64,000 bases of DNA from a bacterium (GTDB taxonomy: Bacteria > Electryoneota > Electryoneia > Electryoneales > Electryoneaceae): the NCBI GenBank assembly GCA_963675295.2, contig CAXXKJ010000002.1, positions 896,001-960,000 of the forward strand. Direction: 5' to 3'. The first letter of the stretch is position 1, and every line of letters begins with the position of its first letter. A program made the position numbers and the translations under genes. Shown here piece by piece: positions 1 through 64,000 of the stretch. The notes beneath the pieces were generated by a model that had not been told where the DNA came from, ran no database searches, and worked only from the letters and a program-made list of their open reading frames with translations.

Positions 1-30
1 CAACCAAACCGTAGAAACGAGGACGAAGGC

Positions 31-1098
31 ATGAGCAGGATCAAGTGGGCGCGCCGCATCGTGGTCGTCGCGATGATAGCCCTGTTTGCTGCTGGCGCGG
101 GCACCGCGCAGGCGGCGAGTGTATCCCAGGCGGGTGTGTTGTTTCTGAAGATCTCTCCGGGCGCGCGTCCGGGTGGTATGGGTGAAGCGTTTGTCGCGTT
201 GGCCAATGACGCCACGGCGACCTGGTGGAACCCGGCGGGTCTGGCCTATGTGCCGTACAACGAAGTCACCTTGATGCATTCGAACTGGCTGCCGCAGTTC
301 AAGTTCAACGACTTGTACTACGATTTCGTGAGCTATGTGCATCAGGTCGAGGATTGGGGGACGTTCGGCGCGAACATCATCTTCCTCAATCTCGGTGAAA
401 GCATTCGTACGGACGAGACGGGCCGTGAGCTGGGCACGTTCAACTCCTACGAAATGGCGGTAACCGGTTCGTACGGTTCGCCGATCACCAACGACGAGAA
501 GATGGCCGTTGGTGTCAACATGCGCTTCATCTATTCGAACCTCTCGCCGGTGGGCGCCGGTTCGGAAAAGGGTACCGGTACTGCGACCAGCGTCGGTGTC
601 GACATCGGCTGGTTGTACCACACCCCGATCAACAAGCTGAGCCTCGGTGCGAACTTGTCGAACATGGGTCCGAAGGTTGCGTACATCGACCGTGCCCAGG
701 CTGACCCGCTGCCGACCAACCTCAAGTTCGGTTTCGCCTACCATCTCGTAAAGAGCCCGTACAACACGTTGACCCTCGTCGGTGATGTCGACAAGGAGCT
801 GGTGTACTTGAACGATGACGGCGAATCCGATCCGTTCTACCTCGCTCTCGTGCGTGCGTGGGGCGACGGTGCTTTCTTTGGCACGTTGATCTACCACACC
901 GGTATGGAATACTGGTACAGCGATCTCGTCGGCCTCCGTGTCGGGTACTGGAACGACGAGCTGGGTAAGGTGAAGCCGATCACGTTCGGTGCCAGCCTGA
1001 AGTATTCGCTGTATCGCTTCGACTTCAGTTATGTCGCCGCCGGCGAAGGGCATCCGTTGCAGGATACGATGCGGTTCAGTCTGTCGATCGGGTTCTGA
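31..1098 (+). CDS. porV: PorV/PorQ-family T9SS outer-membrane beta-barrel
   Basis: Signal peptide; FLKISPGARPGGMGEAFVALANDATATWWNPAGLA motif typical of the PorV family; C-terminal Phe; SD GAGG upstream. Confidence 0.8.
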   Translation: MSRIKWARRIVVVAMIALFAAGAGTAQAASVSQAGVLFLKISPGARPGGMGEAFVALANDATATWWNPAGLAYVPYNEVTLMHSNWLPQFKFNDLYYDFVSYVHQVEDWGTFGANIIFLNLGESIRTDETGRELGTFNSYEMAVTGSYGSPITNDEKMAVGVNMRFIYSNLSPVGAGSEKGTGTATSVGVDIGWLYHTPINKLSLGANLSNMGPKVAYIDRAQADPLPTNLKFGFAYHLVKSPYNTLTLVGDVDKELVYLNDDGESDPFYLALVRAWGDGAFFGTLIYHTGMEYWYSDLVGLRVGYWNDELGKVKPITFGASLKYSLYRFDFSYVAAGEGHPLQDTMRFSLSIGF

Positions 1099-1181
1099 TC
1101 CCGGCAGAAATCAGCGGTAAGCTCTGAAGCTTTCGTGCCCGTGTTGTAAAATTTCTGACGCGGACGGGCCGCTGATGGATG

Positions 1182-1206
1182 ATCCCAGACATGAATGTTT
1201 GGGGCA
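1182..1206. repeat. REP-like palindrome, family ATCCC-stem-GGGGCA (copy 1)
   Basis: ATCCCAGACATGAATGTTTGGGGCA; near-identical inverted copy at 10239-10264. Confidence 0.65.
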
Positions 1207-1327
1207 TGACGGGTAGTTTGGGTCAGATTCGGCTTTGAGGTGTTGAACCCGAGGTCCAGAGTCCGGTGTAGTCAGAAACATTGGCGCATGTGTGTGGAGT
1301 TCGCGCACCCATGCAAACGAGTAGATC

Positions 1328-4300
1328 ATGCACGCACGCAAAACGTTCGCATTTCTTTCTGGCACGATCCTTCTGCTGGCGGTGATGGTATTGCCGACGG
1401 TAGTGGACGCACGTTCGAACGGGTACGCTCCCGGTGTTGACCCGCGTCCGGTAATCGCGGGATTGCAGCCGGAACGCTCCGTCGCGAACATCGTTGACGA
1501 AGACTATTACACGCTGCCGGGAGAGTTGCCGGACACGTTGCGGGTGATGGCGATCCGGGTTCATTTCCAGCCGGACACGTTGTCGGCGACTTTCGGTGAC
1601 GGGGATTTCATGTACGATTTCCCCGACACGGTCAACCCGGACGGCTGGCTGCTCGATCCGCCGCCGCATGACCGGCAGTTTTTCCAGGATCACCTGCTTG
1701 CCGCGCGGAACTATTTCAGCAAGTTCAGCAACGGCACGCTGACCCTGGCCGGCTACGACGATGAGGACATCGAGGGCGGTGATGTCTATCCGAAGGGTGC
1801 GCAGGAATCCTACCAGCTCGATTATCCGATCTGGACGATCAACTACGGCAACGACGACGAACAGCGTTTGAACGAGCAACTGGTCAAGCTGTTCGCGGAC
1901 TCGTGGACCGCGGCCGATCAGAACGGTCTCGCGGACGATCTGGCGGCGGACGGCCGTACGATTGACGATTACGACCTGTTCATCATCTTCCACGCCGGTT
2001 CGGGCAACGAGTTTGATACCGGGTACGATCTGACGCCGTTCGACATTCCGTCGGTGTTCATCTCCGAAAACGATTTGCAGGAGTTTGGCGGGTTGACCGG
2101 CGGTGTGGATTTCGCGGGCAGCAAGATCCCGAACGGCATCATTTTGCCAGAAACGCAGCGTCAGCTCGGAACGGATGTCGGCATGCACGGCACCGTCGTC
2201 GCGCAGCTTGGGTTCGCGATTGGGTTGCCGCACCTGTACAACACCGAGACCGGCGACGCCGGTATCGGCATGCTCGGCCTGATGGATCGTGGGTTCGGCG
2301 CGTTCTACGGTACGATTCCGATTCCGCCGAGTGCGTGGTCGCGCATCTTCATGCGTTGGGATGAACCGGTGACGGTCAGCAGTTTCACGTCAATCGACAC
2401 TGTGCGCCTGGGCGCGTTGCATTTGCCGGACAGTGTGTTCAGCGACAACCTTGACGATCCGGACAATGTGGTCCGTTTGCTGCGGATTCCGATCAACGAC
2501 ACCGAGTATTACCTCGCCGAAGTGCGCAATCGTGATCCGGAAGAGGACAGCCTGAGTTACGGCTGGGATCGTGACGGCCGCATGATCACGTTCTACGACG
2601 ACTATTCCTGGGAAGTGGAAGACGGCTTCCGTGTTGCGGTGACCTACAGCGATTACGACTTCGACCTGCCTTCGTCCGGCGTGTTGCTGTGGCACATTGA
2701 CGACCAATTGATCCGCAACCGGTATGCTGACGACCGCATCCAGAACGATTTCGACAAACGCGGCATCCGTCTGCAGGAAGCGGACGGAACGTGGGATATT
2801 GGCAAGGATTATCCGTTCCTGACCGTCGGCGACGGCACCGAACTCGGGTGGGCCGACGACGCGTTTTACCGGGATAACGATTCGTGGTCGGACGCCAACC
2901 GTCCACTGTTCAACCCGGAATTCTCGACAAACACGAACCCGTCCAGCACCAGCAACGACGGCGGTGAAACACACCTGACGATTAACCGTTTCAGCGACAT
3001 TGCGGATACGATGACCTTCCGCATCACCAACGGCTGGATTCAGGATGGTTTTCCAATTGAGTTGGAACACGTATCGGATCTCAGTTCGGGTGACATAAAC
3101 GGCGATGGCGTGGACGAAATCATTGTCTACGGTTTCGACAGCTCGCTGAACACGGTTTTCGCATTCGACAGTTCGGGTGCGTTCCTGGACGGTTTCACCA
3201 GCACTATCGGCAGCGGTTTGACGGCGGTCGCCGACCTCGATTCCGACGGCGACGATGAAATCATCGCAACGCTGCGCAACAGGATTATCGTGGGCGACTA
3301 CAATCTCGATTCGCAGTCTTTCGATGTGACATCCTATTCGAGAGACGGCGATCCCTTTGCGCTGACGCCGGTTTCCGCACTTTCTGTCGCCGACCACCCC
3401 GATGGTCCGGTTGTGATTGAAGTCCTGGACGAAACAGAGTTTGACCAGACCAGTGTTCTCGCGGTGCGTTATTCAGATGGAAACGATCAATACCTGATCG
3501 ATGAGGCCTTTGATCGCAACGCCGTACCGGAATCGGCTTGTTTCCTGCTGACCGCAGCGGCTGGTGAAAGTGGCCCGGACGCAGTCGTGTGGTTCGAGGA
3601 CACACAGGTCGCGTGGATTGACCTTGACGCCGGTACGGTTGAGTTGGGCTGGATCACGGAAGACCCGGAACCGGACCCTGTGCCGGGTACGCGTGTTCTT
3701 ACCGATGCTATCGCCGCCGACTTCGACGGTGACGGCGAAACTGAATACATCGGCACGCTGGAAGAGGGGCGCCTGCTGTTCTTCGAGTTCGTCAATGGTC
3801 AACCGGTCGGCCGCAGTGTCGACGTGGATGACATGCCCTCCGCGTTGCGTGTGCTCGACCTCGACCATGACGGCGACCTGGAACCGGCGTGGCTCGACAT
3901 GAGCAGCAAAGAGATCGTGTCCGTCGAGCGGGACGGTCTGCTCGCCGAAGGGACGCCGTTCCAGCTGAGCCGCAAGGGTGGAGACGCGCACGACGGCCAG
4001 TCGATCATCTTCGATTCCGACGGCGACGGAAACCTCGAGTGGTTCATGATCACCGAGGGCGACGGCAACAGCCTGCTGCTGTCGGCTTACGACTTGTCCG
4101 ACGGCCAGTTGCTGCCGGGCTTCCCGTTGCCGCTGCCGGACGCTTCCTCGATTGGCGAGTACAGCATGATCGCCGCGAACATCGACTCCGACGACAGCAT
4201 GGAGTTGATCGTTGCGAGTGGTGCGCCGAACACAACCGCGATGCGGATCACAGCGTACGACCTGCCCGGCTTCTCTGGTGAGAAGGAGGTCGCGTGGGGC

Positions 4301-4651
4301 GAGCCGGACGGTGATCCGGCGAACACGCGCCGTGTGTCGCTGGACCTGAGCAGCATCGGCGGCGTAGCGAATTTCACGATGGACGACGCCTACTGCTGGC
4401 CGAATCCGGTGCTGGCGGAGGATATCGCGCATTTCCGTTTCCCGAATCGTGGTTCAGAAGCCGAGGTGACGGTTTACGACATCGCCGGCCGTAAGCAGCT
4501 GTCCAAGCGTAGCACGTGGCAGGGTGCGGGGTTGGGTACGGACGAGGCCGAGTTGGAACTGGATGTGTCGGCGTTGCCGTCCGGCGTGTATGTGGCCCGG
4601 CTGGAGGTCGGGGGTGAGGTCAAACTGATACGATTTTCCGTGGTGAATTGA
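1328..4651 (+). CDS. Secreted protein: M6 (immune inhibitor A)-like domain with degenerate zinc motif, FG-GAP/VCBS repeats and T9SS C-terminal domain
   Basis: Signal peptide; IIFHAG, GLPHLY, LM Met-turn and GVLLWHID motifs; DxDGDG repeats; C-terminal WPNP...YDIAGR...SGVY. Confidence 0.75.
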   Translation: MHARKTFAFLSGTILLLAVMVLPTVVDARSNGYAPGVDPRPVIAGLQPERSVANIVDEDYYTLPGELPDTLRVMAIRVHFQPDTLSATFGDGDFMYDFPDTVNPDGWLLDPPPHDRQFFQDHLLAARNYFSKFSNGTLTLAGYDDEDIEGGDVYPKGAQESYQLDYPIWTINYGNDDEQRLNEQLVKLFADSWTAADQNGLADDLAADGRTIDDYDLFIIFHAGSGNEFDTGYDLTPFDIPSVFISENDLQEFGGLTGGVDFAGSKIPNGIILPETQRQLGTDVGMHGTVVAQLGFAIGLPHLYNTETGDAGIGMLGLMDRGFGAFYGTIPIPPSAWSRIFMRWDEPVTVSSFTSIDTVRLGALHLPDSVFSDNLDDPDNVVRLLRIPINDTEYYLAEVRNRDPEEDSLSYGWDRDGRMITFYDDYSWEVEDGFRVAVTYSDYDFDLPSSGVLLWHIDDQLIRNRYADDRIQNDFDKRGIRLQEADGTWDIGKDYPFLTVGDGTELGWADDAFYRDNDSWSDANRPLFNPEFSTNTNPSSTSNDGGETHLTINRFSDIADTMTFRITNGWIQDGFPIELEHVSDLSSGDINGDGVDEIIVYGFDSSLNTVFAFDSSGAFLDGFTSTIGSGLTAVADLDSDGDDEIIATLRNRIIVGDYNLDSQSFDVTSYSRDGDPFALTPVSALSVADHPDGPVVIEVLDETEFDQTSVLAVRYSDGNDQYLIDEAFDRNAVPESACFLLTAAAGESGPDAVVWFEDTQVAWIDLDAGTVELGWITEDPEPDPVPGTRVLTDAIAADFDGDGETEYIGTLEEGRLLFFEFVNGQPVGRSVDVDDMPSALRVLDLDHDGDLEPAWLDMSSKEIVSVERDGLLAEGTPFQLSRKGGDAHDGQSIIFDSDGDGNLEWFMITEGDGNSLLLSAYDLSDGQLLPGFPLPLPDASSIGEYSMIAANIDSDDSMELIVASGAPNTTAMRITAYDLPGFSGEKEVAWGEPDGDPANTRRVSLDLSSIGGVANFTMDDAYCWPNPVLAEDIAHFRFPNRGSEAEVTVYDIAGRKQLSKRSTWQGAGLGTDEAELELDVSALPSGVYVARLEVGGEVKLIRFSVVN

Positions 4652-7600
4652 TGCGTTTTCCGAACATAGACTCATCCCTGCGTCGCACTCTCTACGGGTT
4701 TGCCGCGGTCATTGTCAGCATCTTCGTCTTCGCGTGGCTCGCGTTCGGCCAGTACGGCATGGCGAACCACCCGGAGCTGGTGTGGAAGACGATGGAGACC
4801 GAGCATTTCTACGTCCATTACGACACAACCGCTGCGCGTACGGCGATGACGGTGGCGAAGATCGGTGACGAGATTTACGAGACGGTGACCACCCTGTACG
4901 AGTACGAGCCCGATACCAAGGTGCACCTGATCGTCAAGGATACGGACGATTACGCCAACGGCGGCGCGTACTACTACAACAACAAGATCTGGATCTGGGC
5001 GACACCGCTGGATTACGAGCTTCGCGGCACGAAGAACTGGCTGCGTGATGTGTTGACGCACGAGTTCACGCACATGATTCAGCTCGGCAAGGCGCGCAAG
5101 CTGCCGCGCAACATCCCGGCGGTTTATGGACAGGTGATGGCGTACGAGGAGGAGAAACGGCCGGATGTGTTGTACGGCTATCCGAACGTCCTCGCCAGCT
5201 ACCCGTTTGCGATGACGGTGATGCCGATGTGGTTCGCGGAGGGCACAGCGCAGTACAACGATCCGAAATTCCGCTTCGACTTCTGGGACAGCCACCGTGA
5301 CATGCAGTTGCGTACCCGCGCGCTGGATGGCACGATCCTCGATCTCGACAACATGGAAGTGTTCGGCAAGAACAGCATTGGCAACGAAGGCGTGTACAAC
5401 CACGGTTTCGGGTTGGTGAAGTACATCGCGGAAACGTATGGTGTCGAGAAGCTGCGTGAGTTGACCGAACAGCAGAGCAAGCTGACGCGGTTCAATTTCA
5501 ACACGTCGTGCGAGAAGGTGCTCGGGAAAAGCGGTTACGAACTGCACGATGAGTGGGTTGACTACCTGACGGCGCAGTACGAGGCCGACACCGAAATCAT
5601 CCGCCGCAACCTGGTCACCGGCGAGGTGATCGACAGTTCGGGCAACGCAAACCTGTACCCAAAGTTCGCGCCCGACGGCGAGACGTTGTATTACGTCAGC
5701 AACCGTGGCATGGATTACTTCAGCCAGCGAAGCCTGTATGCGCTTGACCGGGAGGTGGTGGACCATCCGGACAGCACGTTTGACGACGAGGAAGACGTCG
5801 AACATGATCCGGAGCTCACCATCAAGCAGGTCACGCACGCGTTCGATATCAGTGACGATGGCCGTTGGTTGGTGCATGCGAAAATCACGCCGCAGTTGAA
5901 CGAGTCGAACTACAGCGACCTGTACCTGTACGATCTGGAAGAAGAGAAGGATCACCGGCTGACCATCTCCGGGCGTGCGTGGGAACCGTCGTTCCACCCG
6001 GACGAAAACCGGATCGTGTTTGTCGTCAACCGTGACGGCACGCTGGATCTGGCAACTCTCGACTTGCCGGCGAAGGACGAATGGGCGGACATTAAGCCGG
6101 TGGTGGCGGATTCGATCCACCACCTGACGGAATTCAACGATGGCCGCCGTGTGTATCAGCCGCAATACAGCCCGAACGGTGAGAACATCCTGTTCGCGAT
6201 GAGTCTCGATGTCGGGCGCGATGTGATGGTCATGGACGCGGACGGTTCGAACATGCGTGCCGCGGTCCATGGTGATGGCGACCAGCGTGATGCCATCTGG
6301 GGCCCGAGTGGCCAGATCGTGTATTACGCCTCGGACGAGACCGGCATCTTCAACATCTATCGCCACAACCTTGCCACGGGCCAGACCGACCTGCTGACGA
6401 ACACGCTGGGCGGTGCGTTCTGCCCAACCCTGTCGCCGGACGCGATGACGCTGGTGTACAGCGACTGGCACTCGGACGGGTACAAGTTGACGCGTCTCGA
6501 CCGGCCGATGCCGATTCATCCGGACAGCGCTGCATACGGGCGGAATTATCTCGACGTGTTGCCGGAAACGACCTACGACGACACGGAAGTCGCGGTCCTG
6601 CCGAGCAAGAACTACAAGCCGATTTTCGAGAACGTGTTCTTCGTTCCGCGGATCGCGTGGGATTACGGCACCTTCAAGCCGGGTGTATACGTCTTCAGCA
6701 GCGATTTCCTCGAGAAGCTGAACTTCTTCGGCGGGTTCGACATGAACTCGCGCGGCGAGTTTGACGCCATCGGGATGCTCGATTTCACGGCATTCCGGCC
6801 AACGTTCTACACGTTGGGCTATTACCTCATCCGCAAGGACAGCGAGACGTTCGAGGATACGTACGTCATCAACGATCAGAAGCTGGACAAGGACGGCAAC
6901 CTGGTCCCGGTGTACGACAAGTACGGTGTTGACTACACGTTCAACCTGATGCTGTTCGACATCGGCGCGCGGATGACGGTGTTCCCGTTTGTCGACGCCG
7001 AACTGAGCACACGTCTCAGCCGGTACGAGGCGAACCTGAAGTATGATGACGGGACAACGTTCCACTACACGTACTTCCTCGGACGCACGTACCAGGCGCG
7101 GTTTGACTACAACACAATGCCGGCGATGATCAAGGGCAACGTGCACCCGCGCGCGGGTTCCGCGGCGCAGCTGACGGTTGCGTTTGAGGACAACCAGTTC
7201 ATCGACGGTTTCGAGGTGGACGCGGACGCGCTCACCTTGCAGGAAGTGTACACGCCGTACAAATTCTGGCGTCTCGAGGCGGACGCGACGCACTGGTACA
7301 ATCCGGTTGGTGAGTTGACGATGCAGCCGCGTGTGCGTGTCGGTTACCTCGACAAGCAGGTGGATCCGTTTATGCACCTGTACGCCGGCGGATTGCACGG
7401 GATGCGTGGCTACAGTTTCTACAGCCTCGGCGGCACACGCAAGCTGATCGGTTCGCTGGCCGTGCGTCATCCGGTCTGGGAGCCGAATCGGCCCCGCACC
7501 GGCTGGTTGCACTGGGACGGCATCTACGCCGGAGTATTCGGCGATGTCGGCGATGCGTGGCGTGAACGCGACTTCGATTCCGGCGAACTGAAGTCCGATC

Positions 7601-7809
7601 TCGGACTCGAGTTACGTGCCAAGTTCTACTCGTGGTATGGGTATCCGACGGCGGTTACCTTCAGTGCGGCGCGTGCGATGGACACGGTTACGGTGACGGA
7701 GAACGATATCACCACCGTGTACGATCCCGAGTGGAAGTTTTACCTGACAGTGCTATTCAACTTCGAAACGATATTTCCCTTTGGGGGAGCACAAGGAGAG
7801 CACCGATGA
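4651..7809 (+). CDS. Gluzincin (MA-like) peptidase, TolB-like beta-propeller and Omp85/BamA-like C-terminal barrel
   Basis: HEFTH plus WFAEG; PD40-type repeats (PKFAPDG, PQYSPNG, PTLSPD); GGxxGMRGY and FGDVGDAW Omp85-type motifs; ATG overlaps the upstream TGA. Confidence 0.75.
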   Translation: MRFPNIDSSLRRTLYGFAAVIVSIFVFAWLAFGQYGMANHPELVWKTMETEHFYVHYDTTAARTAMTVAKIGDEIYETVTTLYEYEPDTKVHLIVKDTDDYANGGAYYYNNKIWIWATPLDYELRGTKNWLRDVLTHEFTHMIQLGKARKLPRNIPAVYGQVMAYEEEKRPDVLYGYPNVLASYPFAMTVMPMWFAEGTAQYNDPKFRFDFWDSHRDMQLRTRALDGTILDLDNMEVFGKNSIGNEGVYNHGFGLVKYIAETYGVEKLRELTEQQSKLTRFNFNTSCEKVLGKSGYELHDEWVDYLTAQYEADTEIIRRNLVTGEVIDSSGNANLYPKFAPDGETLYYVSNRGMDYFSQRSLYALDREVVDHPDSTFDDEEDVEHDPELTIKQVTHAFDISDDGRWLVHAKITPQLNESNYSDLYLYDLEEEKDHRLTISGRAWEPSFHPDENRIVFVVNRDGTLDLATLDLPAKDEWADIKPVVADSIHHLTEFNDGRRVYQPQYSPNGENILFAMSLDVGRDVMVMDADGSNMRAAVHGDGDQRDAIWGPSGQIVYYASDETGIFNIYRHNLATGQTDLLTNTLGGAFCPTLSPDAMTLVYSDWHSDGYKLTRLDRPMPIHPDSAAYGRNYLDVLPETTYDDTEVAVLPSKNYKPIFENVFFVPRIAWDYGTFKPGVYVFSSDFLEKLNFFGGFDMNSRGEFDAIGMLDFTAFRPTFYTLGYYLIRKDSETFEDTYVINDQKLDKDGNLVPVYDKYGVDYTFNLMLFDIGARMTVFPFVDAELSTRLSRYEANLKYDDGTTFHYTYFLGRTYQARFDYNTMPAMIKGNVHPRAGSAAQLTVAFEDNQFIDGFEVDADALTLQEVYTPYKFWRLEADATHWYNPVGELTMQPRVRVGYLDKQVDPFMHLYAGGLHGMRGYSFYSLGGTRKLIGSLAVRHPVWEPNRPRTGWLHWDGIYAGVFGDVGDAWRERDFDSGELKSDLGLELRAKFYSWYGYPTAVTFSAARAMDTVTVTENDITTVYDPEWKFYLTVLFNFETIFPFGGAQGEHR

Positions 7810-8825
7810 AGTACGGAAACCTCGCGCTGATCGCTCTGGCGCTGGTTCTGGCGGCGGCGCCGGTTATGGCCGTTGAAACGAGTGGCGAGTCGTCTGAAAT
7901 CTCACCGGTTTTCATGCGTGGCGAGATGCCCGCGCTGGATGAAGGCGTGAATCTGGATGAGTGGAATGAAGCGTCCCGCTTCGGCACCTCCTACAGCCAG
8001 TTCGATCTGAACCGCCGCCTCGCGGTTGGCCTGCAGGCTGATCCGGAAGACGGCGATGTGGAAACCGTCACCGCCGATGAGGAAGAGGAAGACCTCATGG
8101 CGATGGAAAACAAGAAGAATCCGGGCCGTGCGTTGCTGCTGAGTGCGATCATGCCGGGTGCTGGTGAGTTGTACGCCGGCAAGACCTGGCGTGCCGCCGG
8201 TTTCTTCGCTCTCGAAATGGCTGCCTGGGTCGGCGCGATTTACTACGCGCAGCAGGGTGAGGACAAGGAAACCGAGTACGAGAAGTACGCGGACCAGCAC
8301 TATCGCGAAAACATCTACCGTTCGGTGGAGTACGCGGCGGCGGTTGACGCTACGATCGGGGATCCATTCGACGGCGAACAAAGCGAGTGGGAAGGTCTTG
8401 AGTGGCAGGACAAGCTTGGCTACCTGCCGGACAATTTCACGCATGATCTCCCGCAGGAACGCAACCAGCAGTACTACGAGAACATCGGTAAGTACATGAC
8501 GCAGTTCGGGTACGGCTGGGAAGACTACATCAACGGCCGCAACGTAGACGATATTCTCCTGGACGCTGAAGGTTTCGGCTATGAGTGGCGCGCTTCGAGT
8601 CCGCTGGCCGATGCCTACATCGACATGCGCGACGAATCGAACAAGCTGCTCGACCGCAGCGCGAACTTCTTCGCGGTGATCATGGTCAACCACGTGGCTT
8701 CGGCACTGCATGCCGGCTTTACCGTCCGTGCGATGAACGAAGACGCGAAGGTCGAACCGGAACTGGGCATGATTCGTCACAACGACGAACGCGTCACGAC
8801 CGCCGGTCTGCGGATCCGGTTCTAA
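7806..8825 (+). CDS. Exported/membrane protein, DUF5683-like
   Basis: Signal peptide; KKNPGRALLLSAIMPGAGELY motif; start reassigned to ATG 7806 (SD GGAG, overlaps upstream stop). Confidence 0.6.
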   Translation: MKYGNLALIALALVLAAAPVMAVETSGESSEISPVFMRGEMPALDEGVNLDEWNEASRFGTSYSQFDLNRRLAVGLQADPEDGDVETVTADEEEEDLMAMENKKNPGRALLLSAIMPGAGELYAGKTWRAAGFFALEMAAWVGAIYYAQQGEDKETEYEKYADQHYRENIYRSVEYAAAVDATIGDPFDGEQSEWEGLEWQDKLGYLPDNFTHDLPQERNQQYYENIGKYMTQFGYGWEDYINGRNVDDILLDAEGFGYEWRASSPLADAYIDMRDESNKLLDRSANFFAVIMVNHVASALHAGFTVRAMNEDAKVEPELGMIRHNDERVTTAGLRIRF

Positions 8826-8932
8826 ACCCGGGCGTTGCAGTACATTGCTTGTGAATCACGTCTCGCCACGGACACATGTTGTGTGCCCGTGGCGGGGCGA
8901 GCTGTTCAACCACCGATCAATTCGAGCGTTCG

Positions 8933-9766
8933 ATGTTCCGACCTGTCACCGTGATCCTGTTGCTGTTGCTGCTCGCCGTGCCCCTGTTTGCCGGTGACGG
9001 CGGAACGCCTATCCCGTGGCGTGACGGGGTGTCCACATCTTCCCTGCTGTCCGGCGATGATCCTGATCCGGAAATTGCGTCGGTCGAACAGATCTCGGCG
9101 TTTCTCGCGGACGGCCAGAAGCCGCCGGAGCGTGGATTCGACGAAGAGCAGGGGCAGGTGTATTCTGTCGGCCTGTCAGAGGACGAACGCGCGTACCTGA
9201 CGAAGAAACCGTCCGAGGCGTTCCTGCGGTCGGCGGTGTTGCCGGGTTGGGGTCAACGGTACGGCGAACGGAATTTCCGTGGGGCGGTCTTCTCCGGCGT
9301 TGAGGTCGGGTTGTGGACAGCGCTGCTGCTAACCCGCCAGGACTGGATCGAGGGCGAGGACGATTACATGACCTTCGCCCGCCAGCACGCCGGCGTTTCG
9401 GGATCGCCTGACCACCAGTACTTTGTCGACATCGGCAACTACAACACGATGGACGAGTTCAACGAAGCCCAGCGTGCACAACGACAGTACGCCGACCAGT
9501 ACCGCAGCTCGAGCTCATACTGGGAGTGGGATTCGTCGAAGAACCGGGAACGGTTCAAGGATATCCGTATCGACGCGGACGCGTCCAAACGGCGGATCTA
9601 CTACTTCGTCGGCGGGTTGGTGCTCAACCGTGTGCTGTCGTCAATTGACGCATCCCGTGGCCTCGCCAAGCGTCAAAAAGAGCTGAAGGAGAAGGAAGAC
9701 GGATTCAGCTTCGGCATCGGCTACAACGCGTACACTCGTGGTCCAGCGCTGACCATCGGCTGGTGA
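8933..9766 (+). CDS. DUF5683-like protein, paralog of the upstream gene
   Basis: Signal peptide; AFLRSAVLPGWGQRY motif; QYFVDIGNY resembles QYYENIGKY of the neighbour. Confidence 0.6.
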   Translation: MFRPVTVILLLLLLAVPLFAGDGGTPIPWRDGVSTSSLLSGDDPDPEIASVEQISAFLADGQKPPERGFDEEQGQVYSVGLSEDERAYLTKKPSEAFLRSAVLPGWGQRYGERNFRGAVFSGVEVGLWTALLLTRQDWIEGEDDYMTFARQHAGVSGSPDHQYFVDIGNYNTMDEFNEAQRAQRQYADQYRSSSSYWEWDSSKNRERFKDIRIDADASKRRIYYFVGGLVLNRVLSSIDASRGLAKRQKELKEKEDGFSFGIGYNAYTRGPALTIGW

Positions 9767-9826
9767 TCCTGACCGGCTGATACAATACAATCTTTCTATA
9801 CTGACGATGCTGCTGGGGGCAGATCG

Positions 9827-10207
9827 TTGGATTCCCTCATCACACGGATGTTGATCGCCGGCAGCTTGCTGCTGCTGGCGTTGGCCAGCGGCTACCTCAC
9901 GCACGGTCTCGGCCGCCCTCTCAACACCGCGCTGTTCACCGTCCACAAATTGAGCGCGATGGCGGCGATTGTGTTCGCAGTGCTGGCGTATGTCGCGGTG
10001 CGTCAGACGCTTACCTGTCCCTCACCCACTGGCATCCTGATCGCCGTTTCACTCTTGCTGCTGGTTGTGCTGCTGGTGACCGGTGGCTTCCTCTCGTTCG
10101 ACCGTTTTGCCGGTACCTGGCTGGCGACGGTTCACACCATCCTCGGCCCGGCGACAGCTGCGCTGTGGGTCGTGGCGATCGTGGTTTACTGGCGTGGCGG
10201 GCGGTAA
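9827..10207 (+). CDS. Small 4-TM membrane protein of unknown function
   Basis: Four hydrophobic segments, two carrying TVH; TTG start after GGGGG. Confidence 0.5.
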   Translation: MDSLITRMLIAGSLLLLALASGYLTHGLGRPLNTALFTVHKLSAMAAIVFAVLAYVAVRQTLTCPSPTGILIAVSLLLLVVLLVTGGFLSFDRFAGTWLATVHTILGPATAALWVVAIVVYWRGGR

Positions 10208-10238
10208 TTCGTACTCCCAACGGTACTCCTGAACGGCC

Positions 10239-10264
10239 GTGCCCCAGACATTCATGTCTGGGAT
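10239..10264. repeat. REP-like palindrome, family ATCCC-stem-GGGGCA (copy 2, inverted)
   Basis: GTGCCCCAGACATTCATGTCTGGGAT. Confidence 0.65.
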
Positions 10265-10332
10265 GATCCGCACCAGATGTGCCCCTGATGGCTGTGCCAG
10301 CAGGGATTGGCCGCAGGGGTAGGATCGGTTAT

Positions 10333-10362
10333 CCCGCGTTGTTGGATTCAACACGGGCAAGA
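10333..10362 (-). repeat. Repeated hairpin CCCGCGTTG-loop-CAACACGGGCAAGA
   Basis: Same arms recur at 24371-24401; both lie between convergent genes. Confidence 0.55.
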
Positions 10363-10458
10363 GCAGAGGTATCAACCAGTAGTACATCCCGACTAGCTCT
10401 TTTGCAGTTGGTGCACACCAGAACTTTCGTTTCTTTCGCACCTTTCGCGGTTCAGAAG

Positions 10459-10546
10459 TCGGTAATCGGTAATCGGTAATCGGTAATCGGTAATCAGTGG
10501 TCAGTAATCCGTCAGTAGTCAGTGCTCAGTTATCAGTTATCAGTCC
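10459..10546. repeat. Heptamer tandem array: (TCGGTAA)x5 plus degenerate TCAGTNN units
   Basis: Read directly; flanked by 9-mer-periodic tracts at about 10424-10452 and 10553-10580. Confidence 0.85.
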
Positions 10547-10578
10547 ATGCGTTTCCGTGTATTCTGCGTATTCCGTGG

Positions 10579-10950
10579 TTATTTCTTCTTTTTCTTCCTC
10601 GCCTTGTTCGGTGGTTCGGCGGAGACGGTCTCCAGTGAGGTGTGCACGAACCACGCCCAGTCGTCGTGATATTCGGGCGCGTCCGGCTTAATCCATTCGA
10701 CCCAGGTGCCGAGCGGTTTCGCGTTCATCGGGTTGAAGGGCTCGACGTCATCCCGTGCCAACGCTTCGTCATACTTCTCCGGCGGCATTTTGACAATCAG
10801 GCCGTCCTCGCCGATCATCAGGAAGAACTTGTTGTTGACAGCAAGTCGCCAGCCTGGGTGGCCCATCATCTGCGACCGTTCGATGTCCGGGTAGCTCCGC
10901 AGTTTATCCTCGCACAATTCGAGCAGATCGTCACGGTATCGGTGCGGCAT
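10579..10950 (-). CDS. TfoX-N / MmcQ-YjbR-like small protein
   Basis: MMGHPGW...NNKFF...LIVK...PF.P...W pattern; SD GGGAG; start at ATG 10950. Confidence 0.55.
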   Translation of the reverse strand: MPHRYRDDLLELCEDKLRSYPDIERSQMMGHPGWRLAVNNKFFLMIGEDGLIVKMPPEKYDEALARDDVEPFNPMNAKPLGTWVEWIKPDAPEYHDDWAWFVHTSLETVSAEPPNKARKKKKK

Positions 10951-11042
10951 CAGTCTCACTCCCTGGGTGGTGGATTGGGTGTGAGAAGATAGCGCTCGCC
11001 TGACGAAAAAGCTACACAATTGTTCAGTATGCTGGAGCGTGG

Positions 11043-11504
11043 TCAGGCTGTGCCGAACTGCTTTCGGATCACCTGTGTACGGTGGCTGAAGATGCGCTCG
11101 ACACGGTTGCGGACCAGTCCGGCCCCGAGCCGGTTGCCGAGTGGTCCGAAGGGCAGCAGGTAACGGACTTCGTCCCGGATCAACGTGCCGCCCTCGACGT
11201 CCTCGAAGGTGTGAGTGTGATGCCAGAACGCGTACGGGCCCTTGATCTGTTCGTCGACAAACTTGTGCGGCGGATCGTACGCGGTGATCAGCGTGCGCCA
11301 GTGCATGCGCACCCCCGGGAACGGGCTGATGGTGTAGTCGATCACCGTCCCGCGACGCATCTCGATCGGTGTCGGGGTGAGGATGTGGAACCCGAGATCG
11401 GCCGGAGTGATCTCGGCGAGGTTTTCCGGCCGGTCGAAAAAGGCGAAGACCTCATCGCGTGGACGCGGGACAAACTGCTCGCGTTTCAGGATGTATGGAT
11501 TCAT
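11043..11504 (-). CDS. SRPBCC (cyclase/dehydrase-like) family protein
   Basis: VFAFFDRPENLAEITP...FVDEQIKGPYAFWHHTHTF motif. Confidence 0.85.
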   Translation of the reverse strand: MNPYILKREQFVPRPRDEVFAFFDRPENLAEITPADLGFHILTPTPIEMRRGTVIDYTISPFPGVRMHWRTLITAYDPPHKFVDEQIKGPYAFWHHTHTFEDVEGGTLIRDEVRYLLPFGPLGNRLGAGLVRNRVERIFSHRTQVIRKQFGTA

Positions 11505-11654
11505 GGTGTATGGTTGTTCCTGGTTGGTTGTGGTGTAACGGATCAGCGCCGCAGAACGAAACAGCGGTCCTGTTTGCCAACTTGGAATGCAACCCGTGCG
11601 CCAGAATACGCAGCCTACTTCAGCACGACGATCTTCTGCGAGACAGTTGAGCCA

Positions 11655-11686
11655 GCGGGGACACATTGTCCTCAATGTGTCCCCGC
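11655..11686. repeat. REP-like palindrome, family GGGGACAC...GTGTCCCC
   Basis: Perfect 14-bp stem with TCCT loop; relatives at 29784, 29827 and 50887. Confidence 0.7.
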
Positions 11687-11711
11687 GTACCGGCTACTCA
11701 GTCCCCCAACA

Positions 11712-14696
11712 TCATTTGAGCACGACAAGCTTCCGTGTTGCGACGGAGGTATTCCAAGCAGCCTGGGTTCCGTCAACAATTTCCGCCCGGACAAAGTAGA
11801 TCCCGCTGGCGAGGGATGATCCATCCACTGTCAGTGTGTGCGTTCCGGCGGTGTAGGGGCCGTGCGCGAGGGTCATCACCTCCTGCCCGAGCACGTTGAA
11901 CAGCGAGACGGTCAGGTCGCCGGGAGTGGGTAGCGTGACAGTCACCGTCGCGGACGCGTTGAACGGGTTGGGATAGATGGAATCCAGGGCGAATACTTCA
12001 GGATTGGTGTTCTTTGATTCAACATCCAACAACGCAATCCCCTGTGATAGTCTTTGCCCATAGACTTGAACACTGCTGTATCGGTCGTCATTCCATTGCA
12101 GGATTGCTCCACCAGAACCATCTGGCTCCAACGCATTCACGAACAGGTTGTAGCATTGAATATCAAAATTATATTCCTCACTTGTACTCAAGCCATCTGC
12201 AGAGATGTGGACGCTGACAAGCCTGCTTGCGTCCAAGTTGCCTGAGTTTTGATCAGCACACATATACGCACTACCATCCGGAAGTCCCATGACTTGAATG
12301 GATTGAAATCCTCCAGTTCTAATTGGATTATCGAATGCAACTGAGCCATCGAGGTTGATGCGTTTTGCATAGGCAGAATCAGCAATCACGTCGGACCAGG
12401 CAATCCAGAAGCTGCCAGATTCCAGTAGTCCATGCACCGAGCATTGAAGATCATCAAGGTGTTGGCAATCAGCCAACAGCAGAGGTTGATCCGGCCAAAC
12501 CGAATTTCCATCCAGATCCAGTAGTTCTCCCAGAATGCGGTCAGGATCTGGATTGGAGACTCGTGCCGGATAAACGAGCAGAATTTGATCATCAATAATT
12601 TTCATTAATGGGTAGGGGAAGCCTCCCATGGGTTGAGCGTCTGTCGTCCATAGAATATCACCGCTAATATTTCTCTTGGACACGTGCATGTTGATCGCAT
12701 CACGGTAGAGCAGAAGGAAGACTTCACCAGGAATCAGCCATTCAATACAGCGCGTCTCACAATCTTCGCCCACACCACCCAATTCCAGCAAATCTTCATC
12801 GCCTGTGTGCCAAAGAGGGTTTCCATCCGCATCAAGCCAGCTTGCAGCTATCCCTTCATAGTTATTGTCATAATTGCGGTAACGGAATATCATATACACG
12901 CCACCATTTTCATCCGGCGCTAGCGTGATATCGAGAATAATGTGGTCTGGTTGGGTTTGTTGATTAATCGTGACGCCCTCTCCGTCCCACAGCGGGATTC
13001 CGGTGGAGCTTATTTTTTGCAGGACTATCGTATCTATGTCGTTCTCACGGGATCTTTTAGAGGCAGCCAGGTACAAGTTCGAATCTTCGTCCATGCAGCC
13101 ACACAACATTTCGAATTTATATTCTGGGTTATAAACGTACTCTGGGAGAGCTGGCACACCGTTCAATGCAAGTAGAGGTGATCCGTCGTCTGTGTTCGAG
13201 ATCTGGCAATAGGGTCCACCTCGTCCATCAATCCAGTAGCTGTACATGAAATCACCAGCGATGAACATGTTATCTTTGAGGCCAGAACCAGCGTTCGGGG
13301 TCGTGGTTACAAAGGTCCCGTTTTGCGGCAGGGTTAGCTCGTGAATTTGTGGATCATAGTTTTGAATCCGGATCCCGTGGGGATCGTCTTGATAGACGAT
13401 GCTCACTTGACCGTTGGCATTTCCAACTGTAAGATATTTTGATGAAAGCAATTGCAGGTCAGCAATGGTATATGCAGCACCTTCTGCAGTGAAATGCGTG
13501 ATGGATTTTGGTAACTGGTCTCCATAAACGCAGATCAATCCATCGGATAAATCAGATGCAAACGCCAGATATTGGTCGGTGAAAGCGTTTTGAATTTCGA
13601 TTCGTGCATCCCAGAAAACTTCAAGCGAATCGCGACCACCGATTCGTTGAGCGATCAATTTGTTCTCCGGTAACCCTTGATGGCACAGTATGATAGCAGA
13701 GCCCGGTAGTGAAGCAGAAAACTGAATCAACTCGGGTCCATTACTGGTCAGAGAATCCAAGGCTATTCCGTAAATTCCTGCTGACGTACTCCCATTGAGA
13801 AAAATCCGATTTGCTCTTATCTGGTGATCATTAAACCCATGTGTACGCGTCCAGGCGATGAACGCGCCCCCATACCCGTCGCTGCAGAAATAGGATTTCG
13901 TGTCGTAAGAACGTTGATACGTTGGAGTGGTCCAACGGATCGCGCCATCACTTCCAACCCGCTGCATGTAGGTACCGGTATGGGTCTGCCAGACAACAAG
14001 AACACCGTCTGTTCTGTCTGGTAGCAGATTGAGTTCGGAAATGGATCTATATGTATCCCATCCGGGGATTTCCAGTAAAACACCTTCTCCCGGCCAGTTG
14101 GCATCGCGAAGCCCTGTTTCCATCGAAACTCGGAAAATGCGAATCTGGCTGGGTGCACCGTTTTCCCGGGTATCGGCGGCGATGTACATGTGGCTCATTC
14201 CGTCTGACAGGAAGGCCAGCTTGGCTACGTTGCGGTTGTCCTCAAAAAATCTCACCCCGTACAAAGCCGGATTGGGATTTTGCGACCACAGCGGAGTACC
14301 ATCGTCAGCAAACCGTTGCATGTACAGCGATTTTCGGAAGATGTCGTTTTGTCCGCGATTGTCAAGCCACAATAGAATCCATCCGTCATCCGAGGTCAGA
14401 CCTTGAACCTCTGATTGAGTTCCCGGCGCCACGACAATTGGACGGCCATCGATTTCCCAAGCGGGTTCACCGTTTCCATTCATCAACTGACCGTAAAAAT
14501 TCCATGATTCGTCACGCGAATCGCTCCAGACGATCAAGCTTTCGCCTTGATTCAGACCAGGTAAAACAAGTTGAGGTTGCTTTTTGTGGGTTGCGCGAAT
14601 TTCAACACCGGTTTCGGGTGTCCAAAGTGTTTGAGCGTTGACGAGAAGGGGGGCAAGGAAAAGGGCGAGCAAGAAGAGAATGCCATGGTGTTTCAT
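11712..14696 (-). CDS. Large secreted beta-propeller-repeat protein with T9SS C-terminal domain
   Basis: Signal peptide; repeated SDGxGGAxxxW and QR...G...W blades; YPNPFNAS...SGIYF tail; AT-richer core. Confidence 0.75.
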   Translation of the reverse strand: MKHHGILFLLALFLAPLLVNAQTLWTPETGVEIRATHKKQPQLVLPGLNQGESLIVWSDSRDESWNFYGQLMNGNGEPAWEIDGRPIVVAPGTQSEVQGLTSDDGWILLWLDNRGQNDIFRKSLYMQRFADDGTPLWSQNPNPALYGVRFFEDNRNVAKLAFLSDGMSHMYIAADTRENGAPSQIRIFRVSMETGLRDANWPGEGVLLEIPGWDTYRSISELNLLPDRTDGVLVVWQTHTGTYMQRVGSDGAIRWTTPTYQRSYDTKSYFCSDGYGGAFIAWTRTHGFNDHQIRANRIFLNGSTSAGIYGIALDSLTSNGPELIQFSASLPGSAIILCHQGLPENKLIAQRIGGRDSLEVFWDARIEIQNAFTDQYLAFASDLSDGLICVYGDQLPKSITHFTAEGAAYTIADLQLLSSKYLTVGNANGQVSIVYQDDPHGIRIQNYDPQIHELTLPQNGTFVTTTPNAGSGLKDNMFIAGDFMYSYWIDGRGGPYCQISNTDDGSPLLALNGVPALPEYVYNPEYKFEMLCGCMDEDSNLYLAASKRSRENDIDTIVLQKISSTGIPLWDGEGVTINQQTQPDHIILDITLAPDENGGVYMIFRYRNYDNNYEGIAASWLDADGNPLWHTGDEDLLELGGVGEDCETRCIEWLIPGEVFLLLYRDAINMHVSKRNISGDILWTTDAQPMGGFPYPLMKIIDDQILLVYPARVSNPDPDRILGELLDLDGNSVWPDQPLLLADCQHLDDLQCSVHGLLESGSFWIAWSDVIADSAYAKRINLDGSVAFDNPIRTGGFQSIQVMGLPDGSAYMCADQNSGNLDASRLVSVHISADGLSTSEEYNFDIQCYNLFVNALEPDGSGGAILQWNDDRYSSVQVYGQRLSQGIALLDVESKNTNPEVFALDSIYPNPFNASATVTVTLPTPGDLTVSLFNVLGQEVMTLAHGPYTAGTHTLTVDGSSLASGIYFVRAEIVDGTQAAWNTSVATRKLVVLK

Positions 14697-14740
14697 CTCT
14701 GTCTCCACTAATTTGGTTTAATTTTTGATACATCTAGGAA

Positions 14741-14769
14741 AATATAAAGGTGGCTGAGGCATTAGTCAA
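14741..14769 (-). promoter_or_regulatory. Sigma70-type promoter TTGACT-N17-TATATT for the 14696 gene
   Basis: Near-consensus boxes, 17-bp spacer, about 45 bp upstream of the start codon. Confidence 0.6.
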
Positions 14770-14845
14770 CGGGCCTGGCGCTACTCACGTAGAAATATTC
14801 TCAGATTGTGTTCCATTTCAATTATAGCGATTGTCAGAAACAATG

Positions 14846-14925
14846 GTTAGGCACTCCTACCCGTTTGGCGGTAAGGGACAGAATACTCTATCTTGGGCAC
14901 TGTTATGCACCTCCTTTCACAAGCA
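14846..14925 (-). repeat. 80-bp direct repeat copy 1, with SD AAAGGAGGT and 17-aa sORF (14847-14900, MPKIEYSVPYRQTGRSA)
   Basis: 74/80 identical to 17675-17754 by manual alignment. Confidence 0.85.
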
Positions 14926-15030
14926 GGTTGAATGTACCGTTGGATGGAGGGTTGCAACGAAGTGCCAGAGGGGAGGCGCGCTGTGGCCCGACAGGTTCGG
15001 GCGGGTGTTCCGTTCGCGAATTGCAAAAAT

Positions 15031-15063
15031 AAAAGGGACACCCATACCAGACGGATGTCCCCT
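15031..15063 (-). terminator. Probable intrinsic terminator after the CotH gene
   Basis: GGGACA...TGTCCC stem followed by a T-tract on the minus strand. Confidence 0.55.
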
Positions 15064-15083
15064 GAACGTACAATGCTATCCAG

Positions 15084-17441
15084 CTACTTCATCATGATCA
15101 TCTTGTTCACAAGCTGGTATTGTCCGGATTTCAGCACCGTCAGGTAAATTCCTGAACTCACTTGTTGACCATATCGATCCGTACCAGTCCAGGCAATGCT
15201 GTGTGACCCGGCAGGCATTCTCGTATCAACCAGTGTGATGACCTCTTCGCCAAGAATGTTCAGAATCTGGATTTTTACCTGATCAGCAAATTGTAGATCG
15301 TAGCTGATCGTCGTACTTGCATTGAACGGGTTCGGGTAGTTCTGATGCAGAGATATCTCAAGGGGCAGACTTGCCGTACTCTCCGCTGCACCAGAAAATC
15401 CGTCCACATTTTCATCAGAGAACGTGGGTGTCATCTGAAGAAATGGGCCAGTACCATTTGGGAAGCGTCCGAAACTGATGTCCTCATCCTGTTCGCCAAA
15501 ATCGATCCCATCGACGGTTTCTCCGTCCGAATCGACCAGCAGTACTGATTCCCCTCCGGCTGACAATTTGAATGAGGCATGCAATCCCTCCTGCTCCTCA
15601 TCTTCGTCAGCCCAGACAATCAGGTATCCGTTCGCTTCAATCGAAGTGTCCGGAAACGCCCATTGAAAAAGTTCTGTCTCATCGTCCGTTAAATAGCAAC
15701 CTGACAACGACACATCTTCATCACCAGTGTTGAAAAGTTCGATCCAGTCATCATACTCGCCGTCCTGGTCGGCAGCAGTGGTGTCGTTTGAGGCCATGAA
15801 CTCGTTGATTACAACGTCAGACAAGTCGTCTACGACATCAATGTTATAGAATTCATATTCAGCCCTCGCTGGGGAGAATGTAGCTGCCGAATTGTTCTCG
15901 GCGTAGATATAGTAGTGACAACCGGAATTGTTGACGTCAATTGAGCCACCAAACAAGCCGTCGTTTGCCTGGCCATCATTGTGTTGGCCATCGTCAAACA
16001 TTTCAACAGAAGTAAAGCGCTCACCGTGTTGATACCTGTATGCCAACGTAACATTATCGGCATTATCCACCTCAGCAGTAACCCAGACTTCAGAATTGGG
16101 TGGAATGATTTCAGGTGTAACGACGATCTGGCTAATTTCAGGTTCATTCAAGAACCAGTTGTTGTTCAGTAGGTAGGTGGCCCTGGCATCCATTAATTGA
16201 ACAATACCTGGAACTTGACCCACCTGGTTTTCAACGTTGTTCAGGAAGTCGTTGTAAGAGTAAAACTTGTTAGCATCAGCTAAAACGTGATCATCAATTA
16301 TCGCCTGTATCTCGTTGGCTCGTGTCTCATACCAGCCGTTGGAAAAGTTTTCTTCTACAATTGTTCGCATATGAGCGATGTACTGCTTCTGCAGATCGGG
16401 ATCGTTCAGCAGGTTGACCAAGACCGGAAAACTGGGATTCTGGTTGTTGTAGAAGGGGTCAAGCTGCTGCAATTGTTGAATCGTAAGTTCTTGTCCGGGT
16501 CCGATTCCTGATCGTCTGAATGATCCGAACGACTCATTTAAATCCCAAAGGATGTAGTTGAACTGACGATTGTCAGCCATGTAGAGATAGAAGTTGTGGA
16601 TGTAGTTTATCGGGCTGTCGAGGTTAACCAGGACATTGTGGAAAGCCATGTGCCACAAAGTACGGTCAACATCAAGTATATCATCGACTGATGCAGTGTG
16701 GTTATTCAGCGTATCGCACAGATTTACTAACTCATTCCATCCGTAATCCGATTTCAGTTCATACGAGGTGTAGTAATATGTGGAATCGGGTCCCAGATAA
16801 GCAAGGTTAGCCATACCACCACCGGGTCCGGGAGATTCGATAGCATCACCCTTAAAAAACGAATTATCTTCACTTAGGAGGTGGCTTCGCAGGAAATGTT
16901 TATCAACAGATTGCACACTTGTGTATAGACCAATATGCTCACCGTTTACATAAACATTCATGTAGTTAGCAAGACTTGTAGGCATGTACTTTCGACCTAT
17001 TTCATAACTAAGAACTTCTCTTACAAATGATGGATCTTTATAAGCATTTGATAGCTTCAGTGTTCCGTAGCCATCGATCTCTTGATCGTCAATAATATGA
17101 TCAAGCTTGATGTTAAAAGGTTTCTTGGGTCCATTGACTCCAACGTACGAACTATTCCCTTTGTACCGCACACCAACACTGTCAAATAGCTCTCCGTTTA
17201 TGAGAGCAGAACCAACCAATCGCTCTTCATCTCCAGCATCATAGTAAGCGGCTAAGATGTCCGCCCAATTATCCTCGTCAAAGGTAATTTCTATTGTGTT
17301 TACGCTTTCGATATCGTAGAAATCCTGGCCAATCGCAGGTTGGCTGAAAAATGTCAGAGCCAGAATGCCGAGAGTGAACACGGTGGTAAATGTAACCAAT
17401 GCTTGTTGTACCCGTTTAGCATGCAAAGACAGATAACCCAT
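15084..17441 (-). CDS. CotH-family kinase, lamin-tail domain and T9SS/FlgD-type C-terminal domain
   Basis: VGVRYKGNSS, DPSFVREVLSY, HNFYLY and WDLNESFG CotH motifs; VVINEFMASN...DWIELFN lamin-tail motif; NYPNPFNAST tail. Confidence 0.85.
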   Translation of the reverse strand: MGYLSLHAKRVQQALVTFTTVFTLGILALTFFSQPAIGQDFYDIESVNTIEITFDEDNWADILAAYYDAGDEERLVGSALINGELFDSVGVRYKGNSSYVGVNGPKKPFNIKLDHIIDDQEIDGYGTLKLSNAYKDPSFVREVLSYEIGRKYMPTSLANYMNVYVNGEHIGLYTSVQSVDKHFLRSHLLSEDNSFFKGDAIESPGPGGGMANLAYLGPDSTYYYTSYELKSDYGWNELVNLCDTLNNHTASVDDILDVDRTLWHMAFHNVLVNLDSPINYIHNFYLYMADNRQFNYILWDLNESFGSFRRSGIGPGQELTIQQLQQLDPFYNNQNPSFPVLVNLLNDPDLQKQYIAHMRTIVEENFSNGWYETRANEIQAIIDDHVLADANKFYSYNDFLNNVENQVGQVPGIVQLMDARATYLLNNNWFLNEPEISQIVVTPEIIPPNSEVWVTAEVDNADNVTLAYRYQHGERFTSVEMFDDGQHNDGQANDGLFGGSIDVNNSGCHYYIYAENNSAATFSPARAEYEFYNIDVVDDLSDVVINEFMASNDTTAADQDGEYDDWIELFNTGDEDVSLSGCYLTDDETELFQWAFPDTSIEANGYLIVWADEDEEQEGLHASFKLSAGGESVLLVDSDGETVDGIDFGEQDEDISFGRFPNGTGPFLQMTPTFSDENVDGFSGAAESTASLPLEISLHQNYPNPFNASTTISYDLQFADQVKIQILNILGEEVITLVDTRMPAGSHSIAWTGTDRYGQQVSSGIYLTVLKSGQYQLVNKMIMMK

Positions 17442-17674
17442 GGTAACTCCCTCCCTGGACGGCCGACAAGATTTCCTTATCGGTATTTGGATGACGGTTG
17501 TTGCTTTCACTATTCAGACGCACCAACTCATGGGAGGTTTAACCGCTTGTCTCTCGCCAGCCATTTCCTGTTTGCACTGTCCCCGGGCCATGGCGAGAAT
17601 GCTAGTCGCAGAGGGAACCCGTACAGGGTTTCAGGGAGTATTTTCGATAGATTCTGCCGTGTAGACAGGTAGTC

Positions 17675-17754
17675 GTTAGGCACTCCTATCCGTTTGGCGG
17701 TAAGGGACAGAATTCTCTATCTTGGACATTGTTACGCACTTCCTTTCACAAGCA
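17675..17754 (-). repeat. 80-bp direct repeat copy 2, with SD AAAGGAAGT and 17-aa sORF (17676-17729, MSKIENSVPYRQTDRSA)
   Basis: 74/80 identical to 14846-14925. Confidence 0.85.
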
Positions 17755-17907
17755 TGTGTGAAAGTACGATCTGGTGATGCGTTTTCGTGTTGGCAGGTGT
17801 GTGGGGGCCACGCCTGAATGCAAGCCTGGGCTTGATTCGCCGGCTTTTGTGTGTGACCCTGGTACGTGACAAAAGGTGCAATCTGCGAACCCGATGAGGA
17901 GAAGGCG

Positions 17908-19221
17908 ATGGGTGAGCGTGTGACGATGACTCCGGATGTTGATTTCATCCGGAAGGTGCAGGAAGCTGGCGGCGGCACATTGAAGAAGTGCTACCAGTGC
18001 GCGACCTGCAGCACGGTCTGTGAGTTGTCCCCGGCGGACAAGCCGTTCCCGCGCAAGGAGATGTTGTGGGCGCAGTGGGGCATGCGTGAAAAGCTGATTT
18101 CCGATCCGGACATCTGGCTGTGTCACCAGTGCAACGACTGTTCGACACGGTGTCCGCGTGGTGCGAAACCGGGTGATGTGCTGGCGGCGATCCGTGCGCA
18201 CATTTACGAAACGTTCACGTTCCCGCGTTTCATGGGCAAGGCGCTGGCGTCCCCGGCGGCGTTGCCGATCCTGTTGCTGGTGCCGGCGTTGATCGTGGCC
18301 GGGTTGATTTTCCTCAACATCCAGTTCAACCAGGAACATCTGCAGCACGAGTTCGGGATTCATGAACAGGTGACGTTGTCGACGTTCTTCAACACGCCGG
18401 AAGTTCACCTGACGTCCTTCGTACCGGCCGGCTACACGGAGATGCTGTTCATCTTCGGCAACCTGGTCATTTTCCTGATCGCGGCGGTTGGGTTGTTGCG
18501 GTTCTGGAAGCAATTGCAGCATTCGGCCGCGCCTGGCGGTGGGCCGGGTTTTGTACCGGCGTTGCTGCAGACACTGGGCGACGTCTTCACGCACAAGTAC
18601 TTCGGCGAGTGCGGGCAGAATCGTCCGCGTCAGCTGGCGCACCTGTTCGTGATGTACGGCTTCCTGCTCGCGGCTGCCGCGGCGGGGCTGGCGTTGCTGC
18701 GTGTGATCAACACGAACCTCGGGTTGATTCCCGGTGACTGGTTCATGTATGGGCATGATCCGTCAAACCTGCCGAGCCCGATCAAGTGGGTCGGTATGAT
18801 TGGTGGGTTGGGCCTGTTTGTCGGCGGGCTGATGATGGTGATCCGCCGCAACACCAATGCGGACGGCGTCGGCGCGAACGGCTACGCCGACAAGCTGTTC
18901 CTGTGGATGGTGTTCTGGGTTGGCACGACGGGCATGCTGAGCTGGCTGCTGCGTTGGGCCGGTGTCCCGACGGTGGCCTATCCGCTGTATTACATCCACA
19001 TCGTTGTCGTCTTCTTCCTGCTGTGGTACATGCCGTACAGCAAGTTTGCACACATGCTGTATCGTGGTCTGGCGATGGTCTGGGCGCGTCAGAACATGCG
19101 GCAGTTCGGTAAGGAAGCGACAGCTGGCGCGCGCGCGATGGCGCCGCAGCCGGCAGCAGCACCTGTGGCGGCGATGGACGATGCTGAAGAAGAAAAGGAA
19201 GCGCAGCCTGCGACCGCGTAG
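17908..19221 (+). CDS. qmoC: Quinone-interacting membrane-bound oxidoreductase subunit C (two 4Fe-4S clusters plus heme-b membrane domain)
   Basis: CYQCATCSTVC...FPRKEMLWAQWG...WLCHQCNDCSTRCPRGAKPGD; PYSKFAHMLYR; SD GAGGAG. Confidence 0.85.
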   Translation: MGERVTMTPDVDFIRKVQEAGGGTLKKCYQCATCSTVCELSPADKPFPRKEMLWAQWGMREKLISDPDIWLCHQCNDCSTRCPRGAKPGDVLAAIRAHIYETFTFPRFMGKALASPAALPILLLVPALIVAGLIFLNIQFNQEHLQHEFGIHEQVTLSTFFNTPEVHLTSFVPAGYTEMLFIFGNLVIFLIAAVGLLRFWKQLQHSAAPGGGPGFVPALLQTLGDVFTHKYFGECGQNRPRQLAHLFVMYGFLLAAAAAGLALLRVINTNLGLIPGDWFMYGHDPSNLPSPIKWVGMIGGLGLFVGGLMMVIRRNTNADGVGANGYADKLFLWMVFWVGTTGMLSWLLRWAGVPTVAYPLYYIHIVVVFFLLWYMPYSKFAHMLYRGLAMVWARQNMRQFGKEATAGARAMAPQPAAAPVAAMDDAEEEKEAQPATA

Positions 19222-19256
19222 GGGATAACACGACACGGAACTGTCGTGGAACGCAA

Positions 19257-19286
19257 AAGCCGCGTCTGGATACCAGGCGCGGCTTT
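19257..19286. terminator. Hairpin terminator between qmoC and the convergent lipoprotein genes
   Basis: AAAGCCGCGTCTGG...CCAGGCGCGGCTTT inverted repeat. Confidence 0.6.
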
Positions 19287-19335
19287 GCTGTCTGAATTAA
19301 CCACGGAATATGCGGAAGAAACAATGACCAACGGA

Positions 19336-20460
19336 CTACAGGTCGTCGCGGATGATGTAGTAGTCGCCGGTGCCCGTAGAACCGAGCAGTTGCATCCGGC
19401 CATCGTCCATCAGGATCATTTCGTGGAAATCATTGATACTTTCAGAACTGCCGTACTCTCGTTCCGCGATAAGTTCACGTTCCAGATCAAACTGCAGCTG
19501 CACAAGATGGGAATCCCAGTCCCCGTCCGTGTCATTGATACCCATGGTCACCAGCGTACCATCGTCAGCCACAGCGACGGCCCTGCCTTGGGACGATGAG
19601 GAATGCACGTGCAGGTGTGACCACTTCTCGCCGCCGTTTGGAAGGAATTCGATAATCGCCATTTGGTCGGTCTCTTGATCAATCACCGTTCCGACAATCA
19701 CGTACGTGTCGATTCGTGTGGCAGCCATCGAGATGTCGTCGCCGACAAAATCGGGGACTAAGAAGAGGATGATGGATTCGTTGTTAAGCCCGGCCTGGTC
19801 ATAGAACTGCAGGGTAAGCACGGGTCCGATCCCGATTTCATACTTGAAGACAGCCAGCACGACACGATTAATCGAATCTGTTGTAATGGCGAACATCGAG
19901 CGTTCGGCCGGTTCGGTAACCTGCCACAGCACCGTCGAATCCAGCGACACGGCCGTCAGGTGAACGCTCTGGTCGGTGCTTTCGTAGCTGGCGAGGATGA
20001 ATGCGCCATCGTCACGGATCAAACCACGGTCGGCGGTTGTTTCGACCGACCACGTTCTGTTCCCGCCGCACATCATCGTCGCTTGACCGTCCTCGGTAAT
20101 CACAAGCACGTCTGACAAGGAAACAGGGATCACTTCCGTCACAACGGCAGTGAATTCCCAACTCTTCAGGTACTTGCCATCCGGGCCGAACCGTCCCACC
20201 CAGCCTTCGCCGCTATCGATGACTTCTCCGCCAACGAAGACATATCCGTCTGATGTGCTGCCCAGATCATGGACCTCGATTCCGACAATTTCGAGGACAA
20301 AGTACCCGTTCAGCGCGTGTTCATACTCCTGAATGCCGGTTGGGACAGACGATTCCTCGCACCCGGGCAGGAGGATGAGCAGTATCAACCCTACCAGCGC
20401 CGCCGGGATCAGGCTGCGGTTTGGGTTGAGCGAGCGACGTTGCCGGGGGGTGGCGTTCAT
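19336..20460 (-). CDS. Lipoprotein, predicted beta-propeller
   Basis: Lipobox LLPGC; G...W blade repeats. Confidence 0.55.
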   Translation of the reverse strand: MNATPRQRRSLNPNRSLIPAALVGLILLILLPGCEESSVPTGIQEYEHALNGYFVLEIVGIEVHDLGSTSDGYVFVGGEVIDSGEGWVGRFGPDGKYLKSWEFTAVVTEVIPVSLSDVLVITEDGQATMMCGGNRTWSVETTADRGLIRDDGAFILASYESTDQSVHLTAVSLDSTVLWQVTEPAERSMFAITTDSINRVVLAVFKYEIGIGPVLTLQFYDQAGLNNESIILFLVPDFVGDDISMAATRIDTYVIVGTVIDQETDQMAIIEFLPNGGEKWSHLHVHSSSSQGRAVAVADDGTLVTMGINDTDGDWDSHLVQLQFDLERELIAEREYGSSESINDFHEMILMDDGRMQLLGSTGTGDYYIIRDDL

Positions 20461-21608
20461 GGGTCCATCTCCTCACGCACGATGACCACCTGCCCATCGG
20501 TCAGGCTGGACGCGGTCATGTAGTAGGCCAGCTGGATCAGGTTGTCGTCGAGCACGGCCACATCCAGCGGTGTGGGAGTCTGGTGCGGGAAGGACTCGCC
20601 GTATGCACGTGTCCACAACACATTACCGGACGCATCGAACCTGAACAGCTTGATCGGATTCGCTTCCGCGACCAGTGTAAGCAGGAAAAGGCCGCCGTCA
20701 TCCCCGGATTCGATCCTCGCCTGCAAGGAGAAAATGCCGGAGAAGACATGGTCCCAAGCGATTGAACCGTCAGCGTTCCACACAACCAACAGTTGTTCAG
20801 GCAGGTTCTGGCCACCAGCTCTCACACTCCGAACAGCAAATCCACCGTTTGTCAGCGCGACGAATTGACGGGCGAGCGTGATGAAACCGGGATCGGTCAA
20901 AGGGATCGTATGCTGCTCAGAACCATCAGCCGAGATGACGCGAATCCCGGTGATGGAATAGGCGTCAGGATCTGGAACGGGATCATTACCCGTCCCGGCC
21001 TGCAGCAACAGTGCGATGTCGCCGTTCGGCATCAGGGCCGCGCCGACAGCGAGTTCGTGCGGCTCGCGCTCGAAGCTGGTCGACCACAGGGTGACACCGA
21101 GCGCGTTGACGGCGGTGACGTGGATCAGTGTGTCCTCGACGCCATCGTGTCCAGCGAAAATGACGCTGCCGTCCGGGCGGGGGAGTGTGGAGGTCGCCGG
21201 GATATCGAGCAGCCAGTCAACGCCGCCTTCGGAATTGTACTTGACCGGCATCGGCGTGCCGGAACCGACGCAGCCATAGTCAACCGTCGCGTGGATATCG
21301 CTTGCGATGAAGTCCTCGCCGTCCGTTTCGAACAGGGTCTGCCCGTATGGCGAGAGCCGAATGACGTTGATGCCGTAATTCTCCGCCGGACTCGCGCCGA
21401 AGAGGGTTGTCCCGAGAATGAAGACATCTCCGCCGGGGGACGTGTCCGCGGTAAAGACCTGCGGATAGTCCAGCGTATCCGAGACGAACACGCCGGCGTC
21501 GGGCAATGGATCGTCGACCGTTCGTACAACATCGCCGTCTTCACATCCGGCCAGCAGGATAAGGGTGGAAAGCATAACGGATAGCAGAATGACAAACCGT
21601 GCGCGCAT
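20457..21608 (-). CDS. Lipoprotein, predicted beta-propeller, paralog of its neighbour
   Basis: Lipobox LLAGC; IHVTAVNALGVTLW resembles VHLTAVSLDSTVLW; stop overlaps the next start. Confidence 0.55.
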   Translation of the reverse strand: MRARFVILLSVMLSTLILLAGCEDGDVVRTVDDPLPDAGVFVSDTLDYPQVFTADTSPGGDVFILGTTLFGASPAENYGINVIRLSPYGQTLFETDGEDFIASDIHATVDYGCVGSGTPMPVKYNSEGGVDWLLDIPATSTLPRPDGSVIFAGHDGVEDTLIHVTAVNALGVTLWSTSFEREPHELAVGAALMPNGDIALLLQAGTGNDPVPDPDAYSITGIRVISADGSEQHTIPLTDPGFITLARQFVALTNGGFAVRSVRAGGQNLPEQLLVVWNADGSIAWDHVFSGIFSLQARIESGDDGGLFLLTLVAEANPIKLFRFDASGNVLWTRAYGESFPHQTPTPLDVAVLDDNLIQLAYYMTASSLTDGQVVIVREEMDP

Positions 21609-21694
21609 GATGCCCCCCAGAATGCGATGATACCCACACATTGATAGCTACAATAACCTACACTCGGGGGTGTGGATGTCGCAAGGAATGGGGA

Positions 21695-22525
21695 TCAATC
21701 GCTTGGCGATTGTTGGGTGACGCTGAGCCGTGTGCGGGAGACCGTAGCTGCGTGGCCGCTGCGGATCAGGCCGGCCTTGGTGTAGCGGAGGAACTTTTCG
21801 TAGCCGGTGGATACGGCGAGCAGAGCGCCGTGCGTGCCGTCGAGGAAGCCGCGTTGCAGCAGGTATTTCTTGACGAAGGCGGCGAGGCCGTGGCGTACGC
21901 CCGGCGCGAGGCCGGCGCGACGGTTCGGGTCGGCGGCGATTTTCTCGGCGGCGAGGGTGCTGTAGAGGTCGATCTTCGCGAGATAACCGGCGAAGGTCGG
22001 GTTGGTGTGATGGTCGAGCGGGTGATAGAGACGGCGCACACCCACGTTGACAGTGATTTTTTCGTGAACGCTGTCGTCGGAAACGCGGAACAGTCCTTGT
22101 TTCATCAGCCGCAGTACCCAGTCACGGTCCCAGCCGCCGTGCCGCATCTCACGGCCAAGGAAGAACGAGCGGCGTGGGAGTTCGTACCCGTCGGCGTCTG
22201 GATTGGCAATGGTGCTGAGGATTTCTTCGGCGAGGGCGGGGGGGATGCGTTCGTCGGCGTCGAGCGACAGCACCCAGTCACCGGTCGCGAGCGCCAGCGC
22301 GTGTCCCTTTGTCAGTCCGAAGCCTTCCCAGTCCAGTTCGACGACCGTTGCGCCGTGTTCGGCGGCCAGTTCCCGCGTGCGGTCGGTGGAGCCGGTGTCC
22401 GCGACGATGCGTTCATCGGCGAACGCGCACGACTCCAGGCACGCGTCGATGTTGAGCGCTTCGTCCTTCGCCATGATGACGATGGACAGGGTTGGGCGGT
22501 TCTTCTTCGAACCGGTTTCGGTCAT
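21695..22525 (-). CDS. GT2 glycosyltransferase (KdtX/LgtF-like)
   Basis: LSIVIMAKDE, DTGSTD and WVLSLDADE motifs. Confidence 0.9.
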   Translation of the reverse strand: MTETGSKKNRPTLSIVIMAKDEALNIDACLESCAFADERIVADTGSTDRTRELAAEHGATVVELDWEGFGLTKGHALALATGDWVLSLDADERIPPALAEEILSTIANPDADGYELPRRSFFLGREMRHGGWDRDWVLRLMKQGLFRVSDDSVHEKITVNVGVRRLYHPLDHHTNPTFAGYLAKIDLYSTLAAEKIAADPNRRAGLAPGVRHGLAAFVKKYLLQRGFLDGTHGALLAVSTGYEKFLRYTKAGLIRSGHAATVSRTRLSVTQQSPSD

Positions 22526-23583
22526 CCGGAACTCCGGGCCAGCATCTCGTTGTACACCGCAAGGTAACGCTTTGCGATCGCCGGTAGGGTGACGTTGTCC
22601 AGTGCCCACTGTCGCGCCTTGTCCGCCATCGAGGCACGTAGCGTGGCGTCATCCAGCAACCGCGACACGTGATCCGCGAGACAGGATGGGTTGCCGTGCT
22701 GACAGGTCAGGCCACGGTCGGCGACGCTGTCCCGCATCCCGCCGGTGAGGGTTGAGACGACCGGCACGTTGTGCACGAACGCGTCGTAAACGCTGCTGTT
22801 CAAGCCCTCGGTCTTGTTTCCGGTAACGAGGAAGACAGTGAACATCGCATACAGGTCCTCGACGCCGTCGATGTGACCGAGCAGCCGCAGCCGGTCCTGC
22901 AACCCGTATTTCTCGATCCCGGCACGGACCTTGTCGCCGAGCTGATCGTTGCCACACTGGACGACAACAAAATCCTGCCGTCGTTTCGCCAGCTCACGCA
23001 CGGTTTCGACCAACAGGCGCGGGTCTTTCTGCGGAACAAGATCGCCCACCCAGCCGATCAGGTTTGTGCCGTGTGGCACACCGGCGGAATCCAGGATGGT
23101 CCGGGCACGGTCCGCGACGAGCTCGCGGGGTTTGACGGCGGACGAGATGATCTCGACGTCGCGCACGCCGAACTCATTCAGCGTATCACGTATCGCGGTG
23201 CTGATGGCGATGGTCCGGTCGGTGGCGTTGTATTTGAGCACCGAACTGAAGCCGTGCGGCTTGAAATTGACCCGGCGGGTGTAGAGGATCGGACGGTTGT
23301 GCAATGGTTTCGCGAGCACGGCGATCGACTGGCCTTTTGCGGACTGGGCGTGGATCAGGTCATAGCCGCGGCCGACGGCGGAGGTAACCCGGACGGCGTC
23401 AGCGGTGTTGCGTGCCGCGTGGACGGTAACCGGCAGATCGCGCACGGCATTGTGCAGCGGGAAGTTGTCACGGCAGACCAGGCCGACCTCGACGCCGGCG
23501 TCGAGCAGGCCCTCGATGGTGTAGACCGTTTGACGTTCGCCTCCGCGCCAGGTCTTCTCGGTGTTGATCTGCAGGATCCGCAT
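22522..23583 (-). CDS. GT4 glycosyltransferase
   Basis: TWRGGERQ, IHAQS, TRRV and EGL motifs. Confidence 0.85.
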   Translation of the reverse strand: MRILQINTEKTWRGGERQTVYTIEGLLDAGVEVGLVCRDNFPLHNAVRDLPVTVHAARNTADAVRVTSAVGRGYDLIHAQSAKGQSIAVLAKPLHNRPILYTRRVNFKPHGFSSVLKYNATDRTIAISTAIRDTLNEFGVRDVEIISSAVKPRELVADRARTILDSAGVPHGTNLIGWVGDLVPQKDPRLLVETVRELAKRRQDFVVVQCGNDQLGDKVRAGIEKYGLQDRLRLLGHIDGVEDLYAMFTVFLVTGNKTEGLNSSVYDAFVHNVPVVSTLTGGMRDSVADRGLTCQHGNPSCLADHVSRLLDDATLRASMADKARQWALDNVTLPAIAKRYLAVYNEMLARSSG

Positions 23584-23666
23584 CCGTTCCCGGGTGCTGG
23601 TTGACGTTGTACATTGGCGGCAAGATACGCATTTCCCCGGGATGCTACCGACTCTGGAGGGGCGAC

Positions 23667-24362
23667 GTGAACGAAATCGATGTCAAGCACCTGCGCGGCG
23701 AACTGATCGAAGTTGGCAAACGGCTGGATCAACGCACGCTGATCTCCGGCACGGAAGGCAACGTTTCGGTACGGTTGGGCGAGGACTCGATCCTGATCAC
23801 CCAGTCCGGCACGATGCTCGGCAGGCTGGTACAGAAGGATTTCGTGCGCGTCGGGTTGAGTTCGGGCGAGCTGCTGGACAAAGACGGCAAACCGACCTCG
23901 GAGCTGGGCGCACACCTGAGTACGTATCGCGCGGACCCGAAGATTCAGGCGATTGTACACGCACACCCGCGGTCGTGCGTCGCGTTGACGTTGCGCGGCT
24001 GGACGCTGGAAGGGATTCCGCTGCCGGAGGCGGCGTACGCGATCGGGAGTGTGCCGACGTGCGCGTTCGCGGTGCCGGGCTCGGACGAAGGCGGGGAGGT
24101 GATGGCTGAATGGGCGGCACAACGGGATGTGCTGGTGTTCGACCGGCACGGCGCGTTCACGTTCGGCCGGACACCGTTCGAGGCGTTGGCGCGGATGGAG
24201 ATGCTGGACGCGGTCGCGCAGTCGGTGCTGCTCGCGGGTGGGCCGGATACTATCAAACCGATGACGCCGGAACAGGTGGATCGGGTTGTCGCGAATGCGT
24301 TGAAGGGTGGTGTGCGTGAGGATTCGCTTCGTGCCTGGGCGGATGCGGTGAAGGGGCGGTGA
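23667..24362 (+). CDS. Class II aldolase/adducin family (fuculose-phosphate aldolase-like)
   Basis: GNVSVR, PTSE...H, VHAHP and RHG zinc-site motifs; GTG start after GGAGG. Confidence 0.85.
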   Translation: MNEIDVKHLRGELIEVGKRLDQRTLISGTEGNVSVRLGEDSILITQSGTMLGRLVQKDFVRVGLSSGELLDKDGKPTSELGAHLSTYRADPKIQAIVHAHPRSCVALTLRGWTLEGIPLPEAAYAIGSVPTCAFAVPGSDEGGEVMAEWAAQRDVLVFDRHGAFTFGRTPFEALARMEMLDAVAQSVLLAGGPDTIKPMTPEQVDRVVANALKGGVREDSLRAWADAVKGR

Positions 24363-24370
24363 ACAGAAAA

Positions 24371-24480
24371 CCCGCGTTGTCCGAAGCCAACACGGGCAAG
24401 AATCACTGTTTTACCGACCACCGATTACCGACTTACCGACTACCGGCCATTGTTTTACCGACCACCGATCACCGACAACC
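24371..24480. repeat. Repeated hairpin followed by a degenerate (TTACCGA)n heptamer array
   Basis: Reverse complement of the TCGGTAA unit at 10459; hairpin has a T-tract on the minus strand. Confidence 0.75.
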
Positions 24481-24484
24481 TCCC

Positions 24485-25357
24485 TCATTCCCCTTCGAGC
24501 AACTGATGGAACAGGCTGCCGCGTTTGAACAGGAACAGGCCGTGTTCGTAGTCCTGGAACAGTTCTTCGGCGAGGAAGCCGTGTTGCGAGGCCCATTGGC
24601 GGACAAACTGGTTCCACGCCGGCCGTTCGGCATCGTCGATCAGGATCACGGTGTCGTCGTGGAACTTGTCCGCGAGCACTGTCAGCCCAGCCCGGCGTTG
24701 CAGGTTATCATCGTAGTCGGGGGGACCGTCCACGAGCAGCACGTCAATCTTCTCCAAATCCTCGAACTTGGCCGGGTCGTACCAGTGCAACGTGCGGCCG
24801 TCCTGCTGGAAGCTGGTCAGCGGTGCATGGCGGATTTCCGCCCAGGTTTCCATCCCGTGCAGCGCCATGTCGTTGGCGGTGCGACGCGCCCATTTCTGTT
24901 CGTGATCGTAGGCGTACACCTTGCCGGACCCGTTTTTCTGCAGCTGCAGAGAGGCGAGCAGGGTGGAGACGCCGCTGCCGAGCTCGACCACGACTTCCGG
25001 TTTCGTCTGACGCAGCAGCTTGACATAATGCAGCGCGGTCAACGGCTGCAATGCGGCGTCGCCTAGCAGCGGAAGTGAGTGTTCCGGCTTCAGCTCGTGA
25101 TACAGGCCGAGAATGCCCTGCATCTGCCGCTGGTTCGAGATGCTGCGTCGATTGAGCATCACGATGCGCATGAAGGTTTCGGCGAGCAATGTGCCGAGCG
25201 CGAACAGCGCGGCGGCGAAACCGAGCAGCGTGCCGGAGGTCAACCGGCGGCGGTTGACGATGTTCATGAACAGCCACCAGGCGCCGGCGAGGCCGCCCAA
25301 CGCGCCGATCGCCCACTGCGGCAGGATCGCTTGCCGGGTGTGTGATTTCAGGTCCAT
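24485..25357 (-). CDS. Membrane-anchored class I SAM methyltransferase (Methyltransf_24-like)
   Basis: Two N-terminal TM helices; VVELGSGVST, LLVDGPP and ILIDD motifs. Confidence 0.8.
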   Translation of the reverse strand: MDLKSHTRQAILPQWAIGALGGLAGAWWLFMNIVNRRRLTSGTLLGFAAALFALGTLLAETFMRIVMLNRRSISNQRQMQGILGLYHELKPEHSLPLLGDAALQPLTALHYVKLLRQTKPEVVVELGSGVSTLLASLQLQKNGSGKVYAYDHEQKWARRTANDMALHGMETWAEIRHAPLTSFQQDGRTLHWYDPAKFEDLEKIDVLLVDGPPDYDDNLQRRAGLTVLADKFHDDTVILIDDAERPAWNQFVRQWASQHGFLAEELFQDYEHGLFLFKRGSLFHQLLEGE

Positions 25358-25469
25358 ACCATGTCTCAGGGTTCAGTTGTTGTGAAGTGGCGGAAGATAA
25401 TACGCTCAGTCGTGCGAGTTCGCCGTTGAGAGGCGGAAGTGTGCCGCTCGCGAACGCATGATTTCAGAA

Positions 25470-26357
25470 TCAGTCGTTCTGGTAGGAGGGCAGAACTCCG
25501 GCGGGCAGGCCGTCCCGTTGCGCGGCGAGGACGCTGTCCTTGCGATACAGGATCAGCGACCGTTTTTCGTTGAGGAACGGTTCCTCGATGACGAAATCGT
25601 GTTCCATCGCCCAGCCCTGCACCCAGTTGCGCCAGCGGGGACGGTTGCCGTCGTCTACGATGATCACGGAATCGTGCGTGAAACGGTTGGCGAAATGCGC
25701 CAGTCCCGGGCGGCGGTTACCGCGGTCGCCAAGATCACGGGGCCCGTCCACCAGCAGGATATCGATACGGTCGAGGTCGTTGGACATGCGGGTATCATAC
25801 CACTGCACCGTGTCGCCTTCGATGTCGTACGATTTCAATGGCGCGTGCCGCACCTCGGCGATGCCGGCGGCCTGATGCTCGAGCAGATCGTCCCGGGTTT
25901 TCGCAGCCCAGTTTTCGTCATCCTCGAGCGCGATCACCCGTCCGGTGCCGTTTTCCTTCAGTTGCAATGCGGCGAGAACGGTGGACACCCCGCCACCGAG
26001 TTCAACGACCACTGAGGGACGCAGTTGCCGGATCAGTTTGACGTATTCCAGCGCAGTGTCGGCGCTGAGTGCGGCGGTACGCAGCATCGGGATCGGGGCG
26101 GTGGGTTTCAGCGATGCGTACAGTCCGAGCAGGGCCTGGAGCTGGCGCTCGTCGTGGATGGTGCGTCGGCGCAGGTCGATCACCCGCAGCAGCAGTTCGA
26201 GCATCAGCAGCGCACCGATGAAGAAGATCAACGCCTCCGCGATCAGCCGGCCGGCATCCCCGAGCAGTTCGGTGAGCACGACGGCGAACGCCCACCACGC
26301 GGCCATCAGGCCGATCAGGATGAGCACGAGCAAGGTGTTGATGAATGGTCTCTTCAT
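25470..26357 (-). CDS. Membrane-anchored class I SAM methyltransferase, tandem paralog
   Basis: Two N-terminal TM helices; VVELGGGVST, LLVDGP and IIVDD motifs. Confidence 0.8.
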   Translation of the reverse strand: MKRPFINTLLVLILIGLMAAWWAFAVVLTELLGDAGRLIAEALIFFIGALLMLELLLRVIDLRRRTIHDERQLQALLGLYASLKPTAPIPMLRTAALSADTALEYVKLIRQLRPSVVVELGGGVSTVLAALQLKENGTGRVIALEDDENWAAKTRDDLLEHQAAGIAEVRHAPLKSYDIEGDTVQWYDTRMSNDLDRIDILLVDGPRDLGDRGNRRPGLAHFANRFTHDSVIIVDDGNRPRWRNWVQGWAMEHDFVIEEPFLNEKRSLILYRKDSVLAAQRDGLPAGVLPSYQND

Positions 26358-26588
26358 GCCACACGCACGGCTGAGGGGGACGTGAAACAGTAACGGCGAA
26401 CTCATGGAAAGGTAACATCTGGCGGACACCCGGCAAGGGGGAGGCGGGCCCGAGTGGGGAGAGCGAAACAGTTCTTATCGCTCTCAAGGCTTGGTGTTTC
26501 GGGGAGTGGGGCAGTACCTTCCCAAATTCGATTGATGGGCGCAACCCGCGTATGGGCAAGGGAAACAAGCGAAACAGGCAGGGCACCT

Positions 26589-28301
26589 ATGGCTGCTAAA
26601 CAGAAGATGACTCCGTTCCCACCGACGTTTTTCGTGGCGAACGTGATGGAGATTTTTGAGCGGATGGCGTGGTATGGGTTCTTCGCCGTCAGCTCGCTGT
26701 ACTTGACCAGCCCGGTGGCGCAAGGCGGGTTGGGGTTTACCAGCACTGAGCGCGGTATCCTGCAGGGCATTATTCCCTTCCTGTTGTACCTGTTCCCGGT
26801 GATCACCGGCGCGTTGGCGGACCGCTACGGATATCGAAACACCTTCCTGGTTGCGTTCGCGATCATGACCCCGGCGTATTGGCTGCTCGGTCAGGTGAGC
26901 GGTTTCTGGAGCTTCTTCGGCGTCTTCCTTCTGGTGGCAATTGGTGCGGCAACCTTCAAGCCGGTTGTGGTGGGTACGGTCGGCCGGTTGACGGACGACA
27001 CCAACCGTGGTATGGGCTTCGGCATTTTCTACACCATTGTCAACGTCGGCGGGTTCGTCGGGCCGCTAGTGGCCGGCTATGTCCGGGCGATCAGCTGGGA
27101 TCTGGTGTTTGTGATGTCTGCCATCTGGATCGGCCTGAACTTTATTCCGACGCTGTTCTTCTACAAAGAACCGCCTGGTGGCGATACCGAGAACAAGAAG
27201 AGCATCAAGCAGGTATTGCTTGGGGCGCAGGAAGTTCTGGGTAACGGTCGTTTCGCGTTGCTCGTGGTGCCGATCATCATCTCGATGATGGTATCCGGCG
27301 GTGGCTGGATGAGCTGGAACTATACGCTCATCGGCAGCGCGGTCTGGATCATCCTCAACCTGCTGTGGAACGCGGGTGTGAAGAACAGCGGGGACAATGC
27401 CCCGTGGTTCCGTCAGAAGGCGCAGATCGGCAACTGGCCATTCGTGGTCTACCTGCTGATCCTCGCCGGATTCTGGGCGTCCTTCAACCAGATCTTCATC
27501 ACCTTGCCGGAATACATCCGCGACTTTGTCGACACCGGTCATCTGGTGAACATGATGGCAGTGTTCGGTCAGGGCACGGTGGACTTCCTTGCCAGTGTAA
27601 ACATCGAACAGCTGTCGACTGAGATTCAGCGTCTCGCTGCTGAATATTCGCATATCGGCAATGACGGCCAGGCGCAGCAGCTGCTGTTCGAGCTGGTGCA
27701 CTACAAGGTGCGTGTGCCGCTGGAAGAGATCACGACGACGTTCAATACCTTCGCGGGCACGGTGGACGCGTCCACCGCCACGGCGTTGGCCAACGAATGG
27801 GCCGGAAAGTACAGGCAGATTAACCCCGAGTACCTGGTTAACCTGGACGCTCTGTCCATCGTGATCTTCCAGATTCTGGTCAGCTTTGTGATCCAGCGCT
27901 GGAAGCCATTCCCGGTGTTGATCGTGGGTACGATCGTCGCGGGTACGGGTATCGCATTGAACAGCATCGCGGTAACTGGTGTGCTGGTGGTGTTTGCGAT
28001 TGTGGTGTTCGCGTTCGGTGAAATGATCGCGTCGCCGAAGAGCCAGGAGTATGTGGCGAAGATCGCACCGCCCGGAAAGACAGCGCTGTTCATGGGGTAT
28101 TACTTCGTGTCGGTGGCGTTGGGCAACCTGTTCGGCGGCATCCTGTCGGGTCAGGGCTACGACGTGATCGCGAAGGAACACATGAACCCGTCCCTGATGT
28201 GGATCATCTTTGGTGGTGTCGGCTTCCTGACTGCAATCGCGTTGATGGTCTTCAACAAAGCTGTTGTCCCGACACTGGAGAAGCAGGAACAGACGAGCTG
28301 A
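26589..28301 (+). CDS. MFS transporter, POT/PTR-like
   Basis: EIFERMAWYG (ExxER) motif, GALADRYG, FKP, GEMIASP. Confidence 0.85.
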   Translation: MAAKQKMTPFPPTFFVANVMEIFERMAWYGFFAVSSLYLTSPVAQGGLGFTSTERGILQGIIPFLLYLFPVITGALADRYGYRNTFLVAFAIMTPAYWLLGQVSGFWSFFGVFLLVAIGAATFKPVVVGTVGRLTDDTNRGMGFGIFYTIVNVGGFVGPLVAGYVRAISWDLVFVMSAIWIGLNFIPTLFFYKEPPGGDTENKKSIKQVLLGAQEVLGNGRFALLVVPIIISMMVSGGGWMSWNYTLIGSAVWIILNLLWNAGVKNSGDNAPWFRQKAQIGNWPFVVYLLILAGFWASFNQIFITLPEYIRDFVDTGHLVNMMAVFGQGTVDFLASVNIEQLSTEIQRLAAEYSHIGNDGQAQQLLFELVHYKVRVPLEEITTTFNTFAGTVDASTATALANEWAGKYRQINPEYLVNLDALSIVIFQILVSFVIQRWKPFPVLIVGTIVAGTGIALNSIAVTGVLVVFAIVVFAFGEMIASPKSQEYVAKIAPPGKTALFMGYYFVSVALGNLFGGILSGQGYDVIAKEHMNPSLMWIIFGGVGFLTAIALMVFNKAVVPTLEKQEQTS

Positions 28302-28802
28302 CCAGGTCTGGCTTGAGAGTCAATACACGGCCGGTGGTGATGGGTTGCAAAGTCCATCCCACGGGCCGTTTTATCCTCCATGCGGGATGGATGCAAGTGA
28401 TCGTTGGCGGGCGGTCAACTACGCGAAGGTGTATGAGTATGCGGTGGTGGACTGTTTCATTTCAACGATGAACTGAGTCGCTGGTGCAGGAGTTGGCGGT
28501 TGTTCCCGTTACGCCGGTCACCGCGGCAGGATTACTGCCGTGTTGTGGACTATGATGCCTGCAATTTCCAGCATAGCAACAGTTTTTTTACCAGAGAAGG
28601 AGATTATGTGCTGTAGCCTGTAGAGAGGCAATGGGAGTCATCTCGCTGTGGTTTCGTTCAAATTGGAGTTGTAGGTTATACGATCTTAATGGATTACGGA
28701 TTGTAAGTGATGTATTTGGTTTTTTCTGGCATGTGATCGTGCGCACAGCGTTTCGTGTATTGGGGTGGTATCCTGAGACACGATTTGGCTCAGGGAAGCA
28801 TC

Positions 28803-29755
28803 ATGAAGGTGAAATTCTGGGAGTGCGAGGGAGCATTCCGACACCGCTCAGTCCTCACGAAGTGGAGCAGAAGGTGATCTCCATGGCGGAGGACGTGGTG
28901 CGTGCCGGAATCACCGACCCGAATGAAGTCGCGGGTTACCTTCGCCGCAACTACAGCATGCTGCAGCGTGCGACGGTGGGTGGCAACACCACCTGCGTCA
29001 GCGTCGAATGGCCGGACACGACGGTCATTCTGGACGCCGGCAGCGGGATCCGTCTGCTCGGCGAATCGCTGATGGACGGAGCATGCGGCAATGGCGGCGC
29101 GGAGTTGCATCTCCTGTTTTCACACACCCACTGGGACCACATCCAGGGCCTGCCCTTCTTCGGACCGTTGTTCCAACGCAATCTGCTCAACATTTACGGC
29201 TGCCATCCGAACCTCGAACAACGGCTGCGCTACCAGCAGAGCTTTGACTATTTCCCCGTTTCGCTTGATGCGTTTGTCGCCGACCTCAAGTTCCACCAAT
29301 GCGTTCCGGATACGCCGGTCGACCTGCCCGGTGGGGGACGTTTCATTCCGCACAAACTGGACCACCCGGGCGACTGCTTTGGCTACCGGATCGAAAAAGG
29401 TGGCAAGTCGGTGGTGTTTGCGACCGACAGCGAGCACAAGCCGAAGAACCGCGACAATCATCATGACGTGATCGAGTTCTTCCAGGACGCCGACCTGGTC
29501 ATCTTCGACAGCCAGTACACGCTGGAAGAGAGCATCATCAAGGAAGACTGGGGGCATTCATCTGCGATTGTCGGGGTGGACCTGTGCGCCAGGGCGAATG
29601 TGAAGAAGCTTGCGCTGTTCCACCACGAACCGTCCTACCCGGACGCCTTCATCCACAACCTGCTTTTAAAGGCGCAGACCTACCGTCAGGTGAACTATAA
29701 CGGCATCCCGCTGGAGCTGTTCATCGCGACGGAAGGCGATGCGATCTCGTTGTAG
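28803..29755 (+). pseudogene. MBL-fold metallo-hydrolase with a one-base frameshift near 28819-28821 (pseudogene or assembly indel)
   Basis: MKVKFW in one frame and GVRGSIPTP...GGNTTC...HTHWDH in the -1 frame. Confidence 0.7.
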
Positions 29756-29783
29756 TCAGAGTACAACTGAACGCAAAACAAAG

Positions 29784-29920
29784 CAGGGACACGTTGTCCT
29801 CAAAGTGTCCCTGATGAAGTGAAATGCCGGGGACACTTAACGGAGTAAGTGTCCCCGGTTCTGTTGTTCTTTTCCTATCTTTTCCTATCCTTTGCTTTCT
29901 CTTACTGTCCGTTCCTATCC
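29784..29920. repeat. Two GGGACAC...GTGTCCC palindromes followed by a 10-mer-periodic TTTCCTATCY tract
   Basis: Palindromes at 29784-29813 and 29827-29858; periodic tract at 29871-29920. Confidence 0.7.
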
Positions 29921-29921
29921 G

Positions 29922-32900
29922 TTACTTCAACAACACCAGCTTCTGCATCCGTGTCATCCCACCGGGCTGATTGACACGCAGGAAGTACATCCCGCTCGCC
30001 AGCCTGGAGGCGTCCACGGTCAACGTGTGCCGTCCCGGGCTGAACGGTTTATCGGCAAGAGTTATCACCTCACGCCCGAGGATGTCGAACACCTGCGCCT
30101 TGAGGTGTGTCCGTTGCGGCAGATCCACTTTGATGGTGGTGGTTGCATTGAAAGGGTTCGGGTAGGCCTGATGCAGCGTCCACTGGTCCGGGGTGGTGGC
30201 GGACGGTTCGTCGACACCCATGAATCCGTCGTTCAGACGTTGCGCCCACAGGCTGGCAGCGGATTCCGGTAAAACTTCATCCGCGTATTCCTGCCACCAG
30301 GTGTACGCTCCACCTTCGCCGTCGGAGCCAAGCGTGAGGTCGTTGGTCCAGCCTCGGGTTTCGATAATCGGCACCGGGCCGTCGATGTACTGCACGGGGA
30401 AGGTGCCCTGCTGGGTGATTCGCCGATAGACGAGAAAGCGGTCGTAATCGACGTGCTGGAACCAGGCCACGTACAGCGAATTGTCGGGCAGCACCATGGC
30501 GCCGTTTCGCTGCAGGTCAGCGTGAAAACCCGGATTGGAAAGCTCTGCGCCTGTCAACGGGAACAACTGCGGAACGCCGGAGAGGTCGAACTGCTGCGCG
30601 AACACACCGCTGAAATCATCCCGGGCGGTGTAGGCAAGCCAGAACAGGTTCTCGCCACATGGCTGCAACGCGAGATCGTCCGTTGTCGACCAATCGATCG
30701 GTAGATCGATCAACTCCTGCGGCACATCCCCCCACAGCAGGTCGCCGTCCGGATTGATCAATTGTCCGTGAATCGCACCTCTTGGATCGTCATTGCTCGA
30801 ATACGTCATGCACACGAGCAAGTTGCCGTCGAACACCATCGTTGACGGCCGCGAGTAGTCGTCAATAGCGATGGGAAGGTCTTCGTCCCACAGCAACTCA
30901 CCGTCTCCGGACAGTCGTTTCACGTAGTAGTCGCCTTGGCTCCAGCCCCTGATGGACAGGATCATCATGCTGCCATCGTCCAGCATTTCGACGGTCACGA
31001 AATCGTCGTCGTCGCTGCCGGCACCGAGGCTGAGCGGAATGAAATCAGCGTTGCCCTGCGACCACATCGGCTCGCCGTTCGCGTTGAACCGTTGCGCCCC
31101 GATATTCTGGCACCAGTCAGCGTTGTAGTATGTGAAGATGACAATGCAGCCGCCATCCGGCAGGCCGTAAAGGGCTTCGTTCGCATTCAAATAATACAGT
31201 GCGGGATCGAACAGGACTCCCTGATCGCCCCAAAGCAAATCTCCGTCCGGCGTCACTTTCTGCAGCACCACACCGTCGTATTCGTCGACACCGTACGTTG
31301 AGATCGTTGCGGATACAATCAGGTTGTCGTCGCCAGCGGCATCGATAAACACTTCGCCCAAGTAGGTAGTTAACGTGTCGTCGCCGACGAAGGGATAGCC
31401 GGGCAGCAGCGGAATTCCCCACTGTCCAAGGGTTTGTTCGCCGGTCAATGGATCGAGGGATTGCATCACCAGCATCCGTCCGAACGGATTGATGCGATAA
31501 TCCGACCAGGCCCAGTACGGAGTGGCATCAATCAACGCCAGCGAGGCTTCTGTGGCGGACCCCGATTCGCCGTCATTGAGCGTCAGCCCGTTGACCGGTG
31601 TTTCTAGAAGGTGGTTCACAACATCGAAAGAATGGAACCGGATTCGTGCGTGACCGTCTGAATGGTAATGCGAGAGTACGACACGGCCGGCATCGGATTG
31701 CGCCATGGCAATGGTATTGACGTAGCCATCAGGTTCAAGGTAGGTCGTCTCTGCGACGATGTCGCCGTTAACATCGACCTGTGTCAGAACCTGATCTTCG
31801 TGGTAGTCCCCTGTGATAATCACCGCGCCGCCGAAACCGTCCCCCAGGGCGTACAGGGTGTAGTCATAATCATCGCCGATGGTGACACCATTACCCCAGT
31901 ACGTTTCGAGGCTGGTCTCACCGCCGAAGCGTTGCGCGTTCAGGTGTTCCACCTGGTTTTCACTCCACAGGCAGATGGCGGAGTGGTCGTCGGACGGAAT
32001 CAGAGCAGACCAGATGACCAGATAGGCGTTTGGGTCCACCATCTGCCCGGAGGTATCGCCCCACGGCAGCGTACCATCGGCAGCCACACGTTGCGCAAAG
32101 ACCCCGTCGTTGTAGGAACCCCAGAGCAAGAAGGCTCCGCCCCAACCATCCGTGCACATGTTCAAGTCGCTCAGGGAATAGTCAACCGGTTCGCCAACGA
32201 CCGGCGCGGTAGGATAATCCCACAAGGTGCCGTCGCCGTAAACCCGCTGCACCTGGATGCTCATATCCTCCATGATCGGCCGATCGACCCAGGCCGCAAA
32301 CAGCCCGTCACCGTCATCCGCGACGAAGGCACACAGGTCCTCGGCATAGTCCAGCGGCTCAGCGTCCGGGCCGAGCATGTCGACACCGTAGTCGGTCCAC
32401 GCGAAGGAACCGTCGCTGAGGACATGCTGCGCGATCGGGATCGCGGTTGCTTCCCATTGATCGGAGAGGATGTAGACGACGTACGCGCCGCCGTTTCCGT
32501 CAGGCAGGAGCTGGATCTCATACTCGACGGAGGGGAAGTCGCCGCTGACGACGTGGACACCGTTCGCCGGCGGTTGTTCTTCGTCATGCCACAGCGGTTC
32601 GCCGTCATTGTTGTATTTCTGGATGAACAGGTCGAGGTTGTACTCCGGACTCCAGTCCAGTTCATCCTGATAAAAACGTCGGTCGAGCCACAGCATAATC
32701 CACCCGTCCTCAGCGTGAATCACCTGGACGGCGTCCTGGAAGTCGTACAGTTCGACGAGAGCAAGGCCATTGTCGGGCCACAACGGCTGTTGGTTCGCAT
32801 CAATCAGCTGGCCGCGGATGTCGCGGGTACCGGTGCTTTCGTCACCCCAGACAACGAGCGACACACCGGCATCGCTGACGGCGACCTTCGGCTCTTCGAA

Positions 32901-33023
32901 GCCGAGTTGACTCTGGTAGATCGGTGCGCCATTCGGCGTCGGCCAGACAAGGTCGGCGAATGCGGAAACGGTACAACAGGCAAGCAGCGTGGCAAGCAAA
33001 AGTAAACGCAAGCAGTTCATCAT
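29922..33023 (-). CDS. Large secreted propeller-repeat protein with T9SS C-terminal domain
   Basis: Signal peptide; DGxGGA blade repeats; YPNPFNAT...SGMYF...KLVLLK. Confidence 0.8.
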   Translation of the reverse strand: MMNCLRLLLLATLLACCTVSAFADLVWPTPNGAPIYQSQLGFEEPKVAVSDAGVSLVVWGDESTGTRDIRGQLIDANQQPLWPDNGLALVELYDFQDAVQVIHAEDGWIMLWLDRRFYQDELDWSPEYNLDLFIQKYNNDGEPLWHDEEQPPANGVHVVSGDFPSVEYEIQLLPDGNGGAYVVYILSDQWEATAIPIAQHVLSDGSFAWTDYGVDMLGPDAEPLDYAEDLCAFVADDGDGLFAAWVDRPIMEDMSIQVQRVYGDGTLWDYPTAPVVGEPVDYSLSDLNMCTDGWGGAFLLWGSYNDGVFAQRVAADGTLPWGDTSGQMVDPNAYLVIWSALIPSDDHSAICLWSENQVEHLNAQRFGGETSLETYWGNGVTIGDDYDYTLYALGDGFGGAVIITGDYHEDQVLTQVDVNGDIVAETTYLEPDGYVNTIAMAQSDAGRVVLSHYHSDGHARIRFHSFDVVNHLLETPVNGLTLNDGESGSATEASLALIDATPYWAWSDYRINPFGRMLVMQSLDPLTGEQTLGQWGIPLLPGYPFVGDDTLTTYLGEVFIDAAGDDNLIVSATISTYGVDEYDGVVLQKVTPDGDLLWGDQGVLFDPALYYLNANEALYGLPDGGCIVIFTYYNADWCQNIGAQRFNANGEPMWSQGNADFIPLSLGAGSDDDDFVTVEMLDDGSMMILSIRGWSQGDYYVKRLSGDGELLWDEDLPIAIDDYSRPSTMVFDGNLLVCMTYSSNDDPRGAIHGQLINPDGDLLWGDVPQELIDLPIDWSTTDDLALQPCGENLFWLAYTARDDFSGVFAQQFDLSGVPQLFPLTGAELSNPGFHADLQRNGAMVLPDNSLYVAWFQHVDYDRFLVYRRITQQGTFPVQYIDGPVPIIETRGWTNDLTLGSDGEGGAYTWWQEYADEVLPESAASLWAQRLNDGFMGVDEPSATTPDQWTLHQAYPNPFNATTTIKVDLPQRTHLKAQVFDILGREVITLADKPFSPGRHTLTVDASRLASGMYFLRVNQPGGMTRMQKLVLLK

Positions 33024-33213
33024 CGCCCCCCAATCAATCGTTAGCAAGTGCGGGTGGTATGTCGTCCCCGGAAATGTGGGAATGCCCGGGCTGGATCTGG
33101 CGTATGATTGAGTAGTATCAATCTGGAAACTAACAATTCGAAACACCGAAAGTCACGGTTATCGTGCAGGAATGTGAAAAAATGTAACCAGGACTCCGCT
33201 TGCCTCCACAAAC

Positions 33214-33247
33214 AAAACCGCAAGCCCGGGACTGCAGGCTTGCGGTT
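33214..33247 (-). terminator. Intrinsic terminator between the tandem T9SS paralogs
   Basis: AACCGCAAGCC...GGCTTGCGGTT stem with a minus-strand T-tract. Confidence 0.6.
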
Positions 33248-33371
33248 GACAGCATGTTGCGAAGGAGGATGGCGATACCGCTGTTCCTGTGTCTGTGGCC
33301 TGTTCTACGTCTGTCACGAATTGCTGTAAGCCTCAGCCAGAGATACGACGGTTACTACCGCCCGTAATGTT

Positions 33372-33413
33372 TCTCACATCTCACATCACCAGTCACAAGA
33401 CTCAAGTCTCAGG
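33372..33413. repeat. Degenerate heptamer array (TCTCACA-like)
   Basis: Six 7-bp units abutting the stop codon at 33421. Confidence 0.55.
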
Positions 33414-33420
33414 ACTGCTT

Positions 33421-36400
33421 TTACTTGAGCAGTACCAGCTTCTGCATCCGTATCGCACCGCCAGGCTGATTCACGCGCAAGAAGTACATTCCGCTGGCGA
33501 GGGCGGACGCGTCCACGGTCAGCGTGTGCCGTCCCGCGCTGAAGGGTTGGTCGGCGAGCGTCATCACCTCACGGCCAAGAATGTCGAACACCTGGGCCTT
33601 CAAGTGTGTCCGTTGCGGCAGGCTGACGTGGATCGACGTGGTCGCGTTGAACGGGTTCGGATACGGGGCAGACAGGGTCCACTGATCAGGCGTCTGGGTG
33701 GAACCGGGTTCGTCTATACCCATGAAACCGTCGTTGAGGCGTTGCGCCATCAGATTTCGGTACCGGGAATGAATGATCTCTTCACCGCCGGTTTCCCAGA
33801 AGACATACGCGCCACCGTCGGTATCTGAGCAGGTCAGCGGTTCGGAGAGATAGTAGGAACCACTGTGGAGTACCTTCGGGCCGTCGATGTACTGCACCGG
33901 GAATGTCCCGTCCGGCTTGATTCGCCGGTACTGAAGTTCCGTGTCAGGCAGATTTCTGGATTCCCAGACAACGTACAGTGAATTGTCCGGAAGGACGATG
34001 ATATCGGTTTCTTCAAGGTCACTGTTCCAGCCAGCCAGGCTCAGTGCCGGTCCTTCAGCAGGCAGCAGTTGAACCTCGCCGGATGAGTTGACACGTTGCA
34101 CGTGAACCAGCTCTTCCGCGCCGTAGTCAATGATGTAGGCCAACCACAGGTGATCATCGACGGTGGAAGCGACAGCTATATCACGAATAACGTCGGCCTC
34201 AATCAGCTGTAACGGTTCGTCGCCCCACAGCAGATCTCCTTCCGGCGTGATCACTTGCGCATCAATGGTATGGTACTGCGCTCCGTTCGAATTACGAATT
34301 GCGACCGCCACATTGTCGCCGAACGGTGCGGTTTCTATCCGTCTGCCATGATCCGGCGAAATGACGACCGCTTGATCCCAGTACAACGTTCCGTCTCTGC
34401 CGGCACGGTAGCATTCGAAGACATCTTCCGATGTGGAAACATAGGGGAGAAGCGACCCATCGCTGAACTCTTCCAGGCCCAACAAATAGTTGTCATTGTT
34501 CTCATCAGGAGCATTGATCGGGATGAAGTTGAGGTCACCTTGCGACCAGAGGGGTTCGCCCTCAGCGGTAAACCGCTGCATCCCGAGTCGCCGGTAAAAT
34601 TCACTGTTGACGTAATTGAAAAACAGAATCACTCCACCATCATCCGTGGCGGTCAGAGCGAATTTATTATCGCTAAAATACGGGCTTTCTACTTCGAACT
34701 GAATGCCGGTATCACCCCACAGCGGATCACCCGTAATCGTGGTTTTCTGCAGGTAATACTGTGGTGACCAGTTCGCGAGATCGATAACATGCACCGTCGT
34801 GATCACGGCATTGTCACTGGATGCCACACTGTGCAATTCTTCGAAAACGTATGGTTCCGGATCTGTGTTGGATGGCAGCCCCGGGAACAGGCTGACACCA
34901 TACTCGTCGAGGAGAGGCTCTCCGGACACCCGGTCAAGCGTCTGCATGACGGGGCTCTCATGGTAGGGAGATATGCGGGTGTCGAGCCAGGTGAAGCAGG
35001 GGGTCCCGTCCACAACGAAAACCTGCTGTTCTTTGAAGTAACTGCCTACGCCGGTAGTCAGATCCAGGCCTTCCACCGGGTAATACAGATCGTGGTTCTG
35101 CAGATCGTAGGATTGGAATCGTATCGATATGTGGCCGTCTGAACGGTAATCACTGACAGAAACCCGGTCACTCCCGGCAGGTGCGATGACAAGGTTCGTC
35201 ATTTGCACGGGTTCTTCGCAGATGAGGTGATCGGCTGCAATCGTACCGTTTTCTTCGACGTGAATCAATCGGCCGATCTGACCGCCGCCGTACAAATAGA
35301 CAACAGACCCGCCGTTCCCATCCACGCACGCATCTCTCGGTTCCAGGTAGTAGGACTGGGACAACACAATGCCGGCATCGCCCCAGTGCCGAATCAGCCC
35401 GGTTTCACCGCCAAACCGTTGAGCTCTGGGAAACAGGTCATTTTCTTGCAGGAAGTAGAGGATCGCGGTGTTGCCGGCAGCGGGAACCAATATCGGCTTG
35501 AACGCATGGACTGCAACAATCATCTCGCCTGTGTTGTTCCACGGCAGGGTTCCGTCAGCCGCAACTCGTTGGACATACACGTTTTCATCCTGTGTCCAGG
35601 CGACAAATGCCCCTCCAGCTCCATCCGTACACACATCAATCCGGTAGCAGTAGGCATCCTCATCGCTGATGAGCGGAGCCTCATCGTAAGTCCACAGGCT
35701 GCCATCCTCGTGGACACGTTGTGCGCGCACCTCGGTCTCAGTAGGGCTGGGTCGCGAAATCCAGGTAGCGATAAGGCCGTCACCGTCATCCGCGAGGAAC
35801 GCATCGATCTCCTCGATGAGCATCGGTTGCGGCTGCTCCGGACCGAGCAGGTTGACGCCGTAGTCGATCCAGCCGAATGAGCCGTCGCTCAGTACATGCT
35901 GCGCAATGGGGTCGGCGATTTCGAGGTCTTCGTCGATCAACGCGTACACGACATACGCGCCGCCGTTTTCGTCAGATACCAGTTGGATCGCGTAATCCTC
36001 GCCGGGGAAATTGCCATCCACGACAAAGACACCGTTCGCCGGCGGCTGCTCTTCGTCATGCCACTGCGGCTCACCGTTGTCGTTGAATTTCTGGATGTAC
36101 AGCTTGAGGATGCGTTCCGGCCTCCAGTCCACTCCGTCCGGGATGCGCTGATCCAGCCAGGCGACAATCCAGCCGTCGTCGCTGTGAACAACCGTGATTG
36201 GATTTTGAAATTCCGGCAAGTCGACCAGTGGCCGCCCATTCTCCTGCCAGACAGGTTGCTGATTCGGATCCATCAGCTGGCCGTAGATGTTCCGTTCCCC
36301 ATCCCGGTTATCACCCCAGACCACCAGACTGTAATCGTTATCCGCGCCCGCGATGCGGGTCAAGGGATCGGTCAGCTGCGGCTGGTAGACAACTTCGCCG

Positions 36401-36492
36401 TTTTCAGCCGGCCATACCGTATCGGCATTTGCAAAACCAGCAGTGAACAGGAGAACCAGCAGGAAGGAAAACATGCGTACAGATTTCATCAT
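33421..36492 (-). CDS. Large secreted propeller-repeat protein with T9SS C-terminal domain, tandem paralog
   Basis: Collinear with the 29922-33023 product (shared WHDEEQPPANGV, GTFPVQYIDGP, near-identical CTD). Confidence 0.8.
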   Translation of the reverse strand: MMKSVRMFSFLLVLLFTAGFANADTVWPAENGEVVYQPQLTDPLTRIAGADNDYSLVVWGDNRDGERNIYGQLMDPNQQPVWQENGRPLVDLPEFQNPITVVHSDDGWIVAWLDQRIPDGVDWRPERILKLYIQKFNDNGEPQWHDEEQPPANGVFVVDGNFPGEDYAIQLVSDENGGAYVVYALIDEDLEIADPIAQHVLSDGSFGWIDYGVNLLGPEQPQPMLIEEIDAFLADDGDGLIATWISRPSPTETEVRAQRVHEDGSLWTYDEAPLISDEDAYCYRIDVCTDGAGGAFVAWTQDENVYVQRVAADGTLPWNNTGEMIVAVHAFKPILVPAAGNTAILYFLQENDLFPRAQRFGGETGLIRHWGDAGIVLSQSYYLEPRDACVDGNGGSVVYLYGGGQIGRLIHVEENGTIAADHLICEEPVQMTNLVIAPAGSDRVSVSDYRSDGHISIRFQSYDLQNHDLYYPVEGLDLTTGVGSYFKEQQVFVVDGTPCFTWLDTRISPYHESPVMQTLDRVSGEPLLDEYGVSLFPGLPSNTDPEPYVFEELHSVASSDNAVITTVHVIDLANWSPQYYLQKTTITGDPLWGDTGIQFEVESPYFSDNKFALTATDDGGVILFFNYVNSEFYRRLGMQRFTAEGEPLWSQGDLNFIPINAPDENNDNYLLGLEEFSDGSLLPYVSTSEDVFECYRAGRDGTLYWDQAVVISPDHGRRIETAPFGDNVAVAIRNSNGAQYHTIDAQVITPEGDLLWGDEPLQLIEADVIRDIAVASTVDDHLWLAYIIDYGAEELVHVQRVNSSGEVQLLPAEGPALSLAGWNSDLEETDIIVLPDNSLYVVWESRNLPDTELQYRRIKPDGTFPVQYIDGPKVLHSGSYYLSEPLTCSDTDGGAYVFWETGGEEIIHSRYRNLMAQRLNDGFMGIDEPGSTQTPDQWTLSAPYPNPFNATTSIHVSLPQRTHLKAQVFDILGREVMTLADQPFSAGRHTLTVDASALASGMYFLRVNQPGGAIRMQKLVLLK

Positions 36493-36780
36493 CGCCCCCG
36501 AATCAAAGGTTGAACCGTGCAAACGTATATCAGTTTCAGACAGGAATACCTACGTGTAAATCAAACACATGATTGCTGGATTGTAAGCTACTACAATCAC
36601 AGTGCGAAGTACAGTATTATTGGACAACCATGTGAATTTTTGTGCTACTGGCTCGGAGCACCCTCTGGAAACAAAAGCACCGCACACTCGACGGATCGAA
36701 CCTGCGGTGTAATCGTAAAACACCCGCACCGGAATCCGATGCGGGCGTGAAGAATCAATCAGGGTAACTGATCGGCAACT

Positions 36781-37983
36781 TTAGCCGCGGAGTTCCTCGA
36801 GGCCGTCCTTGAGGCGTTGCAGGCCGGTCTGCAGGTCCTTGTCGGAGGCGGCGAAGCTGATGCGGATGAAGCCTTCCGCGCCGAACGCCGCGCCCGGAAC
36901 CAGCGCCATGTGCTTCTCTTCCAGCAGCCACTGGCAGAGGTCGATGTCGTTCTCGATTTTGTGGCCGTTGACCGTCTTTCCGAGGAACGCGGACACGTCC
37001 GGGAAGGCGTAAAACGCGCCATCCGGGGTCGGGCAGTGCACGCCATCGATCTGGTTCAGTGCGTCGACAACCATCTCGCGCCGTTTCGAAAACGCGTCGA
37101 TCATGGTGCGCATGGTGGCGTCTTCGCCGTTGCGCATCGCTTCCGCGGCGGCCTTCTGGCTGATGGAGCAGCAGGAGGATGTCATCTGCGACTGCAGCTT
37201 GGTGACGGCCTTCACAAGTTCCGGCGCGGCGGCGAGATAGCCGATCCGCCAGCCGGTCATCGCGAATGCTTTCGAAACGCCGTTGATCAGCACGGTTTTT
37301 TCGAACAGCCCATCCACCTGCGCGAAACTGAGATGCGACTCGCCGTCGTAGCGCAGCTTCTCGTAGATCTCATCGCTGATCACCCAGATGTCATGCTCGG
37401 CCAGCACCGCGCCGATTTCACGAATTTCGTCCGGCGTGTACGCCGCGCCGGTAGGGTTGCTCGGGTTGTTGACGATGATCGCCTTGGTTTTTGGCGTGAT
37501 CAGGCGGCGCAGCTCATCCAGATCGGGCCGGAAGTTGTTCTCACCCTTGCAGTGATACGGAACCGGCTCACCCTCGGCGATGCGGATCATCTCCGGGTAG
37601 CTGAGCCAGCCGGGGACGGGGTAGAGGACTTCGTCGCCCGGGTTGACGGCGGCGAGCAGGCTGCCGGTGAGCGCGTGCTTCGCGCCGGAGGTGACAACAA
37701 TCTGCGACGGATCGTACGTCAGCTGATTGTCGTTCTTCAGCTTGGTGACGATCGCCTCCCGCAGCTCGAGGATACCCTGGGCGGCGGTGTAGCGCGTAAA
37801 ATTGTTCTCGATGGCGGCCTGGCCGGCGGCCTTGATCGGGTCCGGCGTCGGGAAATCGGGTTCTCCGACGGACAGGTTAATCACGTCCACGCCTTCCGCA
37901 CGCATGCGGTTGGCGGTGGCGGTGATGACCAGGGTCTTCGACTCAGACAGGCATTTTGTCCGGTTCGCGAGGGCACGGCTCAT
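36781..37983 (-). CDS. aspC: PLP-dependent class I/II aminotransferase (aspartate aminotransferase)
   Basis: GEPDF, NNPSNPTG, SDEIY and SKAFAMTGWRIGY motifs. Confidence 0.9.
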   Translation of the reverse strand: MSRALANRTKCLSESKTLVITATANRMRAEGVDVINLSVGEPDFPTPDPIKAAGQAAIENNFTRYTAAQGILELREAIVTKLKNDNQLTYDPSQIVVTSGAKHALTGSLLAAVNPGDEVLYPVPGWLSYPEMIRIAEGEPVPYHCKGENNFRPDLDELRRLITPKTKAIIVNNPSNPTGAAYTPDEIREIGAVLAEHDIWVISDEIYEKLRYDGESHLSFAQVDGLFEKTVLINGVSKAFAMTGWRIGYLAAAPELVKAVTKLQSQMTSSCCSISQKAAAEAMRNGEDATMRTMIDAFSKRREMVVDALNQIDGVHCPTPDGAFYAFPDVSAFLGKTVNGHKIENDIDLCQWLLEEKHMALVPGAAFGAEGFIRISFAASDKDLQTGLQRLKDGLEELRG

Positions 37984-37985
37984 GA

Positions 37986-38975
37986 TTACTCCTGACTAGA
38001 AGCGACGACGCTGGAGATAGCGCTCAGTTTGACGATGTCGTCCGCGCTGCATCCGCGGCTGAGATCATAAAATGGTTTCGCGAGACCCTGCACGACCGGT
38101 CCGATCGCCTGGGCGTTGGCGAGACGCTGGGTCAGCTTGTAGCCGATGTTACCGGCGTTGAGATCCGGGAACACGAGCACGTTCGCATGGCCGGCGACCT
38201 TGCTGCCCGGGGCCTTCTTGCTGCCGACGGATTCGAGGATTGCGGCGTCCAGCTGCATCTCGCCGTCAATGGCGACACCCGGTGCGGCTGCCTGCGCAAG
38301 CTTCGTGGCTTCGATCACCTTGTCGGCGGCCGGGTGGGACGCGCTGCCCTTGGTCGAGAAGGAGAGCATCGCGACAATCGGGGTGGTGTCGGTCAGCGCC
38401 TTGTGCGTGGCAGCGGATGCAACGGCGATGGACGCGAGCTGCTGGGCGTCTGGATCGGGCACGATGGCGCAGTCGCCGAAGCTGAACACGCGGCCGTCCG
38501 GGATGACCATCATGAAGATGGACGAGACGATGTTGATGCCGGGTGCCATGCCGATGGCCTGGATCGCCGCACGCATCACGTCGCCGGTGGTGTGGGCCGC
38601 GCCGGTGACGCCGCCGTCCGCGTCGCCCATGCGCACCATCATCGCGCCGTAGTACAGCACGTCCTTCATGATTTCGCGCGCCTGTTCGAGGGTCATGCCC
38701 TTGTGCGCGCGGATTTTGGCGAACTCTTCCGCGTAGGCTTCACGCTTTTCCGACGATTCCGGGCAGATCATGGTGATGCCGGCGACATTGTTCACGCCGG
38801 CGTCCTTCATTGCCTGTTCGCAGTCGCCGTCGGTTCCGAGAATGATCGGAACAGCAATCGCTTCGTCCGCAATCGTGCGGGCGGCAGTCCATGTACGAGG
38901 GTCGTTGCCCTCGGGCAGAACGATGGTCCGGGGGGTTTGCTTGGCTCGTTCAATGATGCGCTGGATCGGGTCCAT
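37986..38975 (-). CDS. pta: Phosphate acetyltransferase
   Basis: IVLPEG, AMLSFSTKGS, DGEMQLDAA, FPDLNAGNIGYK and DLSRGC motifs. Confidence 0.95.
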   Translation of the reverse strand: MDPIQRIIERAKQTPRTIVLPEGNDPRTWTAARTIADEAIAVPIILGTDGDCEQAMKDAGVNNVAGITMICPESSEKREAYAEEFAKIRAHKGMTLEQAREIMKDVLYYGAMMVRMGDADGGVTGAAHTTGDVMRAAIQAIGMAPGINIVSSIFMMVIPDGRVFSFGDCAIVPDPDAQQLASIAVASAATHKALTDTTPIVAMLSFSTKGSASHPAADKVIEATKLAQAAAPGVAIDGEMQLDAAILESVGSKKAPGSKVAGHANVLVFPDLNAGNIGYKLTQRLANAQAIGPVVQGLAKPFYDLSRGCSADDIVKLSAISSVVASSQE

Positions 38976-38982
38976 CGTAACG

Positions 38983-39492
38983 TCACTCCACTTCAGGGTT
39001 GTTGTATTTCGCGATAAGCCGGCGTTCCACACCCGCCGGGACAAAGCGTTTGATGTCGCCACCATGCCGAGCGACGTTCTTGATGATCGACGAGCTGAGG
39101 TAGGTGTACTCGTCCTTCGGCATCAGGTAGACGGTGTGCAGATGGCTGTTCAGGTGCCGGTTCATCAGCGCCATCTGGAACTCGTACTCGAAGTCCGAGA
39201 CGGCTCGCAGGCCACGGATCAGTGCGATCGCGCCCAGTTCCCGGGCGTAATCGACGATCAGCCCATCAAACGTTTCCACCTTGACCTGGCCGTTCAGCCC
39301 CTTCTCCTGCAACGCTTCCTTGATCATCTCGAGCCGCTCGGCAGCCGGGAACATCGGTGCCTTGGCGGGGTTGGCCGCGATGCAGATCACGATCCTGTCG
39401 AACAGGTCGATACCACGGCGCAGAATGTCGAGGTGGCCGTTGGTAATCGGGTCGAAGGTACCCGGATAGACGACAATCTTCTCAGAATTCAT
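38983..39492 (-). CDS. coaD: Pantetheine-phosphate adenylyltransferase
   Basis: YPGTFDPITNGH and RGLRAVSDFEYEFQMALMN. Confidence 0.97.
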   Translation of the reverse strand: MNSEKIVVYPGTFDPITNGHLDILRRGIDLFDRIVICIAANPAKAPMFPAAERLEMIKEALQEKGLNGQVKVETFDGLIVDYARELGAIALIRGLRAVSDFEYEFQMALMNRHLNSHLHTVYLMPKDEYTYLSSSIIKNVARHGGDIKRFVPAGVERRLIAKYNNPEVE

Positions 39493-39548
39493 CGGACGCC
39501 TGTGTTGCCGGAGAAAGACTCATCCCGGCCCACATCAGCCGGAGCGGA

Positions 39549-39577
39549 AATATAGCCGGAGTATGGCGTTTGGACAA
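39549..39577 (-). promoter_or_regulatory. Sigma70-type promoter TTGTCC-N17-TATATT for coaD-pta-aspC
   Basis: 17-bp spacer, about 55 bp upstream of coaD. Confidence 0.5.
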
Positions 39578-39950
39578 GCCTCTGCGTGAACCGTTTCACA
39601 ACGTTTGCACAGCCGGGCAAGAAGCTGCCTATAAAATCCTAAATACTTAGTATCCTGGTGATGGTAAACGCTTGTAACCAGCATAGGGGACATGTGCTGG
39701 ACCTCGAAGTACCGCCGAAAGAAGGGGGTCCGGCGGGAGAATTCTTAGCTCTAACTAAACTCATATCAGCAGGTTAGCCGCGAGTGCAACCGAAGCCAGT
39801 GACGACGCGTGTAACAAGGGAGAGAGCAGGAGAGACGGGGGTTCTCATTCGGCGAAACTTGATATTGCAGTTTGCAGTATAAGAGTTAGATTTACCTAAG
39901 AGTCACGCCGGTACGTCTCAAGTACCCTGGCACTGAACACGGAGGTAGTG

Positions 39951-40517
39951 ATGCAACCAGACATCATGCTTCCAGACGAGCACAACGAGCTGTGGGGGCG
40001 CTTGTGGCGGCGAATGGTCTTTCTGATTGTGTGTGGATTGGCTTTTTCCCCGTTGCTGGTATCCTGCATGGTGAGTGCTCCGCTGGCACAAGACAACACG
40101 GGACCGAAACCGATGCCTGAACGCAAGGCCGCCGAGGAATTCAAGGACCAGCTGACGCCGGAGCAGTATTATGTCTGCTTCGAAGAAGGCACGGAACGCG
40201 CATTCACCGGCAAGTACTGGGACACGAAGACTCCGGGCACGTATCACTGTGTCGCGTGTGGCGCGGAACTGTTCCGCTCGGATGACAAGTACGACAGCGG
40301 TAGCGGCTGGCCGAGTTTCACGCAGCCGTCGGTGAACGACAACGTCGGCTACTCCGAGGACAAAACGTTGTTCATGGTCCGCACTGAGGTGCACTGTTCG
40401 AACTGTGAGGCACACCTGGGCCATGTCTTCGACGACGGTCCGGCCCCGACGGGCAAACGCTACTGCGTCAACTCCGCGGCGCTGAATCTGGTCCCGGATG
40501 AAGGCACGGATGAGTAG
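39951..40517 (+). CDS. msrB: Peptide-methionine (R)-S-oxide reductase with an N-terminal export signal (start uncertain)
   Basis: GTERAF, CVAC, SGSGWPSF, CSNC, HLGHVFDDGP and RYCVNS; SD GGAGG. Confidence 0.93.
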   Translation: MQPDIMLPDEHNELWGRLWRRMVFLIVCGLAFSPLLVSCMVSAPLAQDNTGPKPMPERKAAEEFKDQLTPEQYYVCFEEGTERAFTGKYWDTKTPGTYHCVACGAELFRSDDKYDSGSGWPSFTQPSVNDNVGYSEDKTLFMVRTEVHCSNCEAHLGHVFDDGPAPTGKRYCVNSAALNLVPDEGTDE

Positions 40518-40576
40518 CCGGACAAAACAGTAAACCCAATAGCCCGGGTGGCTTCCCTCCACCTGATGCTACAAGA

Positions 40577-40609
40577 AAACCCCCGGTCACGCGTTGTGGC
40601 CGGGGGTTT
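40577..40609. terminator. Bidirectional terminator
   Basis: AAACCCCCGGTCAC...GTGGCCGGGGGTTT between convergent genes. Confidence 0.65.
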
Positions 40610-40636
40610 GATATGTGACAGGTTGCGGTCAGGCGA

Positions 40637-41581
40637 TCAGCCCATGTGCTGCGCCTGTACCTGCTGCTCACCTTCTTCCTTCATCTTCAGATCGTCAGCG
40701 GACTGGAAGATCTGGTTGTAGATGCCTTCGAACAGCACGTACACCGTCGGCTCGTTGGCATACTTGACGAAGTAGCGGCGTTCGTTGTTCGGATCGAGGT
40801 AGAAGCTGAGGTCGAGACGGCTGCCGTTGTCGATGCTGATCTTGACCGTGTTGTCCGGCTTGTCGAAGTCGATGGAGGCGTATTCCTCCTCGGTCGGGAA
40901 GGCCGAGGTCCGCAACCGAGCGATCTGCGACTGCAGGCGTGTCGCGGCGGCGTCGTCGACCGGCGTAACCTCACCCTTGACGGTGAATGTCCACGCGCCG
41001 TCATTACGTGCGAGGTTCCACTCGTCGGTTTCAATCCCGACGACCTGGTGCTGCTGGTATGGGAACATCTCCTTGTCGCGCCAGTTCTCGACATTCCGGC
41101 TCAACTGCATCTTGTAGGTGCCGTTGATGAGGTACACGTTCGGCTTGTCCGCGTAGCGCGCGTAGCTCTGGCGGTAGGATTCGGCCGCCTTGCCGAGCAC
41201 GACGCTGCTAACCTTCTCACCCTGACGGATGGTGAGGGAGACGCCGGCGGTGTCGAGTTCGAACTCGGGCCAGCGGTCCTGCTTGCTGGTTACCTCGGAT
41301 TCGATCCGCATCTCGCCCAGTTTTTCGAGCAACTGGGAGACGTACCGCCGGTTGGCGCGGTAGTTGATCGGGTTGGTGATGTCCCACGACCCGTCATCGC
41401 GATGGGTCAGGGTAATTGTCGAACCGCCGTTCATGATTTCCAGTTCGGAAATCTTCGTGGTGTCGACATCAACGAGGTAGTTTTCCTCGGCTGTGGGCAC
41501 ACTGGACTGGTCCATCAGGACGAAAATCACCCAGAGGACGAGGACCACACCAACGAGGATGAGTAGCTGTTTCATCTTCAT
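40637..41581 (-). CDS. DUF4340-domain protein
   Basis: N-terminal anchor, two repeats, WRDK motif; follows a GldG-like gene. Confidence 0.75.
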   Translation of the reverse strand: MKMKQLLILVGVVLVLWVIFVLMDQSSVPTAEENYLVDVDTTKISELEIMNGGSTITLTHRDDGSWDITNPINYRANRRYVSQLLEKLGEMRIESEVTSKQDRWPEFELDTAGVSLTIRQGEKVSSVVLGKAAESYRQSYARYADKPNVYLINGTYKMQLSRNVENWRDKEMFPYQQHQVVGIETDEWNLARNDGAWTFTVKGEVTPVDDAAATRLQSQIARLRTSAFPTEEEYASIDFDKPDNTVKISIDNGSRLDLSFYLDPNNERRYFVKYANEPTVYVLFEGIYNQIFQSADDLKMKEEGEQQVQAQHMG

Positions 41582-43185
41582 CCGTTCAGCTCCTCCGAGT
41601 AGCGGCGGTTCCGCCGGATCTGCCAGTAGACGATGCCGAGCAGAATGGCGAGCAGCGGCGGCGCGAACCAGTTGACGTATTTCCAGACCTGCTTCTGCGC
41701 GGTGCTGATTTCCTTCAGCGTGCGCATGGTGAATTCACGGCCACGCAGCGCGATCAGGTCGGTGTCGCCGGCGAGCCAGTCGATGGCGTTGAGCAGCATG
41801 TAGACGTTCGCCGGGTTGGTCAGGTAACCGTCCTGAATGAAGCGGCCGTCACCCATAACGAACATGCGTGTGCCGTCCGGCGCGGTCATGCCGCTGCCGA
41901 CCATGTCCACCGACCCTTCGTCCGTTTCCGTGCCGGCGAATGCAGACTGGAACGGTCCTTCCAGCATCGCGCCAAGCACGACGTGTTCACGGGTGAACAG
42001 GTCGTCCTGCCATTCCTGCGTCGCGTTGATCGTGAACGTGCCCGCCTGCACCAGCGTCCGCGGACCGGAATACATCACCGGGGTCAGGTTGACGTTCTTC
42101 TCGGCGGCATAGGTGGTGTCAACGCTCGACGGGAAGAAGAGGCTCAGCATGTCGATGTTCTCGACGACGATCGCGTTGTCGTTGAACGTGTTCACGTTCG
42201 GGAAGAACGGGTACTTGATGGTGTTCTGAATGGTGAAGAAGCCGCGCCGTTCCTGCACGTTGATCATCGACGAATTGAGGTCGGCGACGAGGTTCGGGTT
42301 GACGACGAAGCCGTAGTTGCGTGTCATCTGATCGAGGCCGAGGCGGTACGCTGTCGCGGTCCCGTTCTGCAGGTCGGCATTGACCGTGGAGAGCAACCAG
42401 GCGACGGAACCACCGTCCATGATGTACTGGTCGATCTTCATCTGGTCTTCTTCGGGGATCGCCTCGGTCGGCGCGACAACCATCAGCACGTCGATGTTGT
42501 CCGGAACGCCCGGCGCGTCGGTCAGGTTGACATTTTCGATCCCGTAGTTGCTCTGCAGCACGTTGGCAAATTGCGAGATACTGCCCGCCTGGGCGCTCAT
42601 GCCCGGCTGCTGCTGTTGCGTCGGATCAGGCTCACCGTGTCCCTGCAGGAAGCCGACGGTCTGCGACTGCTGGTTGGTCAGCCGCTTGATCAGCGAGGTG
42701 ATGTTGTACTCGAGACCGGCCGCGCCCTGCAGCGTCGGGATGGTTTCCTGGCGGTCTTCGTAGAGGAAGACGGCGCCGAGATAGACCTTCTTCAGCTGCA
42801 GTTCATCCTTCTCCCAGACATTTTCCTGGAAGGGTGGGATGCGGTAGTTCTGCGCTTCCTGCTCGAGGGCTTCGTCATTGCCCGGGTCGATGAACTCGTA
42901 GCGGAACTTGCCGCCACCGTACGCCCGATAGCCGGACAGCAGGTCGTTGAGGAACCGTTTGGTATCGTTCAGCTGCGGCGACAGGTTTTCGCTGGCGAAA
43001 ACCTTGACCGTCAGCGGTTCGTCGAGATTTTCCACCACCTGTTTCGAGGCGTCGGACAGGCTGAACAGCTTGTCTTCGGTGAGGTCGAGGCGCATGAAGC
43101 GCGTGTTGGCGATCAGGTTGATGAGGACGAGGATCGCCACCACGAGCAGAATGCCGACCGTGGTTTGAATCTTGGATGCTTTCAC
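41578..43185 (-). CDS. gldG: GldG-family ABC auxiliary component
   Basis: RLDLTEDKLFSLS, GFLQGHGE, DQYIMDGG and LNAIDWL motifs; GTG start. Confidence 0.85.
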   Translation of the reverse strand: MKASKIQTTVGILLVVAILVLINLIANTRFMRLDLTEDKLFSLSDASKQVVENLDEPLTVKVFASENLSPQLNDTKRFLNDLLSGYRAYGGGKFRYEFIDPGNDEALEQEAQNYRIPPFQENVWEKDELQLKKVYLGAVFLYEDRQETIPTLQGAAGLEYNITSLIKRLTNQQSQTVGFLQGHGEPDPTQQQQPGMSAQAGSISQFANVLQSNYGIENVNLTDAPGVPDNIDVLMVVAPTEAIPEEDQMKIDQYIMDGGSVAWLLSTVNADLQNGTATAYRLGLDQMTRNYGFVVNPNLVADLNSSMINVQERRGFFTIQNTIKYPFFPNVNTFNDNAIVVENIDMLSLFFPSSVDTTYAAEKNVNLTPVMYSGPRTLVQAGTFTINATQEWQDDLFTREHVVLGAMLEGPFQSAFAGTETDEGSVDMVGSGMTAPDGTRMFVMGDGRFIQDGYLTNPANVYMLLNAIDWLAGDTDLIALRGREFTMRTLKEISTAQKQVWKYVNWFAPPLLAILLGIVYWQIRRNRRYSEELNG

Positions 43186-43201
43186 GTTGCTTCGTCCTCC
43201 C

Positions 43202-43918
43202 CTACAGGAATTTCCGCTGGATCATCGCGCGGGACGCGAGCAGCAGCGAAATAAAAATTAAACTGAGGAAATAGATGACATCCCGGCTGTCGATCACACC
43301 ACGCGCGATGTTCTGGAAGTGGTAGGTCGAGCTCAGGTACTGGATCACGTCCGCCACCGGCGGCGGGATCACAATCGCCGCGAACACTAGAATCGCCAGC
43401 ACGGCACACAGCGCGAAGCTGAGGATGAAGGCGACGATCTGGTTTTCCGTAAGCGCAGATCCGAGCAGGCTGACCGCGAGGTACGCTCCGCCCAGCAGCA
43501 GCAGTCCGACATAGCCGGCGACGATACCGCCAACCTGGGCGTCACCCAGCGTGATGATCGTGAACGGGTAGAAGAACGTGAACAGCAACGCGACCGCGTA
43601 CAGGCTGAACGCGGCGAGGAATTTGCCGAAGATGACATCGAAATCGCGCACCGGCATGGTGACCAGCAGCTCGAGCGTGCCGCTCTTTCGTTCTTCGCTG
43701 ATCAGTCGCATCGCGATCGCGGGTGCGAAGACGACGAGCAGGAACGGCAGGATGTCGAAGATGCTGCGCATGTGCGCGAGGTTTTCCTTGAACAGGTTCA
43801 AGGTGAAGAACCAGCCGGTGATCAGCAGGAACACCGCCAGCACGATATAGGCTGAGGGGCTGGCGAAATAGCTGCGCATCTCACGGCGCCAGATAGCACT
43901 CACAACGGCCCAGCTCAT
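43202..43918 (-). CDS. gldF: GldF-like ABC-2 permease
   Basis: REMRSYFASPSAY, EERKSGTLELLVT, SALTENQIVA and RGVIDSRD. Confidence 0.85.
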   Translation of the reverse strand: MSWAVVSAIWRREMRSYFASPSAYIVLAVFLLITGWFFTLNLFKENLAHMRSIFDILPFLLVVFAPAIAMRLISEERKSGTLELLVTMPVRDFDVIFGKFLAAFSLYAVALLFTFFYPFTIITLGDAQVGGIVAGYVGLLLLGGAYLAVSLLGSALTENQIVAFILSFALCAVLAILVFAAIVIPPPVADVIQYLSSTYHFQNIARGVIDSRDVIYFLSLIFISLLLASRAMIQRKFL

Positions 43919-44883
43919 GCCGCAGCCTCCCCGGCCATGTTGGCCGTCGCATCGGTTCGTGTCAACGAACGGAAGATGTTTTCGAGCGATTCCACCTTGC
44001 GCGTCATGCCGAGCATCGTCCAACCCTGCGAAACGCAGAGGCGGAAGATGTCGCCGCGCGGGTCGGTGCCCGGTTCGGTGGAAATCTGCAGGCTGACCAC
44101 ATTCGGTTCCGGATCGTCCAGCCGTTCGAGCGATTCAACACCGGCGAGCGCGTTGATCTTCGCGAAATCGTCCGGGTTGATGCCGTGCAACTGCAGGTAG
44201 ATGACCGGCTTACCCTGGAAGCGGTGCTGCAATTCGTCCGGGGTGCCGTCCGCGACCAGCTTGCCCTTGTTGATGATGACAACACGGTCGCAGGTTGCCT
44301 GCACTTCCGGCAGGATGTGGGTGGAGAGGATGACGGTGCGCTCTTTCCCGATCGTCTTGATCAGTTCGCGGATTTCCACGATCTGGTTCGGGTCGAGACC
44401 GATGGTCGGTTCGTCAAGGATCAGCACCTTGGGCTCATGCAACATCGCCTGAGCGAGGCCGACACGTTGCCGGTAGCCCTTCGACAGCTTGCTGATGCTC
44501 TGGTCGAGCCGGTCTGCGAGGCCGGTGACGTCGACCATCTTCTTGATCCGCGCCTTCTGCTCGTTAGCAGGAATCCGGCGTACCTCGGCGACATGCTTGA
44601 GGTACTCGTAGACGGTCATGTCGAGATACAGCGGCGTGGTTTCGGGCAGGTAGCCGATCATCTCGCGTGTGACCAGCGATTCCTCGACGACGTCATGTCC
44701 GTCAATGGTAATCTTGCCGGCATTGGGCGGATAGTACCCGGTAATCACCTTCATGGTGGTAGATTTACCGGCGCCGTTTGGCCCGAGGAAGCCGAGAATC
44801 TCGCCGCGCGCGACATCAAAGCTGATGTCGTCCACCGCGGGAAAGTTCCCGTACAACTTCTTCAGGTTTTCAATGTGAATCAT
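43915..44883 (-). CDS. gldA: GldA-like ABC ATP-binding protein
   Basis: GPNGAGKST, LSKGYRQR and LDEPTIGLDPNQ. Confidence 0.85.
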   Translation of the reverse strand: MIHIENLKKLYGNFPAVDDISFDVARGEILGFLGPNGAGKSTTMKVITGYYPPNAGKITIDGHDVVEESLVTREMIGYLPETTPLYLDMTVYEYLKHVAEVRRIPANEQKARIKKMVDVTGLADRLDQSISKLSKGYRQRVGLAQAMLHEPKVLILDEPTIGLDPNQIVEIRELIKTIGKERTVILSTHILPEVQATCDRVVIINKGKLVADGTPDELQHRFQGKPVIYLQLHGINPDDFAKINALAGVESLERLDDPEPNVVSLQISTEPGTDPRGDIFRLCVSQGWTMLGMTRKVESLENIFRSLTRTDATANMAGEAAA

Positions 44884-44973
44884 CCGCGTTTCCCCTCCAG
44901 AATTCTTCCGTGGGTTGATTGGTATCTGAAACTGTGGAAAAGCCTTGGTTTTCCAACCCCCTTGCGATGGGCA

Positions 44974-45002
44974 AGGATACGACTTGTACGTCGTATGAAC
45001 AA
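44974..45002 (-). promoter_or_regulatory. Sigma70-type promoter TTGTTC-N17-TATCCT for gldAFG
   Basis: 17-bp spacer upstream of gldA. Confidence 0.4.
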
Positions 45003-45336
45003 GTTCAGCAACGGCTGTCTCGCACAAACTGGTGCCACTCCGGTTTGTCGCCGCTGTAGAATTTCGTCTGTCAAGTGTCTGTCTCGTCGGGCGTGATGCT
45101 GGCGGGGCGCAACGCGGAACCGTGACGTTTGCCTCCCTCAGACGCCAGAACCGTGTGTTGACACATGTGTATGTACGTGGCTTATCGCGGTGAGTTCCCG
45201 GCGCTCCGGGAGACGCTTGTTTATGTTGCCACCTGCTTTTTATGTGAAATGTCTTGCACACTTTTTCAATTACAAAAATACCCGATTAGAGAATCATGTC
45301 GAGCCATGCAGGTCTGAAGGATACAAAGGAGGCGGT

Positions 45337-46287
45337 ATGAGGTCGGACATGATAGTTCCAAGACAGCTAAGAGAGGTTAATTATCCCGAATATTTTGAGG
45401 ACGGGTATCGTATTCTATTTTGCGAAAATACTGAACTTCTGTTGTGGCACTTTCAAAATCTAATTCAGCCAGATCCGATTGCACCGAGGATCATATACAG
45501 GGGACAGGCCAAATCTGAGTGGCAACTTATAGCATCGCTATTCAGAAAAACAATAAACACATCCATCAAAGATATTACTGACATTAGAATCCGTCGCGGC
45601 AAAGATATTGCTAAATGGTTGATAAGGTTGTACAAGATTGAAGAAGAATTAGTTGATAGATACAGATGGGTGTTAAATCAAGCAGGTATAAGTATTCCAT
45701 TTGCCATAGCAGACTATCTTAACCAAGAATATGATAGTATAGAAGAAAGTGACCTGACATATTGGCAGTCTATAGACAGTTTTGAGCTACAATTTTACGC
45801 TTTGGCTCAACATAATGGAATACCTACCAGATTATTAGATTGGACTTATAATCCACTAGTAGCAGCATATTTTGCAGCATCAACCACCATATCTGAATAT
45901 AAACTAAAAAGAAACATGAAAAATTATATTGCGACGGAAACTAAGAATATACCTAATTTTTCTATTTTAGCATTATTTACGGATAATGTAGATAAAACGA
46001 CTTTTGGAACCGATTATAAAAAGAAAATTGATGTTATAGAATGTTCATATACTGATAATTTATATTTATCAGCACAAAAAGGAGTATTTACATATACTAT
46101 TCCTGAATATATGCCTATGAACAAAATATTAGATGATAATGTAATTACTAAGTTTGATATTCCCATAACTGAGGCGTTTCGGTTGCTACGTGTACTATCG
46201 TCATATGGAATAAACGGATCTACTGTTTATCCAGACTATTCAGGTGCAATTAAGCAAATGAAAGAAAGAATGGTGTATCAATGGTAA
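45337..46287 (+). CDS. FRG-domain protein, strongly AT-rich
   Basis: IYRGQ...SLFR, AQHNGIPTRLLDWTYNPLVAAYFA and AQKGVF; SD AAGGAGG. Confidence 0.9.
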   Translation: MRSDMIVPRQLREVNYPEYFEDGYRILFCENTELLLWHFQNLIQPDPIAPRIIYRGQAKSEWQLIASLFRKTINTSIKDITDIRIRRGKDIAKWLIRLYKIEEELVDRYRWVLNQAGISIPFAIADYLNQEYDSIEESDLTYWQSIDSFELQFYALAQHNGIPTRLLDWTYNPLVAAYFAASTTISEYKLKRNMKNYIATETKNIPNFSILALFTDNVDKTTFGTDYKKKIDVIECSYTDNLYLSAQKGVFTYTIPEYMPMNKILDDNVITKFDIPITEAFRLLRVLSSYGINGSTVYPDYSGAIKQMKERMVYQW

Positions 46288-46334
46288 TCCAATATGTGAA
46301 TATATTAGAGTATACAACTAGCGGAATTCGAGAG

Positions 46335-47333
46335 TTATAATCGTGCGATCAACCTGACCTGATCCACAATCTCGCACCTGGCTGTGCCTGAGCAGGACAG
46401 TGTTGATCCGTCAACATTCACAGGGAATGGACGTCCGTCCGCGGGTTTGATTTCGAGACGTTTCTTGATTGAATAGGCCTCGAACCCCCATCGCTCCGGA
46501 GCGTGTTGAATGCTGGAATCCCACGCCTTTTTGATCTGCGTTGCCATGTTGAAGATGCCGATATCGCGGATGCCGAACAGGTAGATCTCGCCGGAGCCGA
46601 GTGGTTTGCCTTGTGCGAACGGCAGGTTCGGCCCGAGGTCCCCATTGACCAGGATCAGCGCCTGGTAGCGGCCGGAGATCCTGGTTTCGCCATCAATCCG
46701 GAAGTGCCACAGTCGGGTGCCGGACGCGAACCGGCCAAAAAGGGTTTTCACCGTGGCGAGGCTCATGCCGACGAAAAACGGTCCGAGGTCGCCGAACAGT
46801 TGGCTCAGCACACCTTTGTAGTACTTGATGAACCGGTTCTCGGTGAAGTAGGGCACCTCACCGAAAATTTCCAGACCGCCGTAGCCAAGCATGCGTTTCA
46901 TGGTGGTGTTTGGGCCGGACGATGCTACCTCGATGACATCGCAGGGAATGTGTGTATCGTTGCGAATCGCTTCGGCGAACACACGGATCGCGTCCTCGAT
47001 CTCGTCGGGCATGTTCAGCACTTTACCCAGCAGGTCGGCGGAACCTTTCCGCAGGAAGCCGATTCGCAGATCTGACTTTTCGGCGTTGGCGTCGAGGCAG
47101 CCTTCGACGACGGCGTTAAATGTGCCCGAACCACCCGCCGAAATGATCCAGCGTACCCCGGCGTTGACCTGCTCGGTGGCTTGTTGCTTTGCGGCGGCGT
47201 GGCTGTCCTCACTGAACAGAGTGACGTTGCTGAAGCCGTGTTCCTCAAACAGTGGGACGATGCGTTTCACCTTGCCCCAGTCCTGAATCGATCCGGAGAT
47301 GGTGGTGGCGATGACGGCGATTGGATCAGTCAT
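46335..47333 (-). CDS. Diacylglycerol-kinase-family lipid kinase-like protein with an atypical motif
   Basis: SAGGSGTFNAVVEG, GSAD and VNVDG motifs. Confidence 0.7.
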   Translation of the reverse strand: MTDPIAVIATTISGSIQDWGKVKRIVPLFEEHGFSNVTLFSEDSHAAAKQQATEQVNAGVRWIISAGGSGTFNAVVEGCLDANAEKSDLRIGFLRKGSADLLGKVLNMPDEIEDAIRVFAEAIRNDTHIPCDVIEVASSGPNTTMKRMLGYGGLEIFGEVPYFTENRFIKYYKGVLSQLFGDLGPFFVGMSLATVKTLFGRFASGTRLWHFRIDGETRISGRYQALILVNGDLGPNLPFAQGKPLGSGEIYLFGIRDIGIFNMATQIKKAWDSSIQHAPERWGFEAYSIKKRLEIKPADGRPFPVNVDGSTLSCSGTARCEIVDQVRLIARL

Positions 47334-48783
47334 GGTCCGGGTCTCCGGCTGAGCTGGAGCGAACAGCCTGCATGGCGTGTTCGACAACGGTTTCGAGGGG
47401 AGCGTTTCCATTTATGACAGCAGTGCTGATGTCAAGATGCGATCCGAGACAGGCAAGCACACGCAGGTACGATTCACGCAGGCGCGTGAGTTTCTCGACG
47501 TTTTCATGCACCTGCATCTCTTCGCCACGGCTGGCGATGCGTTCACATGCGGTTGCGGGATCTACATCGATCAACAAAATGGTTTCCGGCAGCACCATCC
47601 GGTTCAGCTTCAGCAGCCAGAAGGCTTTCAACTCGGGGTATTCGCTGAACAGCGGGTCGTGCGGACCAGCTTGCTGATCGTTCCCGGTCAAGATGTCTAT
47701 CAGTCGGGCGATGGTTGTTTCATCCGGTGGATCATCACGGTACAACGCGACCCAGGCGAGCAGGTTGAGCAGAGGCGAACCGTCCATGACAATGTGGTCG
47801 GGCGTGTACCAGCGGCGGATTTCGTGGAACAACTGGTTGCGTAGCAGCAGTTCGGTCAGCTTCGGAATCTTGTACAGCTTGAGCGATTTTGCATTCTTGG
47901 CGGCACGATTGATGGCTTCGCGAAAGACATTGGTTCCAAGCGGTTGCAGGGGACGATAGAGTGAGTTGTTGTAGAACTGCAGGGTATCGCTGATGAGGCA
48001 CACGCTCTGGGCAGCGGAAAGTGTCTCGGCGATTGATCTGGAAACGGTACTCTTTCCCGAACCGTCGATTCCGAGAACCGCGATGGTTTGTGCCGCGGCT
48101 TCTTTTTTGCCACGTCGCCGCTGGTAGGACTTGGAGGTCGCCTGTTCCAGATCGCGGAGTGCGGCTTCCAGGTGCTGGGTGATATCGCGGTGCCCTCCAA
48201 CGACGAGTTGCGGGGGACCAACGGCGACAAAATTGGTTAGCGGCAGCATGATCGCCGTCGCCTTGGGCAGAGCTCGTTCCGGGCCTTTCAGGAATACCGG
48301 CACAACGGGAATCGACTTGTACTGGACAACCAGGCGTCCAATGCCACTGCGAAAATGGACGAGTTCTCCGGGCTTGCCGCGTGTTCCCTCAGGAAAAATG
48401 ATCAAGCTGTGCCCGGCCTCCAGCAACTGCTTGAACTCGTCAAACGGGTCGGTCCCACGAGTCGCGGTACCCCGTTCGATCCAGATCGGCTGGTAGAGGA
48501 ATTCAACAGAACGGAACAACCATTTGTAGCGGGCGAAGTACGTGCGTTCTGCCACGGCGTGCGTTCGATCCAGCTGCGGCAGGGTCAGCAGGTTGAACAG
48601 CAGGATGATATCCAGATGGCTGTTGTGGTTGGCAATCAGGATGAACTGGTCGTGTCCGGCCAGATGCTCCCGACCTCGGACATACACACCGAAGAGCAGC
48701 TTCGCCAATGGACGCAAAACGAGGAGATGGATCATCCTGCGCAGGGCACGATGTGCCTTGCCATGTTCAGGCTCGCCTCTCAT
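47326..48783 (-). CDS. Fusion of a PlsC-type acyltransferase and a thymidylate-kinase-like P-loop domain
   Basis: ANHNSHLD and FPEGTRG, then GIDGSGKST, LLIDVDP...ERI..RG and INGN..LE. Confidence 0.8.
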   Translation of the reverse strand: MRGEPEHGKAHRALRRMIHLLVLRPLAKLLFGVYVRGREHLAGHDQFILIANHNSHLDIILLFNLLTLPQLDRTHAVAERTYFARYKWLFRSVEFLYQPIWIERGTATRGTDPFDEFKQLLEAGHSLIIFPEGTRGKPGELVHFRSGIGRLVVQYKSIPVVPVFLKGPERALPKATAIMLPLTNFVAVGPPQLVVGGHRDITQHLEAALRDLEQATSKSYQRRRGKKEAAAQTIAVLGIDGSGKSTVSRSIAETLSAAQSVCLISDTLQFYNNSLYRPLQPLGTNVFREAINRAAKNAKSLKLYKIPKLTELLLRNQLFHEIRRWYTPDHIVMDGSPLLNLLAWVALYRDDPPDETTIARLIDILTGNDQQAGPHDPLFSEYPELKAFWLLKLNRMVLPETILLIDVDPATACERIASRGEEMQVHENVEKLTRLRESYLRVLACLGSHLDISTAVINGNAPLETVVEHAMQAVRSSSAGDPDHD

Positions 48784-49640
48784 CCGAGGAAGTACCGGAG
48801 ATAATGGAAGGTCACCGGCGCCGCGTAGAAGAAGGACCGCAGGTTATCGAGCACCTGTCCCTGGGCCGGAATGAAGGGATCGTCCGCGCCGACGAGATCG
48901 AGTTTGATGTAGCGTCCGGTCAAACGGCCAATCATGGTCAGCATTGGAATCAGGCAGGCGAGAATGATCGAATGATGGAGCGGGATGCCGGTCCATGGCA
49001 TCAAGGCAAGGGCCAAACCGATCGTAATCGGCAGGGGAATCACGTAGATCAGAACCAGCAGTCCAAAGGTGACCCGCCTTCCCCGCCGCATGAGTACGGA
49101 CACCGCATCGCACAATGCCACTAATAGAATCAGCAACATTGGCTGCCAGATCGATACCAGCAACAGGTAGCCGATGTGCGCAATGCAGAAGACGTAGAGA
49201 AACAAGCCGAAGTCGATTGCTCCGATGGAAAAGATCATCCCCCGTGCTTCGCGTCCGCCCATCGCAACAAACATCGGGACCAGCAGGAAGCCATACACCG
49301 GCACCGCGATAATGAACATGCCATACCATTCATCCAGGATGAAGTAGTACTGGAAGGGTATCAGCAGAAACGCGATCCAGATGGCGATGCGATCCTGCGG
49401 TCGGATATCAATCAGCGAGAAGTATTCGCGCAGGGCGAAAAAGGACAGGAGTGCCAGCGTGATCAGGGCGAGGGTCAGTAGGTCAAACTCGGCGAACAGG
49501 ATGGAGAGAAGCAGGAAAAAGGTGTAGTTGACGTACGATCTGCCGGGGATTTCCCTGCCACGCAGGACCAGCACGGTTCTGAGTGCGGTCAGCACTGCGA
49601 ACAGGGCGACAACAACAATCAGGGTAATCCGGGCAGACAT
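48780..49640 (-). CDS. Phosphatidate cytidylyltransferase-like (YnbB/CdsA) membrane protein, degenerate
   Basis: SFFALREY, WYGMFIIAVPVYGFL and IPAQGQVLDNLRS...APVTFH; SD GGAGG. Confidence 0.7.
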   Translation of the reverse strand: MSARITLIVVVALFAVLTALRTVLVLRGREIPGRSYVNYTFFLLLSILFAEFDLLTLALITLALLSFFALREYFSLIDIRPQDRIAIWIAFLLIPFQYYFILDEWYGMFIIAVPVYGFLLVPMFVAMGGREARGMIFSIGAIDFGLFLYVFCIAHIGYLLLVSIWQPMLLILLVALCDAVSVLMRRGRRVTFGLLVLIYVIPLPITIGLALALMPWTGIPLHHSIILACLIPMLTMIGRLTGRYIKLDLVGADDPFIPAQGQVLDNLRSFFYAAPVTFHYLRYFLG

Positions 49641-49861
49641 CTTTCCTCCCCCCCAGGTTGCTGAAAGATGATCGGTTGGCGTGCTTCGAAATATACGACG
49701 GCTGCCAACTGGAAAGGTGATTCATTTCAGTAAGATCGGTTACAGAAGGTGGTTTCCCGGAAATCCTGTTAGGTTAAGGCCGTCAGACGGTATGCTGAGT
49801 TTAAAGGCGAAGTACTTCCAACCCTCTTGTTCGTCGAGTTCCAGTCCCCCATCTTTGCGGC

Positions 49862-50839
49862 ATGGCGACTTTAACCGATCCAGTTTTGCTCCACCTGTGT
49901 GACCAGCTCAATCGTTTTGCGGATGAGCGTGGCTTCACACTTGGGCTGGAGCCTGTTCAATATGGCGTGAAACTGACCCTCAGCGATCCGAATCTTCCAG
50001 ACGACAAGGGCAAACCCGCGACCGCGCGTGGCGTATTGTACCACAGCGTGAAGAAGAAACGGGTCAGCTGGGTGTCGGAAGGCAAGGCGGACCCGGTGCT
50101 CGGGCCAATGCTGAACGAGCGTGTCCAGGCGTTGGTTGGCGCACGGGACCAGAAGGCGGCGGCGAAGAATCCGTCCATTGGCGCGGTGGAGAAGGGGCTG
50201 AAGAGTTGGATCGGCACCGACGAAACGGGCAAGGGAGATCTGTTCGGCCCGTTAATCGTTGGCGGCTTTGTCGCGGACCAGGCGATTGCGAAAGAGTTGA
50301 TCGCGATGGGCGTGCGTGACTCGAAGGAGTTGACCCGTCCCCAGATCGAACGGCTGGCCTCGATGATCCGCAAGCAGTGGCCGGACCGCTGCCATGTGGT
50401 GATGATCTCGCCGAAACGCTACAATGAGATGTACGACGGTTTCGCGCGCCGGGGTGGGATCAACGGTCTGCTTGGCTGGGGGCACGCGACCGCGATCAAG
50501 TCAGCGCTGGAGGGGAAGTATCCACTCGATGGCGCCGTGGTCGATAAATTCGGTGGAGAGCATCGGATCACGCCGTACTTGAAAGGCGCGGATGTGTCCC
50601 TGACCTTACGGTCGAAGGCGGAGTCGAATCCGGCGGTCGCGGCGGGGGCGATTCTCGCGCGGGCGAAGTTCGAGTACGCGTTGGATGATATGGAAAAGCC
50701 GCTCGGGTTTCGTCCGCATCCCGGTGCGAACGGCCCGGCGATGAAGGATTTGAAACGTCTGGCGAAGGAAAAACCGTCCGAGCTGGCTATGTATGTGAAA
50801 ATGCACTTCCGTCCGGTTCAGGCGCTGGCGGGGTTGTAG
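49862..50839 (+). CDS. rnhC: Ribonuclease HIII
   Basis: IGTDETGKGDLFGPL, GVRDSK, DKF and KAES...VAAGAILAR, plus an N-terminal extension domain. Confidence 0.85.
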   Translation: MATLTDPVLLHLCDQLNRFADERGFTLGLEPVQYGVKLTLSDPNLPDDKGKPATARGVLYHSVKKKRVSWVSEGKADPVLGPMLNERVQALVGARDQKAAAKNPSIGAVEKGLKSWIGTDETGKGDLFGPLIVGGFVADQAIAKELIAMGVRDSKELTRPQIERLASMIRKQWPDRCHVVMISPKRYNEMYDGFARRGGINGLLGWGHATAIKSALEGKYPLDGAVVDKFGGEHRITPYLKGADVSLTLRSKAESNPAVAAGAILARAKFEYALDDMEKPLGFRPHPGANGPAMKDLKRLAKEKPSELAMYVKMHFRPVQALAGL

Positions 50840-50886
50840 ATTGACAATGTGTCCGTGTTGTTTGAGCAAGTCGGGTGCTGAATCCC

Positions 50887-50993
50887 GGGGACACTTTGTC
50901 CCCAAAGTGTCCCCACACTTGACGCAGCACGAGAGACGAAAGACCAGAGACGAAAGACTGAAGTCCGCAGACCAGCGACGAGAGACGACCGAA
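50887..50993. repeat. GGGGACAC palindrome plus a (GAGAGAC/GAAAGAC) heptamer array ending just before the lpxB start
   Basis: Palindrome at 50887-50914; nine 7-bp units at 50931-50993. Confidence 0.7.
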
Positions 50994-50996
50994 GAG

Positions 50997-52130
50997 ATGC
51001 ACGTATTCTGGGTGACAGGTGAGAGTTCAGGCGACCGTCACGCGGCGCACCTGATCCGTGAGCTGAAACGGCTGCGGCCGGAGTGGACGCACGGCGGGAT
51101 GGGTGGCGAGGCGATGCGTCGTGAGGGCGTGACCCTCACCGCCGACCTCAAGGAAGCGGCGTTGATGGGCCTGACCGAGGTCATCCGTCACCTGCCACGC
51201 CTGTTCCGGTTGCGCAACCGGCTGATCGACGCGATTGTCGACAGCGGCGCGCAGTTGGTCGTGCTGGTCGATTTTCCCGACTTCAACATGGGTGTCGCCC
51301 GCAGCCTGCGTGTCCGGCTCGGACGTCAGATCCCGATCCTGTACTATGTCAGCCCCCAGGTGTGGGCATGGCGCCGTGGACGCATCAAGACCATCGCGAA
51401 GTTGGTGGACGCGATGGCGGTGTTGTTCCCGTTTGAGGTGGATGTCTACCGTCCGCACGGGCTTGAGACGGTATTCTTCGGCCATCCGCTGGTCGGTGAA
51501 GTGAAGCCGTCCGCGCCGCTGCCGGAGTTGCGGAAACAGTTCGGCCTGCTGGGCGATGAACAGGCGGTGGCGATACTGCCGGGCAGCCGCGAGCAGGAGG
51601 TCCGGCGTCACCTGCCGGTGCAGCTGGCTGCGGTGAAACGGTTGCGCAGCCGGTTGACCGAACCGGTCAAGGTACTGCTCGCGCAGGCGAACACCGTCGA
51701 CCGGCAGCTGCTGGAACAGTTGGCGGCGGGCATTCCGGACGTGACCATTGTCGACAACGCGCGCGATGCGCTCGCTGCGTCCCGGGTCGGCCTGGTCAAG
51801 TCGGGCACGTCCACGATCGAGGCGCTGCTGATCGGCACGCCGTACGTGGTGATGTACATCGTCAGTCCGTTGACCTATCGCATCGCGAAACTGCTGATTC
51901 GCGGTGTGAAGTATATCGCGATGGTGAATGTGCTGGCGAACCGTGAGATTGTGCCGGAACACATCCAGGATGACGCCAACCCGCGCCGGCTGGCGCAGGA
52001 TCTCGAACGCCTCTGGGACAGCGAGGACCGTGACAAGATGACGCAGCGGCTGAAGGACTTGTCCTCATCCCTTGGCGAACCTGGCAGCACCGAGCGGCTG
52101 GCCGAGTGGATGGTGGAACGGTTCGGGTAG
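50997..52130 (+). CDS. lpxB: Lipid-A-disaccharide synthase
   Basis: GESSGD, DFPDFN, YVSPQVWAWR, LPGSR and SGT. Confidence 0.95.
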   Translation: MHVFWVTGESSGDRHAAHLIRELKRLRPEWTHGGMGGEAMRREGVTLTADLKEAALMGLTEVIRHLPRLFRLRNRLIDAIVDSGAQLVVLVDFPDFNMGVARSLRVRLGRQIPILYYVSPQVWAWRRGRIKTIAKLVDAMAVLFPFEVDVYRPHGLETVFFGHPLVGEVKPSAPLPELRKQFGLLGDEQAVAILPGSREQEVRRHLPVQLAAVKRLRSRLTEPVKVLLAQANTVDRQLLEQLAAGIPDVTIVDNARDALAASRVGLVKSGTSTIEALLIGTPYVVMYIVSPLTYRIAKLLIRGVKYIAMVNVLANREIVPEHIQDDANPRRLAQDLERLWDSEDRDKMTQRLKDLSSSLGEPGSTERLAEWMVERFG

Positions 52131-52292
52131 TGCGCAGCGGCTAAAACTTCCGCATCGGCCCCACCACTTCGAGAATTCCGGCTCATGTCTTCCTGAGATT
52201 ATTCGTTTGGTTCTCCCAACAAGCTGCCAATCCGTTCCATGTGCCCTATCTTTGCGATTGCTTTCCAGCACGTTAGCCAAGAGGGGGTTTTT

Positions 52293-54068
52293 ATGACACG
52301 CGTATTCACTGTGGTTCTGATTCTTCTCGCCATTGCTTCCACCGTGCCAGCCCAACCGCCAGATGTCCTTTGGACGACCATGGTTGACGATCCGGATGGA
52401 TCGCAGCAATTCGAGTCCGTGGTCCATGCGTCCGACGGGTCGATATTCGCATGGGGCCGTGACTATGTCGGGACCATCGATCCCGGCTACCTGTTCAAGT
52501 TTAACGGGGACGGCGAACTGCAGTGGTCGAGAACGTACGACGCGTTACCGCTGGTGCTGGAAGGTGGGACGATCATATCAGATGGCGCGGACGGTGTGTA
52601 TGTCTGCGGGGAAGCGTGGGGGCCGGACATCAAGCTGGCCCATCTGGATGCCAACGGTGACGCCATCTGGACAAGCCTGGACCCGAACTATGAACTGAGC
52701 GCCGATGTGGAAACGATGCTGCAGCTGGCGGACGGGGGCTTTGTAGTCGCCTGCGCGACCGACTCATCCTATTCCGGCCCGGATGGGGTGTCGTTGTCTT
52801 TCTTTGCTCCGGACGGCAACTATCAGCAGACGACCATGTATGATTTCGAAACCTCGTATCTGGATGTGAATTCGATCATCCAGTTACAGGATGAGACGCT
52901 GGTCGTCGGCGGCAGGAACGGGCATGATGACGAAGCGTTCGTGATGCGAGTGGAACCCGATGGCACCCTGCTCTGGCTAAATACCTGGTACTCCTGGCAA
53001 ACCGTCGAGATCAATGACCTCGTCGCGTTACCGGACGGCAACTTTGCCTTCTGCGGCCATTACGACGACAGCTGGGTTGGGGTGATGACGCCGGACGGCG
53101 AGATGGTGTGGGAACAACTCGGGACGCTGAGCGGGACCGCAGTGACGGTATCTCCCGCTGGCGGATTGATTTTCACGCTTGCGTCAACTGTCAAACACAC
53201 AGATGTGCATGGAAACCTGTTGTGGCAGGAATCAGTTGGCGGAATGCCGTATGATTCAAGATTCTACAGCGTTTGTGTGACGGAAGAGGCCGGGATCATC
53301 GTCGCCGGGGGATGTGGACTGGACGATCTGCTGATCGTGTCCCGGTTCGAGGATGAGACAATTCCGCAAATCAGCCTCACCCTGTATCCACAGAGCAGTA
53401 CAGTGATTCCGGCGTCCGGCGGAACGCTGGCATTTGCTGCGCAGGTGGAGTTGAATTACCCGGATCCAGTCGTTTGCCATGGTTGGACGCGGGTTCGGTT
53501 GCCGAACGGTGAGTCCATCGGTCCGCTGTTTCACAGCCCACTGAATCTGCATCCGGGCGAATCCTGGTTTGCCGGGGGAGCGTTGACTGTCCCCGCCTAC
53601 GCGCCTGAGGGGGCGTACGAGCTGGTTGGGATCCTCGGTTTCTATCCGAACCATCCGTTGATCGTTGATGAGCTGCCGTTCACGAAGGAGGCAGGCTGGG
53701 ATGTCACCCGACCGGTAGGACCGGATGATTTCTCCGGGTCCTTCCCCAACCGTGAACAGCCGCTGGGCAATCCAGGTTACGACGACCTGGCTGCCCTGCC
53801 CGACATACCTGTGCTGGGCGAGCTGTACCCGAACCCGACGAACGGGCGGTCGTCGCTGACGATCACGTTGCCGGAAGCAGGCATGTTGCGGGCGGAACTG
53901 TATGATGTCACCGGACGATTCGTGGCGACCGTGTTCGACGGGACGGTCTCCGCCGGAAACCAGATGATCGCGGTTGAGACCGATGGGCTCGCGTCGGGTA
54001 CGTACCTGTTGCGGGTCAGCGTACCGGGCCAGCTTGATCAGACACGGCGGCTGGTGTTGTTGAAGTAG
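52293..54068 (+). CDS. Secreted beta-propeller, Ig-like domain and T9SS C-terminal domain
   Basis: Signal peptide; DG...W repeats; IPASGG...LPNG...PFTK domain; YPNPTNG...SGTYL...LVLLK. Confidence 0.75.
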   Translation: MTRVFTVVLILLAIASTVPAQPPDVLWTTMVDDPDGSQQFESVVHASDGSIFAWGRDYVGTIDPGYLFKFNGDGELQWSRTYDALPLVLEGGTIISDGADGVYVCGEAWGPDIKLAHLDANGDAIWTSLDPNYELSADVETMLQLADGGFVVACATDSSYSGPDGVSLSFFAPDGNYQQTTMYDFETSYLDVNSIIQLQDETLVVGGRNGHDDEAFVMRVEPDGTLLWLNTWYSWQTVEINDLVALPDGNFAFCGHYDDSWVGVMTPDGEMVWEQLGTLSGTAVTVSPAGGLIFTLASTVKHTDVHGNLLWQESVGGMPYDSRFYSVCVTEEAGIIVAGGCGLDDLLIVSRFEDETIPQISLTLYPQSSTVIPASGGTLAFAAQVELNYPDPVVCHGWTRVRLPNGESIGPLFHSPLNLHPGESWFAGGALTVPAYAPEGAYELVGILGFYPNHPLIVDELPFTKEAGWDVTRPVGPDDFSGSFPNREQPLGNPGYDDLAALPDIPVLGELYPNPTNGRSSLTITLPEAGMLRAELYDVTGRFVATVFDGTVSAGNQMIAVETDGLASGTYLLRVSVPGQLDQTRRLVLLK

Positions 54069-54216
54069 GGAGTGAAGTTCGTTGAGGAAGCGGACGTGTT
54101 GAACGCAAAATCCACCGCCTCGGGCAATGTGTCCGGGGTGGTTTGTTCTCAGTAAACCGTTCCAGTAACTCATTTTGCGGTACCGCCGGGCTGTTCACGC
54201 GGTTACATTGCACAGC

Positions 54217-56508
54217 ATGAACAAAGCGGCGCCACCGAACCACAGTGACACCTCCTTTGCCCGCGATCTCGGGTTGTTCGATGCCACGATGATCGGCATC
54301 GGCGCGATGATTGGCGCGGGCATCTTTGTTCTCACCGGCCTCGCGTCAGGCGAAGCGGGTCCGGCGGCGATTGTCGCGTTCGCGTTGAACGGTGTCGTCA
54401 CCCTCCTGACGGCGTTTGTCTACGCCGAGCTCGCCTCGACCATTCCACGTGCCGGTGGCGGGTATTCGTTTGTGCGGATGGCGTTTCCCGGCGGAGCAGG
54501 GTTTGTCGCCGGGTGGATGCTGTGGTTTGCGTACACCGTCGCCTGCTCGCTGTATGCCCTCGGATTTGCGGGGTACTTCTGGGAATTCTTCCACCGTTAC
54601 ACGCCCGGTGTCACCGAATTCATCTACAACCTGATCAGCCACCATGGCGCGGTCGCATTGATCACGGTCGGCGTCGGCGTGATGTTCATCGCGTTGAACG
54701 CCCGCGGCGCGGAGGTCACCGGCAAGACGGAAAACGCGCTGACATTATCCAAGATCGCCGTGCTCGGCATCTTCATCTTCTTCGGCATCAAGCGGATCAT
54801 GGCGGAGCCGTCGCTGGCGGCGGAGAGCTTCACGCCGTTCCTGCCGAACGGGTTGGGTGGGGTGCTGGTGGCGATGGGGCTGACGTTCATCGCGTTCGAG
54901 GGCTACGACCTGATCGCGACGGTTGCCGAGGAGATCAAGCAACCGGAGAAAAACATCCCGCGCGCGACCTTCATCTCGCTCGGGGTGACGGTGGTGATCT
55001 ACCTGCTGATCCTCTGGGTGTCGATTGGCGCGGTGCGGCCGGAGGGGATGAAATCCTGGGAGTTTCTCGGGGCATATGGTGAGACGGCGATTGTCCGCGC
55101 GGCAGAGGATTTCATGCCGGCATTCGGGGTGATGGTGATCGTCTTCGGCGGGTTGCTGTCGACGATGTCGGCGTTGAACGCGACAGTGATGGCGGCGAGC
55201 CGGGTGGCGTTCTCGATGAGCCGCGACCGGTGGCTGCCGAAGCGGATGTCGGCGATTCATCCACGCCGCCGCACTCCACAGATCGCGATTGTGGTTACGG
55301 GTGTGATTCTGCTGGTCAGCGCGCTGGCGTTGCCGATTGAAACGGTCGGTTCGGCGGCGAGTCTGATGTTCCTGCTTACGTTCGCGATGGTCAACCTGTC
55401 GCTGATCGCGTTACGGCGGAAGTATCCTGAGTTGCCAAGACGCTATAAGGTACCGTTGTATCCGATTGTGCCGATCCTCGGCTTCCTGCTCAACATCTTC
55501 CTCGCGTTGTACCAGTTTTCGTTCCAACCGGTGGCGTGGTATGTCACGATTGGCTGGGTGGCGGTCGGCTTGTTCCTGTACTACGCCGTGTTCGAGAAGT
55601 CCGGCGCGGAGCTGAAGCCGCAGGTGTTGCGTCCGCAAAAGGGTCTGCTGGAGGAGAGGCCGGAAGAGCCGTGCGTGCTGGTGGCGTTGTACAACCCGGA
55701 CAACGTGGACACGTTGCTGAACATCGCGATCCCGTTGGCGAAGCAGCGCGGGCATCGGGTGGTGGCGGCGACGGTTGTCGAACTGCCCCGTCAGATGCCG
55801 ATCCACGAAGGGTTGCGGGTGGCGCATCACAAGGAAGCGACGCTCAATGCCGCGAAACGGTACGCCCGGCAGTTTGGCGTAACGCCGGAAACCGACCTCG
55901 TCATCGCGCATCAGGCAGCGGACGGCATCCTCACCGCCGCCGAACATCACAACGCGGACGCGCTGGTGATGGGCTGGAAGGGATTTACGAACGCGCGCGA
56001 CCGTATCTTTGGTGAGGTGGCTGACCGTGTCATCCGGCACGCGCCGTGCGACCTGTTCATGCTCAAGATCGGTGATGAACGCCGGTTCAAGACCTGCCTG
56101 CTACCGACGGCGGGTGGTCCGAACGCGAAGCTGGCAGCGGGAGTGATCCGTGCGCTGGGTGAACGGGAGCAGATGACGGTGACCGCGGCGACGGTGATCG
56201 CTCCGGACGCGACGGACGAGCAGCGCCGTGACGCGGAACGGTACATGGACGCGACGATGGCCAAGGCGGACCCGTCGCTGGCGCAGGAACGACGGCTGAT
56301 TGAGGCGACGTCGATTGCCGGTGGGATCGCGAAGGCGAGCCGGGACTACGATCTGGTGGTGATCGGCGCGGCGGCGGAGCCGTTGTTCCGCACGATGCTG
56401 TTTGGCGAAATCCCGGAGAAGGTGGCGCGCTATTCGCCGACGTCGGTGCTGGTGGTGAAGAAGTACGAAGGCGTGATGAAAAGTGTGCTCAAGCGTGTGA
56501 TGGGCTAG
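54217..56508 (+). CDS. APC-family amino-acid permease fused to two universal-stress (USP) domains
   Basis: GAMIGAGIF, FIAFEG and AEE..PEKNIP; VMGW...HAPCD and VVIGA USP motifs. Confidence 0.9.
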   Translation: MNKAAPPNHSDTSFARDLGLFDATMIGIGAMIGAGIFVLTGLASGEAGPAAIVAFALNGVVTLLTAFVYAELASTIPRAGGGYSFVRMAFPGGAGFVAGWMLWFAYTVACSLYALGFAGYFWEFFHRYTPGVTEFIYNLISHHGAVALITVGVGVMFIALNARGAEVTGKTENALTLSKIAVLGIFIFFGIKRIMAEPSLAAESFTPFLPNGLGGVLVAMGLTFIAFEGYDLIATVAEEIKQPEKNIPRATFISLGVTVVIYLLILWVSIGAVRPEGMKSWEFLGAYGETAIVRAAEDFMPAFGVMVIVFGGLLSTMSALNATVMAASRVAFSMSRDRWLPKRMSAIHPRRRTPQIAIVVTGVILLVSALALPIETVGSAASLMFLLTFAMVNLSLIALRRKYPELPRRYKVPLYPIVPILGFLLNIFLALYQFSFQPVAWYVTIGWVAVGLFLYYAVFEKSGAELKPQVLRPQKGLLEERPEEPCVLVALYNPDNVDTLLNIAIPLAKQRGHRVVAATVVELPRQMPIHEGLRVAHHKEATLNAAKRYARQFGVTPETDLVIAHQAADGILTAAEHHNADALVMGWKGFTNARDRIFGEVADRVIRHAPCDLFMLKIGDERRFKTCLLPTAGGPNAKLAAGVIRALGEREQMTVTAATVIAPDATDEQRRDAERYMDATMAKADPSLAQERRLIEATSIAGGIAKASRDYDLVVIGAAAEPLFRTMLFGEIPEKVARYSPTSVLVVKKYEGVMKSVLKRVMG

Positions 56509-57171
56509 ATGAACGAGCGGCTGCAATACATACTCGCGGATTATGTCGCGCCGTCGCTGGTGCGCGGGCTGGCGTCCACATTGCGGATGCAGATCGTGGA
56601 CGGTCACAACCTCGAAGCCGCGAAGGATGCGAAGGGCCATTACCTCATCGCTTGCCTGCACGGGCGGATGTTCCTCCCGGTCTGGCAACACCGGAGGGAC
56701 GGGGTGACGACGCTGGTTTCGCGCAGCCGGGACGGTGAACTGGTCGCTCGCCTGGTTCACAAGTTGGGGCACAACACGGTACGTGGGTCGAGCCACCGTG
56801 GCGCGCGGGAAGGGTTGCGCGAAATGGTCGAAGCGGGCAAGCACAGCATCCTCGGGATGATGGTGGACGGTCCGCGCGGCCCACGTGAAGACCCGAAGAT
56901 GGGCACCATCGCGATCGCACGGATGACCGGGCTGACGATCCTGCCGATGACCGCGTCGGCCGTACCGAACTGGACGTTTGGTTCATGGGACAAGTTCCAG
57001 CTGCCGAAACCGTTCGCGAAGGCGTACGTTTTGTATGGCGAGCCGCTCAAGGTGCCGAAGACCGCGAAGGGCGCGGAGGCGATGGAGGAGCTGCGGCTTG
57101 AGCTGAGACGTCGGCTGGTGGCGTTACGTGAACGCGCTGATCGTATCGCGTCGGGGGGCGAACGTGTATGA
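56509..57171 (+). CDS. DUF374 lysophospholipid-acyltransferase family (LpxJ-like)
   Basis: LVSRSRDGE, VRGSS, DGPRGP and SWDKFQLPKPF. Confidence 0.85.
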   Translation: MNERLQYILADYVAPSLVRGLASTLRMQIVDGHNLEAAKDAKGHYLIACLHGRMFLPVWQHRRDGVTTLVSRSRDGELVARLVHKLGHNTVRGSSHRGAREGLREMVEAGKHSILGMMVDGPRGPREDPKMGTIAIARMTGLTILPMTASAVPNWTFGSWDKFQLPKPFAKAYVLYGEPLKVPKTAKGAEAMEELRLELRRRLVALRERADRIASGGERV

Positions 57172-57205
57172 TCATCAACGAATCGGGAAGCCGCTGAATC
57201 TCGTT

Positions 57206-57910
57206 ATGCTGACGGCTGTTGTGCCGTTGTTGCTGAGTGGTTGCGGTGATGGGGGCGGAGGGGTTCCGTCCGGCCCGAATGAACATCCGCCGGGGGATGC
57301 TTCGGCAACCTGCCAGGTGTATCTCTCGCAGCAGATTAATTTGCGTGGCGACGATGAATACAATGCCGTCAGCGTTTCGACCTGGATGTGGAAATCGTGG
57401 GAGGAGACCAGCTACCGTCCGCCGCTGCCGCCGGTGGAGCTGAACGGCGTGTTGCAGGACGTTGATCCTGGTGCGGATGGGTATGGGATTCCATGGGATC
57501 AGGGCTTGCTCAGTCCGCAGGATACGGTGACCATTGACCTGCATTTCTGTGATGGATTCACGTTTCACTCGTTTTATAATGGCGTGCGCCCCTTCATGAT
57601 CCCATCATTGAATGTTGACACGGTGTACACGGGTGATCCGCTCATAGTGGATGTGTATTCATTGGGTGATTTTGACGAGATCACGTTGTCCTACATTCCG
57701 GGTGAGACGGAGGATGATCTCGTGATCAAGACACCGACGCGGCACGTATATCCGGTACCTGAACTTGGGTCTGAACCGCGCACGTTGCTGATAAGCGGGA
57801 TTCATACGTTCATCGACCGGACCGTTGAGATGTACGGTGATACGTTGTACTACGACTATCACCGTCTCCGTCATGACCGGCGGACGACGCTGGTCCGTTC
57901 AGCCGAATAG
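57206..57910 (+). CDS. Hypothetical lipoprotein (start uncertain)
   Basis: Lipobox LLSGC followed by a Gly/Pro linker. Confidence 0.55.
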   Translation: MLTAVVPLLLSGCGDGGGGVPSGPNEHPPGDASATCQVYLSQQINLRGDDEYNAVSVSTWMWKSWEETSYRPPLPPVELNGVLQDVDPGADGYGIPWDQGLLSPQDTVTIDLHFCDGFTFHSFYNGVRPFMIPSLNVDTVYTGDPLIVDVYSLGDFDEITLSYIPGETEDDLVIKTPTRHVYPVPELGSEPRTLLISGIHTFIDRTVEMYGDTLYYDYHRLRHDRRTTLVRSAE

Positions 57911-57916
57911 GTGCCC

Positions 57917-59098
57917 ATGGAAGACGCTCCTCACGCTTCACCACCGATCAATCCCTGGTCGTTGCTCGCGCCGCTGTCGTTGGGTTTCGCGGCAGGATCA
58001 GCGGTTCGGAATGCGATGTTCGACACCGGTCTGCGCAAGACCAACCGTACCCACGCGAAAGTGATCTCTGTCGGCGGATTGATGGCCGGCGGCAGTGGCA
58101 AGACGCCGGTGACGCTCGACATCGTGCGCTGGCTGGTGTACAAGCTGATTCCGCTCGATGAGTGGAAGGAGGGCGAGTACCCGGTGGTGATGGTCAGCCG
58201 GGGGTACAGGCGCAAAAGCAGTGGCGTGCGGGTTGTCTGTGATGGTACTCGGGTGGTGACCAGCGCGGACAAGGGCGGGGACGAGCCGGTGATGATGGCG
58301 AACGCACTGCTTCATGATCATCGTCGCAAGGTGTTCGGAGTGACACGTGGTGTGCCGGTGATTGTCGCCGAAGATCGTGTCGCCGGTGTGGAGGAGGCGG
58401 AGCGACGCTTTGGCGCGAAGGTGGTGGTGCTGGACGATGCGTTCAGCCACCGGTTAATCGCCCGCGACCTCGACATATTGATCATCAATGAGGATTTGCC
58501 GGACTGGTGGTGGCGTCCGTTGCCGGCGGGACGGATGCGGGAGAGTTTCAACTCGATCCGGCGCGCCGATTTCATTGTTTACAGCGGACGGAAGCGCAAT
58601 CCGGTGTTGCGTCACAGGATCGGCGAGCTGCTGGGTGATCATGACCGGTCGGCGACGGTGTACGTGGAAACGGATAACTGCACAGTCCACGGCGGTCCGA
58701 AAGCCGGGCAGAAGGCGTCCCTGCTTGGCAAGCGTGTGGTGCTGGCGACGGGGATCGCGCGTCCGAAACGGTTTTTCACGTCGATCCACAACAAGTCGGT
58801 GTCGGTGATTGACACGTTTGCCTTTCCCGATCACGCTCCGTGGACATTGGCGCAGCGGGAACGTGTGCAGCGACGCGCGCGCCAGCTGGGTGCGGACGCG
58901 ATTGTGATCACGGCGAAGGACGCGGTGAAGTGGCCGGACGAGGAGTTCGTTCCGCCGGTGCTGGTGACGGATGTGCTGTTGCGCTGGTCACCGGAGCGTC
59001 CCCATCAGGAGCATGCATCTCTGGAACCACCCCCTCCTGCGGCGAATCCGGAGCTGCTGGAACTGGTGCGCCAGGTGTGGGAGTCTGCGGGAAAGTGA
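57917..59098 (+). CDS. lpxK: Tetraacyldisaccharide 4'-kinase
   Basis: GGSGKTP, SRGY, GDEP, LDDAFSH, FPDH and TAKDAVK. Confidence 0.93.
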   Translation: MEDAPHASPPINPWSLLAPLSLGFAAGSAVRNAMFDTGLRKTNRTHAKVISVGGLMAGGSGKTPVTLDIVRWLVYKLIPLDEWKEGEYPVVMVSRGYRRKSSGVRVVCDGTRVVTSADKGGDEPVMMANALLHDHRRKVFGVTRGVPVIVAEDRVAGVEEAERRFGAKVVVLDDAFSHRLIARDLDILIINEDLPDWWWRPLPAGRMRESFNSIRRADFIVYSGRKRNPVLRHRIGELLGDHDRSATVYVETDNCTVHGGPKAGQKASLLGKRVVLATGIARPKRFFTSIHNKSVSVIDTFAFPDHAPWTLAQRERVQRRARQLGADAIVITAKDAVKWPDEEFVPPVLVTDVLLRWSPERPHQEHASLEPPPPAANPELLELVRQVWESAGK

Positions 59099-59248
59099 GC
59101 TTGCACGTGTGGAGCTCTCGCGCTACCTTTCTTAACTAATCCGGCGCAACCCGTGGCGTGGAGGAGGGGGACGCAGTCGTTGAGCTGATTGTATGAGTTG
59201 AGCTCGTGTCCATTGCCTTCTGTCCGGGCCCTACGTGGCAGAGTACTT

Positions 59249-59321
59249 GGGCCCATAGCTCAGCGGTTAGAGCCGCCGACTCATAATCGGTTGGTCCCAG
59301 GTTCAAATCCTGGTGGGCCCA
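59249..59321 (+). tRNA. tRNA with CAT anticodon, most likely tRNA-Ile2 (lysidine); CCA not encoded
   Basis: GGGCCCA/TGGGCCC acceptor stem, TAGCTCAG D-arm, CCGA-CTCATAA-TCGG anticodon arm and GGTTCAAATCC T-loop; resembles E. coli ileX; 1-72 pair is Watson-Crick, so not the initiator. Confidence 0.92.
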
Positions 59322-59508
59322 CAGGCCGCCGGAACTTTGGTTTGCTTTGGTCGTAAATGATGCGTGTTGGAGAGAGACAGCAGCATTTCGCCATCGCCAG
59401 AAACATGCGAGGCAACATCTTGCATCGAGTGAGTGTTCAGCAAAAACTGGGAGCGTTTTGGGGAGCGATGGTTTCGCGCCCCGACTGCCTCATAGATCGA
59501 TAGACTCA

Positions 59509-59546
59509 ACGTGCTCAGGTCCAGTAGACCGGGCACGTTTTTTTTG
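59509..59546 (+). terminator. Intrinsic terminator downstream of the tRNA
   Basis: AACGTGCTC...GGGCACGTT stem followed by a run of T. Confidence 0.6.
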
Positions 59547-59593
59547 TTCATTTGTGACGTGCAACCGTCACAGTACATAAGGGGTTCGCAGTC

Positions 59594-60346
59594 ATGCCAG
59601 GCGTTGATGTAGCCAAAGAGCTTCGCATGATCGCACGGCTTCAATCCGTGGATAACGAGCTGCAGGATCTGGAACTGGAGAAGGGCGACCTTCCGAAGCA
59701 GATCGAAGCGATCACGACAGAGATCGAGCGGCTCGAAACACGGAAGACGGAGCTGGACAATCAGCTGGCCGAAGTGGAGAAGATGAAGCGTGAGAACGAA
59801 GGCACGCTTCAGCTGCAGAAGGTCAAGCTCGAGAAGTACCAGGGTCAGTTGTACTCGGTGACGACCAACCGTGAATACGACGCGATCAACCAGGAGATTG
59901 AGGGCTGTCGTTCGCAGATCGAGTCGATCGAAACGGCGCAGACCAATCTCAACACGGAACAGGAGTCGATCACCGGGCAGATCGAGCCGATCAACATGAA
60001 GGTGCAGGCGCTTCAGGGTGACCTCGCGGAACGTGAGGAAGAGCTGAAGGGCAAGCGTGCCGACACGGAATCGGAAGAGCTCGAGCTTGAGCACGAACGC
60101 GAGAAGCTGGTTGTTCGGATCAAGAAAGTGATCATCGCTCACTACGAACGGATCCGCAAAGCCCGTGGCGGCACCGGCGCAGCCCGTCTCTATGGCGGTG
60201 CGTGCGGCGCGTGCTTCGCCGTTGTTCCCCCCCAGCGTCAGGCCGAGATTCGCAAACTCGATGATATTATCCTCTGCGAATCATGCGGCGTGTTGTTGCT
60301 GCCGGAAGAGGAGCACATGCCGGAGATGACCGAGGACGAGCTGTAA
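59594..60346 (+). CDS. Coiled-coil protein with a C4-type zinc ribbon (DUF164 / CT398-HP0958 family)
   Basis: Long coiled coil, NREYDAI, CGAC...CESC. Confidence 0.9.
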   Translation: MPGVDVAKELRMIARLQSVDNELQDLELEKGDLPKQIEAITTEIERLETRKTELDNQLAEVEKMKRENEGTLQLQKVKLEKYQGQLYSVTTNREYDAINQEIEGCRSQIESIETAQTNLNTEQESITGQIEPINMKVQALQGDLAEREEELKGKRADTESEELELEHEREKLVVRIKKVIIAHYERIRKARGGTGAARLYGGACGACFAVVPPQRQAEIRKLDDIILCESCGVLLLPEEEHMPEMTEDEL

Positions 60347-60450
60347 TTACGAGTTTCGGTTGAACCGGAGGCGGACTGTTGGGGAAAAGGCCGGGCTCTG
60401 CCCGGAGCACGGATCCCCGTGGATGACGCATCCGACTGCTGTACACGATC

Positions 60451-60482
60451 AGGGGACAGGTGATTTCACTTGTCCCCTTTTG
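60451..60482 (+). terminator. Intrinsic terminator
   Basis: AGGGGACAGGTGA/TCACTTGTCCCCT stem followed by TTT. Confidence 0.65.
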
Positions 60483-60605
60483 TATTTAACATCCTGCCAA
60501 TCTGAGTTACCGACTCGAGTCAGGCTGATTCCTCCCACACGTTCCCCTTGCCTTTCATCAAATGGAGCGTTTCCTTAACCGTGTTTATCCAACACGGGAA
60601 AGCGC

Positions 60606-62351
<1,746 letters not shown>

Positions 62352-62391
62352 TCAGGATCTGTTGCGCAGCACATCTCGGTGAAGAAATCAG

Positions 62392-62419
62392 CAGCCGCGT
62401 TTCAATTCGCGGCTGTTTT
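62392..62419 (+). terminator. Terminator after glnS
   Basis: CAGCCGCG...CGCGGCTG followed by TTTT. Confidence 0.6.
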
Positions 62420-62436
62420 CGTTTACATTTGAAGCC

Positions 62437-63441
62437 ATGAGAAACACTCCACAAGTCACCCGTCCGCTTCCGGAAAACGCACGGCTGCGTTGTTTCCTGA
62501 TCGGGAACGAGCAACCGTTGCAGCCTGTCGAACTCAGTCCGGGCGAACGTCCGCCGGACGGCGGCGCGCTGCACTGGGTGGATGTACAGGGGGTGACCCG
62601 TGAGCAGCTGGGGCAACTGCTTGCGCACTACGACCTGCACTCGTTGCATGTGGACGCGTTCTCCGAACCGGGGCACCTGTCGCGCGTGGTGCCGATCAAC
62701 GGATCGTTGTTCCTCGAATTCAGCGTGCTCAGCGACTGGGAGCTCGCCTCGCCGCAACGCATCTCCATTTTGCAACGCAAGGATCTGCTGATCACGGTTC
62801 ACGCCGAACCGGTGCAGGGGCTGGAAGACGTGATCAAGCAACTGAGCGTTCAGACTACTGAGTGGAAACGGAACACGTCGGTGCTGCTCTATCACCTGCT
62901 CGACCATCTCGTGGACGATACCTTCCAGCACCTGATGCTGGCGCGTCAGAGCATCGTCGCGTTGAACGACCTGTACGACGAAACGCCGGACCGTCTCGAG
63001 GATCAGGACATTCACGGTACGCGGCGTTCGATCAGCCGGCTGGCGATCGCGTGCGAGGACCAGTATTACGTCATCTCTTCGCTACAGACCCTGGAGCAGG
63101 ACATTCTCGACCTGGAGTTGCCGCGAGAGTACATGCGTGATTTGCTCAGCCATGCGCAGTATGCGAACCGGTACGTGACCCGTCTGGATGACCGCGCGAA
63201 AGAACTGAAGTTTCTCATCTCGACGAACCTGCAGTTGCGTTCGGAAGGGCGGTTGCGAGTGCTGACGGTGATAATGGCGATCTTCACACCGCTAACCTTC
63301 CTCGCCGGGATTTACGGGATGAACTTCCACCACATGCCGGAACTCGGGTGGCAGTACGGATATTACGGTATCCTCAGCCTGATGGGACTGGTGGCGGTGG
63401 GACTGTTGTTCTTCTTCTGGCGGCGGGGCTGGTTTGATTGA
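62437..63441 (+). CDS. corA: CorA-family divalent cation transporter
   Basis: PLTFLAGIYGMNF..MPEL signature with two C-terminal TM helices. Confidence 0.9.
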   Translation: MRNTPQVTRPLPENARLRCFLIGNEQPLQPVELSPGERPPDGGALHWVDVQGVTREQLGQLLAHYDLHSLHVDAFSEPGHLSRVVPINGSLFLEFSVLSDWELASPQRISILQRKDLLITVHAEPVQGLEDVIKQLSVQTTEWKRNTSVLLYHLLDHLVDDTFQHLMLARQSIVALNDLYDETPDRLEDQDIHGTRRSISRLAIACEDQYYVISSLQTLEQDILDLELPREYMRDLLSHAQYANRYVTRLDDRAKELKFLISTNLQLRSEGRLRVLTVIMAIFTPLTFLAGIYGMNFHHMPELGWQYGYYGILSLMGLVAVGLLFFFWRRGWFD

Positions 63442-63691
63442 GATGGGGGGTGATTTGATTGAGATGGGGGTTGGTGCCCGTGATTGACCGCCGGTGAGTT
63501 TCGGCGGCTATCGCGGGTCATCCGCAATGTCCAGGATTATCCCGACGAGCAAGCTCGTCGGGGCACACAGGCATGCCCTCGGGCTTCAGCCCGGGAATTG
63601 CGGAAAGTCAAGCAACCACCGTGTCCACGCCCTCGGACTTCAGTCCGGGATCATCTCACGTCGAACATTTCCGCAGCCCGCAGCCCGCAGC
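63433..63691. repeat. Cluster of a 17-bp direct repeat, palindromes and (CCGCAGC)x3
   Basis: TTTGATTGAGATGGGGG x2; palindrome at 63539-63566; GCCCTCGGRCTTCAGYCCGGGA x2. Confidence 0.7.
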
Positions 63692-63697
63692 CCAGTC

Positions 63698-64000
63698 TTA
63701 CTCATGCCGCAGGGCCTTGACCGGATGCACCGACACCGCGCGGAGGGCCTGTGTTGTCACCACGGCGAGCGCGATCAGCAGCGCCAGCACGCCGGCTATG
63801 AGGAACAGGTCGAGGCTCAAAGCTGTCCGGTAGGCGAAGGTTTCCAGCCAGCGATTCATCCCGTACCACGCCAGCGGCCACGCGATCAGGGTCGCGATTC
63901 CGACTAGCAGAGCGAACTCCCGGTTGAGCATCACGATGATCTGGCCCGCGCTCGCGCCGAGGGTTTTGCGGATGCCGATTTCCTTGGTCCGGCGTTCGGC
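63698..64000 (-). CDS. FtsX/MacB-like ABC permease, 3' end only (truncated by the window)
   Basis: ERRTKEIGIRKTLGAS...WLETFAYR...PVKALRHE. Confidence 0.85.
   Translation of the reverse strand, partial: AERRTKEIGIRKTLGASAGQIIVMLNREFALLVGIATLIAWPLAWYGMNRWLETFAYRTALSLDLFLIAGVLALLIALAVVTTQALRAVSVHPVKALRHE

What the first reader, a model, noticed from the sequence alone, without database searches (positions are those of the whole stretch)
46335..49640. Coupled three-gene lipid operon with a PlsC-nucleotide kinase fusion: candidate undescribed nucleotide-lipid pathway
Seen: three minus-strand genes with overlapping stop/start codons encode a CdsA/YnbB-like membrane protein, a PlsC acyltransferase fused to a P-loop kinase, and a DAG-kinase-like protein. 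Known: PlsC and DAG kinase both yield phosphatidic acid, CdsA activates it with CTP, and ynbB-type genes often sit beside acyltransferases. A TMK-like fusion plus a DAGK partner is not an arrangement I recognise. Inference: a dedicated module making or remodelling an unusual phospholipid or nucleotide-lipid. Two of the four domains have altered catalytic motifs, so non-canonical chemistry or a scaffold/sensor role is possible.
Basis: partly seen in the sequence, partly recalled or inferred. Interest (0 to 1): 0.75.

Follow-up and report, generated by a model that had tools for sequence, protein, structure and literature searches.

The report
Conserved lipid operon with re-tooled enzymes
Three tightly packed genes, found together in several bacterial phyla, pair an intact lipid acyltransferase and an ATP-using kinase with two lipid-enzyme relatives whose usual catalytic residues are systematically replaced, which points to an undescribed way of making a phosphorylated membrane lipid without CTP.

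Summary
Three minus-strand genes at 46335-49640 overlap stop-to-start. They encode a CdsA/YnbB-fold membrane protein, a PlsC-type acyltransferase fused to a TMK-like P-loop kinase, and a SphK/DgkB-fold protein.

The trio is a real, selected unit. All 7 of 7 full-length loci recovered from reference genomes keep the same gene order with unrelated flanks. These come from Zixibacteria, three Gemmatimonadota, Thermoanaerobaculia, Kiritimatiellales and one unnamed bacterium. Each protein has hundreds of metagenomic homologues.

The module derives from the widespread ynbB-acyltransferase pair. The acyltransferase motifs and the kinase P-loop and LID are invariant. The membrane protein has lost the CDS signature and a cytoplasmic loop and carries a different conserved motif. 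The DAGK-like protein has Ser for the general-base Asp in 31 of 31 relatives. The kinase lacks TMK's acceptor site. Two natural single-chain fusions join the TMK-like and DAGK-like parts.

CTP activation to a nucleotide-lipid is therefore unlikely. My best hypothesis is an inference, not a demonstrated result. It proposes a CTP-independent, ATP-driven module that phosphorylates twice and acylates once, giving a DGPP-like lipid pyrophosphate held by the re-tooled CdsA fold.

My searches of the paper library found no description of it. The complex prediction could not be run.

The parts
49645..49649 (-). GGAGG ribosome-binding site, 4 nt upstream of the gene 1 ATG
   Evidence: Read directly from the sequence. 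The sigma-70 and terminator scans gave nothing above shuffled expectation in 46100-50000.
48780..49640 (-). Gene 1: 286-aa polytopic membrane protein. It is a full-length YnbB/CdsA-fold homologue with a re-tooled active-site region.
   Evidence: Pfam CTP_transf_1, 30.8 bits. No NCBIfam family. No PDB sequence match. Profile-profile comparison against 8 true YnbB proteins: probability 100%, E 4e-44, 279 aligned columns. Hydrophobic segments run along the whole length. 315 homologues.
48837..48887 (-). Remnant of the CDS signature (residues 252-268): A-D-D-P-F-I-P-A-Q-G-Q-V-L-D-N-L-R. The family consensus is [ED]x4PGRGQxxDNx[KRQ].
   Evidence: Column counts over 31 relatives: P 29, G 27, H 1 (R 23), G 31, second G 0 (Q 27), D 31, R 0 (N 28), final D 0 (K 21). 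The motif definition comes from PMC7018664.
47326..48783 (-). Gene 2: 485-aa fusion of a PlsC-type acyltransferase and a TMK-like P-loop kinase.
   Evidence: AF2 model pLDDT 82.7, pTM 0.80. Fold matches to TMK (TM 0.71 normalised to the target) and to PlsC 5KYM (0.62).
48139..48783 (-). Acyltransferase domain (residues 1-215), including an N-terminal helix with one hydrophobic segment (residues 17-35).
   Evidence: PF01553, E 2e-22. Match to T. maritima PlsC 5KYM, E 2.6e-11, residues 9-192. Hydrophobic segment.
48610..48630 (-). HX4D motif of the acyltransferase (N52-H-N-S-H-L-D58).
   Evidence: Invariant in 25 of 25 aligned sequences. F130-P-E-G and R135-G are also invariant, and T134 is nearly invariant.
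47329..48111 (-). TMK-like P-loop kinase domain (residues 225-485).
   Evidence: PF02223, E 1.9e-11. 316 representative clusters at E<=1e-3. The profile matches TMK only at the P-loop and the C-terminal third.
48046..48072 (-). Walker A / P-loop, G238-I-D-G-S-G-K-S-T246.
   Evidence: G, D, G, G and K are invariant in 18 of 18 sequences, including distant relatives. The LID residues R415, R419, Q424, H426 and E427 are also invariant.
46335..47333 (-). Gene 3: 332-aa SphK/DgkB-fold (DAGK_cat) protein.
   Evidence: PF00781, E 3e-12. AF2 pLDDT 82.1, pTM 0.81. Best fold match is SphK1 3VZB, E 2.7e-18, TM 0.70, followed by bacterial DgkB-type kinases. 839 homologues.
47121..47135 (-). G67-G-S-G-T71, in place of the GGDGT motif.
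   Evidence: Aligned to GGDGT of DgkB. S69 is invariant in 31 of 31. It is Ala in the fusions P0170 and P0189 and Gly in L079.

Best explanation
The trio is a self-contained membrane-lipid module that evolved from the ynbB (CdsA paralogue)-acyltransferase gene pair. I propose that it works without CTP.

**Proposed mechanism (all steps inferred).**
1. The SphK/DgkB-fold protein and the TMK-like P-loop kinase act as a coupled pair. They put two phosphates in a row on a lipid (lipid-OH to lipid-P to lipid-PP), using ATP.
2. The fused PlsC domain adds the second acyl chain at the lyso stage (LPA-like to PA-like).
3. The re-tooled CdsA-fold protein has lost the CTP-side elements. It keeps the membrane cavity and two acidic positions, and binds the phosphate or pyrophosphate head of the diacyl lipid at the membrane face.
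4. The predicted product is a diacylglycerol-pyrophosphate-like lipid. This would be an ATP-made counterpart of the P-P-linked DAG lipids that CdsA and YnbB make (CDP-DAG, GlcNAc-PP-DAG).

**Shown.**
- The three genes are conserved together and kept in the same order.
- All three genes are under purifying selection.
- The acyltransferase motifs and the kinase P-loop and LID motifs are intact.
- The CDS signature and the general-base Asp have been systematically replaced.
- Natural single-chain fusions join the TMK-like and DAGK-like parts.
- The module descends from the ynbB-acyltransferase pair.

**Inferred.**
- Every substrate and the product.
- Which kinase acts first.
- That the proteins form a complex.

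**Confidence.** The figure given applies to the specific two-phosphorylation, pyrophosphate-lipid mechanism. I would put the general statement (a conserved, CTP-independent lipid module with an active acyltransferase and an active P-loop kinase) at about 0.7.
For: **1. Unit of selection.**
- 7 of 7 full-length loci, from at least four phyla, have CdsA-like, fusion and DAGK-like genes in that order. Their flanks share no family (28 flanking ORFs scanned).
- The DAGK-like gene was found in 0 of the other 73 loci.
- dN/dS for the closest pair is 0.23, 0.29 and 0.20 for genes 1, 2 and 3.

**2. Origin.**
- 58 of 70 acyltransferase-only relatives have a CdsA-like gene directly upstream. In 8 of 8 sampled loci this is a strong CTP_transf_1 match (E 1e-61 to 1e-73). 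CDP-OH_P_transf lies upstream in 4 of 8, and ynbC/ynbD-like genes lie downstream in Enterobacter.
- An E. coli plasmid copy carries matching product names: phosphatidate cytidylyltransferase, lysophospholipid acyltransferase family protein, and a bifunctional alpha/beta hydrolase/methyltransferase.
- Trio-type acyltransferase domains (32 of 103 tips) and trio-type CdsA-like proteins (38 of 97 tips) are each monophyletic, with support 0.98 and 1.0. The CdsA-like stem is the longest internal branch of its tree (1.37 against a median of 0.09).

**3. Active parts.**
- NHNSHLD, FPEG and RG are invariant in 25 of 25.
- G.DG.GK, R415, R419 and Q.HE are invariant in 18 of 18, including relatives at 26-29% identity.

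**4. No CTP chemistry.** See the CDS signature counts and the missing SP.KT..G loop. D178, D248 and D265 are kept in 31 of 31, and an acidic residue at position 253 in 24 of 31.

**5. Kinase acceptor side.** The kinase acceptor side is not TMK-like. The profile matches TMK only at the P-loop and the C-terminal third. DRY is D-G-x-P. Invariant basic residues R288, K296, K305, K308 and R315 would suit an anionic acceptor (inference). Transfer to a phosphomonoester is the canonical chemistry of the NMP-kinase fold (established knowledge).

**6. Coupling of the two kinase-like parts.**
- P0170 (587 aa) and P0189 (631 aa) are single chains. Their N-terminal parts match the window's kinase domain (E 7.5e-21 and 3.7e-15).
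- Their C-terminal parts are 40% identical to gene 3 over its whole length (E 2e-79 and 4e-76).
- In L079 a DAGK_cat gene overlaps the start of a gene with a TMK-like N-terminus.

**7. The missing Asp.** In SphK1, the best fold match, Asp81 is the general base that deprotonates the lipid hydroxyl (PMC9045371, passage seen). Replacing it with Ser, Ala or Gly removes the base and a negative charge. That change would suit a phosphate acceptor (inference).

**8. Ancestral chemistry.** CdsA and YnbB make P-P-linked DAG lipids (PMC6362211 and PMC7018664, passages seen).
Against: - No substrate or product was tested, and nothing here shows that the proteins touch. The complex prediction never ran.
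- To my knowledge (recalled) DGPP has not been reported as a bacterial lipid. The papers I saw name only plants, yeast and parasites (abstract of PMC8774204).
- The P-loop fold also includes hydroxyl kinases. dNK-type structures score nearly as well as TMK, so the P-loop domain may phosphorylate an OH.
- A DAGK-fold protein without its general base may simply be inactive.
- No phosphatase or transferase that would use a lipid pyrophosphate is conserved next to the trio.
- The acidic positions kept in the window's subfamily are not kept in the Gemmatimonadota and Kiritimatiellales copies (L002, L003, L005). The membrane protein's site is therefore not uniformly conserved.
Confidence: 0.33

Rival explanations
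1. Two-part lipid kinase plus acyltransferase that stops at phosphatidate (salvage). The DAGK-fold protein is a non-catalytic lipid-binding subunit that lifts MAG or DAG out of the membrane. The P-loop domain phosphorylates the hydroxyl, and the fused PlsC domain acylates LPA to PA. The CdsA-fold protein is only a membrane dock. The logic resembles that of FakB presenting a fatty acid to FakA (recalled).
For: - The general-base Asp is missing in 31 of 31.
- Single-chain TMK-like::DAGK-like fusions exist.
- dNK-type hydroxyl kinases are close structural neighbours of the P-loop domain.
- The SphK1-like fold includes extra helices at residues 157-204 carrying many invariant residues.
Against: - It does not explain why a lipid-kinase fold that keeps its Gly-rich nucleotide loop would need a second ATP-binding domain.
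- It does not explain why the CdsA-fold protein keeps a conserved alternative motif rather than decaying.
- It does not explain the purifying selection on all three genes.
Confidence: 0.25
2. PlsC and the DAG kinase both feed phosphatidate to a working CdsA, which activates it with CTP (or another NTP) to a nucleotide-lipid. The TMK-like domain handles the nucleotide.
For: - Gene 1 passes the Pfam gathering score for CTP_transf_1 (30.8 against 24).
- It is a full-length YnbB homologue.
- The P-loop is of the TMK type, G-x-D-G-x-G-K-S-T.
Against: - The CDS signature residues H, second G, R and final D are present in 1, 0, 0 and 0 of 31.
- The SP.KT..G loop is absent.
- No CDP-alcohol transferase lies beside the trio, although one does in 4 of 8 sampled ynbB loci.
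- TMK's acceptor region does not match.
- The NCBIfam dTMP-kinase score is 41 against a cut-off of 83.
Confidence: 0.07
3. Only the acyltransferase is catalytic. The P-loop domain is an ATP-sensing switch, and the two altered proteins are regulatory or scaffold pseudo-enzymes that tune acylation to energy or membrane state.
For: Three of the four domains lack a family-defining residue.
Against: - The P-loop, the Walker-B-like Asp and both LID arginines are invariant down to 26% identity. That pattern is typical of an enzyme that turns over.
- The replaced motifs are themselves conserved.
Confidence: 0.12
4. The same machinery acts on a non-glycerol amphiphile, such as a sphingoid base, a ceramide-like lipid or an alkylglycerol, rather than on MAG, DAG or PA.
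For: - The best fold match of gene 3 is sphingosine kinase 1, ahead of DgkB and YegS.
- A bacterial dihydrosphingosine kinase of this fold is known (PMC9045371, abstract and passages seen).
- The host phyla are mostly uncultured, and I know of no lipid data for them (recalled).
Against: - The acyltransferase is nearest to the LPA acyltransferase models (TIGR00530, E 5e-14, against lyso-ornithine-lipid models at E 4e-7).
- The module descends from a ynbB-type phosphatidate-handling pair.
Confidence: 0.12
5. The module is a housekeeping dTMP kinase fused by chance, or a mobile or defence cargo that has nothing to do with membrane lipids.
For: - A foreign FRG/PDC-S15 gene lies next door, with GC 0.35.
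- The kinase domain weakly matches the PADLOC VakA model (E 2.2e-9).
Against: - The fusion and both partners are conserved together across phyla.
- There is no full-length match among 72,556 plasmid records (0 of 180 matching records cover 80% or more of the query) and no match among 50,697 phage records.
- The trio's GC3 of 0.67-0.74 lies within the host range.
- The FRG gene is absent from the other loci.
Confidence: 0.02

Closest known systems
ynbB (CdsA paralogue) with its neighbouring lysophospholipid acyltransferase, as in ynbA-ynbB-(AT)-ynbC-ynbD clusters of Enterobacter, Vibrio and Colwellia and on an E. coli IncF plasmid
   Same: - Same two-gene core in the same order (membrane CdsA-fold gene, then acyltransferase).
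- Full-length homology of gene 1 to YnbB (E 4e-44).
- The acyltransferase domain is 27-42% identical.
- The pair is present in 58 of 70 acyltransferase-only loci.
   Different: - True YnbB keeps KD..PGHGG..DR.D and SP.KT..G (8 of 8) and makes CDP-DAG (PMC7018664). The trio protein lacks these.
- The trio has no ynbA, ynbC or ynbD.
- It has gained a fused P-loop kinase and a DAGK-fold gene.
PlsC, 1-acyl-sn-glycerol-3-phosphate acyltransferase (T. maritima structure 5KYM)
   Same: HX4D and FPEGTR motifs, N-terminal helices and fold.
   Different: It carries a roughly 260-residue kinase at its C-terminus. Its NCBIfam scores are below every equivalog cut-off.
Thymidylate kinase and deoxynucleoside kinases (NMP-kinase fold)
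   Same: TMK-type P-loop with Asp, LID arginines and overall fold (TM about 0.7 normalised to the target).
   Different: - The middle ~135 residues, which bind dTMP in TMK, have no match.
- DRY is D-G-x-P.
- The domain is about 60 residues longer.
- Invariant basic residues lie on long inserted helices.
Sphingosine kinase 1, DgkB and YegS lipid kinases (DAGK_cat)
   Same: Two-domain fold (TM 0.70 to SphK1) and a Gly-rich loop.
   Different: The general-base Asp is Ser, Ala or Gly. The C-terminal motif reads D-G-S in the window, where I recall D-G-E in the family. NCBIfam lipid-kinase scores are at most 35 bits against cut-offs of 118 or more.
Phosphatidate kinase activity of plants and yeast, which makes diacylglycerol pyrophosphate
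   Same: It is the reaction I propose for the module (phosphomonoester lipid plus ATP gives lipid pyrophosphate).
   Different: It is known only as an activity. [quoted passage not shown] No sequence exists to compare with, so this is a functional analogy only.

Membership tests
CDP-diacylglycerol synthase (CdsA/YnbB, PF01148) | Overall fold and domain match | tested here: met
   Pfam 30.8 bits against a gathering score of 24. hhalign against 8 YnbB proteins: probability 100%, E 4e-44, 279 columns.
CDP-diacylglycerol synthase (CdsA/YnbB, PF01148) | CDS signature KDX5PGHGGX2DRXD (PMC7018664) | tested here: not met
   The window reads A-D-D-P-F-I-P-A-Q-G-Q-V-L-D-N-L-R. Over 31 relatives: H 1, second G 0, R 0, final D 0; an in-register D in 2 of 31.
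CDP-diacylglycerol synthase (CdsA/YnbB, PF01148) | Cytoplasmic loop N-D..Q..W-G-K....S-P.K-T..G (invariant in 8 of 8 YnbB) | tested here: not met
   Only the Asp (D178) remains. The loop is shortened and unrelated in sequence.
PlsC / LPLAT acyltransferases (PF01553) | HX4D catalytic motif and FPEGTR motif | tested here: met
   N52-H-N-S-H-L-D58, F130-P-E-G and R135-G are invariant in 25 of 25. Aligned to 5KYM.
PlsC / LPLAT acyltransferases (PF01553) | LPA as acceptor and acyl-ACP or acyl-CoA as donor | not testable with these tools
   Needs an enzyme assay. NCBIfam scores are below all equivalog cut-offs.
Thymidylate kinase (PF02223, TIGR00041) | P-loop G-x-[DE]-G-x-G-K-[ST] and LID arginines | tested here: met
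   Invariant in 18 of 18. Aligned to TMK structures.
Thymidylate kinase (PF02223, TIGR00041) | dTMP-binding core with the D-R-[YHF] motif (motif recalled) | tested here: not met
   D334-G-S-P; D and G are invariant and no Arg is present. Profile positions ~42-176 have no TMK match. TIGR00041 scores 41 bits against a cut-off of 83.25.
DAGK_cat lipid kinases (DgkB, YegS, SphK) | Two-domain fold | tested here: met
   Pfam 46.6 bits against 23.6. Foldseek: SphK1 E 2.7e-18, TM 0.70; DgkB E 4e-16.
DAGK_cat lipid kinases (DgkB, YegS, SphK) | Asp of the GGDGT / SGDG loop, the general base in SphK1 (PMC9045371). That Asp81 lies in this loop is recalled. | tested here: not met
   Ser in 31 of 31, Ala in P0170 and P0189, Gly in L079. 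Aligned to GGDGT of DgkB.
ynbABCD-type operon | CDP-alcohol phosphatidyltransferase (ynbA) and hydrolase/phosphatase (ynbC, ynbD) neighbours | tested here: not met
   None appears among the 28 flanking ORFs scanned at the 7 trio loci, nor in the window.

The most novel reading that the evidence does not exclude
The module is a bacterial phosphatidate kinase / diacylglycerol-pyrophosphate synthase system. This would be the first gene set for an activity whose gene a 2012 review called unidentified. DGPP made with ATP would replace CDP-DAG as the activated phosphatidyl donor or glycan anchor. The re-tooled CdsA fold would act as the DGPP-handling membrane enzyme. Together this would amount to a CTP-independent branch of phospholipid or PP-DAG-glycolipid synthesis in Zixibacteria, Gemmatimonadota, Latescibacteria and allied phyla.
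Probability: 0.13. Interest if true: 0.85.

Novelty: new variant of a known kind. Interest (0 to 1): 0.62.

Why it matters
- All four domains belong to textbook lipid or nucleotide enzyme families. Yet three of them have swapped their defining residues for other residues that are just as conserved, and they travel as one unit across phyla that are mostly uncultured.
- This is the signature of new chemistry built on old folds. Routine annotation hides it: the sources name the three proteins plain 'phosphatidate cytidylyltransferase', '1-acyl-sn-glycerol-3-phosphate acyltransferase' and 'diacylglycerol kinase family'.
- Metabolic reconstructions of these phyla that count gene 1 as CdsA are probably wrong.
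- If the product is a lipid pyrophosphate, the trio would give a sequence handle on phosphatidate kinase.
[quoted passage not shown] That is the half conserved between YnbB and gene 1.

Tried and rejected
- **Complex prediction** (fusion alignment A1 with membrane-protein alignment A4). It was not sent on. The tool was withdrawn. Whether the proteins bind therefore stays untested.
Their organisms and contexts are unknown.
- **IQ-TREE** with bootstraps on the acyltransferase tree timed out. Only the FastTree result is used. HSPs shorter than 150 aa (acyltransferase) or 180 aa (CdsA-like) were left out, and I did not count them.
- **P0131**, an apparent TMK-DAGK fusion at 52% identity, was rejected as evidence. 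Its middle part reads like a frameshift.
- **L079 methyltransferase-like C-terminus.** I tested whether this part of the L079-type TMK-like protein is the YnbC methyltransferase. It is not similar, and its Pfam methyltransferase matches are weak.
- **Promoter and terminator scans** gave no more than the shuffled controls.
- **The two Atlas searches** only returned the same families.
- **PADLOC** gave nothing for genes 1 and 3.
- **Ten paper searches** found no description of the fusion or the trio. One further search was rejected for a slash in the term. Subscription journals are not covered.
- **Shared contig lengths.** 12 contig lengths recur in all three protein-search tables. I noted this but do not use it as a count, because it is only a proxy for a shared contig.

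Full report
**What is there.** On the minus strand of 46335-49640 lie three ORFs.
- Gene 1 runs from 48780 to 49640 (286 aa) and is preceded by GGAGG at 49645-49649.
- Gene 2 runs from 47326 to 48783 (485 aa). Its ATG overlaps the TGA of gene 1 (ATGA).
- Gene 3 is best started at the ATG at 47333 (332 aa), overlapping the stop of gene 2 by 8 nt (ATGACTGA). The database copy of this protein has exactly that length.
- The database copy of gene 2 starts 16 codons later. However, 18 of 25 homologues carry the longer N-terminus.

Pfam assigns the following:
- CTP_transf_1 to gene 1, weakly (30.8 bits).
- Acyltransferase (E 2e-22) and Thymidylate_kin (E 1.9e-11) to gene 2.
- DAGK_cat (E 3e-12) to gene 3.

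No NCBIfam model reaches its cut-off for any of the three.

**It is a conserved unit.**
- The fusion protein has 664 relatives at E<=1e-3 among 7999 scored candidates. All 120 listed carry both Pfam domains at about 470-490 aa. Source names include Zixibacteria, Latescibacterota, Ca. Electryonea and Ca. Hatepunaea.
- Gene 1 has 315 relatives and gene 3 has 839.
Seven of them hold a full-length fusion: Zixibacteria, three Gemmatimonadota, Thermoanaerobaculia, Kiritimatiellales and one unnamed bacterium.
- All 7 of 7 have the CdsA-like gene directly before the fusion and the DAGK-like gene directly after it. The 28 flanking ORFs that I scanned share no family between loci.
- Pairwise dN/dS for the closest pair (L002-L007) is 0.23, 0.29 and 0.20 for genes 1, 2 and 3. 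dS is above 1, so the true ratios are probably lower.
- The trio's GC3 (0.67-0.74) lies within the range of its neighbours.
- No full-length copy was found in 72,556 plasmid records, and none at all in 50,697 phage records.

**Where it came from.**
- The other 73 loci hold a stand-alone acyltransferase of about 210 aa, except L079, which matched the kinase part only.
- In 58 of the 70 loci with enough upstream DNA, a CdsA-like gene lies directly upstream on the same strand. Several of the 12 misses have partial hits.
- In 8 of 8 sampled loci that upstream gene is a strong CTP_transf_1 match (E 1e-61 to 1e-73). A CDP-alcohol phosphatidyltransferase lies upstream in 4 of 8. In Enterobacter the ynbC- and ynbD-like genes follow. 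An E. coli plasmid copy carries matching product names. This is the ynbB neighbourhood.
- Gene 1 aligns with these YnbB proteins over its whole length (probability 100%, E 4e-44, 279 columns).
- In FastTree trees the trio-type acyltransferase domains (32 of 103 tips, support 0.98) and the trio-type membrane proteins (38 of 97 tips, support 1.0) each form one clade. Under midpoint rooting, six Bacteroidota loci are sister to the acyltransferase clade. The stem of the membrane-protein clade is the longest internal branch of its tree (1.37 against a median of 0.09).
- The trio therefore arose once from a ynbB-acyltransferase pair, with a burst of change in the membrane protein.

**What is intact.**
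- The acyltransferase keeps NHNSHLD, FPEG and RG in 25 of 25 sequences. It aligns with T. maritima PlsC, and its model matches that structure.
- The kinase domain keeps G-x-D-G-x-G-K, the Asp after strand 3, R415, R419 and Q-x-H-E in 18 of 18 sequences, down to 26% identity.

**What is changed.**
1. **Gene 1.**
   - The CDS signature KDX5PGHGGX2DRXD (PMC7018664, passages seen) reads [ED]x4PGRGQxxDNx[KRQ] in the family.
   - Over 31 relatives, H is present in 1, the second G in 0, R in 0 and the last D in 0. P, the two other G and the first D of DRXD are present in 29, 27, 31 and 31.
   - The loop that is invariant as N-D..Q..W-G-K....S-P.K-T..G in 8 of 8 YnbB proteins is shortened, and only its Asp remains.
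   - The half shared with YnbB is the N-terminal half, whose role in YnbB is called 'totally unknown' (PMC6362211, passage seen).
   - The replacements are conserved, so this is re-tooling and not decay. The acidic positions are not kept in the Gemmatimonadota and Kiritimatiellales copies.
2. **Gene 3.**
   - GGDGT of DgkB aligns with GGSGT. The Ser is invariant in 31 of 31. It is Ala or Gly in more distant relatives.
   - The model (pLDDT 82) matches sphingosine kinase 1 best (E 2.7e-18, TM 0.70), then the DgkB-type kinases, YegS, AGK and the NAD kinases.
   - In SphK1, Asp81 is the general base (PMC9045371, passage seen). That Asp81 is the Asp of this loop is my recollection.
3. **The kinase domain.** It resembles TMK only at the P-loop and the C-terminal third. 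The ~135 residues between them, which bind dTMP in TMK, have no match. The position of D-R-Y reads D-G-x-P.

**The two kinase-like parts belong together.**
- A search of 1.84 billion representative proteins with the kinase domain alone found 316 clusters at E<=1e-3 and 35 at E<=1e-30.
- Besides acyltransferase fusions and stand-alone forms, two proteins (P0170 and P0189) carry the kinase at the N-terminus and a DAGK_cat domain behind it.
- Their C-terminal halves are 40% identical to gene 3 over its full length (E 2e-79 and 4e-76).
- In a Chloroflexaceae locus (L079) a DAGK_cat gene overlaps the start of a gene with a TMK-like N-terminus.

**Reading.**
- CTP-dependent activation by gene 1 is unlikely, and with it the nucleotide-lipid idea.
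- The conserved coupling of a lipid-kinase fold that has lost its general base with an NMP-kinase-fold domain that has a new, basic acceptor side fits two consecutive phosphorylations of one lipid. The second of these would be the phosphomonoester-to-diphosphate step typical of the NMP-kinase fold.
- The fused PlsC domain would supply the diacyl phosphomonoester.
- The ancestors of gene 1 bind and make P-P-linked DAG lipids (CDP-DAG, GlcNAc-PP-DAG).
- I therefore propose a CTP-independent route to a DGPP-like lipid.
- Which kinase acts first, the true substrates and any physical complex are inferences. The complex prediction could not be run.
- The main rival is a two-part hydroxyl kinase that stops at phosphatidate.

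**Novelty.** Ten searches of the paper library found nothing on the fusion, the trio or a ynbB-derived variant. Subscription journals were not covered. The module is built from known families, so I rate it a new variant of a known kind, of clear interest to lipid biochemists.

Noticed in passing
window 45190-46287 (+): An FRG-domain gene with GC 0.353 and GC3 0.295 in a genome of about 0.60 GC, convergent with the trio. It matches the PADLOC candidate defence family PDC-S15 (E 4e-32). It is likely a recent foreign insertion, and it is not present at the other trio loci.
   Followed up: partly
window 50841-52130, 56509-57171, 57911-59098 (+): The lipid A genes lpxB and lpxK, and a DUF374 gene, lie within 10 kb of the trio, divergent from it together with rnhC (49862-50839). 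This envelope-lipid neighbourhood is not repeated at the 7 other trio loci.
   Followed up: partly
window 31-1098, 11712-14708, 29922-36522, 52239-54068: PorV and four large proteins with type IX secretion C-terminal sorting domains. A gldA/F/G-like ABC set lies at 41578-45261. Together these place the organism in the FCB group.
   Followed up: no
window 12000-18000: A low-GC stretch (0.46-0.49) holds a type IX secretion cargo gene and an 808-aa CotH-kinase / lamin-tail / FlgD-Ig protein (15084-17510).
   Followed up: no
L079 3940-6953 (Chloroflexaceae): A DAGK_cat gene (loop GGGGT) overlaps the start of a 656-aa protein that has a TMK-like N-terminus and a methyltransferase-like C-terminus. 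About a dozen 570-630-aa representatives share that architecture. This may be a second, unexplained context for the kinase pair.
   Followed up: partly
L009 5775-9185 (Brocadiaceae): An MFS + acyltransferase + AMP-binding triple fusion (LplT-Aas-like lysophospholipid recycling) lies directly after a ynbB-acyltransferase pair.
   Followed up: no
L081 (E. coli IncF conjugative plasmid NZ_CP045714.1) 3071-6386: The ynbB-acyltransferase-ynbC-like set is carried on a conjugative plasmid. 180 plasmid records hold an acyltransferase-only relative, 125 of them from Rhizobium.
   Followed up: no
window 47329-48111 (-): The kinase domain gives a weak match to the PADLOC model VakA (E 2.2e-9, over most of the 163-position profile). 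This is probably generic P-loop kinase similarity.
   Followed up: no
window 59249-59322 (+): A tRNA-Met (CAT) gene, the only RNA gene found in the window.
   Followed up: yes
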